A stretch of 64,000 nucleotides of DNA from positions 4,643 through 68,642 of IMG/VR virus record IMGVR_UViG_3300046475_000322. One strand, 5' to 3'. This DNA comes from a virus (taxonomy: Duplodnaviria > Caudoviricetes). The notes under the pieces are model-generated. The model saw only the letters and a program-made list of their open reading frames with translations, was not told where the DNA came from and made no database searches. The position numbers were made by a program, and so were the translations under genes. Of this stretch, positions 1 to 64,000 are shown piece by piece (position 1 is the stretch's first letter; every line of letters starts with the position of its first letter).

Positions 1-4
1 GGGT

Positions 5-42
5 CCCGGGGCCCGCCCTTGGGGGAAGAGGCGGGCCCCGGG
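5..42 (-). terminator. GC-rich hairpin downstream of ORF 93-530
   Basis: cccggggcccgcc(5-17)/ggcgggccccggg(30-42) perfect 13-bp stem; no U-tract. Confidence 0.45.
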
Positions 43-92
43 GGTGACGGCCGCGGCGTAGTCGCCGTGGGGGCCGGCCGTCCGGCGGTTGG

Positions 93-530
93 TCAGCGGA
101 CGTACTCGTCCTGCCGCTCCTGCTCGCGGCGGCGCTTGTACTCCTTGAGTTCGCCCTCGGTGGGCTTGGACGCCATCAGGTCGGCGAGCGAGGCGTCCGG
201 GCGCATCGGGCCCTGGCCGACCTCGTCGAACGTGCCGTCGATCTGCCGGCCGCGGTACATGGCACGGCGTGCCTCGACCAGAGCGGCCGCGTCCTCGTCG
301 GTGCGGGCGACCTCGCAGCCGGTGACACGGACCTTGACCTGTGCGGGCTTGTCCTCGTCCTCGGCGTGCCCGGTGTACGACTTCGAGGTGAGCTCGACGA
401 TGGCGTAGACGACGGTGCCGGGCTTCTCGAAGAGGCCGCGGCGCTGCTCGCGGGTCATGGACGCTTCGACGGCTGCGGCGGCCGCGTCGAGCTTGACCTC
501 GGGGACGTCTGCGGGGCTGAGCTTGGGCAT
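93..530 (-). CDS. Hypothetical phage protein (145 aa)
   Basis: Start re-assigned to ATG 530 (MPKLSPADVPEV); natural-looking composition, follows 556-831. Confidence 0.75.
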   Translation of the reverse strand: MPKLSPADVPEVKLDAAAAAVEASMTREQRRGLFEKPGTVVYAIVELTSKSYTGHAEDEDKPAQVKVRVTGCEVARTDEDAAALVEARRAMYRGRQIDGTFDEVGQGPMRPDASLADLMASKPTEGELKEYKRRREQERQDEYVR

Positions 531-555
531 GTGCTGGGTTCCTCTCGGGTTGTTG

Positions 556-831
556 CTACTTGCGTCGTGGCTTGGCCAGTGAGCGCTGGAGGGCGGCGTA
601 CTGGCGCTTGGCGTGCTCGCGGACTTCAGGGATCGGACAGTCGTCTCGGCGGTGCCGCTGCGCGCGGATGACGAGTTGCTCCGTCTCCGCGTAGCCGACG
701 GCGTCCTCGGCCCGCCCGCACGGGCAGGTGAAGTCGGCGGCGGCAAGGGACTTGGCCTTCGCGTTGTCGAGGCGGATACGCAGGCCGTGTCCGGGGTGCG
801 GGTTGCCGATCGTCGGCCCGAGCCCGTTCAT
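556..831 (-). CDS. Hypothetical protein with CPC..H..C putative metal site
   Basis: 4-nt overlap with WhiB stop; FTCPCG and HRRDDC motifs. Confidence 0.7.
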   Translation of the reverse strand: MNGLGPTIGNPHPGHGLRIRLDNAKAKSLAAADFTCPCGRAEDAVGYAETEQLVIRAQRHRRDDCPIPEVREHAKRQYAALQRSLAKPRRK

Positions 832-1160
832 GCGGCGGCTTTGCTGCGCCGGCCAGGGGCCTGAATGCCACCGCTGCGACCGGTGTCCTTGCGCTTACGC
901 CCATGCTGGGCCCGGCGTTCCCACTCGGTGAGCCCGCCCCATGTACCGCGGTCCTCCTGATTGCGGTACGCGTACTCCAGGCAGCGTTGGATCACCGGGC
1001 AGGTCCAGCAGAGTTTCTTCGACTCGCTGATCGCCTTCTGCTGGGAGCGGTCGGGGAAGAACAGGTTCTTGTCGACGTCGTCCCGGCGGCAGACCGCGTC
1101 GTCCTGCCAGACGGGGTCGCGGCGCCGGCTGGTGGGGACGGACCCGGGGGACTGGCTCAT
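828..1160 (-). CDS. WhiB-family Fe-S transcription factor
   Basis: WQDDAVC...LFFP...C(WT)CPVIQRCLEYA...GTWGGLTEWER: four Cys plus G[TV]WGG turn; start ATG 1160. Confidence 0.93.
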   Translation of the reverse strand: MSQSPGSVPTSRRRDPVWQDDAVCRRDDVDKNLFFPDRSQQKAISESKKLCWTCPVIQRCLEYAYRNQEDRGTWGGLTEWERRAQHGRKRKDTGRSGGIQAPGRRSKAAA

Positions 1161-2152
1161 GCCGCCACCGCCCCGTCGAAGGCGCGCGCAGCCAGCAACC
1201 GGAGCGCGGCGGCCGCCTGCTGCGGGACGACCCCGTTGCCGAGGGCCTTCAACTGCTGGGTGCGGGTGAGGTCGGGGACGTCGGTGACGTGGCCGGCGGG
1301 GAGGCCCATCATCCACTCGACGAACTGCGGGCTCAGGCGGTGTCGATCGTCAGTTGCCCAGGGAGCGGGGCGGCCGGTCGCCGCTTCCCACCGCGCGATC
1401 GCCGGGGTGTACTTGCCCCAACCTCCCCGCGGTTGATCGCCCTCGACTCGTTCCGAAGACCGAAGCCCGCTGATGATCCCCGGCCCGCGCCACCGTCCGC
1501 CGCCATCGGCGTCGGCAGCAGCGACACCGCTGTCCGCAGGTCCGGGCCGCCCTCCCCGTGTTCCCCAGCTCCGTTCGTGTCCGAGGTGCGAGGCGTCGGC
1601 AGCAGCGCCACCACGTTCGGCAGCGCGTCCTCGAAGCCCTTGCCACGGGAGTCCCTCGCCCTGGGCGTCGGTAGCTGTGGCGAGGACGATGAGTCGCTTG
1701 CGTTGGTGGGGAGCACCAACTTCGTCCGCTTGTACAAGCTGCCACTCCGCATCGAACCCGATGTCGGCAAGGTCGCAGAGGACAGTGTCGAAGCCGAGCC
1801 GAAGGTGGTTCGCGACGTTCTCAAAGATCGCGACTCGGGGTCGAAGTACCCGAAGGGCACCGGCAATGAAGGGCCAGAGGTGCCGGGCATCGGTGGTTCC
1901 TTTCCGCTTGCCGGCGGTGGAGAAGGGCTGGCAGGGGTAGCCGCCGCACACGATGTCGACGGGCTCGACCTCGTCCCACTTCGCGGTGGTGAGGTCGCCG
2001 ATGTTCGGGGTGCCCGGCCACCGGTGGGCGAGGATCTTGTTCGCTCCGGGGTCGACCTCGGACACCCACGTGGTGGTGCCGCCGAAGACCTGCTCGACGG
2101 CCATGTCGAGGCCGCGGTAGCCGGAGCAGAGGGAACCGATACGGATGCTCAT
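1157..2152 (-). CDS. DNA cytosine-5 methyltransferase
   Basis: Motif I LCSGYRG, IV GGYPCQPFS, VI ENV, VIII QRKRL, IX/X RLSPQFVEWMMGLP...ALGNGVVPQQA. Confidence 0.93.
   Translation of the reverse strand: MSIRIGSLCSGYRGLDMAVEQVFGGTTTWVSEVDPGANKILAHRWPGTPNIGDLTTAKWDEVEPVDIVCGGYPCQPFSTAGKRKGTTDARHLWPFIAGALRVLRPRVAIFENVANHLRLGFDTVLCDLADIGFDAEWQLVQADEVGAPHQRKRLIVLATATDAQGEGLPWQGLRGRAAERGGAAADASHLGHERSWGTRGGRPGPADSGVAAADADGGGRWRGPGIISGLRSSERVEGDQPRGGWGKYTPAIARWEAATGRPAPWATDDRHRLSPQFVEWMMGLPAGHVTDVPDLTRTQQLKALGNGVVPQQAAAALRLLAARAFDGAVAA
1333..1890 (-). CDS. Nested alternate-frame gene inside the methylase (185 aa, LPTP repeats)
   Basis: ATG 1890 preceded by AAAGGA (1898-1903) with 7-nt spacer; LPTPRARD/LLPTPRTSD/LLPTPMAAD repeats. 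Confidence 0.65.
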   Translation of the reverse strand: MPGTSGPSLPVPFGYFDPESRSLRTSRTTFGSASTLSSATLPTSGSMRSGSLYKRTKLVLPTNASDSSSSPQLPTPRARDSRGKGFEDALPNVVALLPTPRTSDTNGAGEHGEGGPDLRTAVSLLPTPMAADGGAGRGSSAGFGLRNESRAINRGEVGASTPRRSRGGKRRPAAPLPGQLTIDTA

Positions 2153-2781
2153 CGGGCCACCGCCACGGTGGTCGTCGGCCAGGCCACACCCTTCAGCGCA
2201 CGCGAGTGGGTGGCCGGCACGGCGGCGAGCGGGTAGCCGAGCCAGTCCATGCCCATCGCCATCAGCACGTAGGCGTCGGCCTCGTCGTAGCGGGCCGTGC
2301 CGCTGAAGTTCTGCTGGTACCGGAGTGCGGCCTCGTCGCGGACCTTGCCCTTGACCTGCTTCGGGGTGAGCTTCCGGCCCTCGGCGTCCTTCCAGCGGGC
2401 GCGGCCGGTGGCGTAGATGGTCCGCGAGTCCGGGGTGACGACGGCGAACGGGATGCCGCGCTTGCGGAGGTCGCAGCGGATCATCCAGCGGGCCGCCGAC
2501 ATCTCGTCGTGGCCGACCTGCTTGGCCATCGAGTAGGCCGCGCCCTCGATGACGGCGAAGTCGGCGTTGCGGTAGAAGCTGGCAGCGCTGTTGACGATGT
2601 GGGTGAGGCGTTCCTCGGCGGCCAGTCCGGTGGTGCGGAAGTGGTCGGCCCAGCCGGGGCCTGCGACGCCGCTGGTGATGAGGGCGATGTCGAGGCCGAC
2701 GACGAGGGGCTGGCCCGCGGCCGAGACCACGGGGGCCGGGGCCTGCGGGGCGGTGTCGAAGAGGGTGGGTGTGGTGGTCAC
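2149..2781 (-). CDS. RuvC-like Holliday junction resolvase
   Basis: VVGLDIALITSG, AVIEG, DEADAYVL acidic catalytic pattern. Confidence 0.85.
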   Translation of the reverse strand: MTTTPTLFDTAPQAPAPVVSAAGQPLVVGLDIALITSGVAGPGWADHFRTTGLAAEERLTHIVNSAASFYRNADFAVIEGAAYSMAKQVGHDEMSAARWMIRCDLRKRGIPFAVVTPDSRTIYATGRARWKDAEGRKLTPKQVKGKVRDEAALRYQQNFSGTARYDEADAYVLMAMGMDWLGYPLAAVPATHSRALKGVAWPTTTVAVAR

Positions 2782-3002
2782 GGGGTCCCCTCGGTGTCGT
2801 AGTAGTCGGCGACCGCGTTGCCGTAGGACTTCATGCGGGCCGCAGCCTCAGCGACCAGCGCCTCGTCCTCCGGGGACAGCTCGGCCAGCGGCAGGGTGAT
2901 CGGCGGGGTCTTGGCGATGGCCACGACGAGGACGATCAGCGCGGCCGCGTAGCAGGCGGCGATCACGGCGGCGGAGATGGCGAAGACAGCGGTCCAGGTC
3001 AT
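2778..3002 (-). CDS. Small membrane protein
   Basis: ATG 3002 MTWTAVFAISAAVIAACYAAALIVLVVAIA single TM; overlaps neighbours. Confidence 0.7.
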   Translation of the reverse strand: MTWTAVFAISAAVIAACYAAALIVLVVAIAKTPPITLPLAELSPEDEALVAEAAARMKSYGNAVADYYDTEGTP

Positions 3003-3259
3003 CGGGCACCGCCGTGGATGTGGCCGCACGACCGGCAGATCAACTCGCCCGTCACACGCGTCCGGACATGGACGGTGTCGCGGTGCTCGAACCGGCAACG
3101 GACCGTCGTCTCGACGAGCGCCTGCACCGGGCGGAACCACACACGGGGGGCCCGGTGCTTGGCCGTCGGCTCGGGCCGCACGTACCAGCGGAGCGTCAGG
3201 AACCCGACGATCAGCGAGCCCATCAACATGGCGGCGCCGAAGGTGATCTGGTCGTTCAC
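2999..3259 (-). CDS. Small membrane-anchored protein with C-terminal C/H motif
   Basis: GTG 3259; N-terminal TM, CRFEH...CRSCGHIH. Confidence 0.7.
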   Translation of the reverse strand: MNDQITFGAAMLMGSLIVGFLTLRWYVRPEPTAKHRAPRVWFRPVQALVETTVRCRFEHRDTVHVRTRVTGELICRSCGHIHGGAR

Positions 3260-3708
3260 GGCGCCACCCGCTTCACGCGCCCGTCGAGCACGGCCTGAAG
3301 ACCACGGCAGCGCTCCAACGCCCGCTTCAAGTCCGTCGCCGGATGCGTCGGCCGCCACGACCCGCCGTCCACCGGACGCTTCTCCTCATCCGGCAGCGGC
3401 CGCCACGCGAGGTGGGCTTTGACCCGCGCCTCCCACGCAGCCATCTCCTCAGCCGTGGCCTCGACCACGCTGACGTCCGCGAAGACCGGGCTGGCCACGG
3501 TTACGGCCGCGTCCCGGTAGGAGTTGCGGTCCTTCTCGAACTGGTCCCGCTCCCCGCGCATCCGCTCCCTGTCCGCGGAGACGGCGCTGAGCCGGGCCTG
3601 CACCTCGGCGAGTTGGGCTTTGGCTTGGTCGAGTTCCTGCTGGTGGCGGAGGTGGGCGGCGGCGAGGATCTGCTCGTGCTGCCGACGGGGGATAGACGAA
3701 CGCCTCAT
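3256..3708 (-). CDS. Coiled-coil hypothetical protein
   Basis: ATG 3708 MRRSSIPRRQHEQ; heptad-rich ELDQAKAQLAEVQARL. Confidence 0.7.
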   Translation of the reverse strand: MRRSSIPRRQHEQILAAAHLRHQQELDQAKAQLAEVQARLSAVSADRERMRGERDQFEKDRNSYRDAAVTVASPVFADVSVVEATAEEMAAWEARVKAHLAWRPLPDEEKRPVDGGSWRPTHPATDLKRALERCRGLQAVLDGRVKRVAP

Positions 3709-3751
3709 AGCGTGTCTCCGTTCGATGGTTCTCTGTGATGTCCTTGGGCCA

Positions 3752-3780
3752 GGCCGCCCCGCATAGCCCGCGGGGCGGCC
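3752..3780 (-). terminator. Hairpin between 3795 and 3708 genes
   Basis: ggccgccccgc/gcggggcggcc 11-bp stem, 7-nt loop. Confidence 0.55.
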
Positions 3781-3794
3781 GTCTCGTGTGCGGG

Positions 3795-4397
3795 CTAGAA
3801 CGGCGGGGTGTCGCTGTAGCCGGGCGGGGTGTCGTAGCTGAACGGCACGTCCGGCCGCAGGTCTTCGGCTCGGCGTTCGACGTGGCCAGCGAGGTCGAGG
3901 CCGACTCGGCGGAGTTCGTCGATGACGCTGCGGGCCCACTTGCGGACGGCGTCGTTCTCGCCGTCGACGAGCGCTTCCGCGACATGTCCGGCGATGACCG
4001 GGATCGCGGCGGCCAGCGTGTCGGCCGGGGTGACGTGCCCGGCGAGGTTGAGGTTCCGCAGGGCGGTCTCGACCGTCGGCGAGTACGGCTTGCCGGGGAT
4101 GCAGGGCTTGAACTCGGCGGCGTGCCGAGCCGCCCACGGGTCGTCGTCCACGATCTCGGCGGGCACGACCCAGTCCACGACATTGCGCCACTCGTTGATG
4201 TGGGGGCCGTCGCCGACGTACCGGTCGGTGAGCTGTGCGCCGGCGGCTGCGGCCTGCGCGGCGGCGAAGTGTGCCTGCGCCGACATCAGGTGGTGGAGTG
4301 AGGCGCCCGGGTCGACGGGCCTGCCGCCCGGCTTGTCGAGGAACGATGCGCTGCTGAGGTGCCGCTCGCCCTCGCGGTAGTGCTGGGGCCCGTTCAC
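3795..4397 (-). CDS. Hypothetical phage protein (200 aa)
   Basis: ORF track; overlaps upstream gene stop; N-terminal MNGPQHYREGERHL motif. Confidence 0.75.
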   Translation of the reverse strand: MNGPQHYREGERHLSSASFLDKPGGRPVDPGASLHHLMSAQAHFAAAQAAAAGAQLTDRYVGDGPHINEWRNVVDWVVPAEIVDDDPWAARHAAEFKPCIPGKPYSPTVETALRNLNLAGHVTPADTLAAAIPVIAGHVAEALVDGENDAVRKWARSVIDELRRVGLDLAGHVERRAEDLRPDVPFSYDTPPGYSDTPPF

Positions 4398-5191
4398 GCG
4401 TCACCGCCCGGCTGCGTCGCCTCGGGCCAGTCGCTGGAGCCGTTGGCCGCGTCGTGGTCCCAGATGCCGTCACCGGACGTCTCGTCGCCGTCCGGCCGGT
4501 CCACCGTGTACTGCGCGTCCACGGGCGCCTCGACGACCGGTGCAGCCGCAGGGGCGGTGATGGCCGCGACCGACAGCGGCGCCCTCGCAGGGAGGACCTG
4601 ACCGGTCGTGAAGCCCTCGTACTCCTCGGAGGCGTAAGGCATTCCGTGCAGAGCGTCCGACGCGATCAGGCGGCAGACGTCGCCCGTCGCGCGGGCGACG
4701 AGCATGCCCTTCGGGTTCTTCTTCCACTGGTCCTTACCGAGGAGCCCCATCATCCGGGCGCGGTCGGTAGTCCACTCGACTTCCTGCCACGCCTCCGATC
4801 CGGCACGGCGGCCCCGCATCACACAGCGGGTGTCCGTCGACTCGACGAGCTCGATGTCGTGACCCTGCGTCTGGATTACGGCGCGCATGGCGTGCGCCCT
4901 CAGGGCCGGGGTGCCCTGGATGATGTCGATGCTCTTCAGCGTGGCCATCGGCTTCAGCCCGAGCTCGGAGCCGGCGAGGATCGCGGCGGCGATGTCGCCG
5001 GGCTTGCCGCGCAGGGACTGCGGGACGAACGAAGTCGCGGCGAGCTTCTGTGCCATGTCGTAGGCGAGGTTGGCCTCTTGCGCCCAGGCGACGAGGGTGG
5101 TGGTTCCGGCGGTCGGCTGGACCTCCGGGAGGGCGGGGGCTTGGGTGGCGACGGCCTGCTGCTCGTCGCGGGCGGCGATCTCGGTGCTCAA
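4394..5191 (-). CDS. RecT-like ssDNA annealing protein
   Basis: TTG 5191 with GAGGAG RBS; SFVPQSLRGKPGDIAAAILAGSELGLKPM...WKKNPKGMLVARA; directly follows RecE-like nuclease. Confidence 0.7.
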   Translation of the reverse strand: MSTEIAARDEQQAVATQAPALPEVQPTAGTTTLVAWAQEANLAYDMAQKLAATSFVPQSLRGKPGDIAAAILAGSELGLKPMATLKSIDIIQGTPALRAHAMRAVIQTQGHDIELVESTDTRCVMRGRRAGSEAWQEVEWTTDRARMMGLLGKDQWKKNPKGMLVARATGDVCRLIASDALHGMPYASEEYEGFTTGQVLPARAPLSVAAITAPAAAPVVEAPVDAQYTVDRPDGDETSGDGIWDHDAANGSSDWPEATQPGGDA

Positions 5192-6075
5192 CTCAGGTAC
5201 TCCTCGGCTTGGCGGAGGGTGTCCCAGCTCGGCATTCCGATCTGGGGGATTTCGGTGACGGGCCCGGTCCAGTCGGGCCAGATGCCGGTGGCTTCGCATT
5301 CGGCGTAGATGCGCAGGGCGCGTTCGTTGCGGGCGCGGCCGATGTCCTGGTCCTGGTCGGCGAGTTCACGAACCGTGATCAGGTGGGGGGCCTTCTTCGA
5401 GATGAAGACGAAGACGAACCGGGCCCCCTCCGGGGCGAGCCCGGCGGCGGCGACGCCGTCGAGGTAGAGGGCGCCCTGCTGGTGGTAGCTGTAGGAGGCG
5501 ATGGCCTTGCTGCACGCCGTCGGGTTCGCATCCGTCGTCGTCTTCAGGTCGACGACGACCGTGATCTCGGGCCGGACGATCAGCCAGTCCGGACGGACCC
5601 GGACGCGGGCCCCGGTCGTCGGGTCGGTCCAGTAGATCGACCGCTCCGCGACGCCGTTGCCCGGCGCGAACAGCGGGCCCGCCTCCGGGTGCCGGCGGAT
5701 GGCCGTAGCCATCGCGTCGACCTGGTCCTTCTCCTTCGGCAGGAGCGGAACCTTGCCCGCCTCGTAGGCGGCGAGCTTGTCGGTGCGGGCTGCGACGGTC
5801 TTGTAGTCGGTGGCTTTGATCTCGACGATGTCGGCGCCTTCGCCGAGGACTGCGGCGTGGACGGCGTTGCCGAGGTCGAACTCCCGCTTCGACGGCTGCG
5901 GGTGGTGGCGGTCGTACTGGAACTGGGCGGGGCAGCCGGGGTCGAGGAGGGCGCGGAGCCCGGTCGAGGAGACCGACGTGGTGTCGGCGTGGTACTCCTC
6001 GGCGGTGAGGTCGTCCCGGATGGCCGGGCCGGCGGCCGGGGCGGTGTTCGCCCCGGCCTGCACGGTGGTCGTCAT
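5188..6075 (-). CDS. RecE/exonuclease VIII-like PD-(D/E)XK nuclease
   Basis: EEYHAD..SVSST, DLGNAVH, RVRPDW, VVDLKTT, YHQQGALY motifs. Confidence 0.88.
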   Translation of the reverse strand: MTTTVQAGANTAPAAGPAIRDDLTAEEYHADTTSVSSTGLRALLDPGCPAQFQYDRHHPQPSKREFDLGNAVHAAVLGEGADIVEIKATDYKTVAARTDKLAAYEAGKVPLLPKEKDQVDAMATAIRRHPEAGPLFAPGNGVAERSIYWTDPTTGARVRVRPDWLIVRPEITVVVDLKTTTDANPTACSKAIASYSYHQQGALYLDGVAAAGLAPEGARFVFVFISKKAPHLITVRELADQDQDIGRARNERALRIYAECEATGIWPDWTGPVTEIPQIGMPSWDTLRQAEEYLS

Positions 6076-6356
6076 GCGGCATCACCCGCGATCTCGGACA
6101 CGTGCACCAGGTGGCCGAACGAGCCGACCTTCCCGTACACGACCTCGTTGTCCAGCGGCAGGTTCGCGAACGCGGCCCGCATCGCGTAGGCCAGCGACGC
6201 GGGGTGCCCCTCCATGACCGTCCAGGACTGGCCGAACAGTCGGTCGTTCCAGTCCTCCAGACGGAACGTGTGCGGTCCGTCGTCGCCGTTGATGTTGGCC
6301 TTGACGGTGACGGTCTTCCCGGCGAGGGGGTGCGGGGTGGAGTGGTTGGCGTTCAC
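6072..6356 (-). CDS. Hypothetical phage protein (94 aa)
   Basis: ORF with 4-nt overlaps on both sides. Confidence 0.75.
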   Translation of the reverse strand: MNANHSTPHPLAGKTVTVKANINGDDGPHTFRLEDWNDRLFGQSWTVMEGHPASLAYAMRAAFANLPLDNEVVYGKVGSFGHLVHVSEIAGDAA

Positions 6357-6643
6357 GAGCGGCGGTCCTTCCGGGGAGCGAGGGTGTAGTAGCGGTTGCT
6401 CGGCTCGTCGTGGAGCCGCAGCCAGCCGCCTGCGGCGAGGTCACGCAGGTCCTGGCGAGCTGCTGCGCGGACCTTCGTGTCGGGCAGGTCGATGGGGGTG
6501 TCGAGGCGGCGGTAGTAGCGGACGACGCGGGTCGCGTTCCATCGGCCGCGCTGGTGGCGGATGACGGCGAGGAGGAGGGCGAGTCGGCCGGTGAGGCCGG
6601 CGGCCGGGGCCGAAGCCCCGACCGTCGCGGTCGTGTTGGTCAC
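6353..6643 (-). CDS. Hypothetical protein, possible winged helix
   Basis: ARQDLRDLAAGGWLRLHDEPSNRYYTL resembles a wHTH recognition helix and wing; overlapped stops/starts. Confidence 0.6.
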   Translation of the reverse strand: MTNTTATVGASAPAAGLTGRLALLLAVIRHQRGRWNATRVVRYYRRLDTPIDLPDTKVRAAARQDLRDLAAGGWLRLHDEPSNRYYTLAPRKDRRS

Positions 6644-7287
6644 TGGCCACCGCCGTCGGTGATGTCGGTCCAGCCGCCGTGCGCCCAGTCGTCCGGGTCC
6701 AGCGCGGTCGCGAACCAGTGGTGAACGGCATCGACCTGGGCGTACTTCCAGCCGAGGGCCCGGTTCTCACCCGTGGTGGGGCTGGGGCTGATGGCCTCGC
6801 ATCGGAACCTCGTCGTGCCGCTGGCGTAGGTGCGGCCCGGCTGGAAGAAGGTTGCGGGACCTTCCACCGCCAGCTCCGCACGGTTGATCACCGCCACGGT
6901 CGCTGCCAGGTACTGCGACACGAGGAGCAGCGCGCCCGGCAGGTCGCCGGTCAGGGGCCAGTGACCGCCCCGCGCCCCGGTCACATGCAGTTCGTGCCGG
7001 GCTGCCGCGCCTTCCAGCCACAACAACTCGCGGGCGCTGAGCGGGTCACCCGTTCCCCGGCGGATCTCGGTGATCCGCTCGTCCGTCGGAACGGAGGCAG
7101 GGCACCAACTGAAGTGCGGGACCTGCTCGCAGACACAAGGGCGGTCGGCGTAGATGGTGGCCGTGTCCGCCGTGTTGGTGACCTCGGCCAGCACCTCAGT
7201 GCGGTACGCGTCGAGGCGGGCGTCCAGTTCGTGGGTGGCGGTCTCGTCGAGGGGGAACATCGCGTGAATCGCGGCACGGGCGCTCAT
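6640..7287 (-). CDS. Hypothetical phage protein (215 aa)
   Basis: ATG 7287 overlapping upstream stop. Confidence 0.7.
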   Translation of the reverse strand: MSARAAIHAMFPLDETATHELDARLDAYRTEVLAEVTNTADTATIYADRPCVCEQVPHFSWCPASVPTDERITEIRRGTGDPLSARELLWLEGAAARHELHVTGARGGHWPLTGDLPGALLLVSQYLAATVAVINRAELAVEGPATFFQPGRTYASGTTRFRCEAISPSPTTGENRALGWKYAQVDAVHHWFATALDPDDWAHGGWTDITDGGGQ

Positions 7288-7997
7288 CGGGCACCGCCCA
7301 GCCGCTTGCGCTCCCGGTAGGCCGCATGCCGCGCCTTGTGACACGCACGGCAGATCCGCGACCCGGTCTTGGGGATCACATACAGGTTGTCGCCCGACAG
7401 CTCATGCCCGTGCTTGCAGTGCGTCTGCTCACCAGACGCCTTCTCGTTGGGCCGACCCAGGTACTTCACAGACTGGGACGGGTAAGGCTTCCTGTACCCA
7501 TGCCGGGCCAAGCGCGAGACGACAGCGTTGTGCTGAACCCCCAGCACCTTGGCCAAGTGCTTGATGCTCACGCCCTGCAACACGAGCGAGTTCAGATGAG
7601 CCGTGAACTCTTCGCTGACCCGCCGCTCCGGAGCATCGGCAGGTGTTGCGCCGTTGACCTTCGCGGCGGTTCGCTGCATGGCCCGGAGCTGCTCCGCCAG
7701 CTCGTTGTTTACGAGCAGCCTGCGCCGTGGCGGCTTCCGTTCGGGCTGCGGCTTGCGGGGCGGCAACGGAATGTCGGGCAGCTTGCCAGGCACGTTCACC
7801 GTGGACCGGCTGACCATTTGGTCGATGGCCTGTCGGCTCACGCCCAGGGGCGTCGCCAGCGACTGGCAGGTCCAGCCGTTCATGCGGGCGACGATGAGAG
7901 TCGCCCCGAAGCGGGGGTCTCGCCCGTCTCTCATACGCTGCAACTCGGCGGCGAAGTCGGCAGGGAGGGTCTGGTCTTTGCGGATGAGGTCGCTCAT
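7284..7997 (-). CDS. Tandem-HTH protein with C-terminal C/H zinc module
   Basis: ATG 7997; GWTCQSLATPLGVSRQAIDQM and GVSIKHLAKVLGVQHNAVVSRL; THCKHGHELSGDN...RICRAC. Confidence 0.7.
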   Translation of the reverse strand: MSDLIRKDQTLPADFAAELQRMRDGRDPRFGATLIVARMNGWTCQSLATPLGVSRQAIDQMVSRSTVNVPGKLPDIPLPPRKPQPERKPPRRRLLVNNELAEQLRAMQRTAAKVNGATPADAPERRVSEEFTAHLNSLVLQGVSIKHLAKVLGVQHNAVVSRLARHGYRKPYPSQSVKYLGRPNEKASGEQTHCKHGHELSGDNLYVIPKTGSRICRACHKARHAAYRERKRLGGAR

Positions 7998-8191
7998 GCT
8001 GACCGCCTGTCCTGCTGGCCGGGCAGCGGGTGGGCGGCGCAGTAGTCCCGGGTCGCCTTGTGCGTCGGGTGCTTGATCGCCCGCCTCGCCCAACCCCACG
8101 GCCGGCCGGTGTCCGCGTAGGCGACCTCGTCCGCAATGTCCATCTCGCCGTCGCCGGTCTCGTCCGGGCCGTCGTACTGGTCGTCGTTCAT
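7994..8191 (-). CDS. Small hypothetical protein (65 aa)
   Basis: ATG 8191 MNDDQYDGPD; overlapping operon structure. Confidence 0.6.
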   Translation of the reverse strand: MNDDQYDGPDETGDGEMDIADEVAYADTGRPWGWARRAIKHPTHKATRDYCAAHPLPGQQDRRSA

Positions 8192-8325
8192 CAGCAGTCC
8201 CCGTAGTCGTTGTGGTCGTCGCCCGCGTTGCGGCAGCGGCTGGAGCAGTACGTCGTCCCGTGCGGGACCGGGGTCGGGCACTCGGCGCATGGCCGGGACA
8301 CCGGCTGGGTGGTGGGGTCAGGCAC
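8191..8325 (-). CDS. Tiny zinc-ribbon protein (44 aa)
   Basis: GTG 8325; CAEC-x10-CSSRC. Confidence 0.55.
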   Translation of the reverse strand: MPDPTTQPVSRPCAECPTPVPHGTTYCSSRCRNAGDDHNDYGDC

Positions 8326-8545
8326 GGGAGGCCTCCGACGGTGCGGTGCAGATGAAGAGCAGGGCCAGGCCGGACAGCGCGACCTGGAACGCGGACTTGC
8401 GGACGGTCGCGGGGAGTTCACGCACACGGCGCGGGCACAGGTGCTCGGCGTTGACGAGGAGCAGCCACGGGATCAGCGACGCCGAGAACAAGGCGACCGC
8501 CAGGGCGACGCAGACGATGACGTCGGAGCGGGTCTCGTGCATCAC
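8318..8545 (-). CDS. Small two-TM membrane protein
   Basis: Two hydrophobic stretches; overlaps neighbours. Confidence 0.65.
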   Translation of the reverse strand: MMHETRSDVIVCVALAVALFSASLIPWLLLVNAEHLCPRRVRELPATVRKSAFQVALSGLALLFICTAPSEASRA

Positions 8546-9153
8546 TGGCCACCGTCCAGCGGGGGCAGGTCGTGCGGGATACGGTCCGTCCGGTGCAGCG
8601 GCGACTCGTGCGGGTCCTCCAGCCCGAGCCGCTTCCAGTGCGTCGCCTCGGCGCGCTCCACCGTCAACTCGTCCAGCCGAGCGCGGCCCTTCAGCGGCGA
8701 CTCCTCGCGGAGGGTCTGCGTCGGAGCGATCCGCCGGGTGATCCCGTCCGCCTCGACGGCGTCACCCAGCGGGGCCGCCAGCGGGATGGCGAAGATCGTC
8801 CGCAGCTCCGACTGCGCGACCAAGTCCTCGCCAGCCAACCGGCCCTGACGCCACGTCTGACCGGCGAGCAGACGCTCGGCCAGTGCCGCACGCTGCCCTT
8901 CGACCTCGGCGAGCCGGGCCCGCAGGCGCTCGACCTCCGTCAGCTCCCGGCCCACCGGAACCGGCAGCACGTCCGTCATTCCGCGTAGACCCAGCTCCGC
9001 CAACTCCCGCACCGACCACAGCCGCGGGGAGTCCTCGACTGAACCGGCCAGCGCGTACAGGCCGTGCGCGCCCTCGCGGTCGTAGCCCTTCCGCTCCCAC
9101 GTCGACCCGTCCTGCGTCGACACGAACCGCTGGTCCCTCAGCGGGGCGTTCAT
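8542..9153 (-). CDS. Hypothetical phage protein (203 aa)
   Basis: ORF track; overlapping start/stop. Confidence 0.7.
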   Translation of the reverse strand: MNAPLRDQRFVSTQDGSTWERKGYDREGAHGLYALAGSVEDSPRLWSVRELAELGLRGMTDVLPVPVGRELTEVERLRARLAEVEGQRAALAERLLAGQTWRQGRLAGEDLVAQSELRTIFAIPLAAPLGDAVEADGITRRIAPTQTLREESPLKGRARLDELTVERAEATHWKRLGLEDPHESPLHRTDRIPHDLPPLDGGQ

Positions 9154-9578
9154 GCCAGCACCTCGTTCGCGTCCGCAGCCGCCTCCAGCACCGCGACAAC
9201 CGACTCCGTGGTCCGACCCTCCAGGTCACCCCACCCGTCGACATGCGCCTCCAGGTCGAAGATCCCGCCGAACAACGGGCCCTCCCCGTCGACCTCCAGG
9301 CGCAGCGCCAACACGGCGATCGCGTTGTCGGACAGCAGCGACGTCAGGTGCGGGTCCCCGGTCGTCGCGCACTTCAGCGCCGCCACGATCGACATCGGCC
9401 GCAAGAAATGCGGGACGTCCATCTCCCGGTCGAACGCGTCCGGGACGAAGTCGCCCTGGTACAGCCCGTTCGCCGCGAGGATGCGGGCTGCCGCCCGGAA
9501 CACGCCGGGAACGGTGGCCGGCCTCGCGACCGGCGCCTCGTGAAGGGGAAGAACTCTGGTCTGCGATGATGCGGTCAT
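9150..9578 (-). CDS. DUF6197-like hypothetical protein
   Basis: ATG 9578; AAARILAANGLYQG...WGDLEGRTTESVVAVLEAAA pattern recalled for this family. Confidence 0.65.
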   Translation of the reverse strand: MTASSQTRVLPLHEAPVARPATVPGVFRAAARILAANGLYQGDFVPDAFDREMDVPHFLRPMSIVAALKCATTGDPHLTSLLSDNAIAVLALRLEVDGEGPLFGGIFDLEAHVDGWGDLEGRTTESVVAVLEAAADANEVLA

Positions 9579-9664
9579 AGCCGCCTCGCTTTCTGTGTTG
9601 AGCGGGGTGTGCTGCCAGGGGTCGCCGAGCCGGACAAGCGGGCGGCCCTTCGGCATGAGGTGGG

Positions 9665-9853
9665 TCAGGCGGCGTCGGCCGCGATGTCCGCCGGCCGGGG
9701 CACGGGGACCCGGAACGTCGCGAACAGTGACTTGCCGCGGAGGATCTGCTCCGGCGTGAACCGGGGCGCGTTGGCAACAGCGCGGGCGACGCGCTCGGCG
9801 CAACCGGGGAACGTGGCCTCGCAGTCGGCGAACGAGAACGACTCGCCGCTCAC
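9665..9853 (-). CDS. Small hypothetical protein (62 aa)
   Basis: Overlaps cro stop. Confidence 0.65.
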   Translation of the reverse strand: MSGESFSFADCEATFPGCAERVARAVANAPRFTPEQILRGKSLFATFRVPVPRPADIAADAA

Positions 9854-10149
9854 GGCGCGAGTGCCTTCTGCCGGAGACCTACGAGGCGGAACACCGGCGT
9901 GCAGAGGATGAGCAGTTCCACGCCAATCGCGTGGCAGAGGGCTTCAGCCGTTGAGGCGTAGACCTTCTCGGTTTCTCCGCTGAGGATGTTGCCGACCGTT
10001 CCGTGGGCGACGCCGGCGGCTTCGGCCAGGTCGCGGATGCTCATTTCGGAGCCGGTCTTGGTGCGCTTCATCAGGCGCTTCAGGAGGTCGCGGTCCACTT
10101 CGAAGAGTGGCTCGGGCTTTGTTGCGGGTGCTTGAGCAGGTGCAGTCAC
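9850..10149 (-). CDS. Cro-like XRE HTH protein
   Basis: GTG 10149; MSIRDLAEAAGVAHGTVGNILSG; first gene divergent from repressor. Confidence 0.85.
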   Translation of the reverse strand: MTAPAQAPATKPEPLFEVDRDLLKRLMKRTKTGSEMSIRDLAEAAGVAHGTVGNILSGETEKVYASTAEALCHAIGVELLILCTPVFRLVGLRQKALAP

Positions 10150-10448
10150 GTCTACCTCGTGAGATGTATCGCCTGCGGTGTCTATCCGCTTGGATGGATA
10201 GAGCATGGCACGGCGGCGGACGAGTTGTCCATCCTCTTAGACGGATGAATCTCGCGTGTCTGGCGAGGTAGATGGTTGGGTCTCGTTTTCGCCAACCTGA
10301 GCGTGCGCTCTGGCGCGAGCCGTCCATTTGCATGGACACTCTGTCCGGCGCATAACTCGTCGGGCCTGCGCCACCAGGGGGTATCTGCTCCACACCCCCC
10401 TGACCTCATGGACACCCCACGGCCCATGTAGCGACACGGAGTGGCAGG
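10150..10448. promoter_or_regulatory. Divergent immunity control region
   Basis: Repeated TGTCCAT/ATGGACA boxes at 10226, 10332, 10408; gtccat-ttgc-atggac palindrome 10322-10337. Confidence 0.6.
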
Positions 10449-10862
10449 ATGAGCCTCATGGCGGCGGAAGATCAGCAGGCGACTGGGCCGGCGCGGACCC
10501 AGTTCCGAGACCTGGTGGCCGAGCGGAAGAGTGCGCTCAAGCTCAGCTACATGAGGCTGGCTGCGCAGTGCCTGCATCCGGTCACGGGGCAGCAGACCGT
10601 CAAGCATGCGTGGCTGCAGCGGGTCGTGACTGGCGAGCCTGTCGAAGCTCCCGACTACGACATGCTGCTCGGCATGTCGGAGGGCTTGCAGGTCGACATC
10701 GACGTCCTCCAAGATGCGGCGTCCGCGCAGTTCTTCGGCTCACAGAAGGTGTTCATCGAGTCGGCTGAGGCGAAAGCTTTCCTTGAGGATGCGGACCGGT
10801 TGACGGAGGCCCAACGGGAGGCCGTTCAGGCGTTGATGCGGTCGCTCGCCGAGGGGCGCTAA
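10449..10862 (+). CDS. Probable immunity repressor (XRE-like)
   Basis: Divergent from cro, upstream of integrase; LSYMRLAAQC...KHAWLQRVVTG HTH-like; start may be ATG 10458. Confidence 0.7.
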   Translation: MSLMAAEDQQATGPARTQFRDLVAERKSALKLSYMRLAAQCLHPVTGQQTVKHAWLQRVVTGEPVEAPDYDMLLGMSEGLQVDIDVLQDAASAQFFGSQKVFIESAEAKAFLEDADRLTEAQREAVQALMRSLAEGR

Positions 10863-11066
10863 CGGACGTAGCGGCAGAATCCCCGGCATGATCATTGGCC
10901 TTTGTGACTACGGTCGGTAGTAGTTCGCGGCGGGGTGTAGTCGAACAACGTTCAACATGGCAGCATTACTGAATCGCCCGGGAAGCGTGTGAACAGCGGT
11001 CAACCTGCATGAACGGCATGTTCGGATGCTCGAACAGGTCGAGGTGTGCACGTCCCTGGGGGTGCC

Positions 11067-11336
11067 ATGACGCAAGACAGCAAGGCCAGCGCACGCACAA
11101 CGGTCCGGGCCCAGATCTGTTTCAGCGATGAACTGCCCGCGAACATCCCCCCGTTCGGACTCCCGCCAGGAGTGAACATGATTGAAGTCGAACTCGACGA
11201 CATCACGTACATCATCATCCGGCCGGGCGGTATGGAGCGCCCCCTGTACGACGAGTGGAACCGCTACCTCGACAGGGTTACGACCCAAGGGAATTGGCAT
11301 CGCGAACCCAGCCGCGGCGTGCCCCGCAAGCCCTGA
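11067..11336 (+). CDS. Hypothetical protein between repressor and integrase
   Basis: ATG 11067 (89 aa), natural composition. Confidence 0.6.
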   Translation: MTQDSKASARTTVRAQICFSDELPANIPPFGLPPGVNMIEVELDDITYIIIRPGGMERPLYDEWNRYLDRVTTQGNWHREPSRGVPRKP

Positions 11337-11349
11337 TCCATACAGGCTG

Positions 11350-11383
11350 AAGCCCCCTGACCTGCAAGGTCAAAGGGGGCTTT
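11350..11383 (+). terminator. Hairpin terminator upstream of integrase
   Basis: aagccccc-tgacc/ggtca-aa-gggggcttt interrupted stem. Confidence 0.6.
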
Positions 11384-11443
11384 CCTGTACCTTCGGCCTG
11401 CCAAACACCTGCGCAAGCCACCCTTAACGTGCCAGCATGAGGC

Positions 11444-12850
11444 ATGCGCCACGAACCCGCTGACCCGCAACTCGCCGCGATCTACTGCCGCATGAGCGAA
11501 GACCGCGAAGGCGGCGGCCTCGGCGTCGACCGACAACGCGAAGACTGCGAACAGCTCGCACAGCAACTCGGCATCACCGTCGTCCGCGTCTACACCGACA
11601 ACGACCTCAGCGCCTACAGCGGCAAGCCCCGCCCCGGATACCAGGCCATGCTCGAAGCCCTCCGCGCAGGCACCTACGGCGCCGTCATCGCCTGGCACAC
11701 CGACCGCCTCCACCGCAGGCCCACAGAGCTGGAGGAGTACATCGACGTCTGTGAGCCGCGCCAGATCCAGACCCGCACCGTGAAGGCCGGCAGCCTCGAC
11801 CTGTCCACGGCCACCGGCCGGATGATCGCCCGACAGCTCGGCGTCCAAGCCCGCTACGAAGTCGAGCGGATGATCGAGCGACAACGACGGGCGCGCGAGC
11901 AGAAGGTCCAGCGCGGCGAATGGTCCGGAGGCCCGCGTCCCTACGGCTGGGAAGCCGACGGCGTCACGCCCGTCATCCAGGAGATCGAGGTCATCCGCGA
12001 GGCGGCAGAAGCCGTCCTCGCTGGAGCCTCCATCCGGGCCCTTGCCGTAGACCTCAACAAGCGTGGCCTGCTCAGCAGCACGGGATCTCACTGGGACGGC
12101 AGCACTCTCAGAAGGATGCTCATGCGGCCCCGCAACGCGGGCATCCTCCAGCACCGCGGCGAAGAGGCTGGCCCGTCGAAGTGGGACGCGGCCCTCGATG
12201 AGCCGACGTGGCGCAGCCTGCGCGCCGTCCTCGACGACCCGTCCCGGATCCCCACCGCGTCGAACGTGCGCAAGCACCTCGGCTCCGGCCTGTACCTGTG
12301 CGGCGTGTGCCGCGAGCCGCTCACCTCCTTCTCGAAGGGCAGCGGCCACCCCGCGAAGTACAAGTGCCGCAAGAACAACTGCGTCCTGCGCGACCTGGAC
12401 CTCCTCGACAAGTGGGTCGTCTGGCACCTGCTGCGCCGCCTGAAGGAGCCGGATGCGGCAGAGGTATTCGCCCGCCGGGAAGACGGCGGCCCGGACCTGA
12501 AAGCTACGCAGCAGAAGCTGACGAAGGCGCGCGAGAAGCTCGACGAGCTGGCAGCCGCCTTCGGCGCGGGCGAGATCGATATGCAGGAGTGGCGTATCGC
12601 CCGCGAGGGCGCGCGGGCCAAGAAGGCAGAAGCTGAGGCGATCCTGTCGTCCGCGGTACGGGTGAACCCGATCGCAGAACTGCTCAACGCCGACGACATC
12701 GGCGCCGCATGGACGGCCTGGGACCTGGCCCGGAAGCGGGCAGGAATCGACTGGGCGATGACCGTGCGGGTCCTGCCGGCGAAGATCGGGCGTCAGCCCG
12801 GGGGCGGGTACTGGGATCCCGATGCGGTGGACATCAAGTGGAAGAAGTAG
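11444..12850 (+). CDS. int: Large serine recombinase (integrase)
   Basis: AAIYCRMSEDREG (catalytic Ser), DNDLSA, RPGYQAML, DRLHR, PYGW, zinc ribbon LYLCGVC...YKC, C-terminal coiled coil. Confidence 0.95.
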   Translation: MRHEPADPQLAAIYCRMSEDREGGGLGVDRQREDCEQLAQQLGITVVRVYTDNDLSAYSGKPRPGYQAMLEALRAGTYGAVIAWHTDRLHRRPTELEEYIDVCEPRQIQTRTVKAGSLDLSTATGRMIARQLGVQARYEVERMIERQRRAREQKVQRGEWSGGPRPYGWEADGVTPVIQEIEVIREAAEAVLAGASIRALAVDLNKRGLLSSTGSHWDGSTLRRMLMRPRNAGILQHRGEEAGPSKWDAALDEPTWRSLRAVLDDPSRIPTASNVRKHLGSGLYLCGVCREPLTSFSKGSGHPAKYKCRKNNCVLRDLDLLDKWVVWHLLRRLKEPDAAEVFARREDGGPDLKATQQKLTKAREKLDELAAAFGAGEIDMQEWRIAREGARAKKAEAEAILSSAVRVNPIAELLNADDIGAAWTAWDLARKRAGIDWAMTVRVLPAKIGRQPGGGYWDPDAVDIKWKK

Positions 12851-12883
12851 CAGTGCCCCCGGCCTGTGGCCGGGGGCACTGCT
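12849..12883 (+). terminator. Integrase terminator hairpin
   Basis: Perfect 16-bp stem agcagtgcccccggcc/ggccgggggcactgct with 3-nt loop right after the stop. Confidence 0.75.
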
Positions 12884-13134
12884 GGCCCCTCCTCCGGTCG
12901 CCCGGGAAAAGCTACAGAGGAGGGGCTGCTCACTAGTTGCGTGAATCAACGGTGAACAGTCTGTGTCTTGCAGGTGAATCATGCGGTGTGCCGCAGGCCT
13001 ATGCAAGATGCAAAAGCTCACGCTGCTCAACGACGATTCGGGGCCAAGGTGTCTTGCCCTCACGCTTGAAGTCTGCATCAAAATGTACGGCCGACGATAC
13101 AGACACAAGATCTTCAGCGAGACACCGTGGGCCT

Positions 13135-13371
13135 GTGCTATCCGCCCCGCCACCCGACGACTGGGTCCTCGCCCGCCGCCGCGCCATCGGGGAACAGATC
13201 CGCACCACCCGCCGCGGCCGCAAGCTGTCCCAGGAACGCCTCGCCGAGTTAGCCGGGATGGACCGCCAGGCCATCAACCGGATCGAGCAAGGCCACCAGG
13301 CCGCGTACATCGACACCCTCATCCGCATCGCCGCAGCCCTCGACGTACCCCTCGCCGACCTCGTCCGCTGA
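13135..13371 (+). CDS. XRE-family HTH regulator (78 aa)
   Basis: GTG 13135; LSQERLAELAGMDRQAINRIEQG. Confidence 0.88.
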   Translation: MLSAPPPDDWVLARRRAIGEQIRTTRRGRKLSQERLAELAGMDRQAINRIEQGHQAAYIDTLIRIAAALDVPLADLVR

Positions 13372-13383
13372 GCGGCCGCCCGG

Positions 13384-13704
13384 TCAACGGCACTTCAACG
13401 CGAGAGCGTGCAGAGCACGGCTGTCCGGGCAGTAGTCCCGATGCGAGCAACGGGCGCACGTGCGGACATGGATCCGGTACACGCGGACCGCGCTCTTCCC
13501 GACACACGGACGGCAGGCGCGCGGGAACCACCGCTCTATCGCCCCGCCGGCGACCCCGATCCGCGGGCCCAGGCGCATGCCCGTATCGGCTGGCAGGCGC
13601 GTCCCGCACCACGGGCAGGCCCCGCCCTCAATCTGCTCCGGCGTGAGGCCGCGCAGCTTCGGCATGGGCAGCATCTCGGCCGCGTTGACGAAGCCCGGAT
13701 CCAC
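13384..13704 (-). CDS. Cys/His-rich zinc-binding hypothetical protein
   Basis: GTG 13704 overlapping upstream stop; CPWC, CRPC, HVRTCARC, YC. Confidence 0.7.
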   Translation of the reverse strand: MDPGFVNAAEMLPMPKLRGLTPEQIEGGACPWCGTRLPADTGMRLGPRIGVAGGAIERWFPRACRPCVGKSAVRVYRIHVRTCARCSHRDYCPDSRALHALALKCR

Positions 13705-14039
13705 TACTCCGCCCCCATCTGCGCCCACAGCCCGCACTCGTCCGTCGTGAGCCCGGTCGTCTGCGCGAGGCCCGCGACGAGACGCCACCCGGGCCCGTGG
13801 CTGTGGCGCGACGGTAAGGGTGCGTGCCCGGCGGCGGTGATGCGGGTGCGGCCGCCGGCGGTGGAGATGGTCATCTCGATGGTGGCGGCCCCGGAGTGCA
13901 GGAGTGCGATGTACAGCTCGTTCGCGATCTGCGGTGCGTCCGGGTGTGGGGTGCGGGTCCCGGTCCAGGTGCGGACCCCGGCCGCTTCGACGGGCAGGCC
14001 TTTGAATTGGCGCTGCCAGGTCTGTCCCGATTCGGACAT
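13704..14039 (-). CDS. Degenerate HATPase_c (RsbW/AbaA-like) ATP-binding protein
   Basis: WQRQFKGLPVEAAGVRTW, IANELY, HGPGWRLVAGLA, GLWAQM match Streptomyces AbaA-like fold. Confidence 0.7.
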   Translation of the reverse strand: MSESGQTWQRQFKGLPVEAAGVRTWTGTRTPHPDAPQIANELYIALLHSGAATIEMTISTAGGRTRITAAGHAPLPSRHSHGPGWRLVAGLAQTTGLTTDECGLWAQMGAE

Positions 14040-14063
14040 GAGTATCCCCTGTGACCGGTGACT

Positions 14064-14154
14064 ATCTGAGTACTGATTACCTCGGATCTGTACACAGATT
14101 GTCGCGAGGGATTGGCGTCGGTCAAGTGGGACGGGACAGTATGTGTACTCAGAT
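14064..14154. promoter_or_regulatory. Three 14-bp operator boxes, probably bound by GntR
   Basis: atctgagtactgat 14064, atctgtacacagat 14086, atgtgtactcagat 14141 in the divergent intergenic region. Confidence 0.7.
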
Positions 14155-14184
14155 TGACTGGATCATTCGGAATGGAGTAGCGCC

Positions 14185-14943
14185 GTGGCACAGCCCGAGT
14201 ACCTGCGGATCGCCGCCGACCTGCGGCAACGCATCTCCTCCGGCGAGTACGGGCCCGGCGACCAGATCCCGCCGATCCCCGCCCTCGCCCGGGAGTACGG
14301 CAGCGTGTCCGAGACGACGATCCGCAACGCGCTTCGGCTCCTCGCCAACGAAGGGCTCATCGGCGGCCGCGGTCCCAAGGGCACCCGCGTCCTGCCCCGC
14401 CCGCCCATCCACCGCATGCCGGCCGACCGCTACCGGACCACGCCCGGAGCCCGGTCCACCCCGTACACGCGGGATCAGGGCATCGGCTGGTCCGAGTACC
14501 GGTTGGATAAGAGGTTCGAGCGGGTGGCCGCAACCCAGGAGCTGGCCGCGCTGTTCGAGTGCGAGGTGGGGGAGCGGCTTCTCGCCCGGCATTTCGTGTT
14601 CCACGACAACGACCAGCCCACCCAGATGTCCACCAGCTACGTCCGCTGGTCGGACGTCGAGGGCACCCCGGTCGCCGACCCGATCAACGAACCCTGGCCC
14701 GGCGGCACCCGCGCGCAGCTCGCCTCCGTCGGCATCACCGTCACCCGCATCACCGAGAGCTTCACCTCGGCCATGCCGACCGACGAAGAGGCCACGACGC
14801 TGCGCATAGGGCCCGGCGTTCCCGTCCTGCGGTACACGCGGCGGCACGTCGCCGACACGGGCCGGATCGTCGAGGTGGCGCACCCGATCGTGCGGCGGGG
14901 CGATACGACCGTGGTGGACTTCGTCATCGACCTCGACGAGTAG
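14185..14943 (+). CDS. GntR (HutC/UTRA) family regulator
   Basis: YLRIAADLRQRISSGEYGPGDQIP...TTIRNALRLLANEG; C-terminal UTRA. Confidence 0.93.
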   Translation: MAQPEYLRIAADLRQRISSGEYGPGDQIPPIPALAREYGSVSETTIRNALRLLANEGLIGGRGPKGTRVLPRPPIHRMPADRYRTTPGARSTPYTRDQGIGWSEYRLDKRFERVAATQELAALFECEVGERLLARHFVFHDNDQPTQMSTSYVRWSDVEGTPVADPINEPWPGGTRAQLASVGITVTRITESFTSAMPTDEEATTLRIGPGVPVLRYTRRHVADTGRIVEVAHPIVRRGDTTVVDFVIDLDE

Positions 14944-14962
14944 CGGCCCGTAGAATCAGGGC

Positions 14963-15142
14963 ATGCCCTGCGTCCCCGCCCGCCCTGGTTCCGTGCGGTC
15001 TGCTGCCCAGCTCAACCAGGACATCCGCCAGCTGTGGCTCCGCGCCCGAGGCGGTCTCACCCCGCGGGAACGCGCCGAGTACGAGCGGCTGGTCGTCGCA
15101 TGGGCCGTCGCGGTGAAGGCCGAGATCGTCACCGCAGCCTGA
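14963..15142 (+). CDS. Small hypothetical protein (59 aa), possibly leaderless
   Basis: Hand-translated RSAAQLNQDIRQLW...EYERLVVAW; TAGAAT 6 nt before ATG. Confidence 0.7.
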   Translation: MPCVPARPGSVRSAAQLNQDIRQLWLRARGGLTPRERAEYERLVVAWAVAVKAEIVTAA

Positions 15143-15198
15143 CCCCGGACACGACAACGGCCCCGCCCACCCGAGGAGAGCCGGGCCGATCGGCGTGC

Positions 15199-16521
15199 TC
15201 AGGTCCAAGTACCCGGCGTCCCACCCGCGGTGCACAGGTGCCAGGCGCCGGCCGAGTCAAGGACCACATCCCCGGCCACCCACGTGTCCGTGGTGGGCGC
15301 ACCCGAGGTCGCCTTGAACCCAGCCAGCCGGACGCCGGTCAACCCGTTCTTCGATCCGGCCGCGGCAACGCCTGCGATGGCGACGGTGGGCGTCGTCGGA
15401 TGCGGCGTGACGTGCAGGGCGTGGACGCCGTTCGCCGTGTCCGTGACGAACAAGTCGTTGCTGCCGTCGTTCAGCATCTGAACGGCCCAGCGCTCGACCG
15501 TGCCCGTCGTCAAAGCGAAGCCACCGAAGTTCGACGTCGTCCCCCGGTTGAGGACGATGATCGCGGTGCCGCTGCTGGTGACCGTGAGGCCGCCCTCGGA
15601 GATGTCGACAGGCGCCGTGAAGTGCCCGCCGTTGAGGTAGGCCGTGCCCTGCTCGATCGCGGCGACACGGGTCAAGCAGTCGTTGACGAAGACGTCGAGG
15701 CTGGAGACCGCGATGGAGAGCGAGTTGACGGTGCCGTTCAGCGTGCTGAGGTCGAGCTGGGTGGCGAACTTCGTGTCGGCCCAGGCCCGGTCGCCGTGCG
15801 GGTCGGCAGCTCCGACGTGCGTGCTGACCTTGCCCGTTGCCCCGCTCTGCGTCTCCAGCACCGCAGTGTCGGCGATGCCGTGGACAGAGGTCGTGTCGGC
15901 CTCGTGCGTGCCCACCTTGCTGGTCGCATCCGATGCCGCGGTACTGATCGCGGCAGCCTGCGCAGCGTTGGCCTTCGTCGTCGCATCGGACGCTGCCGTG
16001 CTGATCGCAGCAGCCTGCGCCGAAGCAGCCGCGCCGGCCGCATCGAACAGGGCGACACTGCTGGCCGACAGGGTCGGATCCGGGTACGTCCCAGCGAGTG
16101 CTCCGCCTGCGGGGCCGGTGGGTCCGGACGCTCCGCCATCCGCGCCTTGCGGTCCGCGGGGTCCGATGACGACGACGTAGTCGGTGGGGAGCGCCTCGAC
16201 CTCCAGCACCGTCCCGAGCGAGACCGTGCCTGCGGAGGCGGGCAGGCTGATGTTGCGGGAGATCGGCGGCTGCCCGGTCAACGCCAGGTCCATGCGCCAG
16301 ATGAACGGCTCGTCGAGGGCGTCGGTGGCGACGAGGTTGACGTGCATCCCGGACGCGCCGATGGTGGCGTTCTCCGGGCCGAGGTAGATGCCGCCCGGGT
16401 CGACCAGGACCGGCGGGACCGGCGTGAACGCAGCCGTGCCCTGCCGATCCGTGCCGTCCGGAGAGAGGGGCGGGAAGACAGCGGTGAGCGTGACCGTGGC
16501 CACGCCATCAGGCAAAGGCAT
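15199..16521 (-). CDS. Tail fibre/minor structural protein with short collagen-like segment
   Basis: N-terminal baseplate-type domain, GPRGPQGADG, 19-aa AQAAAISTAASDAT repeats, His-rich repeats, beta-rich tip. Confidence 0.75.
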   Translation of the reverse strand: MPLPDGVATVTLTAVFPPLSPDGTDRQGTAAFTPVPPVLVDPGGIYLGPENATIGASGMHVNLVATDALDEPFIWRMDLALTGQPPISRNISLPASAGTVSLGTVLEVEALPTDYVVVIGPRGPQGADGGASGPTGPAGGALAGTYPDPTLSASSVALFDAAGAAASAQAAAISTAASDATTKANAAQAAAISTAASDATSKVGTHEADTTSVHGIADTAVLETQSGATGKVSTHVGAADPHGDRAWADTKFATQLDLSTLNGTVNSLSIAVSSLDVFVNDCLTRVAAIEQGTAYLNGGHFTAPVDISEGGLTVTSSGTAIIVLNRGTTSNFGGFALTTGTVERWAVQMLNDGSNDLFVTDTANGVHALHVTPHPTTPTVAIAGVAAAGSKNGLTGVRLAGFKATSGAPTTDTWVAGDVVLDSAGAWHLCTAGGTPGTWT

Positions 16522-16533
16522 CTCTGACTCCAG

Positions 16534-16908
16534 TCAGCCGTAAGGCGTGAGGTCTGCGGGCACGGGCTCCTCCGGCTGACCAGCCGCATCGAGTCGACGG
16601 TTCGCCCGCCGGATGACCCCCATCGCCGTGCGGAGCAGCTCGCGCATCCGGTTCTCGCGGGTCGCGCCCTGCTCCATCAGGTCGGTGAGGTGGTCGACCT
16701 TCTGCTCCAACTTGGTGATCTTCGCCTGCATGTCCTGCCAGATCGCGGGTGATACCTGCAACTGCCCGGAGATCTCCACCACTTCAGCAGGGGCGCCAGC
16801 GGTGATCTCGCCCTTCGGCCCGCCGGGACCGCGCCGCCCCGTGTAGATCGCCCCGATCAGGCCGATCGCCGCCACCACAGCGCCCCACAATCCGCTGTCA
16901 GACCCCAT
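16534..16908 (-). CDS. Lysis-cassette membrane protein (1 TM plus coiled coil)
   Basis: LWGAVVAAIGLIGAIY then MQAKITKLEQKVDHL. Confidence 0.7.
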   Translation of the reverse strand: MGSDSGLWGAVVAAIGLIGAIYTGRRGPGGPKGEITAGAPAEVVEISGQLQVSPAIWQDMQAKITKLEQKVDHLTDLMEQGATRENRMRELLRTAMGVIRRANRRLDAAGQPEEPVPADLTPYG

Positions 16909-17326
16909 GGCCGCCGCCCCTCATGCCGTACTCGGGCCACCGGTTGATCTGCATGAGAATGAAGACGAGCGCTCCCCAGGTACAGGTCGAGGTCCACGCC
17001 TGGCCGAAGTCACCGGACAGCCAGGCGATCAGGTTGGCGAGGGACCACAGGGTCATCGGGATGGTGGCGGCGGCGAACCCCCACCGGTCCCATCGAGGCT
17101 TGGGTTCGAAGGCGAGAGCGACCGCAGCCGTGCCGCAGAGAATCCACAGCGCACCCCACCAAGGCATGGGGCGCAGGTGAGTGAGGACGCTGACGCCGCG
17201 CACGATGCCGTACCGGGGGTCCGAGGCGATGCCCCAGCCGTACAGCGTCTCCATCACACCGAACGCGAGGAGGATGCTGCCGCGGCGGCCCAGCCGTTTA
17301 CGGAGCCGTCGGACCGCCGCTCGCAC
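16898..17326 (-). CDS. Four-TM membrane protein, holin-like
   Basis: Four hydrophobic helices, basic N-terminus, follows holin. Confidence 0.7.
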   Translation of the reverse strand: MRAAVRRLRKRLGRRGSILLAFGVMETLYGWGIASDPRYGIVRGVSVLTHLRPMPWWGALWILCGTAAVALAFEPKPRWDRWGFAAATIPMTLWSLANLIAWLSGDFGQAWTSTCTWGALVFILMQINRWPEYGMRGGGHGV

Positions 17327-17635
17327 TCAGGCCGCCTTGACGAAGCTGTCCTGCGCCCGGCCGCTCACACCGACGGGCTTCCAGAACCCGAAGTGCGCGA
17401 GGACAGCGCTGGCGAAGCTGACGAGCGCCAACACTGCGGCGGTACCCACGCTGTACCCGGCGTCGTGCGGGCCGGCGTATTCGGTGACGAACCCGGTCGC
17501 CGTGGACAGCGCGAGCAGAAGCACCGCCTTGACGCCAGCGTCCGTGACTCTGGTGGTGACCAGGCCGACGAGGACAGGCAGGATCACGGAGACGAGCAGG
17601 CCGAGCCAGTAGGCGGAGTCGAGGTGAGCGTTCAT
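17327..17635 (-). CDS. Holin
   Basis: Three TM (LGLLVSVILPVLVGLVT...), directly after endolysin. Confidence 0.8.
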   Translation of the reverse strand: MNAHLDSAYWLGLLVSVILPVLVGLVTTRVTDAGVKAVLLLALSTATGFVTEYAGPHDAGYSVGTAAVLALVSFASAVLAHFGFWKPVGVSGRAQDSFVKAA

Positions 17636-17656
17636 GGCGGGGTTCCTCCCAGGGGG

Positions 17657-18448
17657 TCAGACGTTGGGGACGTGGAGCTTGGCCCAACTGGACGGGCCGG
17701 GTATGCCGTCAGCGGACGTGCCGGTGTAACCGAGGTGCCGTTGCCATGCCGCGTAGGAGCGTTCGTCGCCCGGGCCCCACACGTCGGCGTTCGCAGGCGA
17801 GGCGTAGTGGTTGCAGCCGACCGCCACCAACCGCTTGTGCATCGCCGCGATCACCGGCGACCGGCGACCGGACCGGAAGAACGAGGCGCCAGGGAACGGC
17901 TCGTAGGCCGGCGTCACGGGCGGCGCCGGTTCCGTCACCGTGCTGGCCGGACGGGGCGCGCCCTTCTGCACCCAGGCGTACAGCGGGCCGCCGGGGCAGG
18001 CTGTGGCGTAGCCGTCGCGGTGGCCCTTGATCTCGGCCCCGGCGCCGTGCTGGCGGAGCAGCTCGATGCCGTCGCGGATCGCGTCGAGCATCAGGTCGGT
18101 CGGCTCGGTCAGACCCTCGGATCCGACGAGGCCGACGATCGCGTAGTGCGCCACGTTCAGCGGCTGGTTGCCGTTGGCGCCGGTCCGCTTGCCGATGCCG
18201 CGGCCTTCGAGGAGGTAGCCGTGGGGGCAGGCCCCGTAGTTGTAGGCGATGTCGGAGTAGTTCTCGACCGTGTTCGCGAGGTGGGACCTGCGGATGGCCT
18301 GCCACTCGGCGATGCACGCGGCGTGGTCCGCGAGCAGCTTCGTGCTCACGGCCGTGCCCTCGTAGTGGACCTTCACGCCCTGCGTGGACGTCTGTATCGG
18401 CGCGGCCGAGGCAGGCCAGCCGAGCTCAGATCGGGTGACGAGCTTCAT
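17657..18448 (-). CDS. Endolysin: PGRP/amidase_2 plus peptidoglycan-binding domain
   Basis: ATG 18448; VKVHY, SDIAYNY, EGRG, KGHRD..TACPG; C-terminal ADGIPGPSSW. Confidence 0.92.
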   Translation of the reverse strand: MKLVTRSELGWPASAAPIQTSTQGVKVHYEGTAVSTKLLADHAACIAEWQAIRRSHLANTVENYSDIAYNYGACPHGYLLEGRGIGKRTGANGNQPLNVAHYAIVGLVGSEGLTEPTDLMLDAIRDGIELLRQHGAGAEIKGHRDGYATACPGGPLYAWVQKGAPRPASTVTEPAPPVTPAYEPFPGASFFRSGRRSPVIAAMHKRLVAVGCNHYASPANADVWGPGDERSYAAWQRHLGYTGTSADGIPGPSSWAKLHVPNV

Positions 18449-18927
18449 GCCGCGGGCTCCTCTACGGGGTGGATGGCGAGCTTGAACTCGGCGAGGGTGA
18501 CCCGCCGCGATGACGTCGCGTCGTGTGCGACGAGGAGGCCAATGGGGACGTCGGGCCGGACGAAGATCTCGTGGTGCTTGGTGAAGCACTGGATCCCCGG
18601 CGACGGAGCGCGGTGGTCGGTGGCCGTGGAGTCGTAGTCGCCGAGCGGGTCGCGGACGAACCGGTCGCGGACCTCGGTGTAGTTCCCGGCCTCCCAGTAG
18701 ATGAGGGAGGTGAGGACACCCCAGCCCGCGACGGCAGGCCAGATCAGGCCGGAGCGGTCGTCCTTCGACCAGCTGGTGACGGTGCCCCCGTCGGGCTGGG
18801 TGGGCTGGTGCATACCCCATGGGTCGTAGGACTCGGTGGTGTAGGGGAAGCGGACGACGCGGTACTGCCCGTCGGTGGGGATGGTCTGCGGGATGTCGGC
18901 CTTCAGCGAGCAGATGCGGGTGGTCAC
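18445..18927 (-). CDS. Hypothetical protein preceding endolysin
   Basis: 160 aa, 4-nt overlap with endolysin. Confidence 0.75.
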   Translation of the reverse strand: MTTRICSLKADIPQTIPTDGQYRVVRFPYTTESYDPWGMHQPTQPDGGTVTSWSKDDRSGLIWPAVAGWGVLTSLIYWEAGNYTEVRDRFVRDPLGDYDSTATDHRAPSPGIQCFTKHHEIFVRPDVPIGLLVAHDATSSRRVTLAEFKLAIHPVEEPAA

Positions 18928-18981
18928 TGGTGGCCCTTCGACGGTGGTGCGTGGCGTTGAGCTGCACCCGACACGCGCGTA

Positions 18982-19028
18982 CCTTCAAATCGTAGCCTCA
19001 ACCCCGCATTTCACCTACGAATCAGAGG
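18982..19028. promoter_or_regulatory. Back-to-back pair of putative late-promoter motifs
   Basis: Minus gctacgatttgaagg (18982-18996) facing lysis genes; plus cctacgaatcagagg (19014-19028) facing the glyco operon. Confidence 0.7.
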
Positions 19029-19147
19029 TAACCTGTGCGTGGGTTCTTTGCTCAGAGGGCCTATGGCAGGGGCGTGTCCGTGCGGGTCGCGTCCCTGCCG
19101 CGCCAAACCCGCACCCACCCGCACCGCAACCCGCACAGGAGTCACGC

Positions 19148-19819
19148 ATGGCCGAGCCGATTACCGACGCGACCCCCTGTTCATCCGAGGGGCCTCCGCG
19201 CACACAGCCGCGCGCCTCCGTCATCGAGCTGATCGCCCCGGACTTCATCCCCAGCGAGGACGGCGCGGGCAGCATCGTCGTCCCTCGCGAAGTCCGGATC
19301 AACGGGGTCTCTGTCCTGACCGCTGGGTCTTCGGGCCGCGTCCTGATCGGCGACATCCGGCTCGGCTCGGACCTCGTCACCGTTACGGTCACCCTCGTTG
19401 CCCGCCGCCTCGTCATCGCCGCAGACGGAGACCTCGACGGGCTGTCGGACGCGGACGCGGTTCCCGTCGACTCCAGCGAGTTGGAGGACGGCAGCCTCCG
19501 TGACCAGCTAGACGAGGCCCGCCAGTGGGCGCGCCACGGCTACGAGATCGGCCAACGCCACTGCTCCTGGAGCGACCACGGCGTGGCCCCGGCCTGGCTG
19601 ACGGAGGGCTGGCCGCCGCACATCGACAGCTGCGAACACCTGAAGCACGCCGCCGATCTCGACACGGCGCTCTCCCGGGTGCGAGGTCTCTCCGTCGAGC
19701 CCGAAGTCATGAACGCCCAGCAGGAGCACCCAGGCGTGTGGAAGCGCGGCTACAAGTGCGGGGTCCTCGCGGCCAAGTCCGCAACCAGGCCGCGCGACGA
19801 GGAGACGGAGAAGCCGTGA
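19148..19819 (+). CDS. Hypothetical protein, first gene of inverted operon
   Basis: ATG 19148 with AGGAG RBS. Confidence 0.75.
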   Translation: MAEPITDATPCSSEGPPRTQPRASVIELIAPDFIPSEDGAGSIVVPREVRINGVSVLTAGSSGRVLIGDIRLGSDLVTVTVTLVARRLVIAADGDLDGLSDADAVPVDSSELEDGSLRDQLDEARQWARHGYEIGQRHCSWSDHGVAPAWLTEGWPPHIDSCEHLKHAADLDTALSRVRGLSVEPEVMNAQQEHPGVWKRGYKCGVLAAKSATRPRDEETEKP

Positions 19820-19926
19820 CCGTCATCTGTCAGGCGCTCGGCTGCCTGTTCGCGTTCGTCATGCTCGCCCCACACGCACCGGTCCACGCCTACGACTACC
19901 CGACCGTCGCCCGGAGTTCGCGATGA
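19816..19926 (+). CDS. Small hydrophobic peptide (36 aa)
   Basis: GTGA and ATGA overlaps on both sides. Confidence 0.5.
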   Translation: MTVICQALGCLFAFVMLAPHAPVHAYDYPTVARSSR

Positions 19927-20336
19927 CCGAGCCTCACATCCACGTCGCCTGCGCCGCGCTCCACCGGGACGCGCAGGGCAACACGGTCCCGTGCCCCGGG
20001 TATCCGCACACGGCCGAGCGCAAGGAGCGGGACGCGGAGGAACCCGAGACCAACTCTGACGACGAGGACGGGCGTCCCGAAGCCCCCTCCGACGAAGACC
20101 CGAACCCGGCCCTACCCGTCCGCCCCGACCCTCGCCAACCCGCATACGACGCCGTGTACGAGTACATCCGCAAGCTCGGGCCATACCTGCCGCCCAACCC
20201 TGTGCACCGGAACGCGATCATCTGGCGGGCCGTCCACGCCGCGCTCGACGCCACCCCGGTCGGCCGATGCGTGTCCTCGCACTGCGTCGAAGGCGACCAC
20301 ATCGTGCCCGTCGACGGCGGATGGGGGGCGCCGTGA
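19923..20336 (+). CDS. Hypothetical protein (137 aa)
   Basis: Overlapping operon; AYDAVYEYIRKLG...RNAIIWRAVHAAL. Confidence 0.7.
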   Translation: MTEPHIHVACAALHRDAQGNTVPCPGYPHTAERKERDAEEPETNSDDEDGRPEAPSDEDPNPALPVRPDPRQPAYDAVYEYIRKLGPYLPPNPVHRNAIIWRAVHAALDATPVGRCVSSHCVEGDHIVPVDGGWGAP

Positions 20337-20554
20337 CTGAGCGCACCACCCGGCTGCCCTACGACCACGCCCTGTACCTGATCAACTCAGTCTGCGAGAA
20401 CACCGACAAGATCGCAGCAACAGCGCACGGTCAACCCCGCGACCTGGACGGCCCGACAGCGACCGCACTCCTCGTCGCAACAGCCAACGCCGCGATCGCC
20501 TCTGCGCTCCTCGCAGTCGCCGACGCACTCCGCAACCCGCCGGAGCAGCCGTGA
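20333..20554 (+). CDS. Hypothetical protein (73 aa)
   Basis: GTG 20333; ALLVATANAAIASALLAVADAL. Confidence 0.65.
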   Translation: MTERTTRLPYDHALYLINSVCENTDKIAATAHGQPRDLDGPTATALLVATANAAIASALLAVADALRNPPEQP

Positions 20555-21627
20555 CTCAGCAGGCCATCGACCCCCCACACCCCGCCTACAACATCCCCCC
20601 CACCCTCCGCGGACCCGACTGGCAGAACCCCCACGCCAACATCCCACCCCTCGACGTCTTCGGCTGGGCCGCCGACAACGCAGGCTGCGGCTACTACCGC
20701 ATCCAACTCCCCACGCGCGGACTCGCCGACCTCGGCTACGCCACCCACTCCAGCACCCGGCTGCCCCAACCCGTCCGCCACAACCCGGCCGTCACGATCA
20801 TCGGCCAACGCGTCTGCGACCCCAACCCCTCACAGCTGTGGCAGCAACTCGCAGCAGAGGGACGCCACCTCATCTACGAGATCGACGACGACCTCTTCAA
20901 CATCGACCACCGCAGCCCCGCCGCGCACCAGTACTACGCCCGGCCCGACGTCCGCGCCAACATCGTCCGCAACATCACGGTGGCCGCGGCAGTGACGGTG
21001 ACAACGGAACCGCTCGTCGACATCGTCCGCCAGTGGAACCCGGTCGTTCACGTCATCCCCAACGCCGTCCCCAACTGGCTCCTCGACCACACCCCGCCCC
21101 AGCGTGCAGACGGCGTGCTCACCATCGGCTGGGGCGGCAGCGCCACCCACAACATGGACTGGGACCAGACCAGCAGCCAGATCCGCCGCTTCCTCCAACG
21201 CCACCCCCAGACCGAACTCCACTGCATCGGCAACGACTACGGCGCCACCCTCCGCGCCCCACGCCGACGATTCACCCCATGGGTGCCCAACGTCGAAGCG
21301 TTCCTCCAAGCGATCGACTACCACATCGGCGTCGCCCCCCTCCTGCCCCACGTGTTCAACCGCAGCAAGTCCGCGATCAAAGCGCTTGAGTGCGCAGCCC
21401 TCGGCATCCCCACCGTCGCCAGTGCGGTCCGCCCCTACGAGGACTACGTCCTCGACGGCGCCACCGGCTACCTCGTGCGCCGCGACCACGAATGGGGCCA
21501 GCACCTCCGCGCCCTCGCCACCGACCCCGCCATGCGCGCAGAGATGGGCGCCGCCGCCCGCGAGCACGCACGCACCTCCACCATCAGCGCCATCGCGCCA
21601 CTCTGGGAGAAAGCGATCCTCGGATGA
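20551..21627 (+). CDS. GT-B (GT4-like) glycosyltransferase
   Basis: GCGYYRI, EIDDDLF, IPNAV, IGWGGS, KSAIKALECAALGIPTVAS, DGATGYLV. Confidence 0.9.
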   Translation: MTQQAIDPPHPAYNIPPTLRGPDWQNPHANIPPLDVFGWAADNAGCGYYRIQLPTRGLADLGYATHSSTRLPQPVRHNPAVTIIGQRVCDPNPSQLWQQLAAEGRHLIYEIDDDLFNIDHRSPAAHQYYARPDVRANIVRNITVAAAVTVTTEPLVDIVRQWNPVVHVIPNAVPNWLLDHTPPQRADGVLTIGWGGSATHNMDWDQTSSQIRRFLQRHPQTELHCIGNDYGATLRAPRRRFTPWVPNVEAFLQAIDYHIGVAPLLPHVFNRSKSAIKALECAALGIPTVASAVRPYEDYVLDGATGYLVRRDHEWGQHLRALATDPAMRAEMGAAAREHARTSTISAIAPLWEKAILG

Positions 21628-22667
21628 CCAAGCACGTTCTCCTCACCGGTGCCGCAGGATTCGTCGGCTCCCACGTCCTGCGCCACCTCCTCACCAACAC
21701 CGACTGGACCATCGCGGCGCCCGTCACGTTCCGGCACAAGGGCGTACCTGCCCGCATCACCTCGGCACTCGGCGGACACCCCGGTTGGTGGGACCGCGTC
21801 GATGTTGTCACCTGCGACCTCACCGCCCCCATTGACCCGGTCACCGCCGCCCGGTTCGGCGCGGTGGACTACCTGTTCAATGTGGCGTCCGAGTCGCACG
21901 TCGACCGCAGCATCGAGCAGCCCGGCCCGTTCATCGAGAACAACACCCGGCTCATCACCAACATCCTCGACTACGCCCGCCAGGCCCAGCCGGGGCTGGT
22001 CCTCCAGATGTCCACGGACGAGGTGTACGGGCCGGCGCCGGACGGGTACGCGCACCGCGAGTGGGACCCGATCATGCCGTCGAATCCGTACTCGGCCAGC
22101 AAGGCGGCGCAGGAGGCCATCGCGTTCACGTACTGGCGGACCTACGGCGTGCCCGTCGTGATCACCAACACGATGAACATCATCGGCGAGCAGCAGGACA
22201 CCGAGAAGTTCGTCCCCAAGACCCTCCGTGCCATCCTGCGCGGTGAGGCGCCCACCGTGCACGTCGCACCCGACGGACGGCCCGGCTCCCGCTTCTACCT
22301 CCACGCCCGGAACCTCGCAGACGCGTGGCTGTGGCTCGCCCGCAACCACAAGCCGCAGCAGTACGCCAACGGGCACGATCGCCCGTCCCGGTTCCACATC
22401 GTCGGCGAACGCGAGGTCACCAACACCGAGATGGTCCAGCTCCTCGCCGACGCTGCCGGGCTGCCCGTACCGGAACTGAACCTCGTCGACTTCCACTCCA
22501 GCCGACCCGGCCACGACCTCCGATACGCCCTCGACGGGGGCCGCCTCGCTACCGCGGGATGGAAGCCGCCGCTCGGGTTGGAGGAGTCGCTGCGGCGGAC
22601 GGTGGAATGGACGCTCGCGCACCCGGAGTGGCTTGGCCTCGACCAGGCGGTGGCTCGTGCTGTCTGA
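21624..22667 (+). CDS. rmlB: dTDP-glucose 4,6-dehydratase-like SDR
   Basis: VLLTGAAGFVGSH, ASESHVDRSI, STDEVYG, PSNPYSASKA, RPGHDLRYALD. Confidence 0.9.
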   Translation: MTKHVLLTGAAGFVGSHVLRHLLTNTDWTIAAPVTFRHKGVPARITSALGGHPGWWDRVDVVTCDLTAPIDPVTAARFGAVDYLFNVASESHVDRSIEQPGPFIENNTRLITNILDYARQAQPGLVLQMSTDEVYGPAPDGYAHREWDPIMPSNPYSASKAAQEAIAFTYWRTYGVPVVITNTMNIIGEQQDTEKFVPKTLRAILRGEAPTVHVAPDGRPGSRFYLHARNLADAWLWLARNHKPQQYANGHDRPSRFHIVGEREVTNTEMVQLLADAAGLPVPELNLVDFHSSRPGHDLRYALDGGRLATAGWKPPLGLEESLRRTVEWTLAHPEWLGLDQAVARAV

Positions 22668-23304
22668 ACTTCGCCTCGACCCGGCCGTGTTCGCCGACGC
22701 GGCCCCGTTCCCCCACGCTGTGATCGAGGGGCTGTGGGACCCGGATCACCTCCGCGCCTGCGCCGCCGAGTTCCCACCCGGAGACGACCCCCGCTGGACG
22801 ACCTACCCGGACCCGAAGGAGATCGGCAAACGCGCCGGCGACTCCCGCATGTGGGGACCGGCCACCCATGCCTTCTTCAAAGCGGCACGCTCGGACACGG
22901 CATGCCGGGCACTGGAGGACGCCACCGGGATCGGGCCGCTCACCGCGGACGACCTCGGCGGCGGGATGCACATGACCGGCGAGGGCGGCCGGCTCGCCAT
23001 GCACCGGGACTTCAACCGGCATCCGACGCTGGCGTTGGAGCGGCGCCTGAACCTGCTGATCTTCCTGAACGAGGAATGGGAGCGGGACTGGGGCGGCGTC
23101 CTCTACCTCGGGCAGGACGGGGACGTGGAGGTGCTGCCCACCTTCAACCGCACCGTCCTCTTCGCGTGCGGCCCGGAGTCGTGGCACGGGCACCCGGCCC
23201 CGATTGTCGGGGAGCGCTGGCGGCGGTCGCTGGCCTGCTACTACTACGCGCCGCTCCGCGAGGAGACCGCGGCCCCGCACTCCACCGTCTGGGGCGAGCG
23301 ATGA
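22657..23304 (+). CDS. 2OG-Fe(II) oxygenase, prolyl-4-hydroxylase-like
   Basis: PFPHAVI, GGGMH...MHRDFN (HxD), RRLNLLIFLNEEW..WGG, WHGHP, RRSLACYYY; start GTG 22657 or 22633. Confidence 0.9.
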   Translation: MLSELRLDPAVFADAAPFPHAVIEGLWDPDHLRACAAEFPPGDDPRWTTYPDPKEIGKRAGDSRMWGPATHAFFKAARSDTACRALEDATGIGPLTADDLGGGMHMTGEGGRLAMHRDFNRHPTLALERRLNLLIFLNEEWERDWGGVLYLGQDGDVEVLPTFNRTVLFACGPESWHGHPAPIVGERWRRSLACYYYAPLREETAAPHSTVWGER

Positions 23305-23969
23305 ACGACCCTCATCGGGCGGCCGTCATCCCGACCCGGAACCGGCACGATCTGCTGACCGACTGCATCAACTCCGTGGTGGACCAGGTCGACCGAGTCA
23401 TCGTCGTCGACAACGAGTCCGACCCTCCGATCGACCCCAACCAGTGGAATGGCAAGGTCGGCGTCCTTCGGGTGCCGCTCGATCCGCCGAACATCAGCAC
23501 GCTGTGGAACGTGGGCCTGCGCGCGGTTACGGCGGCGGCGCCCGCTGGCGAATGGGACGTGGCCGTCCTCAACTCTGATGTCGTGGTCCCGGCCGGCTGG
23601 ATGGATGCCCTGTCGTCGGCGATGCGGGCCACCACTGCGGTGCTCGCCTACCCGGATCAGGGGGGCGGCCGGGAACAGATCCTGCACACCCGGGCCGAGC
23701 CGGTCGATCTGCGGCAGCGGATCACCGGGTACGCATACATGCTGCGTGGCGAGGCGGGCCTGCGCCTCGATGAGTCGATGGCCTGGTGGTACTCGGACGA
23801 CGACCTCGACTGGCAGGCCCGGCAGCAGGGCGGTGCGCTCCTGGTCCCCGGGCTCGCGGTTGAGCACCGCTGTCCGAACGAGTCGACGAACGCGCGCCCG
23901 GAGTTGCAAGAGCAGGCGGGCCGGGACCGGGAGACCTTCATCGCCAAGTGGGGAAAGGCGCCGCACTGA
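23301..23969 (+). CDS. GT-A (GT2-like) glycosyltransferase
   Basis: AVIPTRNR, VIVVDNES, AVLNSDV, WYSDDDL. Confidence 0.88.
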   Translation: MNDPHRAAVIPTRNRHDLLTDCINSVVDQVDRVIVVDNESDPPIDPNQWNGKVGVLRVPLDPPNISTLWNVGLRAVTAAAPAGEWDVAVLNSDVVVPAGWMDALSSAMRATTAVLAYPDQGGGREQILHTRAEPVDLRQRITGYAYMLRGEAGLRLDESMAWWYSDDDLDWQARQQGGALLVPGLAVEHRCPNESTNARPELQEQAGRDRETFIAKWGKAPH

Positions 23970-24505
23970 TGCATGTGGAAGCGCGTGACGGGCTGGCCCG
24001 TCAACTCGAAGCATCCGGCCTCGATCTGGGGGCGCCGTGGCGGGTCCTCGACCTCGGCGGCCGGGACATCAACGGCAGCATCCGGGACCTGCTGCCTGCG
24101 GCGAAGTGGACCGGCCTCGACATCGAGCCGGGCCCCGGAGTCGACCTCGTCCACGACGCCACCCAGGCATGGCCAGCAGGGTTCGAGCGGTTCGACCTGG
24201 TGGTGTGTACCGAGGTGCTGGAGCACGTCGAGCGGTGGGGTGCGCTGTTGCGGACGGCGTCGGAGGCGCTGGAACCGGATGGCCCGGAGGCCCTGTTCGT
24301 GACGTGCGCATCGACGGGGCGGCGGCCGCATGGGGCGTCGGGCGGAATGGATCCGGCGCCGGGTGAGTGGTACGAGAACGTCGCCCCAGCCGAGCTGACT
24401 GGCGTGCTGGAGGGGGTGTTCCGGTACGCGGTCGTGGAGTATCGGGCGAACCCGGGGGACGCTTACGCGCGGGCGCAGGGGGTGCGTCGTGCCGTCGCCG
24501 CTTGA
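23969..24505 (+). CDS. Class I SAM-dependent methyltransferase
   Basis: VLDLGGRD, GLDIEPGPGVD, FDLVVCTEVLEHV. Confidence 0.88.
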   Translation: MHVEARDGLARQLEASGLDLGAPWRVLDLGGRDINGSIRDLLPAAKWTGLDIEPGPGVDLVHDATQAWPAGFERFDLVVCTEVLEHVERWGALLRTASEALEPDGPEALFVTCASTGRRPHGASGGMDPAPGEWYENVAPAELTGVLEGVFRYAVVEYRANPGDAYARAQGVRRAVAA

Positions 24506-25118
24506 GATCACCGTGGTCATCCCTGCGCATCCGGCGCGGGTCGTCAACGGCATGCTTGACCGGGCGGTGAAGTCCGTCGAGGCGCAGCTGCTCCCGACCG
24601 CTGGCATCAGCATCGCCATCGACGAGGACGGCGACGGCGCGGCCATCACCCGGCAGCGCGCCCTCGACGCGGTGCGCACCGAGTGGGTCGCGTTCCTCGA
24701 CTCGGACGACTGGTTCTACCCCGAGCACCTGCGCGTCCTGGCAGCCGGGGCACGGATCTTCCGCGCGGACTACGTCTTCTCCTACTACATGGTCCACTTC
24801 CCCGACGGGAAGCCGTGGCCCGCGAACGATCCGCTCGGCCATTTCGGGAAGACCTTCAACCCGGCCAAGCCGCACCAGACGACGATCACCACGCTGGTCC
24901 GTACCGACCTGGCCAAGCAGGTGGGCTTCTTCGACCCACCCCCGGACAGCGTCGTCGGCGGCCACCGAGGCGGCGAGGACTGGCACTTCACGGTGGGGTG
25001 CGCGGAGGCGGGGGCGAAGATCGTGCACGTGCCGAGGCGCACGTGGGCATGGTGCCATCACGGCGCGAACAGCTCCGGAATCCCAGGGCGCGGCGACGCA
25101 ACAGTGAGCCGGCCGTGA
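24489..25118 (+). CDS. GT-A (GT2-like) glycosyltransferase
   Basis: ITVVIPAH, RQRALDAVRTEWVAFLDSDD, GGEDW, HHGANSSG. Confidence 0.9.
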   Translation: MPSPLEITVVIPAHPARVVNGMLDRAVKSVEAQLLPTAGISIAIDEDGDGAAITRQRALDAVRTEWVAFLDSDDWFYPEHLRVLAAGARIFRADYVFSYYMVHFPDGKPWPANDPLGHFGKTFNPAKPHQTTITTLVRTDLAKQVGFFDPPPDSVVGGHRGGEDWHFTVGCAEAGAKIVHVPRRTWAWCHHGANSSGIPGRGDATVSRP

Positions 25119-25327
25119 CCGGGCCCGAGAACTACACCGCAGCCGAGCGGCTCCTCGCCGCCGCCGACGAATACGAAACCGAAGGTGACCACCAGGCCGC
25201 CACCCACCGCCGCACCGAAGCCCTCGTGCGCGCCGCCCTCGCCCTCACAGCCAGCCACGCACTCCACCACCACCCGCTAAGCACCAGCTGGGCACACGCC
25301 ATCAACCCCCAGGAGAGCCAGCCATGA
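25115..25327 (+). CDS. Hypothetical protein (70 aa)
   Basis: GTG 25115 MTGPENYTAAERLL; overlapped start/stop. Confidence 0.65.
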   Translation: MTGPENYTAAERLLAAADEYETEGDHQAATHRRTEALVRAALALTASHALHHHPLSTSWAHAINPQESQP

Positions 25328-25548
25328 GCCAGCAGATCAGCGTCGAAGACGCCCTCGACGCGTTCCGTAAGCGGCACGGCGAGGTCGCCGACGAGAACGT
25401 CCTCCTGCGCGCGCAGGTCGCCGGCCTGGAGCGGCGGCTGTCCGACGCGCTCCAGGAGAACGAGCGTCTCCAGCAGGCAGCCGCCGCTGTTCCCGTCGGC
25501 CCAGACCTGGCCGCGCAGCCCCCGTACCTGGACGAGAAGCAGGGCTAG
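25324..25548 (+). CDS. Coiled-coil hypothetical protein (74 aa)
   Basis: ENVLLRAQVAGLERRLSDALQENERLQ. Confidence 0.7.
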   Translation: MSQQISVEDALDAFRKRHGEVADENVLLRAQVAGLERRLSDALQENERLQQAAAAVPVGPDLAAQPPYLDEKQG

Positions 25549-26567
25549 GCGACGCGGAGCATCGTCATGTACGAGCCCGCTTTGAGGGTGGTGCCGGATC
25601 CGTCGGAAGCGTTCTGTGCCCACTGGAGCGTGAAGTTCCCGGCCGTGCTGCTCATGACGAGGCGGCCGTAGACACGGACCGCGGTAAGGCCAGTACCCAC
25701 ACCGAACGCGAGCGTCGCCGCGGCCGAAGCGGTCGCGAGCTTGCCGATCCACTCACCGTCGGAGCTGGTACCAGTGCTGAGGTTGGTGGAGTGGGCGCCG
25801 GCGCCGTGCATGTCGAAGGTGGCGCTGGCTGGGCAGGTGAACGACATCTTGAAGTCGCCGACGAAGTCGGTTGCCTCGGTCATGTAGAGGTCGAGGGCGA
25901 ACGTGTAGATGGCGTTGGCGACGACGGGCAGCACGAGGTGGTTGTCGTCCTGGAGGGTGGCACTGGACGTGACGGTCTCGTCCGCCGACTTGGCGATGTA
26001 CTGCAGTTGACCAACACCGTTGACAGTCAGGTTGAGGTCGACGATCAGGCTGTCGTCGGTCTTCAACACGTTGGCGGCGGACCGGTACAGGTTGGTGTCC
26101 TGGGCGAGCGCGCCGGTGGACCATTCGAGGCGGCCGTCGGCCCGGACAGCGACCCGGGATACGGAGTCGCCGGTGACGCGGCTGGACAGGACGTAGTCGC
26201 CGGTGGCGCTCGACAGGAGCGCCGCGTAGCTGGCCGTGGAGCCGCTGGCCCCGATGTTGACCTGCTTGGCGGAGGCCAACTTGAGGTTGTTGTTGAACGT
26301 CGCCGAGCTGTTGGGGATCTCCACCCACGACGCCGACGCCGGCGCTGTGCCGTTGGAGAAGTACGTCCGGTAGCTGGTGTCGGTCTCCATGATGGGCTTG
26401 CCGCTGTAGGGCGACGACGGCCGGGTCGAGGACGTGCAGGACTGGAAGCCGACGGCCAAGTCGACCTTGTCCCAGTTCCCGCCCAGGTCGAGGGGATAGT
26501 TGACGAGCTCGGACCCGTCCGACAGGGACTTGTACAGGGCCAGCCTGCTGGTAGACGGATCAGGCAT
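25545..26567 (-). CDS. Minor tail/fibre protein
   Basis: Last gene of tail operon; S/T-rich beta-strand pattern, QWAQNASD...LKAGSY C-terminus. Confidence 0.8.
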   Translation of the reverse strand: MPDPSTSRLALYKSLSDGSELVNYPLDLGGNWDKVDLAVGFQSCTSSTRPSSPYSGKPIMETDTSYRTYFSNGTAPASASWVEIPNSSATFNNNLKLASAKQVNIGASGSTASYAALLSSATGDYVLSSRVTGDSVSRVAVRADGRLEWSTGALAQDTNLYRSAANVLKTDDSLIVDLNLTVNGVGQLQYIAKSADETVTSSATLQDDNHLVLPVVANAIYTFALDLYMTEATDFVGDFKMSFTCPASATFDMHGAGAHSTNLSTGTSSDGEWIGKLATASAAATLAFGVGTGLTAVRVYGRLVMSSTAGNFTLQWAQNASDGSGTTLKAGSYMTMLRVA

Positions 26568-27150
26568 GCGAGTTGTCCTTCACTACGAGGGGCTTGGCCA
26601 CCGGCTCGGGAGCAGCACGGCCTTGGGCAACGAGGCGCCGCTGGTGGATCTCGCCGGCCTTCCTGGCGACCCAGTCAGCGTCGACGCCGTGATTCGCACG
26701 GATGAGGTCGAGTGGGTCCTTCTTGCCCTTCGGCGCAGCGACCCGCACGTTGTGGGTCTTGCCGTGCTCAATGCGCAGCAGGTGCGCCTCGCGGGCGGTT
26801 GCCGCATCGGTCGCGGTGTACAGGGTGGTGGGGATCAGATCGCCCTTGCGTGCCGTGCCGCGCGAGACGAGCGCAGGCGACAGCAAGCCCGCCGCGGCGG
26901 CCGGGTCTTCGCCCTTGAGGGGATCATCGGGGTGGGGTGCGTAGGGCTCGTGGAGGACGATGTCGAGGAGCTGGTCGACGTCGGTGGGGTCGATGCCGTA
27001 CTCGGCTGCCCGCTGGAGCAGCGTGAACTTGGGGAAGACGTGCCGGTGCCCGGTCCCGTCCGGTTTGATCATGTCGACGGCCCAGCAGGGCATGCCGGGG
27101 TTCGGCCAGTACTCGCTGACCGCCTGGACTGTGAATTCGTCAGCTGCCAT
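26560..27150 (-). CDS. Tail-associated hypothetical protein
   Basis: ATG 27150 MAADEFTVQ; sits between two minor tail genes. Confidence 0.7.
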   Translation of the reverse strand: MAADEFTVQAVSEYWPNPGMPCWAVDMIKPDGTGHRHVFPKFTLLQRAAEYGIDPTDVDQLLDIVLHEPYAPHPDDPLKGEDPAAAAGLLSPALVSRGTARKGDLIPTTLYTATDAATAREAHLLRIEHGKTHNVRVAAPKGKKDPLDLIRANHGVDADWVARKAGEIHQRRLVAQGRAAPEPVAKPLVVKDNSHA

Positions 27151-27151
27151 G

Positions 27152-30019
27152 TCAGATCCTGTAGCACCAGAAGTAGAGGGACCATGCACCGTCAGCGGCG
27201 CCGGAAAGCTGCACGCTGAAGGACGTTGTGTCGGAGGCGAAGATGCAGAACCCGCGTGTGTTGGCCACGGTGGGGGCGTCGCGGATGGACACGATCGGCA
27301 CCAGTTGGGTGTCCATGGTCGACCCGAACGACAGGGTCAAGCTGGTGCCGCTGGACGTGCCCGTGGTCGTCCCGGTGAACAGGCCCTCGTTACTGTCCAC
27401 GGCGACGAAGTCAGACCAGCGGCCGACGTGCCGGGTCCTGCCGCTGGTGAAATCGATGTAGTTGCCGGTCGTGGCGCTGCCGGGGTTCCAGCCCACACGG
27501 CCAAGGGCGCTGGTGGCGCTGAACTGGCCGCCGTCCACACCGTCCCGGACGTAACCGGAGAAGAAGGTGCCGGCTGTCGCTGCGGCCCAGCCGCCGCGCC
27601 GGGCTTGAGTGTCGGCGCGGATGACCGAGAGTTCGGCGGTCCCCGTGTTGAGGAACGCTCGGGAGATGACCTGGGTGCCGGTGCCGTCGTCGTAGGCCGA
27701 GGAGTTCATGCCGAGGCTGACGTCGGTCCCGGCGCTGACAGCGTTGATGTAGCCGTAGTCGGTGCCGGTGTTGGCGTACCAGCGGATTTCCGGCAGGAAC
27801 GTCGACGTCGGGTTGATCTCGATGCGCTTACCGGACGTGCCGCTCTTGAGCTGGCCGACGATGGTGACCGAGCCGTCGGACGCTGCGATGGCGACAGTCT
27901 GTGTCCCGGCTGCATCCCAGCAGCCGAGGCCGCCGCTGTTGAGCTCGACTCGGGCGCCGGTGTCGGCGGTCTTGATGCGGGCGCCGACGATGAAGTCTGC
28001 GCCGATGGTGCCCGCGGTGACCTTGGAGACGGTGAGGTCGGAGATGTGGGCGTCGTCGATGAGGAGCGCGGTCGCCGTCGCCGCGTCGGACGGCCCGGAC
28101 TTGTTGCCTGTCTGGTCGACTGCGACGACCCGCACGTACCGGGCGGACGTCTCCTCCACCTGCACCGTGGCCACGATGGGGATCTGTGCCTGGATCATCC
28201 CCGCCGTCGCGGAGGCCTTCGCCTTCAGCGTCGACTCGGACGGCGTGAAGGTGGGCTCGTAGTCGACGTGGATCTCCAGGTGGTGGAGATCCGACTCCAG
28301 GTTGTAGGTGCCGCCGGACGACTTGCCGAGCGTGTGAGTGATCTGCACCGCGATCCGCGACGCCGCCACCGACGGAGCGGCCGGCGTTGACGGCGGCAGG
28401 TTGTCGGAGGAGGCGACGAACGTGGTCGTGCCGGACCAGGCCCCGGTGTTGCCGGTCTTGTCCACGGCCCGGATCTGTACGTCGTAGCCGACCCCCGGCG
28501 ACAGGTCCTGCAACTGGGCTGTGGTCTGGTCCCAGTTGACGACCATCGTCTGCCACTGCCCGGTAGGGGAGGCGAACGGCTGCGCCCAGGTCTGCATGTC
28601 CTGCCAGCGGACCGCGGATACGGATGCCCAGGTGGCGGGGTAGATCATGTCGGTGTCGACGGCGTAGCGGATCTCGTAGTGGTCCCCGTCGAGGACCGTG
28701 GTGCCGTCGACGTTGAGGGGGGCGTTCCAGGAGACGATGACGCGGGCCCGGGTGAAGCCGCGCGCGTCGAGGTAGGCCACCCCCGTGAACGGCTCGATCA
28801 ACGTCGGCTGCGCGGGCGTGGACGTGTCCGCGTTCGGGCGGGACCCGACCGGCTCCCCGGCCGAGGTGAGTGCCCGGTCGAAGCCGCCGACCGTCACGTA
28901 GGTGCCGGCGTCGGAGGTCTCGATGTGGTCGGTGAGGTCGTACCACGTGCCGTTGGCGCTGCGGTAGGCGACGGTGTAGCCGGCGGTGACACCCCAGGAG
29001 ATCTCGGTGACCTGGAGCTTGATCGGGTTGAGGCGCTGCCCGCGGAAGTTGATCTCGACGTTCGGGTTGTAGAGCTGCTTGTCGGGGTCGTAGGCGTACA
29101 CGTAGTCGCCGAGCGCGAAGCTGCCCTCGACGTCGTAGTCCTGGATGTTCAGCCTGAGGTCTTGCTTCGGCGCCGTGTACTGGGAGAGGGAGAGTGCGGC
29201 GCGTGTGGCGGCGTTCGTCGCGGCGGTGTCGGACTCGCTGACGAGCCGGGTGAACTTGACGGCGTTGCCGTGGATGTCCTTGTAACCGGTGGCCGGAGAC
29301 AGGTCCGCGGACCCGGTGGCAATGCTCGCGCCCTCGCCCTCCGCCAGCAGGACAACGCGGGTGGTGTAGTCCTCCACATCCCCGGTGAGGTCGAGGCTGC
29401 CGGGTACGCCTCGCATGGCCATGTCGTCGCCAGCACCGGTGGCGATGATCGTGCACGTAGGGGTGGTGACGAACAGCGAACTCTCTGGCCCCGCGTCCAA
29501 GGTGCCGTCGCCGTTGACGCGCCAGGTGACGGGGATGCTGGTGGTGGACATGGTCTGGCAGACGTACTGGATGGCCTCGCGCGGCGACTGCCACTGGTGC
29601 GTGCCCGAGTACTGCCCGGCGACCGAGTAGAGGGTGCCTTCGGTGACGGCGCCGGACGCGGGGAGCAGCGCGCGGATCGTGTTGGCGAACGTCGCGGACG
29701 CGGCGGTGACGGCGTTCTCGTAGACGTCGCCCTTGTTGTCTTGGTCGCCGAGCCACATGGCCATGCCGACGCCGCTGACCTTGATGTTGTCGTTGGGGAT
29801 CTTCGTGCGGGCGTCGTCCGCCAGGCTGTTGCCGGTGAGGACGCCGACGTAGCGGGCCGCGCGCAGCAGGTTGTCCCCGTACAGCAGCGGGTCGACGCGG
29901 CCGCGGACGATCGCCAGGTGCCCGTAGTAGGCGAGCGCGTCGAGCTTCTCGCGGGGGATCGTCGGGAGGAGGTCGATCTCCCACTGCCCGAGCGCGTTGA
30001 GGGACTCCTGAACGGTCAC
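27152..30019 (-). CDS. Minor tail protein (hub/central fibre) with fibronectin III domains
   Basis: 955 aa; VIVSWNAP...LSPGVGYDVQIRAVDKTGNTGAWS. Confidence 0.85.
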   Translation of the reverse strand: MTVQESLNALGQWEIDLLPTIPREKLDALAYYGHLAIVRGRVDPLLYGDNLLRAARYVGVLTGNSLADDARTKIPNDNIKVSGVGMAMWLGDQDNKGDVYENAVTAASATFANTIRALLPASGAVTEGTLYSVAGQYSGTHQWQSPREAIQYVCQTMSTTSIPVTWRVNGDGTLDAGPESSLFVTTPTCTIIATGAGDDMAMRGVPGSLDLTGDVEDYTTRVVLLAEGEGASIATGSADLSPATGYKDIHGNAVKFTRLVSESDTAATNAATRAALSLSQYTAPKQDLRLNIQDYDVEGSFALGDYVYAYDPDKQLYNPNVEINFRGQRLNPIKLQVTEISWGVTAGYTVAYRSANGTWYDLTDHIETSDAGTYVTVGGFDRALTSAGEPVGSRPNADTSTPAQPTLIEPFTGVAYLDARGFTRARVIVSWNAPLNVDGTTVLDGDHYEIRYAVDTDMIYPATWASVSAVRWQDMQTWAQPFASPTGQWQTMVVNWDQTTAQLQDLSPGVGYDVQIRAVDKTGNTGAWSGTTTFVASSDNLPPSTPAAPSVAASRIAVQITHTLGKSSGGTYNLESDLHHLEIHVDYEPTFTPSESTLKAKASATAGMIQAQIPIVATVQVEETSARYVRVVAVDQTGNKSGPSDAATATALLIDDAHISDLTVSKVTAGTIGADFIVGARIKTADTGARVELNSGGLGCWDAAGTQTVAIAASDGSVTIVGQLKSGTSGKRIEINPTSTFLPEIRWYANTGTDYGYINAVSAGTDVSLGMNSSAYDDGTGTQVISRAFLNTGTAELSVIRADTQARRGGWAAATAGTFFSGYVRDGVDGGQFSATSALGRVGWNPGSATTGNYIDFTSGRTRHVGRWSDFVAVDSNEGLFTGTTTGTSSGTSLTLSFGSTMDTQLVPIVSIRDAPTVANTRGFCIFASDTTSFSVQLSGAADGAWSLYFWCYRI

Positions 30020-30023
30020 CCGG

Positions 30024-31238
30024 TCACCGCCTCACACAGTAGGTAGCTTCCGGCAGACACGCGATGTACATGTTCCGCAGGTCAGTGGCCGCGTCCCCGG
30101 AGACAGCGGAGCCGCCGCCGGCCACCACCCCGATCCAGAAGTCGAGGCTCGTTGCCGAGGCCTTCGTGACGCCGCCGTTCGTGTGGGCGGTGAAGGTGCG
30201 TGCGCTGCCGCAGGCGAAGCGGTTGCTGTCCGAGTCGTTGCCGGTGGCGGTGACGTACCCGGACGCCGCGAACGAGGTGTTGGTCTCCAGGCTGCTGCGG
30301 TAGGCGGCGAGGGTGGCGGACGTGCCGATCTGGAGGTAGCCCTCGACGAACCGGGAGCCGCGGCGCAGCGACAGGTCCAGGGTCGCGCGGCCGGGGGACT
30401 GGCCCTTGGACAGGCGGAGGATGACCTGCTCGGGGTCGTTGCGCAGCAGGCTCGCAGAGTCCCACGAGGTGATCGACGACGCCGACCCGGCCACCGAGAC
30501 GTTCCACAGCTTCGAGTGCCACGCCCCGCCCGTGTACGCCTGCACATCGAACGAAGCCGACGCGCTGGGTGTGACGTTCACCAGCCCGTTCGACAACGCC
30601 CACGCCGCAGCCGGGACCGGGCGCGCTGTCCCCTCCAGCTCGATCGGTGCGGCCGGCGTCGTCGTGTCCGTGACCCGGACCCGGCCGGTCAGGTAGTTCG
30701 CCGGGTCGCAGCCCCAGCGCGGGATCACGCCCGAGGGCACGCTGCGGTAGACGGTCATCGCCCCATCCGCGCCGGTGCGGGTCATGGTGGTGGGGTTCGT
30801 GCTCCCGGTGTAGTAGCCGAAGTGCCCGATCGGCGGCGCGTGCCACCGCTCCCCTGTCAGAGAGAAGTCGTTGATCCTCACGACCCCGGTGAGCCGGGAG
30901 TTGAGGTCGACCTCGCCCGCGCTGCCCAGCCGGTCCAAGGCGATCGTCCAGTCCGCGGTGAGCATCTCGGTGCGGTACTCGATGAGCGTCGACGCGCACG
31001 AGGTGACCTGGTAGTAGCCGTTCCTCTCGGGCTTGTCGGTGAAGGTGACGGCTACCGGGCTCTGCGCTTCGAGGCCGTTGATGTTGTCGTGCGCACCCAC
31101 GAGTTGGAGGCGGGTGAGCGGGGGCATCGACTCCTGCCCGGCGATGGACAGGCTGCGGTTGCCGCCCTGCTCCGCCGCCTGGAACGTCTCCCGCAGCAGG
31201 ATGCGGCCGAGTTGGATGCTGCCCCAGTTGTAGACCAT
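30024..31238 (-). CDS. Minor tail (distal-tail-like) protein
   Basis: 404 aa directly after tape measure. Confidence 0.75.
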   Translation of the reverse strand: MVYNWGSIQLGRILLRETFQAAEQGGNRSLSIAGQESMPPLTRLQLVGAHDNINGLEAQSPVAVTFTDKPERNGYYQVTSCASTLIEYRTEMLTADWTIALDRLGSAGEVDLNSRLTGVVRINDFSLTGERWHAPPIGHFGYYTGSTNPTTMTRTGADGAMTVYRSVPSGVIPRWGCDPANYLTGRVRVTDTTTPAAPIELEGTARPVPAAAWALSNGLVNVTPSASASFDVQAYTGGAWHSKLWNVSVAGSASSITSWDSASLLRNDPEQVILRLSKGQSPGRATLDLSLRRGSRFVEGYLQIGTSATLAAYRSSLETNTSFAASGYVTATGNDSDSNRFACGSARTFTAHTNGGVTKASATSLDFWIGVVAGGGSAVSGDAATDLRNMYIACLPEATYCVRR

Positions 31239-31240
31239 GG

Positions 31241-34200
31241 TCAGCGCCTCCTGCTGTTCTCAAGCTTGCGGATCTCTTCCTTCACCGGGTCCGCAATCGC
31301 CTGCGCAAACCGCTTGGCCTCGGCGTCCGTGGGGATCGTCATCGACCGGACCTCGACGGACACGTTGACCGTGCAGCCCTCGGCGAGACCGCCCTTGCCC
31401 AGGCCGGTGACGATGCTGCGGAACGCCTCGTGCTCCTCCGACGTGAGGACCGCCTCGGGCTTGCGGGTCTTGTTGATCGCCATCGTCGCGCCGGGCTGGA
31501 GCAGCCCGCCGGAGTCGTACTTCGCGGCCGGCGCGAAGCCCCACCGACTGGTGAACAACGAGTCCTTGTAGCCGCGGGCCGAGCTGCCCATGTGGACGCC
31601 GCGCCCGCCAGAGGATTCGACGTTCATTCCGGCGAGCGTGCCCGCGGTGTGCCCGACACCGGCGTTGGTGATCCCGACCATGAACGGGGAGTTCAGGTTC
31701 CGCACCCAGCCAGACGGAGCGGACGACCCGAACGCCCCCGTCGCCCACCGGCGGTGCGGCTTCTCCCCACGGATCACGGACTCGATCGCCGACATCAGAC
31801 CCGAACAGTCCCAGGACGGATTCCCGTTACCAGCCCACTGGTAAGGCAGTCCGTTCTGCGTCTTCACCCACGACAGGGCGCGCTGCACGGCCGGCCCGCC
31901 GACGGCCTTCTTGTCCTCGTTGCCGAACCAGTTCATCATCCCGTCGACGGCCTTGTTGGACAGGCCGCGCATCAGGTTGCCGATACCCGAGCCGGGGATC
32001 TGGTTGATGAGCGGGCGGACCAGACCACTGATGGCCTTCTGCGCGGCCGCCTTGAGCCCGCCGATGACGACGTCCTTGGCCCAGTCGTAGGCGCCGCCGA
32101 TCGCACCGCCGATACCGGAGGTGACCTTGCCGACGATGCCGCCGGACGCGTAGTGCTGCTGCCCTGCCTGCTCGCGCTGCCGCTCCTGCTGCCGGGAGGG
32201 GTTGCCGCCGGTTCGGGTGGGCTGGTCACGGCCGAGCATGGCGTCGATGCCTCGGTGCCCGCCGAGGGCTGAGACCTGCTGGTTGGAGAGGATGCGCTCG
32301 CCGGGGGTGAGCATGGCGGGGACGGTGTCGCTGTTGCCGGTGCCGGGGACGACACCGCCGGTGTTGAAGTTGAGGGGGACCTTGGGGAGGGTGATGCTGC
32401 TGGAGATCTTCCCGGCGATGCTGTTCCACATGGTGCGGATGCCGTGGTTGTAGACCGCGTCGATGACGAACTTCACCGGCGAACCGATCTTCGACTTGAT
32501 GCCACTCCAGATGGTGCCGAGCGCATCCCTCAGGGTGGAGAACGCCGACTTCATCCCGTTCTTGAACGAGGTGATCTTGCTGTTGATGGTGGAGAAGATG
32601 CTCGTGACCTTGTCGCGAGCGCCGTTCCACATCGACGACCACGTGTTCGTGATCGACGTCTTCAAGCTGGTCACACTGTCGCGGAAGCTCTTCCACGCTC
32701 CGGCGAACGACGTCTTCAACCCGCCCCAGAAGGTGTTCCACTTCTCCTTGACCGTGGACCACAGCCCGTTCCAGATGGCGATAATGCCGTTCTTCAGATC
32801 CGTAAAGATCTTCTTCGTGCTCGTCCACAACGACGTGAACCACACGACGATCGCGTTGACCAGATCGGGGACGACGCTGTGTCCGACTAGAAAGTCATAC
32901 AGCCACGAGAATCCGTCGGCGACGAGCTTCACGCCAGCGCTGATCGCGTCGACAAACTTCGTGATGCCGCCAATGACCACGTTGATTACCGGCACGAGGA
33001 TGCCGATCGCCCCCGCCAACACCCCCGTCAGCAGCTGCGCGAGACCGACGATCAGCGGCATCAACGGTGTGATCACCTGCATCGCCAGGTTGAGGAGCGA
33101 CACGGTCAGCTGCGCGAGCGGCGGGATCAGCGGCAGCAGCGCCGGATAGAGCTGCGCAAACAGGGGCGCGATCTGGGCAAAGAGCTGACCGAACATCTGC
33201 ACCACAGGCACGAGCGCCGTGATCACCGGTGCGAAGAACTGCACCAACGCGGTGACCACCGTCTGCAAGTTGTCGGCGAACAACTTGATGAACGGTGCCA
33301 GCGCCGTGATGACCGCGCCGAGAAGGTCGCCGATGGGCTGGAGCAACGGCATGATCGACTGCACCAGGCCGACGAGCAGGTCCCCCAGGTCGCCAACGAT
33401 CGGGAGCAGCGCATCCATGATCGGCATGAGCGCCTTGCCCAGGGCATCGGCGAGTTGGGCAAGGACCGGCCCGAACTTCGTGGCCAACTCCGTGACCACC
33501 GGCGCCAGTGCTGCGAGCAGCGGCAACACCGCTTGAATGACCGCGCCGAGCGTGCCAGCGAAGAGCTTGGCGATAGCGTTGACGGCCTGGAAGATCGAAG
33601 TCAGGGCCGCCTGCACCTCGGGCATGGCCGTGATCCGGCGCAGCTCCGCGAACACCGCGCTGAGGCCACCCAGCGCGTCCCCGCCGCCGGCCGCCGCAGC
33701 TTTCATGACGTTGCCGAGCGTCCCGAAGATGTCGCCGATCAGCTGGCCGAACTGCTTGGCCACCTCGACGGCGCGGTTGATGCTGTCCTCCAACGCACCT
33801 GACTTGAAGGCGTCGGCGAGTTTCTTCGCGATGCCGTCCGCCGACGCGCCCGCTGCTGTGGTCAGCCGGGCGAACGCGGGGGACGCGGCGACACTGATCT
33901 GCGTCAGCCCGGTGATGAACTGCCCGGGAATCTTGGTGAGCGGCTTGAGCCCGTTGTTGAGGCCGTCGAACATCTGCCGCAGGGTCCCGGCCTTGCCCAG
34001 CTCGGTGACGGCGTCGAACGCGTTCTTCGCCATGGTGTTCAGGACCGTCGCCGTCCCGGTCAGCCCGGCCTTCAACGACGGCAGGATCGCCGCCGACATG
34101 GTCGTGAACTTCTGGCCGAGCCCGTCGAACAACGCGTTCTGCACGTCCAACTTGAGGCCGCGCCACGCCTCCCGCTGCGCGATGACTGCCCGGACGAACG

Positions 34201-36055
34201 CCTGCGCGGCCGGGGCGAGCTTGGCCATCGCATTCGCGGTAGCGGTCGTAGCGGCCGCCGACTTCGTCTGCGCGACCGTGAGCGCCTCGGCTGCCTCGCG
34301 TGCCGCGTCCTGCGCGTCCTTGATCTGCCGCGCCCCGTCGACTGCCGCCTTCGCCGCCGCGGCCTGAGCATCCGCCACGTCGCGCTGCGCCTTCGCGATC
34401 CGCTGCGCCCCGTCCTCCTGGGCACGGGCAGCATCGGTCTCCGCGTCCGCCAGTTCCTTCGTCTTGTCGGTGACGTCCTGGTTCGCGTCGGAGATCTTCC
34501 CCTTGGCGTCCGTGACCGTCTTGCTGCCCTCGACCCCGGCCGCGTTCGCAGCGTCCGTCTGATCCTGCAGGCGGGCGGTCTCCGTCTGCTGCTCGGACAG
34601 CGCCTGCACGGCCTTGTCGTACTGCAGCTGCGCCTTGTCGATCTCCTCCTGCGTAGCCTTCGCGCCCTTGGCCTTGACCGCAGCGAGCTCCTGCTCCGCG
34701 TCCTGGAGGTCCAACACCTTCTGCCGCTGGTCCAGCTGCGCGTCGACGAGACGGGCGTTGAGATCCTCCAGCTCCTCCGCAGCCTCCCGACGCGCGCCGT
34801 TCAAGTCTTCCTGCGCCTGCCGGGCCGCACGCTGCGCGTCCGCGAGATCCCGCTCCGCCGACTCCACCGAATCCAGCGCCCGCCGGTTCGCATCGGCAAC
34901 GTCCTGCACCGTGTTCTTCAGGGACTCCTGCGCGTCCTGAATGTCTCGGGCCGCCTTCACCCGGGCTTCGGCGGCGTTGACCTCTGCGTCCTTCACCGCC
35001 TGCTGCGCCTTGGCGAGAGACCGCTGTGCGGCCTCGACCCGCCGCGTCGAGTTCTCCGCCGCGGCCGCCGACTTCGCGGCCGGCGCGAACGCCTGCTTGA
35101 ACGCATCCCCGATCCCCGACATACCGACCTTGATCGCGGCGAACGCGGCACCCAACGACAGCACCGCCGGCGCGGCAATCGCGGCGGCCGGGCCCATTTG
35201 CATGATGGCCTGCCCGAGAGAGGCCAGGGTGGGGAGCGAGCCGACAGCGAGAGCCCAAATGTTGGTGAGGGAGCCCTTGATGGCGGAGAAGGCGCCGGAG
35301 AGGCCGCCGCCGAACATGCTGCTGATCCGGGATGCCGCGGAGCGGTCGACGTCGGCGCGCACGTTCACGGTCCGGTTGCGGGTCAGCGTGTCGAGCCGGG
35401 CGCGCGCGGCCGCGTCGTTGAGGTTGACGCCGACCGTCATGTCCCGGCGGCGGGTGAGGTTGGCGAGGTCGTCGGCTGCGGCGCGGGTGTCGACGTCGAC
35501 ACCGATCCGGACCCGACGGCGCGCGGTCAGGTTCGCGATCTCCGCGGCGCCGACCCGGGTGTCCACGCTGGCCCGGATGTTGACGACCCGCTCTTTGGTC
35601 AGCCGGTCGAGCTGGTTCTGTACGGTCCGGTACGCGGCGTCGCTGATCCTCGGGAGGATGTCGACCGTCTGCTGGCCGGACAGTGCGCCAAGTCTGGCCG
35701 TGACCGCAGAGTCGTCGAGCCGCGCGGTGAGCTTCACTACGCGGTCGCGGGTGAGCTTGGCCAGGCCGCTGATCGCGGCCTTGTCGTCGAGCTGCGGGGT
35801 GAGCTTGAGTACCCGCGGCTTGGTGAGGTTCCGCAGGGAGGTGGTTACGGCCCGGTCGTCGAAGCGTGCTGTGAGCTTGACGGTGCGGGGCTTGACCAGC
35901 GCGCTGAGCCTGGCCTTGGCGTCCTTGTCGTCCAGCTTGGCCAGAACCGACGCGTTGTTCTTCTTGGCCTTGAGCCGGTCCATCGCCCGGTCGTAGCCGG
36001 ACTCGTCAGCCGTGACCTCGACATAACCCTCGGCGATTCGAAAGGAACCAGCCAC
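31241..36055 (-). CDS. Tape measure protein with C-terminal NlpC/P60-like domain
   Basis: 1604 aa Ala-rich helical repeats; GLPYQWAG..SWDCSG...GHT. Confidence 0.93.
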   Translation of the reverse strand: MAGSFRIAEGYVEVTADESGYDRAMDRLKAKKNNASVLAKLDDKDAKARLSALVKPRTVKLTARFDDRAVTTSLRNLTKPRVLKLTPQLDDKAAISGLAKLTRDRVVKLTARLDDSAVTARLGALSGQQTVDILPRISDAAYRTVQNQLDRLTKERVVNIRASVDTRVGAAEIANLTARRRVRIGVDVDTRAAADDLANLTRRRDMTVGVNLNDAAARARLDTLTRNRTVNVRADVDRSAASRISSMFGGGLSGAFSAIKGSLTNIWALAVGSLPTLASLGQAIMQMGPAAAIAAPAVLSLGAAFAAIKVGMSGIGDAFKQAFAPAAKSAAAAENSTRRVEAAQRSLAKAQQAVKDAEVNAAEARVKAARDIQDAQESLKNTVQDVADANRRALDSVESAERDLADAQRAARQAQEDLNGARREAAEELEDLNARLVDAQLDQRQKVLDLQDAEQELAAVKAKGAKATQEEIDKAQLQYDKAVQALSEQQTETARLQDQTDAANAAGVEGSKTVTDAKGKISDANQDVTDKTKELADAETDAARAQEDGAQRIAKAQRDVADAQAAAAKAAVDGARQIKDAQDAAREAAEALTVAQTKSAAATTATANAMAKLAPAAQAFVRAVIAQREAWRGLKLDVQNALFDGLGQKFTTMSAAILPSLKAGLTGTATVLNTMAKNAFDAVTELGKAGTLRQMFDGLNNGLKPLTKIPGQFITGLTQISVAASPAFARLTTAAGASADGIAKKLADAFKSGALEDSINRAVEVAKQFGQLIGDIFGTLGNVMKAAAAGGGDALGGLSAVFAELRRITAMPEVQAALTSIFQAVNAIAKLFAGTLGAVIQAVLPLLAALAPVVTELATKFGPVLAQLADALGKALMPIMDALLPIVGDLGDLLVGLVQSIMPLLQPIGDLLGAVITALAPFIKLFADNLQTVVTALVQFFAPVITALVPVVQMFGQLFAQIAPLFAQLYPALLPLIPPLAQLTVSLLNLAMQVITPLMPLIVGLAQLLTGVLAGAIGILVPVINVVIGGITKFVDAISAGVKLVADGFSWLYDFLVGHSVVPDLVNAIVVWFTSLWTSTKKIFTDLKNGIIAIWNGLWSTVKEKWNTFWGGLKTSFAGAWKSFRDSVTSLKTSITNTWSSMWNGARDKVTSIFSTINSKITSFKNGMKSAFSTLRDALGTIWSGIKSKIGSPVKFVIDAVYNHGIRTMWNSIAGKISSSITLPKVPLNFNTGGVVPGTGNSDTVPAMLTPGERILSNQQVSALGGHRGIDAMLGRDQPTRTGGNPSRQQERQREQAGQQHYASGGIVGKVTSGIGGAIGGAYDWAKDVVIGGLKAAAQKAISGLVRPLINQIPGSGIGNLMRGLSNKAVDGMMNWFGNEDKKAVGGPAVQRALSWVKTQNGLPYQWAGNGNPSWDCSGLMSAIESVIRGEKPHRRWATGAFGSSAPSGWVRNLNSPFMVGITNAGVGHTAGTLAGMNVESSGGRGVHMGSSARGYKDSLFTSRWGFAPAAKYDSGGLLQPGATMAINKTRKPEAVLTSEEHEAFRSIVTGLGKGGLAEGCTVNVSVEVRSMTIPTDAEAKRFAQAIADPVKEEIRKLENSRRR

Positions 36056-36058
36056 GAC

Positions 36059-36445
36059 CTACCCTCCCTGCGCGACGCTCACCCAGCCCGGGAAGCTGGC
36101 CCGGAACTGAGTCAGTGAGACCTCGGCGGCCTCGCCTCCGCCGTGCCTGGTCGGCTCGGCGGTGCTGCTCGTGCGGGTTGGGGTGGTGCGGTTGACCGGC
36201 GGGCTGCTCTCGCGGGCCTCGTCAGCTCGGGCGGCCATCACGCCCTGGTAGGCGGTCAGCCGGTAGGCGAGGGCGAAGTAGCGGGGGCCCGTGATCTCGA
36301 CGTGCTCAAGGTCGAGGCCGTAGATGGCGAGGAAGTCGGCGTCGATGTCGGCCTCGTGATCGAGGACCCACATCACTTGGCTGATCCGGTCCGCGAGAGC
36401 TTCCGGCCAGCCGTGGTCGTAGGCCCAGTCACGCAGGCGGTTCAC
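36059..36445 (-). CDS. Tail assembly chaperone, frameshift extension (T)
   Basis: In the -1 frame of upstream chaperone after slippery site. Confidence 0.8.
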   Translation of the reverse strand: MNRLRDWAYDHGWPEALADRISQVMWVLDHEADIDADFLAIYGLDLEHVEITGPRYFALAYRLTAYQGVMAARADEARESSPPVNRTTPTRTSSTAEPTRHGGGEAAEVSLTQFRASFPGWVSVAQGG

Positions 36446-36843
36446 CCACGCCGGGCTTTTCCCTCCTTCTCCTGGGTACCGAGAGCCTGCCGGACGATGA
36501 TGTCGATGATCCGTTCCAGCTCGTCATCCTTCAGCGCCTTCGACTGCTCCAGCGCCATGTACGCGTCCTCGCCCAGGACGCGGATGAGGAGCGGTGCGGT
36601 GGCCAGCTCGTGGCCGCCCTCGGAGGCGTGCCGCAGGTACTGGAGCGCGACGCCCTTGGGGATGTGCTTGGGGATCGTGTACTCGGTGTCGCCGATGTAG
36701 AAGAGCGGCACTCGCTCTTCCTCGACGTCGTCGTCGGCGGCGATCCGGATCGGCTCGAAGTCCAGACCGCCGACGACGGCGGGCTTGGCCGCGGCGCGCT
36801 TGCGTGCGGCTGCGGTGCTCTGACGGGTGGTGGTGGATGCCAT
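36442..36843 (-). CDS. Tail assembly chaperone (G)
   Basis: ATG 36843; before tape measure. Confidence 0.8.
   Translation of the reverse strand: MASTTTRQSTAAARKRAAAKPAVVGGLDFEPIRIAADDDVEEERVPLFYIGDTEYTIPKHIPKGVALQYLRHASEGGHELATAPLLIRVLGEDAYMALEQSKALKDDELERIIDIIVRQALGTQEKEGKARRG
36457..36463 (-). other. -1 programmed frameshift slippery site G GGA AAA
   Basis: GAG GGA AAA GCC; -1 frame reads GKSPAWVNRLRDW into 36059-36445. Confidence 0.85.
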
Positions 36844-36869
36844 GGGTGGTGCTCCTCGGATGGGCAGAG

Positions 36870-37382
36870 CTAGTTGGGCTGGCCGACGGGCGGCAGGACG
36901 TTGCGGAGCGAGAGTGAGTACGCGGCGGCAGCGGCCAGCAGATCGGGGTCGTCGTTGAACTGACCGAGCCCGATGTTGCAGCGGCGGCACAGCACGCCTC
37001 GGATGCACTCCCCGCACGTCTTGCTGCCGGGGCAACAGGCGTGGTCGTGGTCGACGTGGAACGCGTCGCCGAGAGTCAGGCGGCAGAGCGCGCACGCTCC
37101 GCCCTGCGTCTCGATCAGAGCTGCTATCTCAGCGCTACTCAGCCCGTACTTGTAGCGCCGGGCTGCCTCGCTGGCCGCAGTCCTGTTGCGGCGCTGCCAC
37201 GCAGTCCCGTGCGCCCGCTTCCGCTCAGGGTTAGCGGATGCGTATCGGGCCGAGTACTCCCGGTCCTTCTCCCGCTTACACGGAATGCACCAGTAGTGCA
37301 GACCGTCAGGAGCGTCCCTCCGGATCGGGAAGCGGCTGACTGGCTTGTCCTCGCGGCAACGCGAACACGTCTTCGTCGTCAC
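36870..37382 (-). CDS. Endonuclease VII-family free-standing homing endonuclease
   Basis: CSRC...CIPC, KYGLS, QGGACALC, HVDHDH, RGVLCRRCNIGLG. Confidence 0.88.
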   Translation of the reverse strand: MTTKTCSRCREDKPVSRFPIRRDAPDGLHYWCIPCKREKDREYSARYASANPERKRAHGTAWQRRNRTAASEAARRYKYGLSSAEIAALIETQGGACALCRLTLGDAFHVDHDHACCPGSKTCGECIRGVLCRRCNIGLGQFNDDPDLLAAAAAYSLSLRNVLPPVGQPN

Positions 37383-37939
37383 GATGTTTGGTCAACGATG
37401 TGGAAGGGGGTGATCACGCTCGACACGTAGTGGCCGGCGAACTTGACCGGGATCAGCGTCTGCTTGTCCTTGGTGTAGGCGAGCTCCACCGAGTCGGTGT
37501 TGAGCATGCGGCGGCCGATGACGCGGCGGGTGTACTGGCTGGGGGCGTAGCCGTCCATGATCACCGCGAAGTACGTCGGCTGGGTGGCGCTGGAGCTGAC
37601 GTTGGGGTCGAAGCTTTTCCAGCCCGCGCCCGACGCCGACGTGCCGCCGTTGAGGGAGATCGACAGGTTCTCCAGCGTCGCCTCGGCCAAGCTCGTCTCG
37701 ATGGTGAAGTCCTGCTTCGTCAGCCTGCTCCCGACGCGGAGGGTGATCTGGTCCACCTCCAGCTCCCCGTAGGTCTGGTCGACAGACAGCTTGACGCCGT
37801 CCTGCGTACCGCCCAGGTCAGTCCACGCGGACGAGGCAGGCGTGGTGTTGACCGCCGTGTCGGCGGGCTCGGTCGCACCGTAGGCGCCCCTGTACAGGGT
37901 CGCCGGGCCCTGAATCAGATTTGTCGTGACCACACTCAT
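37379..37939 (-). CDS. Major tail protein
   Basis: 186 aa; WTDLGGTQDGV, position before chaperones. Confidence 0.85.
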   Translation of the reverse strand: MSVVTTNLIQGPATLYRGAYGATEPADTAVNTTPASSAWTDLGGTQDGVKLSVDQTYGELEVDQITLRVGSRLTKQDFTIETSLAEATLENLSISLNGGTSASGAGWKSFDPNVSSSATQPTYFAVIMDGYAPSQYTRRVIGRRMLNTDSVELAYTKDKQTLIPVKFAGHYVSSVITPFHIVDQTS

Positions 37940-38130
37940 CGGTCAGTCTCCTTGCTTCCGGCCGGGCCGGCGCTCTTCGTGCTGGGGATGGCCGGTGCCG
38001 CGGTCGGGTCCGGCGCGCTCGGTGCGGGTTCGGGGTCGAGGAGGATGCCCTGCCGCTGGAAGTCGAGGAACGTGGCGTCGTCGACCTCGATCTCTCGGTC
38101 GGGCTGCATGGTGGTCCGGACGATGGGCAT
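37936..38130 (-). CDS. Small hypothetical protein (64 aa)
   Basis: ATG 38130 MPIVRTTMQPDREIEV. Confidence 0.65.
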   Translation of the reverse strand: MPIVRTTMQPDREIEVDDATFLDFQRQGILLDPEPAPSAPDPTAAPAIPSTKSAGPAGSKETDR

Positions 38131-38357
38131 CAGGGGTAGTCGCTCCTCACGAGTGGAAAGCGGTGGTGGGCGTACTGCGGCAGGAGTGGCAGCGCGATGG
38201 TCTGCTCGGGCGGGATCGTGCGCGGGCAGTCGACGATGCGGATGTCGCCGGTCAGGAGGAACTCCAGCTCGCCGCGCGAGTCGTGGACGATGACCCTGCC
38301 GTTCCAGGTGAGGAGGTCGCCGCCGAGGCTGGCCTCGCGGATGGCGTAGCGGCTCAT
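38130..38357 (-). CDS. Small hypothetical protein (75 aa)
   Basis: ATG 38357 MSRYAIREASLGG. Confidence 0.65.
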   Translation of the reverse strand: MSRYAIREASLGGDLLTWNGRVIVHDSRGELEFLLTGDIRIVDCPRTIPPEQTIALPLLPQYAHHRFPLVRSDYP

Positions 38358-38821
38358 GACGGGACCTCCGTCCACGCGATGACGAGGCCCGGGATGTCGT
38401 AGCGGGCGTAGGACGAGGCGTCGTCGTTGATGCGCCGCGGGTCGCCGACCGTGTAGGCCGACTTGACCTGCACGCCGGGGTAGCCGCCGGGCAGGGCGAG
38501 CGTCGGCTTCGGGACGTTCGGGTGGTCGAGGCAGGCGGCGACGATCGCCTCCGCCAGGTTCGATGCCTGGTTCCACGGGGGCTTCTGCGAGCCCGGGTTG
38601 GCTGCCCAGCAGGACAGCCCCATGACCGGGGTGCGGAGCGGCACGTACATGTTGGAGGCGCCGCCAGCCACGACGTGCGTGACGAACCCGCCACTAGCCC
38701 AGGACAGCGCACCGTCGACGCCGGGCTTGGGCAGGGTGGTCGCGACACGGTCGCCGACAACCGTGATGAGCCAGGCGGTCGTCACCAGCTCGGGGGTGGC
38801 GCGGAGCGCAGGGGTCGTCAC
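38354..38821 (-). CDS. Tail terminator-like protein
   Basis: GTG 38821; position after gp10-like gene. Confidence 0.7.
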   Translation of the reverse strand: MTTPALRATPELVTTAWLITVVGDRVATTLPKPGVDGALSWASGGFVTHVVAGGASNMYVPLRTPVMGLSCWAANPGSQKPPWNQASNLAEAIVAACLDHPNVPKPTLALPGGYPGVQVKSAYTVGDPRRINDDASSYARYDIPGLVIAWTEVPS

Positions 38822-39189
38822 GGCGTCCTCCGCTGGTACAGAGCCGGCCGCAAGTAGGGGGCGGGCGCGGTGCCCGGGTGGTTGACCTTGGCGACGGGAT
38901 GGTCCGCGCCCGGCCAGTACAGGGCCTTCTTGTTCCGCGGGAGGATCACGTGGGGGGCGGTGCCCATCTCCACGTCGGTGGCGTAGTTGCAGTCCAGCGA
39001 GCCGACGCGCAGCACCTTGTCGTGGCACTCCGCGCGGAGGCTGTCGTGGAGGCGGCCGCTGCGCTTGTGCACGTAGTTCTGTGCGTCGTTGAGGATGGCG
39101 TCGCCGAGGACGCCTTCCATCCAGTCGTTGATCGCCGCGTCGACGTGCGCGCGTGCGCTGGGGTCGATGCGGACGCCGGATCGCGCCAT
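38818..39189 (-). CDS. HK97 gp10-like tail component
   Basis: HKRSGRLHDS, NYATDVEMGT, VNHPGTAPAPYLRPAL. Confidence 0.82.
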   Translation of the reverse strand: MARSGVRIDPSARAHVDAAINDWMEGVLGDAILNDAQNYVHKRSGRLHDSLRAECHDKVLRVGSLDCNYATDVEMGTAPHVILPRNKKALYWPGADHPVAKVNHPGTAPAPYLRPALYQRRTP

Positions 39190-39297
39190 GGCCGCCTCCT
39201 CTCCGAAGGTGGTGTCGTACTCGTGGCCGCCTGGTTTCCCCAGGCATCTGGCCCTGTTCGGTTGTCGCCCTTTTCCTGCTGCCAGGAAAAAGGCAGG

Positions 39298-39627
39298 TCA
39301 GGTGGTGCGCCGCAGATCGAGCCGGAGATCGGCTGCCGCTGCGGGATTCGCCATCGACGACACGGCGTCGACGATGTAGACCGCGCCGGTGCGCTCGTCA
39401 CGCACCCGGTCCTGGTCCTGGATGTCCGTGCCGGCCGTCACTCGGGCGACGGCGTAGCGGACGATGCGGGGGGTGGGGTCGTCGCGGGTGGTCACGCGCC
39501 GGGACTGCTCGGTCAGGCTCGCGGGGATGCCGGTGGCGTGCGGGGTGTCGGTGTCCTGCTCGTCGCCGTAGGCGTCGGTGGTGGTGCCGCGCAGCACGGT
39601 GAGGCGGGTGGTGGCGATGGCTTGCAT
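39298..39627 (-). CDS. Head closure/stopper protein
   Basis: ATG 39627; DAYGDEQD, DRVRD..GAVYIVD. Confidence 0.75.
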   Translation of the reverse strand: MQAIATTRLTVLRGTTTDAYGDEQDTDTPHATGIPASLTEQSRRVTTRDDPTPRIVRYAVARVTAGTDIQDQDRVRDERTGAVYIVDAVSSMANPAAAADLRLDLRRTT

Positions 39628-40073
39628 CACGCACCCCCGGTGTACGGCGCCCACGCCATGTGGTCGTCCGAGCCGTCCGTCAGGGCGTTCCCGAGGACCG
39701 GCCCGGCACCTTCGATGGCGGAGCGGACGTGGACGGTGCGGGATCGCATCCACGACACCCGGCGCAGCGCGCGGGCAGCCATCGGTGCGAGGACCAGGCC
39801 GTCGCCGGTCAGGGTGGTGGAGACCTGGTCTTGCTGGATCTGCGTGGCATCCAGCCGCGTCTCCAGCCCGAACTGGCCCGCCAACCAGGCTGCCTGCCGG
39901 GCGACGGCCTGGCCCAGCCAGTGGAGATCCCGCGCCCGGATCCTCGCCGAGTCGGCGTAGATCCGGTTGGTGAAGATCTCGATATCGGCCTGCGCCTGGG
40001 CAAGCTGCGGCTCGGTCACCGTGACGCCCGTGGCGTTGATGACGTCCTGTGCGCTTGCCCAGGCTGAGGTCAT
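39627..40073 (-). CDS. Head-tail adaptor
   Basis: WASAQDV...AQAQADIE...AVARQAAW; position after capsid. Confidence 0.75.
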   Translation of the reverse strand: MTSAWASAQDVINATGVTVTEPQLAQAQADIEIFTNRIYADSARIRARDLHWLGQAVARQAAWLAGQFGLETRLDATQIQQDQVSTTLTGDGLVLAPMAARALRRVSWMRSRTVHVRSAIEGAGPVLGNALTDGSDDHMAWAPYTGGA

Positions 40074-40074
40074 G

Positions 40075-40440
40075 TCAGCGGCCCTCGATCACGTCGCGCG
40101 GGGTGGTCGTCTCACCCGGGTGGTGGTCGACCGACGCGGGCACCGTCTGCACCGAGTAGGTGAGCGTCAGCGACACCCCGTCCGGCTGGTCCTCGGAGCC
40201 GTCGAACCGCACGTCGCCGCGGGGGTGGAGGCCACGCTGGATCGCCTCGTTGACGACGCCCACCTTGTTCGCGGTGTGCTCGCTATCGGAGCCACCCCAC
40301 TGCCGGGCCAGAACGACGAAGTCCTTGACGAACCGCATGCCGTCGGAGCCGTCAGCGGACCGCTCAGCGACCTCGGCCTCGGGCACACCGGCCTTCGCCG
40401 GGAACTGCCGCGCTGCCGCGGTCTTCTTCGCTGCTGCCAT
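40075..40440 (-). CDS. Hypothetical head-region protein
   Basis: 121 aa directly after capsid gene. Confidence 0.7.
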   Translation of the reverse strand: MAAAKKTAAARQFPAKAGVPEAEVAERSADGSDGMRFVKDFVVLARQWGGSDSEHTANKVGVVNEAIQRGLHPRGDVRFDGSEDQPDGVSLTLTYSVQTVPASVDHHPGETTTPRDVIEGR

Positions 40441-40508
40441 GGCTCACCTCCGACCGGTGGCCCGTACCGCCCAGCCATGGAAGCGGTACGGGGGTCACAG
40501 GGGGCAGG

Positions 40509-41423
40509 TCAGCCGACGAGGATACTGGCGCCGGCCGGGTGGCCGTAGGCGAAGCCGCGGCGGGCACGCATCTTGAGGATCGACTCGTCGGTGAGGGCGG
40601 ACAGTCCGTCGCGGCCGTCGATGAACACGCTCTCGGGGCCTGAGCGGATACCGAGGAGCAGCAGCTCGGGGTTGACGAACGCCATGATCGGACGGCCGCC
40701 CGGGGACGCGGACGCGACCGGGGACGTCTTCGCGCCGAGCGACCAATGGATCGGCACGTTGAAGATGGTGTCCGGGGTTCCGCCGCTGCCTTCGATGAAG
40801 ATCGGCCGGTTCTGGGAGTCGAGGACTCCACGCAGGCTCTTCCGGAACGCCGGGGAGGCGAGGGCGACCATGCTCGTCGGGTCGAAGTAGTCGCCGGTCT
40901 CGACGTTGCCGATCGCGGTGGAGAACTCGCTGTAGGTGGGGGCGCCGGCCGTGGCGGCGGTGGTGATGTTGCTGTCGCCGGTGTAGCTGACGTTGCTGTC
41001 AGTGGTGTGCAGCAGCGAGTACAGCGAGGTGAAGGGGATGGTCGTGCCGTTGCTGGACGCGGTGACGGCGAGGGTCGCGTTGTCGAGGAACTTCGCGTAG
41101 GACTTGCCCCAGCCGAGCATCTTCGCGGAGATGACGTCGGCGACGGAGTCGTCGATGTCCTCTTCGGCGATGCGCGCGGCCTTGCCGATCTTCACGGCGG
41201 ACAGGAGCACCTCGTCGTTGAGGCTGGTGTCCTCGCCGTAGGTGCCGCCCTTGGCGACGACGTCGACGCCCATCCCCGCGGTGCGCGGGACGTGCTTGGT
41301 GTCGGAGCCCATCGGGATGCGCGCGGCGAGGGCTTCTACGACGGAGATCTGGTTGATGGACTGGATGACCGGCGAGGAGGCGTACTCCTCGGGAATCCAC
41401 GCTTCCATGGTGTTGCGAGACAT
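40509..41423 (-). CDS. Major capsid protein (HK97 fold)
   Basis: WIPEEYASSPVI, VPRT, GGTYGE, ARRGFAYGHP. Confidence 0.9.
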   Translation of the reverse strand: MSRNTMEAWIPEEYASSPVIQSINQISVVEALAARIPMGSDTKHVPRTAGMGVDVVAKGGTYGEDTSLNDEVLLSAVKIGKAARIAEEDIDDSVADVISAKMLGWGKSYAKFLDNATLAVTASSNGTTIPFTSLYSLLHTTDSNVSYTGDSNITTAATAGAPTYSEFSTAIGNVETGDYFDPTSMVALASPAFRKSLRGVLDSQNRPIFIEGSGGTPDTIFNVPIHWSLGAKTSPVASASPGGRPIMAFVNPELLLLGIRSGPESVFIDGRDGLSALTDESILKMRARRGFAYGHPAGASILVG

Positions 41424-41551
41424 GGGAGCCCTCCTGCGGGCGGCGTGATGGGGGTGCTGGTCAGCGCGGCCCCATCACGGGCGCCTTCGCAAAAGGCGGT
41501 GACTACTCCATCACGGAGCAATCCACCTGGTGATGAATATACCTGCGGGTG

Positions 41552-42175
41552 TCAACTCTTGCCGAGGATCTTGGCGGCGTGGATCTCCGCCGTCGTCTTC
41601 GGCCTGTCCACCGCCGCCGGCTTCGGAGCGCCCGTCGGACGGGCCTTCGGCTTTGGCGCCGACTGTGGGAGGAGCTCCGGGTACTCGGCCTTGACGCGGT
41701 CCACCTCGGCGACAGCGCCGACGAGTTCGCCGTCGTCGTCGACCGTGATGGCATCCCAGTCGACCAGCCGCATCACGCGTTCCGGACTGGCGAAACCGGC
41801 CTCCGCGAGCGCGGCCCGGACGCCGGACTTCTTCATCGGCTCCCTGAATCGCTTCTCGCCTTCCTCCCGTGCCTCCCGGAGCGCCCTCTCGTGCTCGGTC
41901 TCGCCGGCGCGCGCAGCCTCCTCCAGTTCCTTGTTGCGGAGCCGGTGCACCTTCCCGTCGTCATTGGATTTCTTCAGCGCGGCCTGCGTCCGTCGCCACT
42001 CCGCCTCGCTCGGCGGCTTCCACGCCTCCGGCTCGTCCTTCTTCGCGGGGGCCTTCGGCTTCGGCGTCTCCTCCGGCTCAGCCGCAGGCGCGCCCTCGTC
42101 GCCGACTTCCGGATCTTCGGTGGTGTCGCCCACCTCGACCTCGATCTCCGGCTCGTTGTCTTCTTGGATGCCCAT
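41552..42175 (-). CDS. Capsid scaffolding protein
   Basis: ATG 42175; acidic N-terminus, coiled coil, RVKAEYPELL. Confidence 0.85.
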   Translation of the reverse strand: MGIQEDNEPEIEVEVGDTTEDPEVGDEGAPAAEPEETPKPKAPAKKDEPEAWKPPSEAEWRRTQAALKKSNDDGKVHRLRNKELEEAARAGETEHERALREAREEGEKRFREPMKKSGVRAALAEAGFASPERVMRLVDWDAITVDDDGELVGAVAEVDRVKAEYPELLPQSAPKPKARPTGAPKPAAVDRPKTTAEIHAAKILGKS

Positions 42176-42227
42176 CTGGTGTTCCTCCATCGCGGGGGAT
42201 TGCGGCGGCCCATCGCGGGCGCCGGGT

Positions 42228-43244
42228 CTATGCGGCGGCTGGGAAGCGGCCGGTGCGGGTGGCGGTGCGGGCTGTGGTCTCGACTGCGGGGAGCAGGTCG
42301 TCAACGGTGCGCAGGAGTTCACGGGCGGCGCGCACCCGGGCGGCGGTCGACTCCGACGGGCGGGCCCGGCCGTAGCCGATCGCGCGCTCGGCCTCCCGAC
42401 GCAGCCCCTCCGGGAACGGGATACCGGACGTGGTCCACGCGTGGTTCCAAGGGACGGCCCTGCATCTGCAATGGCTGTGAAGCGGCGGCCCTTCCACCCC
42501 CGGCGCCCCGATGCGACGCTGCCGCGGATCCCAGGACAGGCCCCCGGGGAACGGCTCGTCGGCCTTGACCACACGCCCGGTGTACGCAAGGCAGTTCACG
42601 CACGCGTCCGCTTCGCAGATCCACAGGCGCAGCGGCGCGGTCGCCCGGACGACCGCGTCCAGGCCTTCGTGCACCGCGGTGTTGATGACCCAGGCGATGC
42701 GTGCCCGGATCGCAGGCAGGACCGCGCGGGCGGCGCCGAGCCCGGCCAGCAGGTGCGACCAGCGGGTGACCCGATCCGGATGCAGCAGATGCAGCGCCCG
42801 ATCCCGGCGCTCCACCACCATGTCCCGAATCAGCGCCGCCTCATCCCGCAGCACACGACTGACAGCTGGCATCCGCAGGGCGCTTCGACGCTGGCCGGAC
42901 GCGGCGGTCACGAACGCCGTGCCCTGCTCAACCCCCAACGCCACAGCAGGGGTCAGCCGGTCGGCGAGCGCGGCGGGCGCCCGGTCGGCAACACCGTTGA
43001 GGATCCGCCGTACCCCGGTCTGCGCAGCGGCCAGGATCCGACGCAGCAGGTCGCCGGGCAGGGCCTGACGATTGGGGCCGCCGAACGCGCGAGTCCAGGC
43101 CGCGAGAACGGCGCGGATCAGCTCCTCGAACGCCCGGTCGCTGCTGCCGAGTGCGCGGGTGGAGGCACTCCCCTCCAGGTTGATGACCTCGTCCGTGTGC
43201 TCCCCCTGGACGAGGTCGATGAGGTCGTCGCTGGAGTACGGCAT
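42228..43244 (-). CDS. MuF-like head morphogenesis protein
   Basis: WICEADACVNC...PPLHSHCRC. Confidence 0.8.
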   Translation of the reverse strand: MPYSSDDLIDLVQGEHTDEVINLEGSASTRALGSSDRAFEELIRAVLAAWTRAFGGPNRQALPGDLLRRILAAAQTGVRRILNGVADRAPAALADRLTPAVALGVEQGTAFVTAASGQRRSALRMPAVSRVLRDEAALIRDMVVERRDRALHLLHPDRVTRWSHLLAGLGAARAVLPAIRARIAWVINTAVHEGLDAVVRATAPLRLWICEADACVNCLAYTGRVVKADEPFPGGLSWDPRQRRIGAPGVEGPPLHSHCRCRAVPWNHAWTTSGIPFPEGLRREAERAIGYGRARPSESTAARVRAARELLRTVDDLLPAVETTARTATRTGRFPAAA

Positions 43245-44770
43245 CAGCCTTCCTCCTGCGCCGTCGCGAGGGCTTCGAGGTCGTCGATCGTCCCGGCAAG
43301 CAGCGCGGTCACCTGGTCCTGCGTGATGACGCCGAGCGTTGCAGCGGAGCCGAGCTTCTGCGCACTGTCTGCGAGAGAGGCGAGGACGTCGACACGGCGC
43401 TGGAGTTCGGCGTCGTCCGTACCGGTGAGCCAGGCGTCGACCTGCTCGGACCGGTAGCCGGCCTCGATGAGGGCCTGGCGGCGCGGCACCCCTGCCGTGA
43501 TCTTGGCTTGTACGGTCTGCCAGCCTTCGGCGTCGTCGATGGTCTCCGCGGGTTTCCAGTGCACGGTGACGACGGGGTCGGGGATGCCGAGGCGGCGCAG
43601 CGCGAAGACGAAAGCCTCCCGCAGGGTGGCGCCGTAGGAGAGCTGCCGGTTGTTGACCTTCTTCGTGAAGGGGGCGTCCTGGGCCCGCACCGATTGCCCG
43701 GAGGGCTGCTCGCCGGACGGGTCGAACAGGTGCAGCGGGGTGGTGCAGATGACGGCCATGGCCCGCACGTTGAACGTGATCGGGTCGAGGAACACGCTCG
43801 GCTGCGCCGCGTCGAACTGCCCGACGCTCTTGAAGCCGCGGAGCAGCATCATCTCGCCCGGCCCGGCCTTCAGGCTGCTGTCCGCACCAGAGTCGGAGGG
43901 GCCGGCGCCGGACTCATCGGGCGGCCAGTCGCCGTCGGCGAAGTCGCCCGGCTCCAGATCTGAGGTGTCCGTGGTCGCCGTCTCGGTGAGCGCGTACCGC
44001 TGCGGGAAGCCCTGGTAGTCGACCGTACCCATGTGGGTCGACTGCAACTTGGTGATCGCGTTCTGTGGGCCGTATGCCCCGTAGTGCTCGGGCGTGCCGT
44101 AGGGCCGGTCGGTGCGGAAGTGGAAGGTGGGCTGCTCTCCCCAGTCGTGCTCGATGGTCCACGACTCGGGGTCGTCCGGGTCGGCGGGCCAGGGCTGCCA
44201 GTCGCCGGGCCGCTCCCCGCGGGAGTCCTTGCTGGTGGTCCAGCGTTCGATGCGGTCGTCGTACTGCAACTCGGCCCGCTGGTATGGGCCGTCGCACCAC
44301 CGCTTGATCGTGAACCGCTTGCGGCGTGGGTTCTCCTCGTCGTAGATCACGCGGACGGTCTGCGGCGAGTTGTAGAACATCTCGACGCGCGCGGTCTTGC
44401 CGTCGGCATCCTCGACCGGGAGGACCATGAGGTAGGCGTCGCCGTACTCGCCGGCCCGGCGGAACAGGTCGGGCATCTCCAGGTCGAGCTGGTTGTCCTG
44501 CCAGATGCGGGAGATGAGGGCGGTCTGCTCCTCGCCGGCGCCGGTGATGCCTGCGATCTCCAGGCGGTCGGTGACGGCGTCGACGGGGGTCTTGGCGAAG
44601 TTGAGGTCGAAGTCGACGTGGCGGGCGGCGAGGGCGCGGTGGATGCGGATGCTGGTGAAGACTTCGGGGACCTTGCCGTCGTAGTAGAGGGCGGCTTGGT
44701 CGTAGGCGGGCCGGGCTTTGGTCAGCTCTCCGACCCCATACATGAGGTCGGGGCGTGCCTCGTCTTCCAA
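43244..44770 (-). CDS. Portal protein (SPP1-like)
   Basis: TTG 44770 with GGAGG RBS; YYDGK, NFAKTPVDAVTDRL, YGDAYL. Confidence 0.88.
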   Translation of the reverse strand: MEDEARPDLMYGVGELTKARPAYDQAALYYDGKVPEVFTSIRIHRALAARHVDFDLNFAKTPVDAVTDRLEIAGITGAGEEQTALISRIWQDNQLDLEMPDLFRRAGEYGDAYLMVLPVEDADGKTARVEMFYNSPQTVRVIYDEENPRRKRFTIKRWCDGPYQRAELQYDDRIERWTTSKDSRGERPGDWQPWPADPDDPESWTIEHDWGEQPTFHFRTDRPYGTPEHYGAYGPQNAITKLQSTHMGTVDYQGFPQRYALTETATTDTSDLEPGDFADGDWPPDESGAGPSDSGADSSLKAGPGEMMLLRGFKSVGQFDAAQPSVFLDPITFNVRAMAVICTTPLHLFDPSGEQPSGQSVRAQDAPFTKKVNNRQLSYGATLREAFVFALRRLGIPDPVVTVHWKPAETIDDAEGWQTVQAKITAGVPRRQALIEAGYRSEQVDAWLTGTDDAELQRRVDVLASLADSAQKLGSAATLGVITQDQVTALLAGTIDDLEALATAQEEG

Positions 44771-44788
44771 TGCAACCTCCAGCCTCGA

Positions 44789-44803
44789 CCTTTGAATCGA
44801 AGG
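44789..44803 (-). promoter_or_regulatory. Putative late-promoter motif before portal
   Basis: ccttcgattcaaagg on minus strand. Confidence 0.65.
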
Positions 44804-44866
44804 ATAGACGGTCACGCAAGCCCACGTAACTAGCTCCCGACTGGTGGAGCGTGATGGAAACGAAGG

Positions 44867-46423
44867 TCAGACGTATGCGGCACGGGCCGCACTCGGCGGC
44901 GCCTGCTTCTTCGGCGGCCGCAGGAAACGCAGCACACCGTTCCCGACACTGTCCACGAGGTCGTCGTTGAGGCCCTTCGGGAACGCGATCATCTCGTCCT
45001 CAAGGTCCAGCAGTCGCTTCTCGTGCACCACCCGCGGCGGCACCATCTGGTACAGGTTCAGCAGCCGCCCCGCCCGCACCGTCTTCGGCTCCGTGTTGTG
45101 GACCGTCAGCAGCCGGACCGGCAGGCCGTGCAGGATCTCGCGCCACATGTCGCCACCCTGGTTCGTCTCCACCAGCACAGCGCCGACCTCGGGGAACGAG
45201 TCGAGGAGTTGGAACACGCGCTCCCGGAGCGCCGCGCCCTGCATCTTCACCCGCTCCGCGTGCCGGACCACGCACCGGGCCGGGTCAGGACCGGCGGCTG
45301 GCACCCACCCGACCACCGACAGGCCGGTGAAGTCGGAGGACGTCTTCGTCGTTACTGCGCCGTCGATCGAGAGGAGTTGCCGCGCTGCGGGGAGCGGCCC
45401 GTAGGTGAAGTCGGTGGGCGACCAGTACTCCGTGTCCTCCGGGACGGGCTTGTTCGCGAACGACTTCGCGAAAGCCCTGGTCGCCTGAATGGACTCCAAG
45501 TACTCCGTGCTCCAACGCCCCGGCCAAAGAGACCGCTGCGTACCGTCGTCGCGGCGTACCAGCGGCGGGAAGTACGTCACCCGGAACCGCTCCTCGGTGA
45601 TCCACCGGTCCGCCTCGCCCGCCTCCGTCACGCTCTTCGTCAACCTGTCCAGGATCCCGCCCGGGAGATTTACCGTGCCGACGAGACGGACGTGCGCCCG
45701 GTCGTTCATAGGGAGGATGCCGTCAACCAGGGTCGTCAGCCGCTTCTTCGCCTGGTACGCCGAGTAGCCAGCGCCCTCCTCGCCCTCGATGTCGTCGAGG
45801 AGCAGCATGTCCGGGCGCCGGTTCTCCGGGTCGACGAGACCGAGGACTTCCGTCTCGATCCCGCGAGCGGCAAAGCTGAAGGAGGACTTGGTGAACAGCA
45901 ACGCTTGAGAGTCGGCCACTGCGGTGCCGTTGTTCTTGCGGGCGGGCTCGCATAGGGCTGGGTAGTCGAGGCGAAGCAGCCGGTTGGACTGCAACTCGCG
46001 TCGAAGACCGGACAGGTGATCTTGTGCTTGTGTGGCCGAGGAGCTGAATGCGGCCACGAACCTCACGTGACCGTGGCATGCGGCCCAGAGCGGCACCACG
46101 AGGAAAAGTGTCGTGCTCTTTCCTGAGCCTCGCGGAGCCACGTAGGCGCGTCGAGACTCCTTGGGCCCCGGGTCTCGTACCAACTCCAGGGCGTCGCGGT
46201 AGATCTGAAGGTGTACGTCGCCGAACGTGATCCGGCCCTCTGCGTCCTTCAACAGGTGCGGTGTGTAGAGCGTCGCCCACAGCAATGGGTTGAGGCGGGT
46301 CAGCGCCCGGCGCCCCTCCGGGCTGCCGAGCAGCCGTGGGTCCACGCTGGCGACGTAGTCGGCGAGGTCGAAGGTGCCGGCGTCGTATGGCGTCCCGTCG
46401 GGTGCGCAGAGGTAGTTGGCCAC
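44867..46423 (-). CDS. Terminase large subunit
   Basis: APRGSGKST, LLLDDIE, SIDGA...SDFT, NDDLVDS. Confidence 0.92.
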   Translation of the reverse strand: MANYLCAPDGTPYDAGTFDLADYVASVDPRLLGSPEGRRALTRLNPLLWATLYTPHLLKDAEGRITFGDVHLQIYRDALELVRDPGPKESRRAYVAPRGSGKSTTLFLVVPLWAACHGHVRFVAAFSSSATQAQDHLSGLRRELQSNRLLRLDYPALCEPARKNNGTAVADSQALLFTKSSFSFAARGIETEVLGLVDPENRRPDMLLLDDIEGEEGAGYSAYQAKKRLTTLVDGILPMNDRAHVRLVGTVNLPGGILDRLTKSVTEAGEADRWITEERFRVTYFPPLVRRDDGTQRSLWPGRWSTEYLESIQATRAFAKSFANKPVPEDTEYWSPTDFTYGPLPAARQLLSIDGAVTTKTSSDFTGLSVVGWVPAAGPDPARCVVRHAERVKMQGAALRERVFQLLDSFPEVGAVLVETNQGGDMWREILHGLPVRLLTVHNTEPKTVRAGRLLNLYQMVPPRVVHEKRLLDLEDEMIAFPKGLNDDLVDSVGNGVLRFLRPPKKQAPPSAARAAYV

Positions 46424-46426
46424 GGC

Positions 46427-47020
46427 TCAGGACCCGCCCTTGATCTGGGCCTCCTCCGCGGCGTTCTTCGCCTGCGTCTCCCGGATCAGCTCGGCCAGCT
46501 CGATGTCCTGCTGGGTGACTTCGGTGACTTGTGCGTCGACCTTAGTGGGCGCGTCGAGGCCGAGGAGCTTGCGCTGGGATTCGTTGTTCCTGCGGCGGGC
46601 GTCCTCGATCTTGATGAGGCGGTCGATCGCCTGGAGGACGGGCCCGTCGTCGAGGAGCGGTTCGCCGTCGACGGAGATGACGCGCCCGTTGTTGACGGTG
46701 ATGTGATGCCGGGTGAGGACCTGCCGTGCGTGCTGTTCCAGGTCGTCGAGGCGGAGGAGTTCGGCTTCGAGGCGTTCGAGGTGCAGGCTGCGGTAGGCGT
46801 CGATCTTCGGGTCGACGCGGCGCGCCATCTCCTCGCGGAGAAGGTCGCGGGCGGTGGTCCACGGGATGCGCTCCCCGCCGGTCGGGCCGTCAGGCGCCGA
46901 GGTGATCGCTTCGATGGTGCGGAAGGAGTGGCCGGCGAGTTTGAGTTGGAAGACGATCTGGGCTTTCTCTGTCTTCTCGGCCAGGTTCGCGCCCTTGTAT
47001 GGGCTGGGTCCGCCTGCCAT
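46427..47020 (-). CDS. Terminase small subunit
   Basis: N-terminal HTH (LKLAGHSFRTI), KLLGLDAPTK; adjacent to TerL. Confidence 0.8.
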   Translation of the reverse strand: MAGGPSPYKGANLAEKTEKAQIVFQLKLAGHSFRTIEAITSAPDGPTGGERIPWTTARDLLREEMARRVDPKIDAYRSLHLERLEAELLRLDDLEQHARQVLTRHHITVNNGRVISVDGEPLLDDGPVLQAIDRLIKIEDARRRNNESQRKLLGLDAPTKVDAQVTEVTQQDIELAELIRETQAKNAAEEAQIKGGS

Positions 47021-47055
47021 GCCGCCTCCTCATCCTCACGCTTCACGGCCTGTTG

Positions 47056-47070
47056 CCTTTGAATCGTAGG
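47056..47070 (-). promoter_or_regulatory. Putative late-promoter motif before terminase
   Basis: cctacgattcaaagg on minus strand; partial second copy at 47092-47098. Confidence 0.65.
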
Positions 47071-47184
47071 ACACGGACGCCAACTGGTCGCGAATCGTGC
47101 ACCCAGCGTGGGCTGGCGGGCGCATGATCGAAGGCGCGCAAGGTGGAGGCCCCGGAGTGGACGGCGCTCCGGGACCTCGGCGTG

Positions 47185-47811
47185 TCAGGGGCAGGTCTCC
47201 TCGAACTTCACGGCCTTGAACGTCACCGGCTGCCCGCTGATCTTCGCTCCCGGCGTCGGTGTCTGGCTGCACACCTGCCAGCCCGACTCCAAGATGATGA
47301 CGCGGCTCCGGCCCGAAGCGTCCTCCACCTGGATCGACGTGCTCGAATCCAGCGCGCCCCGCGCGGCCTTCACCGACTTGCCCTTGAAGTCCGGCATCGT
47401 CCCGCCGGCCGCCGACGTCGCGGATTGATCCTTCGCCGGGCAGGTCTCGTCGACCTTCACCGCGCCGAAGTCCAGCCTCGTGTCGACGCTGACCGTGCTG
47501 CCGGCGGCAGGCTTCTGGGAGCAGACCTTCCAGTCGCGGTCGAAGACCTGCATCCGGTCACGGCCGAGGGAGTCGTGGCTCGTAAGGACGTAGAACCCGG
47601 CGGCTTGGGCGGCATCTTGGGCGGACTGGAGCCCCTTGCCGACGAGGTTGGGCACGGCCTTGGCGGCGGCTCCGGTGGCCTTGCCGCTGCCGGATGTGGG
47701 TGCGCTGGAGGTGCTGCTGCCTGTCGTGGTGGTGCTCTTGCAGGCGGTGTCGGTCGAGGCGATGGCGACGATGGTGATGGCGGCGGCAGTGGCGGTGCGC
47801 CAGTTGGCCAT
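47185..47811 (-). CDS. Secreted/lipoprotein with two PASTA domains
   Basis: Signal plus DTAC; VPNLVGKGLQSAQ and MPDFKGKSVKAAR, each with W.VCSQ.P. Confidence 0.85.
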   Translation of the reverse strand: MANWRTATAAAITIVAIASTDTACKSTTTTGSSTSSAPTSGSGKATGAAAKAVPNLVGKGLQSAQDAAQAAGFYVLTSHDSLGRDRMQVFDRDWKVCSQKPAAGSTVSVDTRLDFGAVKVDETCPAKDQSATSAAGGTMPDFKGKSVKAARGALDSSTSIQVEDASGRSRVIILESGWQVCSQTPTPGAKISGQPVTFKAVKFEETCP

Positions 47812-47924
47812 GGTTCCCCCTGGGTTGTGCGGGTTGTGGTGGTCGGTGAGATTACGGAGGGGGATGGCGGCGTGTGGGGTGTGTGACGGGGTTGTGACAC
47901 GAACGGGTGGCGGGGCATGCGACG

Positions 47925-47957
47925 GAGGGGCTCGACCGGGTGGCGGTCGAGCCCCTC
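47925..47957 (-). terminator. Hairpin terminator
   Basis: gaggggctcgaccg/cggtcgagcccctc 14-bp stem. Confidence 0.7.
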
Positions 47958-47974
47958 AGCTGTACGGGGTGCGG

Positions 47975-48238
47975 TCAGTTGTTGCGGAGGATCTGGTACC
48001 TCAGCTCGGCCTCGGGCGACCGGTCGAAGAGCCAGCCCTCGCCGTGCTGGTCGCAGTACTGGCTGCCCTCTTCGCTGCCGGGCATGAGTCGGCAGTGGTC
48101 ATGCTCGTCGACGCGGGGGCAGCATCCGCACGTGGCCTCGCAGCAGTCGCCCTCGCCGTAGGGGTCGTCGGGGCCGGGCTTGGTGCAGTCTTCACAGCGG
48201 TCACCGGTGCAGTAGCGCTGTTCGGTCATGGGGTTCAT
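47975..48238 (-). CDS. Cys-rich small protein
   Basis: 10 Cys and 3 His in 87 aa. Confidence 0.65.
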   Translation of the reverse strand: MNPMTEQRYCTGDRCEDCTKPGPDDPYGEGDCCEATCGCCPRVDEHDHCRLMPGSEEGSQYCDQHGEGWLFDRSPEAELRYQILRNN

Positions 48239-48295
48239 CCTGTCGTGTCGGCGGGTCAGGCTGGTCTGGTTCGTCTGCTGCGCCGTGAAGATGGT

Positions 48296-49027
48296 TCAGA
48301 CGCCGTCCTTGCGGTCTCGCTCGGCCTTCTTGCGCGCCTGGTACTCGCGGGAACTCCTCGCCGTGCACGTGCGGCAGACCCGTTGACCACGGCAATACCT
48401 GGTGTTGGCCTCGTCGTACGGGTGGCCATGCGGGCAATGGGTCCTGTCCCCAGGCGGCGGAAGGACCGCTCGCCCTTCCTGCTCCGCCCTCTCCCGTCGC
48501 TGACGCCTGTCCAGCTCGCGGTGACACTGGTAGCAGGCCCGGCCACCGCTCGGGCGTAGGTAGAGCGCATCGCCCTCCAGCTCGTGACCGTTGACGCACG
48601 TCGCCCTCTTCGCGTGCTCGGCGGCCCAGGACAAGCTGGTCAGCACGTTGTCGCGCGGGGTTACGGGCTTCAGGTGTGACGGGTTGGCGCACCGCCGGTG
48701 GAGGCACTCCTCCCCACCCGCGCACTCCTGACGCTTGATCGCTTCGGTGTGGCAGGCGTGGTCGAGGTGCATGCCGTCGGGGATCGCCCCGACGAAGACC
48801 AGGTACGAGAAGCGGTGAGTGTTCACGCCAATGCCCTGGATCTTGGTCATTCCGTACATGGTGGGAGCGAGATACCCCGTCCAGTGCCAGCAGCCACTGT
48901 CCGCGACTTCGAGCTTGGCAGCGAAGGTCTGGAGGCGCTTCACGGTCACTGTCCGCTGCTGCCCCTTAGCGAGGGTGATCGTCATGGGGGTCCAGCCGTC
49001 GATCAGTTCCTGAATTGCGGGATGCAT
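48296..49027 (-). CDS. HNH homing endonuclease
   Basis: GCWHWTG, HRFSY, LDHAC, CANPSHL, two C-terminal zinc modules. Confidence 0.9.
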   Translation of the reverse strand: MHPAIQELIDGWTPMTITLAKGQQRTVTVKRLQTFAAKLEVADSGCWHWTGYLAPTMYGMTKIQGIGVNTHRFSYLVFVGAIPDGMHLDHACHTEAIKRQECAGGEECLHRRCANPSHLKPVTPRDNVLTSLSWAAEHAKRATCVNGHELEGDALYLRPSGGRACYQCHRELDRRQRRERAEQEGRAVLPPPGDRTHCPHGHPYDEANTRYCRGQRVCRTCTARSSREYQARKKAERDRKDGV

Positions 49028-49039
49028 CTTGTTCCTTCG

Positions 49040-49378
49040 TCAGGCGGCGAGCAGCAGGCGGGCGGCGAGCTGGTGGTAGCAGCGGCTGCCCTTGAGGCCA
49101 GCCGGGCAGTTACAGGTGGTGGGTGCGGTGCGGTAGGTCTCGGTCCCGTCGGTGCTGACGGCGATGAAGACCGCGCTGCGGAGGGGGATGATCGCGCCGT
49201 CTTCGATCAGCTCGCGGGCGGAAGCGATCTGGTGGGGCTTGTAGTCCGTGGTGTCGACGGCGGCGTTGCGGATCTTGCGGGCGCAGCGGGGGCCGTAGCC
49301 GAGGGCGATCGACTTGGCGGACCGGAGAACGCGGTGGCAGTGGAGGCAACGGGCCTGGTCGGTGGTGGTGTTCTGCAT
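49040..49378 (-). CDS. DUF6011-like plus SWIM zinc-finger protein
   Basis: CLHCHRVLRSAKSIALGYGPRC; CNCPAG..SRCYH. Confidence 0.8.
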   Translation of the reverse strand: MQNTTTDQARCLHCHRVLRSAKSIALGYGPRCARKIRNAAVDTTDYKPHQIASARELIEDGAIIPLRSAVFIAVSTDGTETYRTAPTTCNCPAGLKGSRCYHQLAARLLLAA

Positions 49379-49395
49379 TGCTGCCTCCGCGATTC

Positions 49396-49485
49396 GACTG
49401 CCAACTTTGTTGACGTGCTCAGCATGGCAGACCCGAGGGTCGACTGCAACATAGTTGGCAGTCTTTCGTCTAGAAAGTTGGCGCC
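49396..49485. promoter_or_regulatory. Operator inverted repeat in divergent region
   Basis: gactgccaactttgttg/caacatagttggcagtc (16/17) plus third aaagttggc at 49474. Confidence 0.7.
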
Positions 49486-49506
49486 GATCCGTGAGAGCAT
49501 CCCCAT

Positions 49507-49860
49507 ATGACGCCGAACATCAGCCCCTCCGACGCAGCCGCCCACATCCGCAAACTCGACCGCGCCACCGCCGCCCACGAGAAGACCCGCCGCACTCTCG
49601 ACGAGACCATCGCCGACGCGCGCACGGCCGGGCTCCCGCTCACGACCATCTCGGAGCACACGCCGTACAGCCGCGAGTGGGCACGGAAGATCGCCAACCG
49701 GGTCGACGCTGAACGGTGCAACGCCGTGGGAGACGCGCCCAACAGCCTCGGCACCGAGCGCTGCGAACTCCCTGCTGGCCACGACGGGCGTCACTACCAG
49801 GGGACCACCACGTGGCCCAACCGCGAGCGTCCGGTGGGCAGCGAGGGGAAGAACGCATGA
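49507..49860 (+). CDS. Small HTH regulator
   Basis: IADARTAGLPLTTISEHTPYSREWARKIA. Confidence 0.75.
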   Translation: MTPNISPSDAAAHIRKLDRATAAHEKTRRTLDETIADARTAGLPLTTISEHTPYSREWARKIANRVDAERCNAVGDAPNSLGTERCELPAGHDGRHYQGTTTWPNRERPVGSEGKNA

Positions 49861-50273
49861 GCGAGACGTCCACCACCCCGAGGCCTCTGCCTACCCCACC
49901 CCTCTACGACTGCCCGTTCTGCGCCATCGTCGCCGGACGTGCGCCCGCGCAGATCTTCCACGAGTGGGACGACGCGCTCGCGATCGTGCCGCTGAACCCG
50001 GTGACGGAGGGGCATCTGCTCGTCATCCCGAAGGTGCACGTGGCCGACGTCGGGCACGACCCCGAGGTGAGCGCGGCCACGATGCGGCGCGCCGCGCAGC
50101 TCGCTGCGAGTCAGTGGTGCAACGTCATCACCTCGCGCGGCAGGGTGGCGACGCAGTCCGTCTTCCACCTCCATCTGCACCTGGTCCCGCGCTCCGAGGG
50201 GGATGGCCTCGCACTGCCCTGGGACCCGAGCGTCGCGGGTCTGGTGCGCCCGGGTGAGGAGCCCACCACATGA
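49857..50273 (+). CDS. HIT-family nucleotide hydrolase
   Basis: ATG 49857; CPFCAIV, GHLLVIPK.H, QSVFHLHLHLVPR. Confidence 0.93.
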   Translation: MSETSTTPRPLPTPPLYDCPFCAIVAGRAPAQIFHEWDDALAIVPLNPVTEGHLLVIPKVHVADVGHDPEVSAATMRRAAQLAASQWCNVITSRGRVATQSVFHLHLHLVPRSEGDGLALPWDPSVAGLVRPGEEPTT

Positions 50274-50491
50274 GCGCACGCATCCATATCAGCGGAGGTC
50301 CCCACGATGGCCAAACGCTGACGTGGGAGACGGCGGACCCTCCCGACATCATCAGCCTGCCAGTTCCCCCCGACACGCCAACGGCCCCGACCAGTACGGC
50401 CCACTACTGGCGCGGTCGGAACTGGGCCGGCCGCACGATCCACGTCGATGACGGAGCGACCGTCTACGAGTTCAACAGCGAGACCGCATGA
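50270..50491 (+). CDS. Hypothetical protein (73 aa)
   Basis: ISGGPHDG motif; overlaps HIT stop. Confidence 0.65.
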   Translation: MSARIHISGGPHDGQTLTWETADPPDIISLPVPPDTPTAPTSTAHYWRGRNWAGRTIHVDDGATVYEFNSETA

Positions 50492-50494
50492 CGA

Positions 50495-50523
50495 AGGCCC
50501 CGCCCCATCCCGGGTGCGGGGCC
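50495..50523. terminator. Hairpin between convergent genes
   Basis: aggccccgc/gcggggcct stem. Confidence 0.55.
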
Positions 50524-50538
50524 TCTGCGTGTCTGCGT

Positions 50539-50778
50539 CTACCGGGTGTTCTCCTCGATCACGCCCGTCACGATCTTCGACAGCGCGTCGTCCGACAGCC
50601 CGTCACACTCCGACGGCCGCTCCGGTTCCCCCTTCAGGGTCGCGGTCCCTGGCTCGTACTGCGCCCGGATCGCGGTCCGGCAGGCGGCCGGGTCGGGGTC
50701 GTGGTGGTCGCTGCCGCATCCGACAGCACCCCCGGCGAGCAGCAGGGCGGCGAGCAGGGCGGTGGTGGTGTGGCGCAT
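50539..50778 (-). CDS. Small lipoprotein
   Basis: ATG 50778; LLAALLLAGGAVGC lipobox. Confidence 0.8.
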   Translation of the reverse strand: MRHTTTALLAALLLAGGAVGCGSDHHDPDPAACRTAIRAQYEPGTATLKGEPERPSECDGLSDDALSKIVTGVIEENTR

Positions 50779-50895
50779 GGGTCCCCCCGGGACGTGAGTG
50801 TGGCGGGGAGCGTAGCGGCGGCCACCGACAGCAGGGGCGGGAACGCGGGGAAGCCCCACCGTCTGGGTGACAGCGGGGCCTCGGCGCGGCGGGGG

Positions 50896-51039
50896 TTACA
50901 GCGCGGAGTCGAACGTGATCGGCTTGACCGGACGGCGGCCCGGAATGTCGGTGACCCGGGCGGCGGCGCGAGCGGCAGTGGCACGGTCGATCTGCGCGAG
51001 CGGAGTATGCGGCCGGCGGGTCGGCTTCGGCTGGTTCAC
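50896..51039 (-). CDS. Possible 47-aa peptide
   Basis: Hand-translated MNQPKPTRR...ITFDSAL; fills gap; below ORF-track cutoff. Confidence 0.4.
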   Translation of the reverse strand: MNQPKPTRRPHTPLAQIDRATAARAAARVTDIPGRRPVKPITFDSAL

Positions 51040-51154
51040 GGGCTGGTCCTATCCGGGGTGTGAGGGGCGGGCCTCGCCGCGACGGGGGGTGTGGCGGCGG
51101 GGCCCGCAGGGTGCCGGGCGCGACCCGGCTCGGCTCGTCCAGTGTGGCAGTCCG

Positions 51155-51406
51155 TCACCGTCCCCACGCCCGAGCCACGAACTCCGCGACCGCGAGCAGC
51201 GCAAGGAGTCCGAGGGCCGCGCCGGTGGACACGTACCGCCCGTCCGGATCCGGTGTGCTGCCCGGCACGCGGACGATGGCCTCGCCGCGCGGTATCAGCC
51301 CGCCGTGCTCGACGTCGCGGTGCTCCTGCCGGTACTCCTCGGCGGCGCGCCGCGGCCCGGGCGGGCTGGACGCGCGGCATCTGGCGCAGCGGTAGATGTA
51401 CGGCAT
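51155..51406 (-). CDS. Small zinc-binding membrane-anchored protein
   Basis: YRCARC...H; C-terminal TM. Confidence 0.65.
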   Translation of the reverse strand: MPYIYRCARCRASSPPGPRRAAEEYRQEHRDVEHGGLIPRGEAIVRVPGSTPDPDGRYVSTGAALGLLALLAVAEFVARAWGR

Positions 51407-52104
51407 CAGCGTTCCTTCTTGAAGGAGTGGGTGCGGTGCCGGTCGGCCGGATCGTTGATGATCGTCATCCCCTCTCGGGACTGCACGCGCAACCTGTTGT
51501 TGGTGTTGGTGTTGGCGTCCTCACCTGCAACAACAACCTGCGAAGAGGGGGCGGCCGGGGGCGGGGGCGTGGCGGGCAGATCGTCGCGGTGCACGCCGGG
51601 CCCGTTCCCTCGGCGTGTGCGTACCCCCGGCCGCACCGCAATGCTGGCCGCGGCCAGCAGCTCCCGCACGGCCCGCGTGTCAGCGGCGTGGAGGGGCGCG
51701 CGGAGGGCGGTGAGGAGGATCCCGGTGTCGTCGCCGACGAGGTCGCGGACGAGGTCGGTGACGTCCTGTGGATCGGGCTCTCCTGGCTCGTCGTCGGCTG
51801 CCTCGTCGTCGGCCTCGGCCGCGGCGACGGGGGCAGCCCATAGCGCGGCCACGCACCAGCCGACGACCGAGCCAGGCACGGCGAACCGGGCCACGTCGGG
51901 CGCGTGCTGACACCCGTACACGGTCACGTACCCGCCGAACGCGACCACGCCGACCTGCTCCCAGATGCTGAGGTGCTCGCCGAGCTGGGTCCAGCCGCGG
52001 CGGACGAGGATGCAGGTCCCAGCCCATAGGGCGTGGCCCGCCCCCGTGAACGCGAGGACGGGCCGGATCTCCGCCGTGAGCCAGGCAGGCAGGCGGGGCT
52101 TCAT
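51406..52104 (-). CDS. Membrane protein with C-terminal cytoplasmic domain (spread-like)
   Basis: ATG 52104; about 3 TM, acidic linker, GILLTALRAPL..TRAVRELL. Confidence 0.65.
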   Translation of the reverse strand: MKPRLPAWLTAEIRPVLAFTGAGHALWAGTCILVRRGWTQLGEHLSIWEQVGVVAFGGYVTVYGCQHAPDVARFAVPGSVVGWCVAALWAAPVAAAEADDEAADDEPGEPDPQDVTDLVRDLVGDDTGILLTALRAPLHAADTRAVRELLAAASIAVRPGVRTRRGNGPGVHRDDLPATPPPPAAPSSQVVVAGEDANTNTNNRLRVQSREGMTIINDPADRHRTHSFKKER

Positions 52105-52619
52105 CAGAGGACGCCGACCGCGTGCGCGCCCGTGAGGATCAGCGCTTGCGGCAGGCCCCAGATCCCGCCGGCCTGTGCCCATACCCCGGCGGCGAGGATG
52201 CCGGTGAAGGCGGCTTTCCCGGGGGCGAGTTCGCGGAAGTACATGAGTGCTGCGAGTCCCAGCGATACGGCGCCCATGCCTGCGGTGCCGAAGCCGCCGC
52301 CGGTGAACACTCCGGCGAACGCGTTGGACACGTTGGTGCCGATGGTCCAGATCGATCCGGCGCCCATGTAGAAGGTGCCTGCGGCGACGCCGGTCCACTG
52401 CGCCTGGTCGGAGGTGAGGCGCTTACGGATGCGGGACTTCTTCGCGCCGCCCCCTCCGCCACCCGGGCTGGCCGCGGCGGGCGCGCCCTTGGGTTCGCGG
52501 ATTCCGGCGACGAGGATCACGGTGAGGGCGGTGGCGATGCCGCCGGCTCCGACGGTGCCGAGGATTTTCCCGCCTTCGACGCTGATGGCGGGGGCGGCGG
52601 CGAGCATGTTCGCGATCAC
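52104..52619 (-). CDS. Gly-rich multi-TM membrane protein
   Basis: GTG 52619; Gly/Ala-rich helices. Confidence 0.7.
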   Translation of the reverse strand: MIANMLAAAPAISVEGGKILGTVGAGGIATALTVILVAGIREPKGAPAAASPGGGGGGAKKSRIRKRLTSDQAQWTGVAAGTFYMGAGSIWTIGTNVSNAFAGVFTGGGFGTAGMGAVSLGLAALMYFRELAPGKAAFTGILAAGVWAQAGGIWGLPQALILTGAHAVGVL

Positions 52620-52632
52620 GTGTTCTTCCTGT

Positions 52633-53184
52633 TCAAGAGGCGGCGGGTGCCCAGAGGGCGAGGGCGAGGATGGCGGTGGCGAGGGGGATGCGGGCGGCCC
52701 AGGCGATGCCGGGCCACCAGTGGCGGGTGCGCCGGTCCCAGTAGTGGGCGACGAGCAGGCTGGTGGCGATGCCGAGGACCAGGGCGCCGCTGACGCTGTA
52801 CTGCTGGCCGCAGTCGGCGAGCGCGGCGGCGCACTGCTGGTAGAGGCCGAGACCCCATCCGGCGCCCGCAGCGCTGGCGTTGTAGAGCAGGCGTCGGGTC
52901 TTCGGGCCGATCGCGGCGGAGGCCTGGTCGGGGATGCGGGTGACGGCGGCGGGCATGTGCGGGCGCGGGTAGTACCCGGGCTGCGCCTGCAACCAGCCGG
53001 GCCCGGACGGGTCGTCCTCCTCGGCCGACTCCTTGTCGGCCGCAGCCTTCGTGTCGGTGTCGTCGTAGAGGTCGTTCCACCAGTCGTCGGTGGCCATGGT
53101 GTCTCCGTGCGCGTCGGGGCCCACGCCGTGGCGGCGGAGCCAGTGCTGTACGCGGCGCTCATCGGGGCCGGGCTCGCGGGTCAC
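52633..53184 (-). CDS. Membrane protein
   Basis: Acidic N-terminus, 3 C-terminal TM. Confidence 0.7.
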   Translation of the reverse strand: MTREPGPDERRVQHWLRRHGVGPDAHGDTMATDDWWNDLYDDTDTKAAADKESAEEDDPSGPGWLQAQPGYYPRPHMPAAVTRIPDQASAAIGPKTRRLLYNASAAGAGWGLGLYQQCAAALADCGQQYSVSGALVLGIATSLLVAHYWDRRTRHWWPGIAWAARIPLATAILALALWAPAAS

Positions 53185-54524
53185 GGGTAGAACCCCGTTC
53201 CTTCGAGCCGCTTCGCGGTGCGGCGGATGCTGTCCGCGACCATGTCCGGACGCAGCCGGACAGCCTCGGACACGAGGTCGCCGACGGGCACGCCGTGGGC
53301 GGCGAGGGCCTTGACGAGGTCAGCCGGCCCGGACGCCGCGGTGGCGATGACGGACAGAGGGTCCGGACTGTCCGGATGGGTGTCCGTGCTGGTGGCAGGC
53401 TCGGGTGTCGGAGCGGGCGCGGCCTGTCCGGATACGATGTCCGGCTCCGCGTCCGGCTGTCCGGACGTGTCCGGGGTGGTGTCCGCTTCCATGTCCGGTT
53501 GCCCGGACACGCTGTTCTCGGAGAGCAGCCCGAGGTACTCGGCCAGAGCACCGCGCAGCTCGAACCACTCGGTCTCGTCGACGCGCAGGTCCGCGAAGCG
53601 ACGGTGCAGCGAGCGCTCGTACTGCTGGTCGCCGTGCTCCACCCGGATCACGTCCTCGCGCCGCAGGGACAGGGAGGTGATCCGGCGGCGGAGACTCTGC
53701 GAGGTGCCGATCTTCAGGCGGGTCCCGTTGCGAAGGAAGTACACGACGGGGGCGTGCGCGCTACAGAAGAGAGACGCGACGTCCTCGACGACCTCGCCGT
53801 CCGATCCTGCGGGCGCAGTGGGAGGTTGCCGTTTGCGGGGCGGCTCAACAGGGGCGGCTGGCCGGGCCTCCTGAGCCACCTCGATCGTCTGCTCGGCGAC
53901 CCCGTCGAACGTGCTCGCCGACGGCCCCGGCGGAAGAGCGAGCGGGGTTCGACGGGCGAGCTCGGCCCGCTTCTGCATCCGCTCCAGGGTGATCTCGAAG
54001 TCGGCCTCGTCGCGGGCGAGGGTGGTCCGCGCCTGCGCTTTGATGCCTGCGATCTCGCCGTCAGCGCGGGCGTGGCGCAGGCGCGCCTTGTACTCGGAGT
54101 CGCGGATCACCGCGTCGATCTCGGCCTGCTGCTCCGGGGTGAGCGCGGCAGGGTCGCGGAGCGCGGCGAGGGCGAACAGCCAGACGAGCTTGCCGACCGC
54201 GACGACGAACGGCCCTGCGATCGCCTGTGCGGTGGCGTGCTCGGGAGCGGCTGCTCCGTGGATGGCGAGGAGGACACCGACGCCGATGGCGATGAGCCAG
54301 CCCGCGAGGACGGACGGCCAGCGGTGCCCGCCGATGGTGACGCCGTGTGCTTCGGCCCACAGGACGGTGACCCAGCCGATGTCTCCGGCGACGGCGACGG
54401 TGAGTCCGTAGGGGCCGGAGTCCATGAGGCCGGTGATGGAGTAGGCGGACCAGGCCAGGGAGAGCGCGGCGAGGGCGAGGGCGCCGTAGACGATGGGCGG
54501 CCGGTCCTTGAGTCGCTGCTTCAC
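53181..54524 (-). CDS. Spd-like membrane protein fused to GIY-YIG (T5orf172-type) domain
   Basis: GTG 54524; 4 TM, coiled coil, VVYFLRNGTRLKIGTS...ERSLHRRF..EWF, repeat linker. Confidence 0.7.
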   Translation of the reverse strand: MKQRLKDRPPIVYGALALAALSLAWSAYSITGLMDSGPYGLTVAVAGDIGWVTVLWAEAHGVTIGGHRWPSVLAGWLIAIGVGVLLAIHGAAAPEHATAQAIAGPFVVAVGKLVWLFALAALRDPAALTPEQQAEIDAVIRDSEYKARLRHARADGEIAGIKAQARTTLARDEADFEITLERMQKRAELARRTPLALPPGPSASTFDGVAEQTIEVAQEARPAAPVEPPRKRQPPTAPAGSDGEVVEDVASLFCSAHAPVVYFLRNGTRLKIGTSQSLRRRITSLSLRREDVIRVEHGDQQYERSLHRRFADLRVDETEWFELRGALAEYLGLLSENSVSGQPDMEADTTPDTSGQPDAEPDIVSGQAAPAPTPEPATSTDTHPDSPDPLSVIATAASGPADLVKALAAHGVPVGDLVSEAVRLRPDMVADSIRRTAKRLEGTGFYP

Positions 54525-54589
54525 GGTGGGTCTCCGGTGGAGATGGGGCCGCCCCCCTGTGAGGCGCAGGGAGGCGGCGGTCGTGGGTG

Positions 54590-55201
54590 CTAGGGCTTGC
54601 GGCGCTGAAGTGCGCGGTGGCACTCGATGCATTTCCGCCACGTGCGCCCATCAGCTCGTGTCTGGACCCGTGTGTTCTCGGGCGTGAACTCGTGGCCGTG
54701 GATGCAGTGCGTCTTGCGGGCGTTGATCGCTGTGATGGCGTTGCCGCGCATCGTGTTGTCTCGGTTAGTGGCGGGCTCCAGATGCGCAGGGTTCACGCAA
54801 CGCCGGTGCTGGCAACTGGGGCCTCCGGGGCAGGAGTCCGGCTTGTGACAGACATGGTCCAACTGCATGCCGTCCGGGATGGGACCCACGAGATGCTGGT
54901 AGACAGCGCGGTGTGGAAGGGCCCGAGGGTGGCCGCTGAGCAGAATCGCCCTGCCGTAGCCGTCGCGATCGAGGGGGCCGGTGTAGAGCCAGCATCCATT
55001 GGGCGCCTGCTCGATGGATGCGAGTGCCGCTTCGCCAGGGTTCTTCCAGCTAGGGCGCGGAGCGGGGGCCGCGAGGCGGTTTCGGAGCTGAGTTCTGTAG
55101 CAGTTCTCGCACCGCTGCCTCCGGACCTTGCCTCTGATCTGGCGACTGCACACTACGCACACCTTGCGCCGGGACTGAGTGGCCATTCGGATGCTTGGCA
55201 T
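54590..55201 (-). CDS. HNH homing endonuclease
   Basis: ATG 55201; GCWLYTG, HRAVY, QLDHVC, CVNPAHLE, THCIHGHEF. Confidence 0.9.
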   Translation of the reverse strand: MPSIRMATQSRRKVCVVCSRQIRGKVRRQRCENCYRTQLRNRLAAPAPRPSWKNPGEAALASIEQAPNGCWLYTGPLDRDGYGRAILLSGHPRALPHRAVYQHLVGPIPDGMQLDHVCHKPDSCPGGPSCQHRRCVNPAHLEPATNRDNTMRGNAITAINARKTHCIHGHEFTPENTRVQTRADGRTWRKCIECHRALQRRKP

Positions 55202-55389
55202 CAGCGGCCCCTTCGTTCGCGGCGGCCGGTCTCGCGGTCGCGGTCCTGGTCCTCCCACGTCTGGCCCTTGCGTGCGGCGCGTGCGGCGCCGCGGGTGCGG
55301 TGGCTGTCGCGCCGGCTGGTGCTCAGGTCGGCGGCGAGTTGGCGGTCGTCGCCGGGGGCGAGGCTGCGGAGGAAACTCCCGAAGCCCAT
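55201..55389 (-). CDS. Small basic hypothetical protein
   Basis: 62 aa; overlapping operon. Confidence 0.65.
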   Translation of the reverse strand: MGFGSFLRSLAPGDDRQLAADLSTSRRDSHRTRGAARAARKGQTWEDQDRDRETGRRERRGR

Positions 55390-55631
55390 CAGCGGACACC
55401 GGCCCGGGTGCGGAGCCGAGCCGCGTAGGCGCTGCGGGTGCCGGTGCAGTACGGCTCGACGGACAGGGCGCGGAGGGCGCTGTGGTGCGGCTCGTCCTGG
55501 TCGGTGAGCTCGGCGCAGAGGTCGAGCCGGGCGGCTTCGGTCATCGGCTCGTCGGGGTCGACGGCGGTGAGGCGGTCGGCGAGGAGGATGACGAGGGTGC
55601 GGAGGGCGTCGTCGAGGGGCTGCTCGCTCAC
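55389..55631 (-). CDS. Hypothetical protein (80 aa)
   Basis: Ends TRSAYAARLRTRAG. Confidence 0.65.
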   Translation of the reverse strand: MSEQPLDDALRTLVILLADRLTAVDPDEPMTEAARLDLCAELTDQDEPHHSALRALSVEPYCTGTRSAYAARLRTRAGVR

Positions 55632-55894
55632 AGTGCGGGCCCCGCGATCTCGCGCAGTCGGGCGGCGTACTCGGAGTGGGGGGTGTCCTCGGTGTCGGGG
55701 GCGGGGAGGAGCTGCGCCCAGTCGGTGGTGGCGCCGAGCCAGCGGGCGCGGCCCCGGACCTGGTGGATGTCGACGGGCCGGTTTGGCTCCAGGTCGAGGT
55801 GGTTGGCGAGGGTGTGGAGCAGGGCGTGGACGCTGACGCGGGGGTCGTGCGTCGCGGGGGTGGGCTGTTGGGGCTGCTGATCGGTACGCTCCAT
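55628..55894 (-). CDS. Hypothetical protein (88 aa)
   Basis: ATG 55894; ends HSEYAARLREIAG. Confidence 0.65.
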   Translation of the reverse strand: MERTDQQPQQPTPATHDPRVSVHALLHTLANHLDLEPNRPVDIHQVRGRARWLGATTDWAQLLPAPDTEDTPHSEYAARLREIAGPAL

Positions 55895-56007
55895 GGCGGA
55901 CCTGCTCCTTCGTCGTGGTTGTGGGTGGGTCCGCCCCCGGCTCATATGGCGTTCGCAGCGCCGGGCCGGGGGCTTTGTGCTTAGTAGCTCGGGCTACTTC
56001 CTGAGAC

Positions 56008-56025
56008 TGTACGGGACCCCGTACA
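56008..56025. promoter_or_regulatory. 18-bp palindromic operator overlapping a TACAAT -10
   Basis: tgtacggg-ac-cccgtaca. Confidence 0.65.
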
Positions 56026-56065
56026 ATCAGTGCAAGCGGCCCGCCCGAAGAATGTGAGGCCGGGT

Positions 56066-56362
56066 GTGACCGAGGAGGCTCAGCGCGTGATCGACGCCAT
56101 GAACGCCGTGGAGGCGATGACCGACCCGGAGCAACGAGCGAAGGCGATCGGCGAGGTGATGGCCGATCAGGCGAAGCGGGGCAAGCGGTGGCGGGAGATG
56201 CGCCGGCAGGTGGTGCTCGACATGCGGGCGCAGGTCCCGCCGGTCTCGTATCGGAAGATCGCTGCTGCGCTCGGGGTGGGGCTGGCTACGGTGCAGGACA
56301 TCGAGCGGGGCTACACCGGGTCGGGCAAGGACAGGCCGCGGGCGAAGCAGGCGGAGGGGTGA
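56066..56362 (+). CDS. HTH regulator
   Basis: VSYRKIAAALGVGLATVQDIERG; start GTG 56066 or 56030. Confidence 0.8.
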   Translation: MTEEAQRVIDAMNAVEAMTDPEQRAKAIGEVMADQAKRGKRWREMRRQVVLDMRAQVPPVSYRKIAAALGVGLATVQDIERGYTGSGKDRPRAKQAEG

Positions 56363-56805
56363 GTGGCGTGGATCTGGTGCAGTGGCTCCGGGAGCAGCTC
56401 GACGAGGACGAACGGATCGCTCGGGCCGTGCGCGTCCCTCACGACTGGCACCAGGGTCCCGGGGATGACCCGGAGTGGACGGACGCGGAGTTGGTCTGCA
56501 TGTGGCCGCCCGAGTTCCACACTCCCTACGAGCGGGACAAGCACTGGCGCGGCCTCACTGTGGAGGGGGCCGAGTTGGCCGAGCATATTGCTGCGCATGA
56601 TCCGGCCAGGGTGCTGCGCGAGATCGAAGCGAAGCGCCGCGTACTGCGCCAACACGAAGACGTCCGAGCACAGGTAAGGAACCCAGTGAGCGCGGAGAAC
56701 CGACGGGCGGCCCGCGTCGAGCAAGGCGCGCTGGAAGACGTGATGCGCCTGCTCGCCCTGCCCTACGCGGACCGCCCCGGGTACCGGCAGGAGTGGGCGC
56801 CGTGA
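56359..56805 (+). CDS. DUF6221-like protein
   Basis: DLVQWLREQLDEDERIA...HIAAHDPARVLREIEAKR...LALPYADRPGYRQEWAP. Confidence 0.8.
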   Translation: MSGVDLVQWLREQLDEDERIARAVRVPHDWHQGPGDDPEWTDAELVCMWPPEFHTPYERDKHWRGLTVEGAELAEHIAAHDPARVLREIEAKRRVLRQHEDVRAQVRNPVSAENRRAARVEQGALEDVMRLLALPYADRPGYRQEWAP

Positions 56806-56886
56806 GTGATACCGCCTGGGGCTGACACCCCACCCGTTGAGCCCTCGACCTGCGCGTCTGGTCGGGGGCTCTCTGCTGCCCGCTTT

Positions 56887-57135
56887 ATGATCACCGGCGT
56901 GGACCTCCCCGATGATCTGATCAACCTCGAACGTGCCGCCGAGCGGCAGCGGGCTGCGATGGCCGGGCTGACCGGCGACGAGGCCGACGCACAGCGGCAG
57001 GCATGGCGTGATGCGGCTGCGGCAGTGCAGGCCGCGATCACCGAGTACGCGACAGCCAAGCCGGCGAACCGGTACGAGGTCGGACAGGCCGTCAAGCGCG
57101 CGGCGCGGGGTGCGGAGCAGGACCCGGCCGAGTAG
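56887..57135 (+). CDS. Hypothetical protein (82 aa)
   Basis: ATG 56887; followed by hairpin at about 57153-57180. Confidence 0.65.
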   Translation: MITGVDLPDDLINLERAAERQRAAMAGLTGDEADAQRQAWRDAAAAVQAAITEYATAKPANRYEVGQAVKRAARGAEQDPAE

Positions 57136-57577
57136 CCGGCGGAAGCTGATCGGCCGGGCGTTGGGTACCCCGCCCGGCCGTCACGGGCCTTACGGCTACC
57201 GCATCCCGGGGACTGCTGCCGGGTGCACCACGATGCGGGAGAGCGGCAGCCCCATCCGGGACCTCTTGGGGCGGGGCCGCCGGAGTCTCAACGCCAGTGA
57301 TGGCCTTGCCAGGGGCCCGCCATCCAACCAGCGCCAGAGCAGCAGACGCGGCCCCGCACACTCAGGATGCCAGACATGCGAACGCCCGCCTCCACGGAGC
57401 GGGAAGGCGGGCGATCGTTGCGCGGAGTCTGCGGCCCATGGTCTCGCAGCTCGGGCGGCGCGCACCGCCTTCGGTTGCCCCTGTTGCCAGCAGCTTCCTA
57501 CACGGGCCCCGAGGACCTTCCCCCGCGTCCGGGGTCGGCGTGCGTGTCTTGCCGTAGGAGCCAGTATCGCCCGGCCG

Positions 57578-57745
57578 TCAAGCCGTGCGGGCCAGCCGCT
57601 CCCGAGCCTCCCGGGCCCGGCGCACGGTCGGGGCTTCGTTCCAGACGGGGCAGGACGGGGGCGGGGTGCTGCGCCACCAGGGGGCATGGGTTCGACCGCA
57701 GACGCAGGGCCACGGGGTGCTGGTCCAGTCGTGGAGGTCAGGCAC
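57578..57745 (-). CDS. Possible 55-aa protein
   Basis: Hand-translated MPDLHDWTSTPWPCVCGRTH...; GTG overlaps upstream stop. Confidence 0.5.
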   Translation of the reverse strand: MPDLHDWTSTPWPCVCGRTHAPWWRSTPPPSCPVWNEAPTVRRAREARERLARTA

Positions 57746-58064
57746 CGGGCTGCTCCTGGGTGTTGAGCCAGCGGTCGAGCTGGTCGCGGAGATACCGGAC
57801 TTGGGCGGGGTTGAGGATCACGGTCGGGTCGTCGCCGACCACGTCGATGGACAGCCGTAGCCAGGGCCAGCGTCGGCCGTCTTCGGGTTGGTCGTCGCGG
57901 CCGTCGCGGGTGATGTGGGACGGGATCACGGCGAGGGCGACCACTCCGCCGCGGGGGTGGTTGTCGGCGGGCAGGATGTGTGAGCCGCGGTAGATCCACG
58001 GCTGGCCGATCGTCTCGTCGTCGTCGAGGTCGCCGAGGCCTTCGATGCTGGCGTAGATACTCAC
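57738..58064 (-). CDS. Hypothetical protein (108 aa)
   Basis: GTG 58064 MSIYASIEG. Confidence 0.7.
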   Translation of the reverse strand: MSIYASIEGLGDLDDDETIGQPWIYRGSHILPADNHPRGGVVALAVIPSHITRDGRDDQPEDGRRWPWLRLSIDVVGDDPTVILNPAQVRYLRDQLDRWLNTQEQPGA

Positions 58065-58453
58065 GGCTGCTCCTGTCCGTCGAGGGCGCGGATCGTTGCG
58101 CACGGGTATGTCCAGAGTCCGCAGACGGCGCAGTCGGGTGGGTTGCCGGCCTCGGCTGCGGCGACGACTCCGACGGGGTGGTGGAGGGCGTGGACGCGGG
58201 CGATGGCGGCTTCGGCGCGGGCGAGCTGCTTGGCCCTGGCAATGAGCGTCTCGTTGAGTTCGGCGAGGACTTCCTCGTACCGGGTGAGGTCAGCCTGGAG
58301 TTCTTCGACGCGTCCGGCGTAGGAGCCGGCGGCAACATCGGCGGATTCGGCTTCGGCGTAGCGGGCGGCTTCGGCTTGGGCGTGGGCGAGGTCGGCGTAC
58401 AGCTGGTCGAGTTGGTCGCTGGTCATGTCGTCGAGGGGGATGTGGTCGGTCAT
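58061..58453 (-). CDS. Coiled-coil protein with C-terminal CxxC/PC motif
   Basis: LDDMTSDQLDQLYA...CAVC..YPCATIRAL. Confidence 0.7.
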   Translation of the reverse strand: MTDHIPLDDMTSDQLDQLYADLAHAQAEAARYAEAESADVAAGSYAGRVEELQADLTRYEEVLAELNETLIARAKQLARAEAAIARVHALHHPVGVVAAAEAGNPPDCAVCGLWTYPCATIRALDGQEQP

Positions 58454-58656
58454 CGCTGCTCGCCTCCGATCGTCACGAGCCGGGAGGGCTCGCTGTCTTC
58501 GAGCAGTGCCAGGGCGTGGAGGAGCAGGGCCCGGCAGATGGCGCGCTCACGCGGGTCGGTGAGGGCCTCGCGGTCGATGAGCGCGTGGGTGCGGAGGTCG
58601 TTGTCGCGGGTGCTGCGGTAGACGATGTGGGGTCCGGGGTCGTGGGTGTCGGTCAT
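58450..58656 (-). CDS. Hypothetical protein (68 aa)
   Basis: Overlapping operon. Confidence 0.65.
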   Translation of the reverse strand: MTDTHDPGPHIVYRSTRDNDLRTHALIDREALTDPRERAICRALLLHALALLEDSEPSRLVTIGGEQR

Positions 58657-58784
58657 GGCTTCCTCCGTGCGGTGCGGCGTGCGAGGGCGCGTGCGGTGTG
58701 TCGGATGGTGGTGAGGGCGCAGTAGGCGAACGGGGCGACGATGACGGTGACGGCGGCGACCCAGCCCCAGTCGACGCGGCTCAC
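58653..58784 (-). CDS. Small membrane peptide (43 aa)
   Basis: GTG 58784; one TM plus basic tail. Confidence 0.55.
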   Translation of the reverse strand: MSRVDWGWVAAVTVIVAPFAYCALTTIRHTARALARRTARRKP

Positions 58785-59188
58785 GCGGTGAACCTGCGGG
58801 TCTCGATCCCGGCCTGTTCGGCGAGGGCTGCGGTGTGGGAGGCGCCTCGGCTGCCGTTGCGGATGAACGCGAGGCAGACGTCGGCGCCCTTGTCGACCAT
58901 GGCCTTGTTGCGGATCGGCCCGGCGGCGTTGCCGTGGACGTGCCAGGCCGCAGGGTGCGGTTCCTCGGTGACGCGCTCGAAGTCGTCCGTGCAGGCCGGG
59001 GTGAAGGTCGTGAGCGCCCACGCCTTGGCCATGATGTCGGCGCCGGTCGGGCAGTCCCCGTGGACGACGACCAGGGGCTGATCGTTCGGGAGGATGGCGA
59101 GAACTTCGGCGAGGGCGCGGCGGACGACGCCGATGCCCTGCCAGTCGCGGCTTCCGGTGACGAGGATCCGGTACGGGTGGTCGGTCAC
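58781..59188 (-). CDS. DUF2493/YspA-like SLOG protein
   Basis: RILVTGSRDW, VVHGDCPTGAD, AGPIRNKAM, SRGASHT. Confidence 0.88.
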   Translation of the reverse strand: MTDHPYRILVTGSRDWQGIGVVRRALAEVLAILPNDQPLVVVHGDCPTGADIMAKAWALTTFTPACTDDFERVTEEPHPAAWHVHGNAAGPIRNKAMVDKGADVCLAFIRNGSRGASHTAALAEQAGIETRRFTA

Positions 59189-59273
59189 GGCTGCTCCTTG
59201 GGGTCTGTGTGGGCGTGTGCGGGGTTGTGGCGGTCCGGGTGGGGCTCGGGTGGTCCGAGCCCCTGCCGTCGTC

Positions 59274-59543
59274 TCAGGCGGCCTTGCGTGGCGCCGGATT
59301 GGTGGAGTGGGCGCCTGCGGCCCGTTCCGGGGGCGGGAGCGAGCGAGGGGCCTCCGCCGGGGGTTCGGGCCGTAGACGGGCGTCCAGGGCCCGCCGTGCC
59401 CGTCGTATCGCCCACGCTCCGGTGAGGATCGCCGCGTACAGGCAGACCGTTGCGACGAACGCGGTGGCCACGATCCAGGCGAGGATCGCGTCGAGGATCA
59501 CGCCCGCGGTGTCGATCACCTCGACGAGCAGCAGCGCGCTCAC
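59274..59543 (-). CDS. Small membrane protein
   Basis: Long hydrophobic N-terminal half. Confidence 0.6.
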   Translation of the reverse strand: MSALLLVEVIDTAGVILDAILAWIVATAFVATVCLYAAILTGAWAIRRARRALDARLRPEPPAEAPRSLPPPERAAGAHSTNPAPRKAA

Positions 59544-60610
59544 GACGGAGACCCGTCGGGCTGGGCTACGGCGGCGGGCAGCTCGGCTTGCGGGCAGTTG
59601 GGGTCGTGGTCCGGCGGGTACAGCTCCATCGCTGACTGCTGGAGGACGGCGCGCGTGCGCTCGTCGTGGATGCAGCGGGGGCAGCGCGGCATCCGGAGCG
59701 CCTGTGTCTCGGGCTGCTGCGCCTCGTGGGCGGCGATGCTGGCCCGGATCGACGCGCAGACGGCGGCGACGTCGGGTGTGAGGTCGTGCGGCATCTGGCA
59801 GTGCGGGCAGCGGGGGCGGGCGGGCTGTTGTGTCTCACCAACAGGCTCGTCGCAGGCGCAGCGCTCCCCGTACAACACGACCGGGCACTGCCGTGCCGGG
59901 TGCACAGCGTGGCCGCAGCCGTCGCACGTCGCCTGTGTCTCGTCGGCTGCGCCACCCGGGCCGGACACGGGCACGGCATCGGCCAGGCGGCGCAGCAGCG
60001 GCACGATCTCGCAGTGGCAGCCGTCCCCCCACTCCGGCTCGACGCATCCGTGATCGGGGCAGTGCTCGATCAGCTGGTCGACGAGGTCGACGAGCGCGCC
60101 CCTGTCGGTGGGCGTGGGCAGCACGGCCATTACCGCGTCGTGGATGGCGTCCTGCGGGCGCTGGTTGCCGAGGCCGGTCTGCCAGCGGGTGAAGACGCCG
60201 TCGATGGCTGCGGCGATGCGGTCGCGGAGCGCGGTCTGGTCGGTGGGCGCGGGGAGCAGCGTGGCGTCGTAGGCAGCCACGAGTTCCTCGGGCGTGGCGT
60301 AGCCGAGGCCCTGACAGTAGGCGAAGTCGAGGGCGTCCAGGAGTTGCTCGCGGACGCTGCCGTCGGTGGGCGCGGGCGCCGGGACCGGGACGGCGGACGC
60401 CGGCTCGACAACGACCGTGGTGGTGCGCCTCGTAAGGCGGTGCTCGAACTGCGGCATCTTGTCCAGCCGGATAGCGAGCCGCCGCTGCGCCTCGTCGGGG
60501 TCGGTCATGAAGCTGCTGCTGCCCTCCCAGGTGTCGTCGGGCTGGCGGGTCTGGAGGAAGTACTCCACGGTCTGACGCCGGTCGGCCTGTGGGTTGGTGG
60601 TGTCGGTCAT
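59540..60610 (-). CDS. Mosaic hypothetical protein with several small Cys/His modules
   Basis: ATG 60610; CDGCGH, CPHCQMPH, CPRC motifs separated by Pro-rich linkers. Confidence 0.65.
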   Translation of the reverse strand: MTDTTNPQADRRQTVEYFLQTRQPDDTWEGSSSFMTDPDEAQRRLAIRLDKMPQFEHRLTRRTTTVVVEPASAVPVPAPAPTDGSVREQLLDALDFAYCQGLGYATPEELVAAYDATLLPAPTDQTALRDRIAAAIDGVFTRWQTGLGNQRPQDAIHDAVMAVLPTPTDRGALVDLVDQLIEHCPDHGCVEPEWGDGCHCEIVPLLRRLADAVPVSGPGGAADETQATCDGCGHAVHPARQCPVVLYGERCACDEPVGETQQPARPRCPHCQMPHDLTPDVAAVCASIRASIAAHEAQQPETQALRMPRCPRCIHDERTRAVLQQSAMELYPPDHDPNCPQAELPAAVAQPDGSPS

Positions 60611-60689
60611 GCGGACTCCAAGGTGGGGGCTGTGGTGGGATGGGCGGGCCGGGGGCCGCGGATACGAGCCGCGGCGGCCGTGCACGTGG

Positions 60690-61010
60690 TCACGGGGTGG
60701 GGCGCGGGCGGACCTTGCCGGCAAGGTCGACCGGGTGCGCGTGCCGGGTGCCGCTGAACTCGCAGGCGGTCACCGGGTCGTTGCCGCAGTCGACGACGAC
60801 CTCGGCGTACTGGAGGGTGATCCGGTCCTGGTAGTCGCCGTGGAATGCGGCGGCGATCCACAGGCCCTCGTGGCTGGTGTCGGCCCGGAGTTCGACGCTG
60901 TCGCCGATGGCGAGGTCGCGGAGGCACTCGCCGTTGTCGAGCTGGATGCTCTCGCTGCGGATGGTGATCGAGCCGATGCTGGCCTCGGCGTGGGGCGTGG
61001 GCTGGGTCAT
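60690..61010 (-). CDS. Hypothetical protein (106 aa)
   Basis: ORF track. Confidence 0.6.
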   Translation of the reverse strand: MTQPTPHAEASIGSITIRSESIQLDNGECLRDLAIGDSVELRADTSHEGLWIAAAFHGDYQDRITLQYAEVVVDCGNDPVTACEFSGTRHAHPVDLAGKVRPRPTP

Positions 61011-61092
61011 GGTCGTCTCCGTGTTGGTCGGCGGGTCTGGGTGCGTGCGGGGTCTGTCGGGTGTCCCGTGTCCAGGTAGCCGCGGCAGACGG

Positions 61093-61464
61093 TCAGAGCG
61101 CGTCGGTGATGGCCTGCTTCAGGCCCGCGTGGAGCCGGAGCCGGTCGGCTTCGGGCATGTCGGGGTGGATCGCCAGGTGGATTCGGACGAAGGGGCCGTC
61201 GGGGTTGTCGAGGTCGATGACGTGCTCGGTGGGCTCCAGCCCGTCGGCGCCGAGGTTGACGGCCCATCGGGACACGTTCGCGGCGCTGTCGAGGAGGCCG
61301 GTCATCTCGTCGCACGCCTCGTCGATCTGATCGAGGTCGAGCTCGGTGCCCCACTGGCGCTGGACGCTCGGGCGGATCCTGTCGTCGGCGTTGCGGGCTG
61401 CTCCGGCGTGGAGGTGGGCGGCGAGGGTGCGGAGGTCGGTGTCGGTGTACGGGCGGTCAGTCAT
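61093..61464 (-). CDS. Hypothetical protein (123 aa)
   Basis: MTDRPYTDTDLR; natural composition. Confidence 0.7.
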   Translation of the reverse strand: MTDRPYTDTDLRTLAAHLHAGAARNADDRIRPSVQRQWGTELDLDQIDEACDEMTGLLDSAANVSRWAVNLGADGLEPTEHVIDLDNPDGPFVRIHLAIHPDMPEADRLRLHAGLKQAITDAL

Positions 61465-61506
61465 GGGGTGTGCCTTTCGTCGTGTCGGGTGATGGGGTGC
61501 AGGCGG

Positions 61507-61833
61507 TCAGACGGTGGGTGGCGGGCCGGGGTGCGTGCGCTGGTAGGCCTCGACTGCGGTGTGGCCGTTGACGGTCAGGCCGGGCGCCAGTCGTCGGGCC
61601 AGGGCGAGCGCGTCGTCGACGTCGGCGAACCGGTAGGCGAGCCACTGCGCGGGCTGCCAGGTGTCCTCCCCGGCGTAGAAGGCGTGGCCGTCGGAGACGA
61701 CCCAGCCGTCGCGCATCAGCTCGACGAAGAGCGTGAAGTACCGGCGGTTGATGTCGTCGGCGGGGATGACGGACACGGTGTAGCGGGTGATCGCGACGAG
61801 GACTTCGGGCTCGCCGGGCTTCGGGTCAGTCAT
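61507..61833 (-). CDS. Hypothetical protein (108 aa)
   Basis: ATG 61833 with AAAGG RBS. Confidence 0.7.
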   Translation of the reverse strand: MTDPKPGEPEVLVAITRYTVSVIPADDINRRYFTLFVELMRDGWVVSDGHAFYAGEDTWQPAQWLAYRFADVDDALALARRLAPGLTVNGHTAVEAYQRTHPGPPPTV

Positions 61834-61864
61834 GGTGTGGCCTTTCTGGTGTGGGTGCGGGCGG

Positions 61865-62017
61865 TCAGGTGGCGTCGTACTCGCGGGGGGTGACGGTGAT
61901 GGTGGGCGTCCAGGCGGCGAGGGCGTCCTCGATGCGGTCGCGGATCTCGTCAATCTCGTCGGGGGTGGTGAGGTCGCTGATGTCGACGGTGATCTCGGCG
62001 GCGTGGCGGTTAGTCAT
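61865..62017 (-). CDS. Small acidic protein (50 aa)
   Basis: Hand-translated MTNRHAAEITVDISD...; below cutoff. Confidence 0.55.
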   Translation of the reverse strand: MTNRHAAEITVDISDLTTPDEIDEIRDRIEDALAAWTPTITVTPREYDAT

Positions 62018-62120
62018 GGTGTGACCTGCGTCTTTCGGTGTGTTGGGGTGGGTGGGTGGTGGGGGGTGGCGGGACGGGGGTCAGGCAGCGGGGTCGGGCG
62101 CGGGTCAACGGGCGGCGAGG

Positions 62121-62321
62121 TCAGGCGGCGGCGCGGATGAGTCGGAGGTGCCGGCGTCGGGCGGAGAGGCTGGTGTCGTCGGTCCAGTGCCAGCCGTCGA
62201 TGGCGGTGAGGAGGTCGGCCCGGTGCTGCGCCTGCTGGGCGGGGGTCCAGGGCGACCGCTGCGGGGCGGGGTCGGGGCGGACGGGGATCTCTTCCTGGAG
62301 GAGGCGCTCCAGCGGGGTCAC
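62121..62321 (-). CDS. Hypothetical protein (66 aa)
   Basis: GTG 62321 MTPLERLLQEEIP. Confidence 0.6.
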   Translation of the reverse strand: MTPLERLLQEEIPVRPDPAPQRSPWTPAQQAQHRADLLTAIDGWHWTDDTSLSARRRHLRLIRAAA

Positions 62322-62587
62322 AGCTGGTGCTCTTTGACGTGTGCGGCTTCCTCGGCGGCGTCGGCGTCGTGGCAGCGGACGCAGAGGCGGATGGGCGGCA
62401 GGCCTTCGATGCGGCGGGTGCACCAGTGGTCGCCCTGGTCCTCGATCTCGGCGATCAGTCGGGCAGCTTCGATGAGGCCGACGCGGCCGATGATGTCGAT
62501 GCAGTCGTGGTCGGGCTTGCGGGGGAAGAGGGGGCGGGTCTGCTTGCAGCGCTGGCACTTGCCTTCGGCGGGCGGGGTGGTGGTCAC
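62318..62587 (-). CDS. Zinc-binding hypothetical protein
   Basis: GTG 62587; CQRC...CVRC. Confidence 0.65.
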   Translation of the reverse strand: MTTTPPAEGKCQRCKQTRPLFPRKPDHDCIDIIGRVGLIEAARLIAEIEDQGDHWCTRRIEGLPPIRLCVRCHDADAAEEAAHVKEHQL

Positions 62588-62739
62588 GTCTCGTTCTCCT
62601 TGGCGGTGGTGGTCCATTCGGTGATGCGGGCGTCGTGCGACGGGATGGCGAGCTTTCGTCCGCGGGGTGAGGCGCAGCGGGTGCCGGGGCGGGCTCCGCA
62701 CCACGGGCAGCGGACGGCCCACTCCGGTGGGTTGGTCAC
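62584..62739 (-). CDS. Small zinc-finger protein (51 aa)
   Basis: Hand-translated AVRCPWCGARPGTRC...SHDAR; 4-nt overlaps both sides. Confidence 0.65.
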   Translation of the reverse strand: MTNPPEWAVRCPWCGARPGTRCASPRGRKLAIPSHDARITEWTTTAKENET

Positions 62740-63467
62740 TGCGCCTCGGTCTCGCGGAGTTGGCTCTGGAACTCCTCCATCTGGGCGCGTTCCTCGGGCG
62801 TGAGCTGGCCGAGGTAGGCGGCGGCGGCTTCCTTGCGGGCGGTGATCTGGTCGGTGTCTTCGCGGGGCAGGTCGTGGGCGTCGCGTGCTGCGCGGCGGCG
62901 TGCGGCGTGGGCGACAGTGCGCGGGCTGCCGTTGCTGCGGCAGTGGCGTCCGAGGGGCGCCAGGCAGGCAGGGCAGGCCACGGTGAGCGGGCCGACGCGT
63001 ACCGGTCGACGGGTGCCGGTGGTGTCGTCGCCGGGTACGTCGTGGCCGACGGCGCCGAGTTCACGCATCAGCCGTAGGTCGGGGGTGCCGGGGCCGAGGG
63101 CGCGGAGTCCGGTGTCGGGTCCGATGCGGCCGTCGGCGAGGGCGGCGGTGCGGGCGCGGAGCCGGTTGAGGTATTGCTGGGGGGTTTCGTCGGGGTCGCC
63201 GTCGTAGCGGAGGTTGGCGACGCGTTCGCGGCGGGCGCGCTTCGCGATGTCGATCAGGTCGACGGCGGTGACCCGGAAGCGGTCCTGCGGCTGACGGGCT
63301 GCCATCTCCTGGTAGAAGACCGTCAGCGCGGTCTCGGCGTCGGCGCGGGTGAGGCCGGCGGCGGACAGGTCGGCTTGCCAGGCGAGGATGTCGGCGCGTC
63401 CGACGGTCCGCTGGTCGCGGGCGGCGGCGAGGCCGAGGAGTGTTGAGGCGTCCTCGAAGGTGATCAC
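62736..63467 (-). CDS. Helicase-loader/inhibitor-like protein with C-terminal zinc finger
   Basis: GTG 63467; LLGLAAARDQR...AW; CPAC..PLGRHC...AHAAR; follows replication initiator. Confidence 0.6.
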   Translation of the reverse strand: MITFEDASTLLGLAAARDQRTVGRADILAWQADLSAAGLTRADAETALTVFYQEMAARQPQDRFRVTAVDLIDIAKRARRERVANLRYDGDPDETPQQYLNRLRARTAALADGRIGPDTGLRALGPGTPDLRLMRELGAVGHDVPGDDTTGTRRPVRVGPLTVACPACLAPLGRHCRSNGSPRTVAHAARRRAARDAHDLPREDTDQITARKEAAAAYLGQLTPEERAQMEEFQSQLRETEAQ

Positions 63468-64000
63468 TGGGCCTCCCGGTGTGCAGCGGCTTGAGCCGCG
63501 TCGTGTTCGGCTTGCATCTGGCGGCCGAGGTCGAGAGCGGCCTGGACGCGGGCGTCGGTGGTGGAGGGGCGCAGTTGGGGCTGGCCGAACGGGACGACGT
63601 TGCCGCCGTAGCGGTTCAGGTGGTCGTTGGCGCCGGCGATCCACTTCTGCCAGGCGGCGTACCAGTTCCGGCGGCGCGTGCTCTCGCCCTGGTGGTGCAG
63701 CCGGAACTTGGCCGTCTCGCTGTCGACGTCGACGCGCGGGTACGTGTTGCGGGCCCAGCTGCGCATGGTGTCGGTGAGCACGAAGCCATCGGGGAGTTCA
63801 GTGAGAGGGGGCCGGCCGTCGGAGTCTCCGGCGGGTGTGTTGCTGACGGTCCTGACCCCCCTCTGGTTCATAGGACGGTTAGTGGGTGGTTCAAAGGACG
63901 GTTTGGGTGACGTGGGCGTCACCCCGGTCGCGACGTGGGCGTCACCCCACTCGGACGTGGGCGTCACCCCGGAGGTGACGTCGGCGTCACCGGTGACGTG
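63464..64000 (-). CDS. Replication initiator (5' part beyond window)
   Basis: C-terminal LPDGF...WAR...ETAKFRLHH...WYAAWQKWI; iteron-containing linker. Confidence 0.75.
   Translation of the reverse strand, partial: HVTGDADVTSGVTPTSEWGDAHVATGVTPTSPKPSFEPPTNRPMNQRGVRTVSNTPAGDSDGRPPLTELPDGFVLTDTMRSWARNTYPRVDVDSETAKFRLHHQGESTRRRNWYAAWQKWIAGANDHLNRYGGNVVPFGQPQLRPSTTDARVQAALDLGRQMQAEHDAAQAAAHREAQ
63909..63991. repeat. Iteron-like 17-bp direct repeats (probable origin)
   Basis: gacgtgggcgtcacccc at 63909, 63932, 63954; variant at 63977; 22-23 bp period. Confidence 0.75.

Follow-up and report, generated by a model that had tools for sequence, protein, structure and literature searches.

The window, that is, the whole stretch of 64,000 nucleotides of DNA that was analysed, comprises bases 4643-68642 of a 68.6-kb IMG/VR virus record, has a GC content of about 70% and is from a Streptomyces-type temperate phage. 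The genes and gene blocks that form the setting of the motif described below are the following:

11444-12850, serine integrase gene
15199-18927, minus strand, lysis block, consisting of the genes for a 160-aa protein, the endolysin and the holin, then three further genes
17327-17635, minus strand, holin gene of the lysis block
17657-18448, minus strand, endolysin gene, the second gene of the lysis block
19148-25548, plus strand, accessory (glyco) operon, opening with an ATG at 19148
43244-44770, minus strand, portal gene, with a TTG start at 44770
44867-46423, minus strand, terL (terminase large subunit)
46427-47020, minus strand, terS, with an ATG at 47020

The assignments of the terminase large subunit, the major head protein, the endolysin, the holin and the six enzymes listed below for the accessory operon were upheld. 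The virion genes form a long operon on the minus strand, which begins with terS, terL and the portal gene, continues with the gene of the major head protein and extends to 25545, where it is closed by a fibre-like gene. The first gene of the lysis block (GTG at 18927) encodes the 160-aa protein, which has no assigned function; the endolysin gene comes second. The accessory operon encodes, in this order, two unknown proteins of 223 and 137 aa, a GT1 glycosyltransferase, an epimerase/dehydratase, a 2OG-Fe oxygenase, a GT2 glycosyltransferase, a methyltransferase, another GT2 glycosyltransferase (the third glycosyltransferase of the operon) and a 74-aa coiled-coil protein. Upstream of terS the window has genes for a lipoprotein, a Cys-rich protein and an HNH endonuclease. 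The predicted lipoprotein (47185-47811, minus strand), whose gene lies directly upstream of terS, has a signal peptide with a Cys lipobox and repeated domains; in most relatives it is replaced by a divergent gene that has its own copy of the motif.

Four 15-mers had been pointed out in a preliminary description of this DNA as copies of one motif, each facing the gene downstream of it, and both their positions and their orientations were confirmed in the sequence:

18982-18996, minus strand, lysis-side copy, GCTACGATTTGAAGG, its 3' end 54 nt before the GTG of the 160-aa gene
19014-19028, plus strand, accessory (glyco) side copy, CCTACGAATCAGAGG, its 3' end 119 nt before the ATG at 19148
44789-44803, minus strand, portal-proximal copy, CCTTCGATTCAAAGG, its 3' end 18 nt before the portal TTG, with a Shine-Dalgarno (SD) sequence in between
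47056-47070, minus strand, terS-proximal copy, CCTACGATTCAAAGG, its 3' end 35 nt before the terS ATG

The lysis-side and accessory-side copies are divergent, with 17 bp between them (32 bp centre to centre). The neighbours originally assigned to the copies (terS, portal, the lysis genes and the glyco operon) were retained, with the correction that the lysis-side copy directly precedes the 160-aa gene and not the endolysin gene. A degenerate pattern with no more than one mismatch allowed gave 5 matches, which represent the four sites, one of them read on both strands, versus 0.04 expected from shuffled sequences. Scanning the whole 68.6-kb record with a weight matrix revealed no further strong copy.

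Conservation of the motif was studied in several sets of sequences. A search by portal homology yielded 14 viral contigs and four Streptomyces prophages (75-90% identity), and the terS and portal copies were kept in nearly all of them, the terS copy being identical or having at most two changes in 15 of these relatives. Strains with such a relative are Streptomyces kaempferi CGMCC 4.7020, S. capoamus JCM 4253, S. spinosisporus 7R016 and Streptomyces sp. NPDC046931. In the alignments the motif forms a sharp footprint: it is conserved, whereas the surrounding intergenic DNA is unalignable. Ten near-complete related genomes of 64-78 kb were then compared. Strong copies were restricted in these genomes to the DNA ahead of terS, the terL/portal gap and, with a pair of copies, the gap that separates the lysis genes from the convergent accessory operon at the distal end of the virion operon; a control with the reversed pattern gave 0-1 matches. 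The copies are thus confined to the loci at which they were first noticed. The lysis copy has the GCTACGATT form in eight of the ten genomes, begins with T in G012 and with CCTATGATT in G013. The proposed tie between the sugar genes and the motif set was borne out as well, the copy of the accessory operon being paired with the lysis copy in all ten related genomes.

An exact 17-mer search retrieved 43 viral contigs, and in 42 of them, all high-GC phage contigs, the motif was located upstream of a terS homolog. These 42 contigs had not been selected for a second copy, yet they also have one of the portal type, some 20 nt ahead of the portal start, and the portal-type copy is kept even at 44-48% portal identity and without a detectable terL relationship. 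In the chromosomes of four Streptomyces hosts, exact copies were found inside prophage only. This restriction and conservation in contigs and genomes make the motif a hallmark of a large phage family. The four copies are one shared and strongly conserved cis-element at the heads of the packaging, portal, lysis and glyco units, as the preliminary description had it; literature searches did not turn up a description of such a motif. The proteins encoded next to the motif are mosaic: terL is 81-84% identical in G004 and G010 and about 50% in the other relatives including G001-G003, and portal is 83-85% identical in G001-G004 and 43-45% in G010 and G011. The mosaic breakpoint falls in the motif-bearing gap between terL (44867-46423) and portal (43244-44770).

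The motif is dyad-symmetric, with the consensus CCTWCGAWTCRAAGG and the half-site CCTWYGA, and its core contains GAWTC. Both half-sites fit CCTWYGA in every copy. The portal copies vary in a symmetrical manner (CCTTYGAWTCRAAGG), in that position 5 is always Y and position 11 always R; all four forms (C..A, T..A, C..G and T..G) were found, perfect palindromes among them. In some phages the portal copy is flipped, and in G014 it is the exact reverse complement of the common form. Neither the terS copy nor the lysis copies were ever found flipped.

The core of the motif had been likened to a -10 hexamer, TACGAT. The likeness holds for the terS and lysis copies and fails for the portal (TTCGAT) and glyco (TACGAA) copies. 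A possible, if rather doubtful, explanation is that the motif itself is a phage-specific late promoter with TACGAT as -10, which would be read directionally over 15-17 bp by RNA polymerase and a dedicated phage or host specificity factor, with transcription starting at the 3' end of the motif. Several observations are consistent with such a promoter. Every copy faces its gene at a distance of 18-119 nt from the start codon. The terS copy has a fixed orientation, with T at -3 and TAC after the motif conserved. In all relatives motif positions 3-8 of the terS and lysis copies read TACGAT, TATCAT or TATGAT (TACGAT or TATGAT in the lysis copies of all ten genomes), TAnnnT at these positions of the terS copies being partly a product of the search pattern. 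No -35 hexamer 16-19 bp upstream and no extended TGn was seen in a consensus scan, and the anchored profiles are without a conserved -35, which would match -10-only or factor-dependent promoters. Finally, a WhiB-like gene is present in nine of the ten genomes. In contrast, an A at -11 and a T at -7 are not found in every copy: the portal copies have TTCGAT (window) or TTTGAA (relatives), and the glyco-side copies have TACGAA, TATGAA or worse, with no TAnnnT inside. The palindromic and sometimes inverted portal copies also speak against a directional box, and so does the phasing of the auxiliary copies (31-32 or 62-63 bp, see below), which has no role in a promoter box. Moreover, no sigma-like or polymerase gene was found.

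Scans for canonical promoters and terminators at all sites were negative. TAnnnT hexamers are rare in these genomes, yet they overlap or abut every class of site, at differing offsets. At portal, TAnCCT overlaps the 5' edge of the motif in 32 of 38 non-redundant copies, and the accessory copies have a TAnnnT hexamer at offset 11-17 in nine of the ten genomes. Judged from this pattern, the sites appear to overlap with -10 hexamers. The variable offset of the -10-like hexamers suits an operator placed over ordinary promoters better than a fixed promoter box.

A further line of evidence for an operator is the presence of auxiliary copies at regular distances from the main sites. In the window, two such copies were seen upstream of main sites in addition to the lysis/accessory pair:

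44852-44866, minus strand, weak auxiliary copy of portal, 63 bp upstream of the main portal copy and directly adjoining the stop codon of terL
47087-47101, decayed auxiliary copy of terS, with the core CGATTCG only (47091-47097), 31 bp upstream of the terS copy, centre to centre

The best partner in the lysis/accessory gap is at 31-32 bp in all ten genomes. For terS it is located exactly 31-32 bp upstream in five of ten relatives, above the 95th-99th percentile of the controls; the auxiliary terS copy of the window scores below the matrix threshold. Around portal, the best partner was found at 62-63 bp in five regions, four of them well above the control 95th percentile and that of the window weak; the portal auxiliary copy is stronger in G001, G003, G004 and G013, at 62-63 bp, and the portal regions of G002 and G012 have a weak, sub-threshold partner at 31 bp. 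Elsewhere auxiliary partners are absent or sub-threshold. The control 95th percentile of the best-partner score was 4.9 bits, and most phased partners had scores of 7-27 bits. At all three loci the partner spacing is thus 31-32 or 62-63 bp, i.e. three or six helical turns, which is the signature of putative cooperative binding on one face of the DNA.

The distance between motif and gene restricts the ways in which the sites can work. At terS and portal, in the window as well as in the relatives, an SD and a start codon follow the motif within 15-35 nt. With a start codon so close, a position of the site upstream of a -35 is impossible at these two loci, and any transcript starting there has to begin inside the site or at its 3' edge. 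The geometry of an upstream activator, with the site upstream of or over the -35, was therefore not found (portal, 18 nt; terS, 17-35 nt).

Taking these observations together, we consider the motif to be probably, though with modest confidence, a cooperative dyad operator located on the core promoters of four late units. The 15-bp dyad would be bound by a dimer of a sequence-specific regulator, a protein whose binding we infer from the restriction, conservation, symmetry and phasing of the sites. Dimers at a main site would cooperate with those at an auxiliary site at a distance of three or six helical turns, and one main site would lie on the core promoter or transcript-start region of each unit, namely terS/terL, portal with the remaining virion genes, the lysis block and the divergent accessory operon. 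In this way one protein could gate all four units together, the accessory operon having a second layer of control in its conserved structured leader (see below). The units are presumed to be late solely from their gene content. The site centre lies within about 20 bp of any possible start, which suggests that the promoters are held shut until late infection, and this negative role of the regulator is the most likely one; alternatively, the site might act positively, by giving late promoters of an unusual kind their specificity. It weighs against the operator that a dedicated late-gene repressor distinct from that of immunity would be unusual and that the fixed orientation and invariant TACGAT/TATCAT of the terS and lysis copies also fit a directional promoter element.

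The motif had been compared with the conserved phage-specific promoter motifs of phiC31. To examine this likeness the phiC31 genome (AJ006589; L100) was scanned, and 16 copies of an 18-bp palindrome, CTACTCACGTGAGTAG, were found (at 1224, 2849, 6098, 11090, 17010 and 11 more positions). Several of them lie in late-region gaps that correspond in position to those with the motif; the terL/portal gap has a copy, and so does the DNA preceding the terminase gene. We take this palindrome to represent the conserved inverted repeats (CIRs), which serve the phiC31 repressor as operators, a role that was reportedly worked out in the Smith laboratory. The CIRs are the nearest known parallel, so that the resemblance to phiC31 stands for its repressor-bound inverted repeats rather than for its promoters. 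Both elements are phage-specific perfect or near-perfect palindromes in intergenic gaps of Streptomyces temperate phages, and the outer bases CCTAC...GTAGG are common to both. They differ in number and distribution (16 CIRs over early and late regions versus 4-6 motif copies at three late loci) and in structure (an 18-bp site with another core and a known large repressor versus a 15-bp site and no repressor homolog). Unlike the CIRs, the motif is shared by phages with unrelated early regions, and its sites are paired and phased.

The parallel with phiC31 raises the alternative that the copies are roadblock or operator sites of a prophage immunity repressor (phiC31 CIR or L5 stoperator type), which would shield the late genes from read-through in the lysogen. 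In its favour, the sites are palindromic and occupy intergenic gaps in which the phiC31 repeats also lie, and they stand between co-directional genes (terL and portal), where a promoter is not strictly needed. Nevertheless, we regard it as unlikely. No copy was present in any early or immunity region of the ten genomes, and in contrast to the CIRs, which are spread over the genome, none was found outside the three late loci. The early regions are mosaic and have no common repressor; the phiC31 repressor had no homolog below E = 1 when it was compared by BLAST with six-frame translations of five genomes and of the loci obtained earlier by portal homology and motif search. An identical site in phages with unrelated early regions is also unlike immunity specificities.

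Other known systems were compared with the dyad operator proposed here. The stoperators of L5, which are bound by the gp71 repressor, are asymmetric 13-mers present in 20-30 copies genome-wide that co-vary with the immunity repressor. They resemble the motif in being short intergenic sites oriented with transcription and acting on elongation or initiation in late operons; they differ from it in that the motif is a dyad, has few copies and is restricted to late loci. Sites for the activators Ogr of P2 and C and Mor of Mu are located at -40 to -55. There the likeness is that about four late units have the same dyad element each and make up one late regulon, and the difference is that the present motif lies on the -10/+1 region, with SD and start codon within 15-35 nt. 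RinA/ArpU-type activators of Gram-positive phages act on the late operon through a site that immediately precedes terS; there is a single locus in that system, with the activator gene next to terS (PMC3152322). Here there are three loci, and the terS neighbours in the window encode the lipoprotein, the Cys-rich protein and the HNH endonuclease. By the features tested the motif is outside the CIR, stoperator, Ogr/C and RinA systems, and it is a variant of the phage operator/regulon theme.

Two further explanations can be treated briefly. The element could act in RNA, as a processing site or a small hairpin just upstream of the ribosome binding site, and its sense orientation, its AT-richness in a 70% GC genome and its closeness to the SD at terS and portal agree with this; however, positions 5/11 and 4/12 do not pair in the commonest forms, which means that no hairpin is selected, the back-to-back copies 17 bp apart would require overlapping transcripts, and the phased upstream auxiliary copies argue for recognition of duplex DNA, all of which makes an RNA element very improbable. 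Equally far-fetched is the idea that the copies are conserved linkers at module junctions, kept because they promote recombinational module exchange: they do lie exactly at mosaic breakpoints (terL about 50% versus 84% and portal 83-85% in G001-G004), and the accessory and lysis cargos differ on both sides of the pair, but 15 bp is very short for homologous exchange, symmetry, phasing and the fixed distance to the start codon would be left unexplained, and module exchange would more probably follow from the presence of conserved regulatory sites than be what these sites are kept for.

If the motif is a dyad operator, a protein must read it, and candidates for this reader were sought by comparing gene contents. 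The comparison revealed no regulator gene common to all ten genomes. Across the ten genomes, with their mosaic early regions, the shared genes are limited to virion genes, GT1, the epimerase-like gene, the 74-aa coiled-coil gene, the WhiB-like gene (nine genomes) and the gene of a 59-aa protein (nine genomes), and no Ogr-, C- or Mor-like gene was seen. Five candidates were rejected. The GntR/HutC regulator (14185-14943, plus strand), which has GntR and UTRA domains and is encoded between the integrase gene and the lysis block, is absent from all relatives compared. A 271-aa double-HTH protein (7284-8099, minus strand) is not conserved among the relatives; both of its HTH matches are weak, as is a GcrA-like match, and its tail is an HNH-like zinc finger. 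A coiled-coil and HTH family (49507-49860, plus strand) is represented in eight of the ten genomes, but it varies both in the recognition helix and in its place in the genome; in the window the gene is on the strand opposite to terS, about 2.4 kb upstream, and divergent relatives are often found at the same relative position. For the 59-aa protein (14963-15142, plus strand) a ribbon-helix-helix fold had been suspected from the sequence pattern, but the model is a plain two-helix hairpin without a structural match, and most contigs carrying the gene are without the motif within 10 kb. This protein, encoded near the prophage end in nine of the ten relatives and in about 50 other viral contigs, has many invariant residues (GSVRSA..N..IR..W...RAEY..L...WA). 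Lastly, the WhiB-like proteins of the nine genomes do not have a specific DNA-binding part in common.

A host regulon was rejected as well: exact copies in the four host genomes are limited to the prophage, and the two intergenic perfect palindromes found in hosts represent one orthologous locus and are unrelated to the motif. In both cases (L052 2280 and L055 2286) a 543-aa gene is followed by an 86-aa gene, and a 21-bp perfect palindrome comes directly after the stop codon of the latter. The palindrome differs between the species in its 3-nt centre only and therefore looks like an RNA hairpin. The reader of the motif may come from the host, although no host regulon is obvious, or it may be an unrecognised phage protein. 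The failure to find a reader weakens the operator model, and it weakens a model with a dedicated promoter to the same extent.

The accessory operon was assigned to the late set because its motif copy is invariably paired with the lysis copy and because GT1 and the epimerase-like gene occupy the same slot in all relatives compared. It has, in addition, a feature of its own:

19029-19147, plus strand, structured 5' leader of the accessory operon, 119 nt, conserved, with two hairpins

The hairpins show compensatory changes in 12 of 21 pairs. An invariant loop, GTGCGGGT, is complementary to two or three downstream ACCCGCAC repeats, the last of which touches the SD, and in G011 one compensatory loop/repeat change was seen. 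Rfam gave no family match in the leader or the divergent region. The first gene behind the leader differs between phages, which indicates that it is the leader that is conserved. The structure begins about 15 nt after the motif, which gives a bound for the start of the transcript. With such a leader in front of them the sugar genes probably share the regulation of the virion and lysis genes without being controlled identically.

From the sequence alone, a compact late regulon could be defined here for Streptomyces prophages that make up a large, unstudied group. The regulon also provides the first regulatory argument that phage sugar cassettes switch on together with virion and lysis genes, as would be expected if the sugar enzymes decorate the particle. 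It is a puzzle that the site is identical across phages whose proteins are down to 45% identical and whose early regions are unrelated; this identity in spite of divergence makes the search for a reader protein a well-posed experiment. A wider reading, which we put forward tentatively and hold to be rather less than probable as a whole, is that at least 50 Streptomyces temperate phages run their whole late programme via an invariant 15-bp dyad, with a factor that is visibly encoded by none of them and is either a host protein or an unrecognised small phage regulator, and that the sugar operon adds a pseudoknot-type leader RNA as a second switch. If this were true, the late module could be combined with unrelated early modules. 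Being small, portable and very specific, the sites could be used for tightly gated expression in Streptomyces as soon as the regulator has been found.

The lytic relative Yara (L056), a Streptomyces phage with a TerL 48% identical, was also inspected. The palindromic motif is absent from Yara. Its late gaps (3908-3997, 7730-7862, 18862-18961 and 26767-26834) contain GGG-n-TAnnnT elements with the hexamers TATCAT, TATGAT, TAGAGT and TATAAT, which are probably ordinary -10 promoters.
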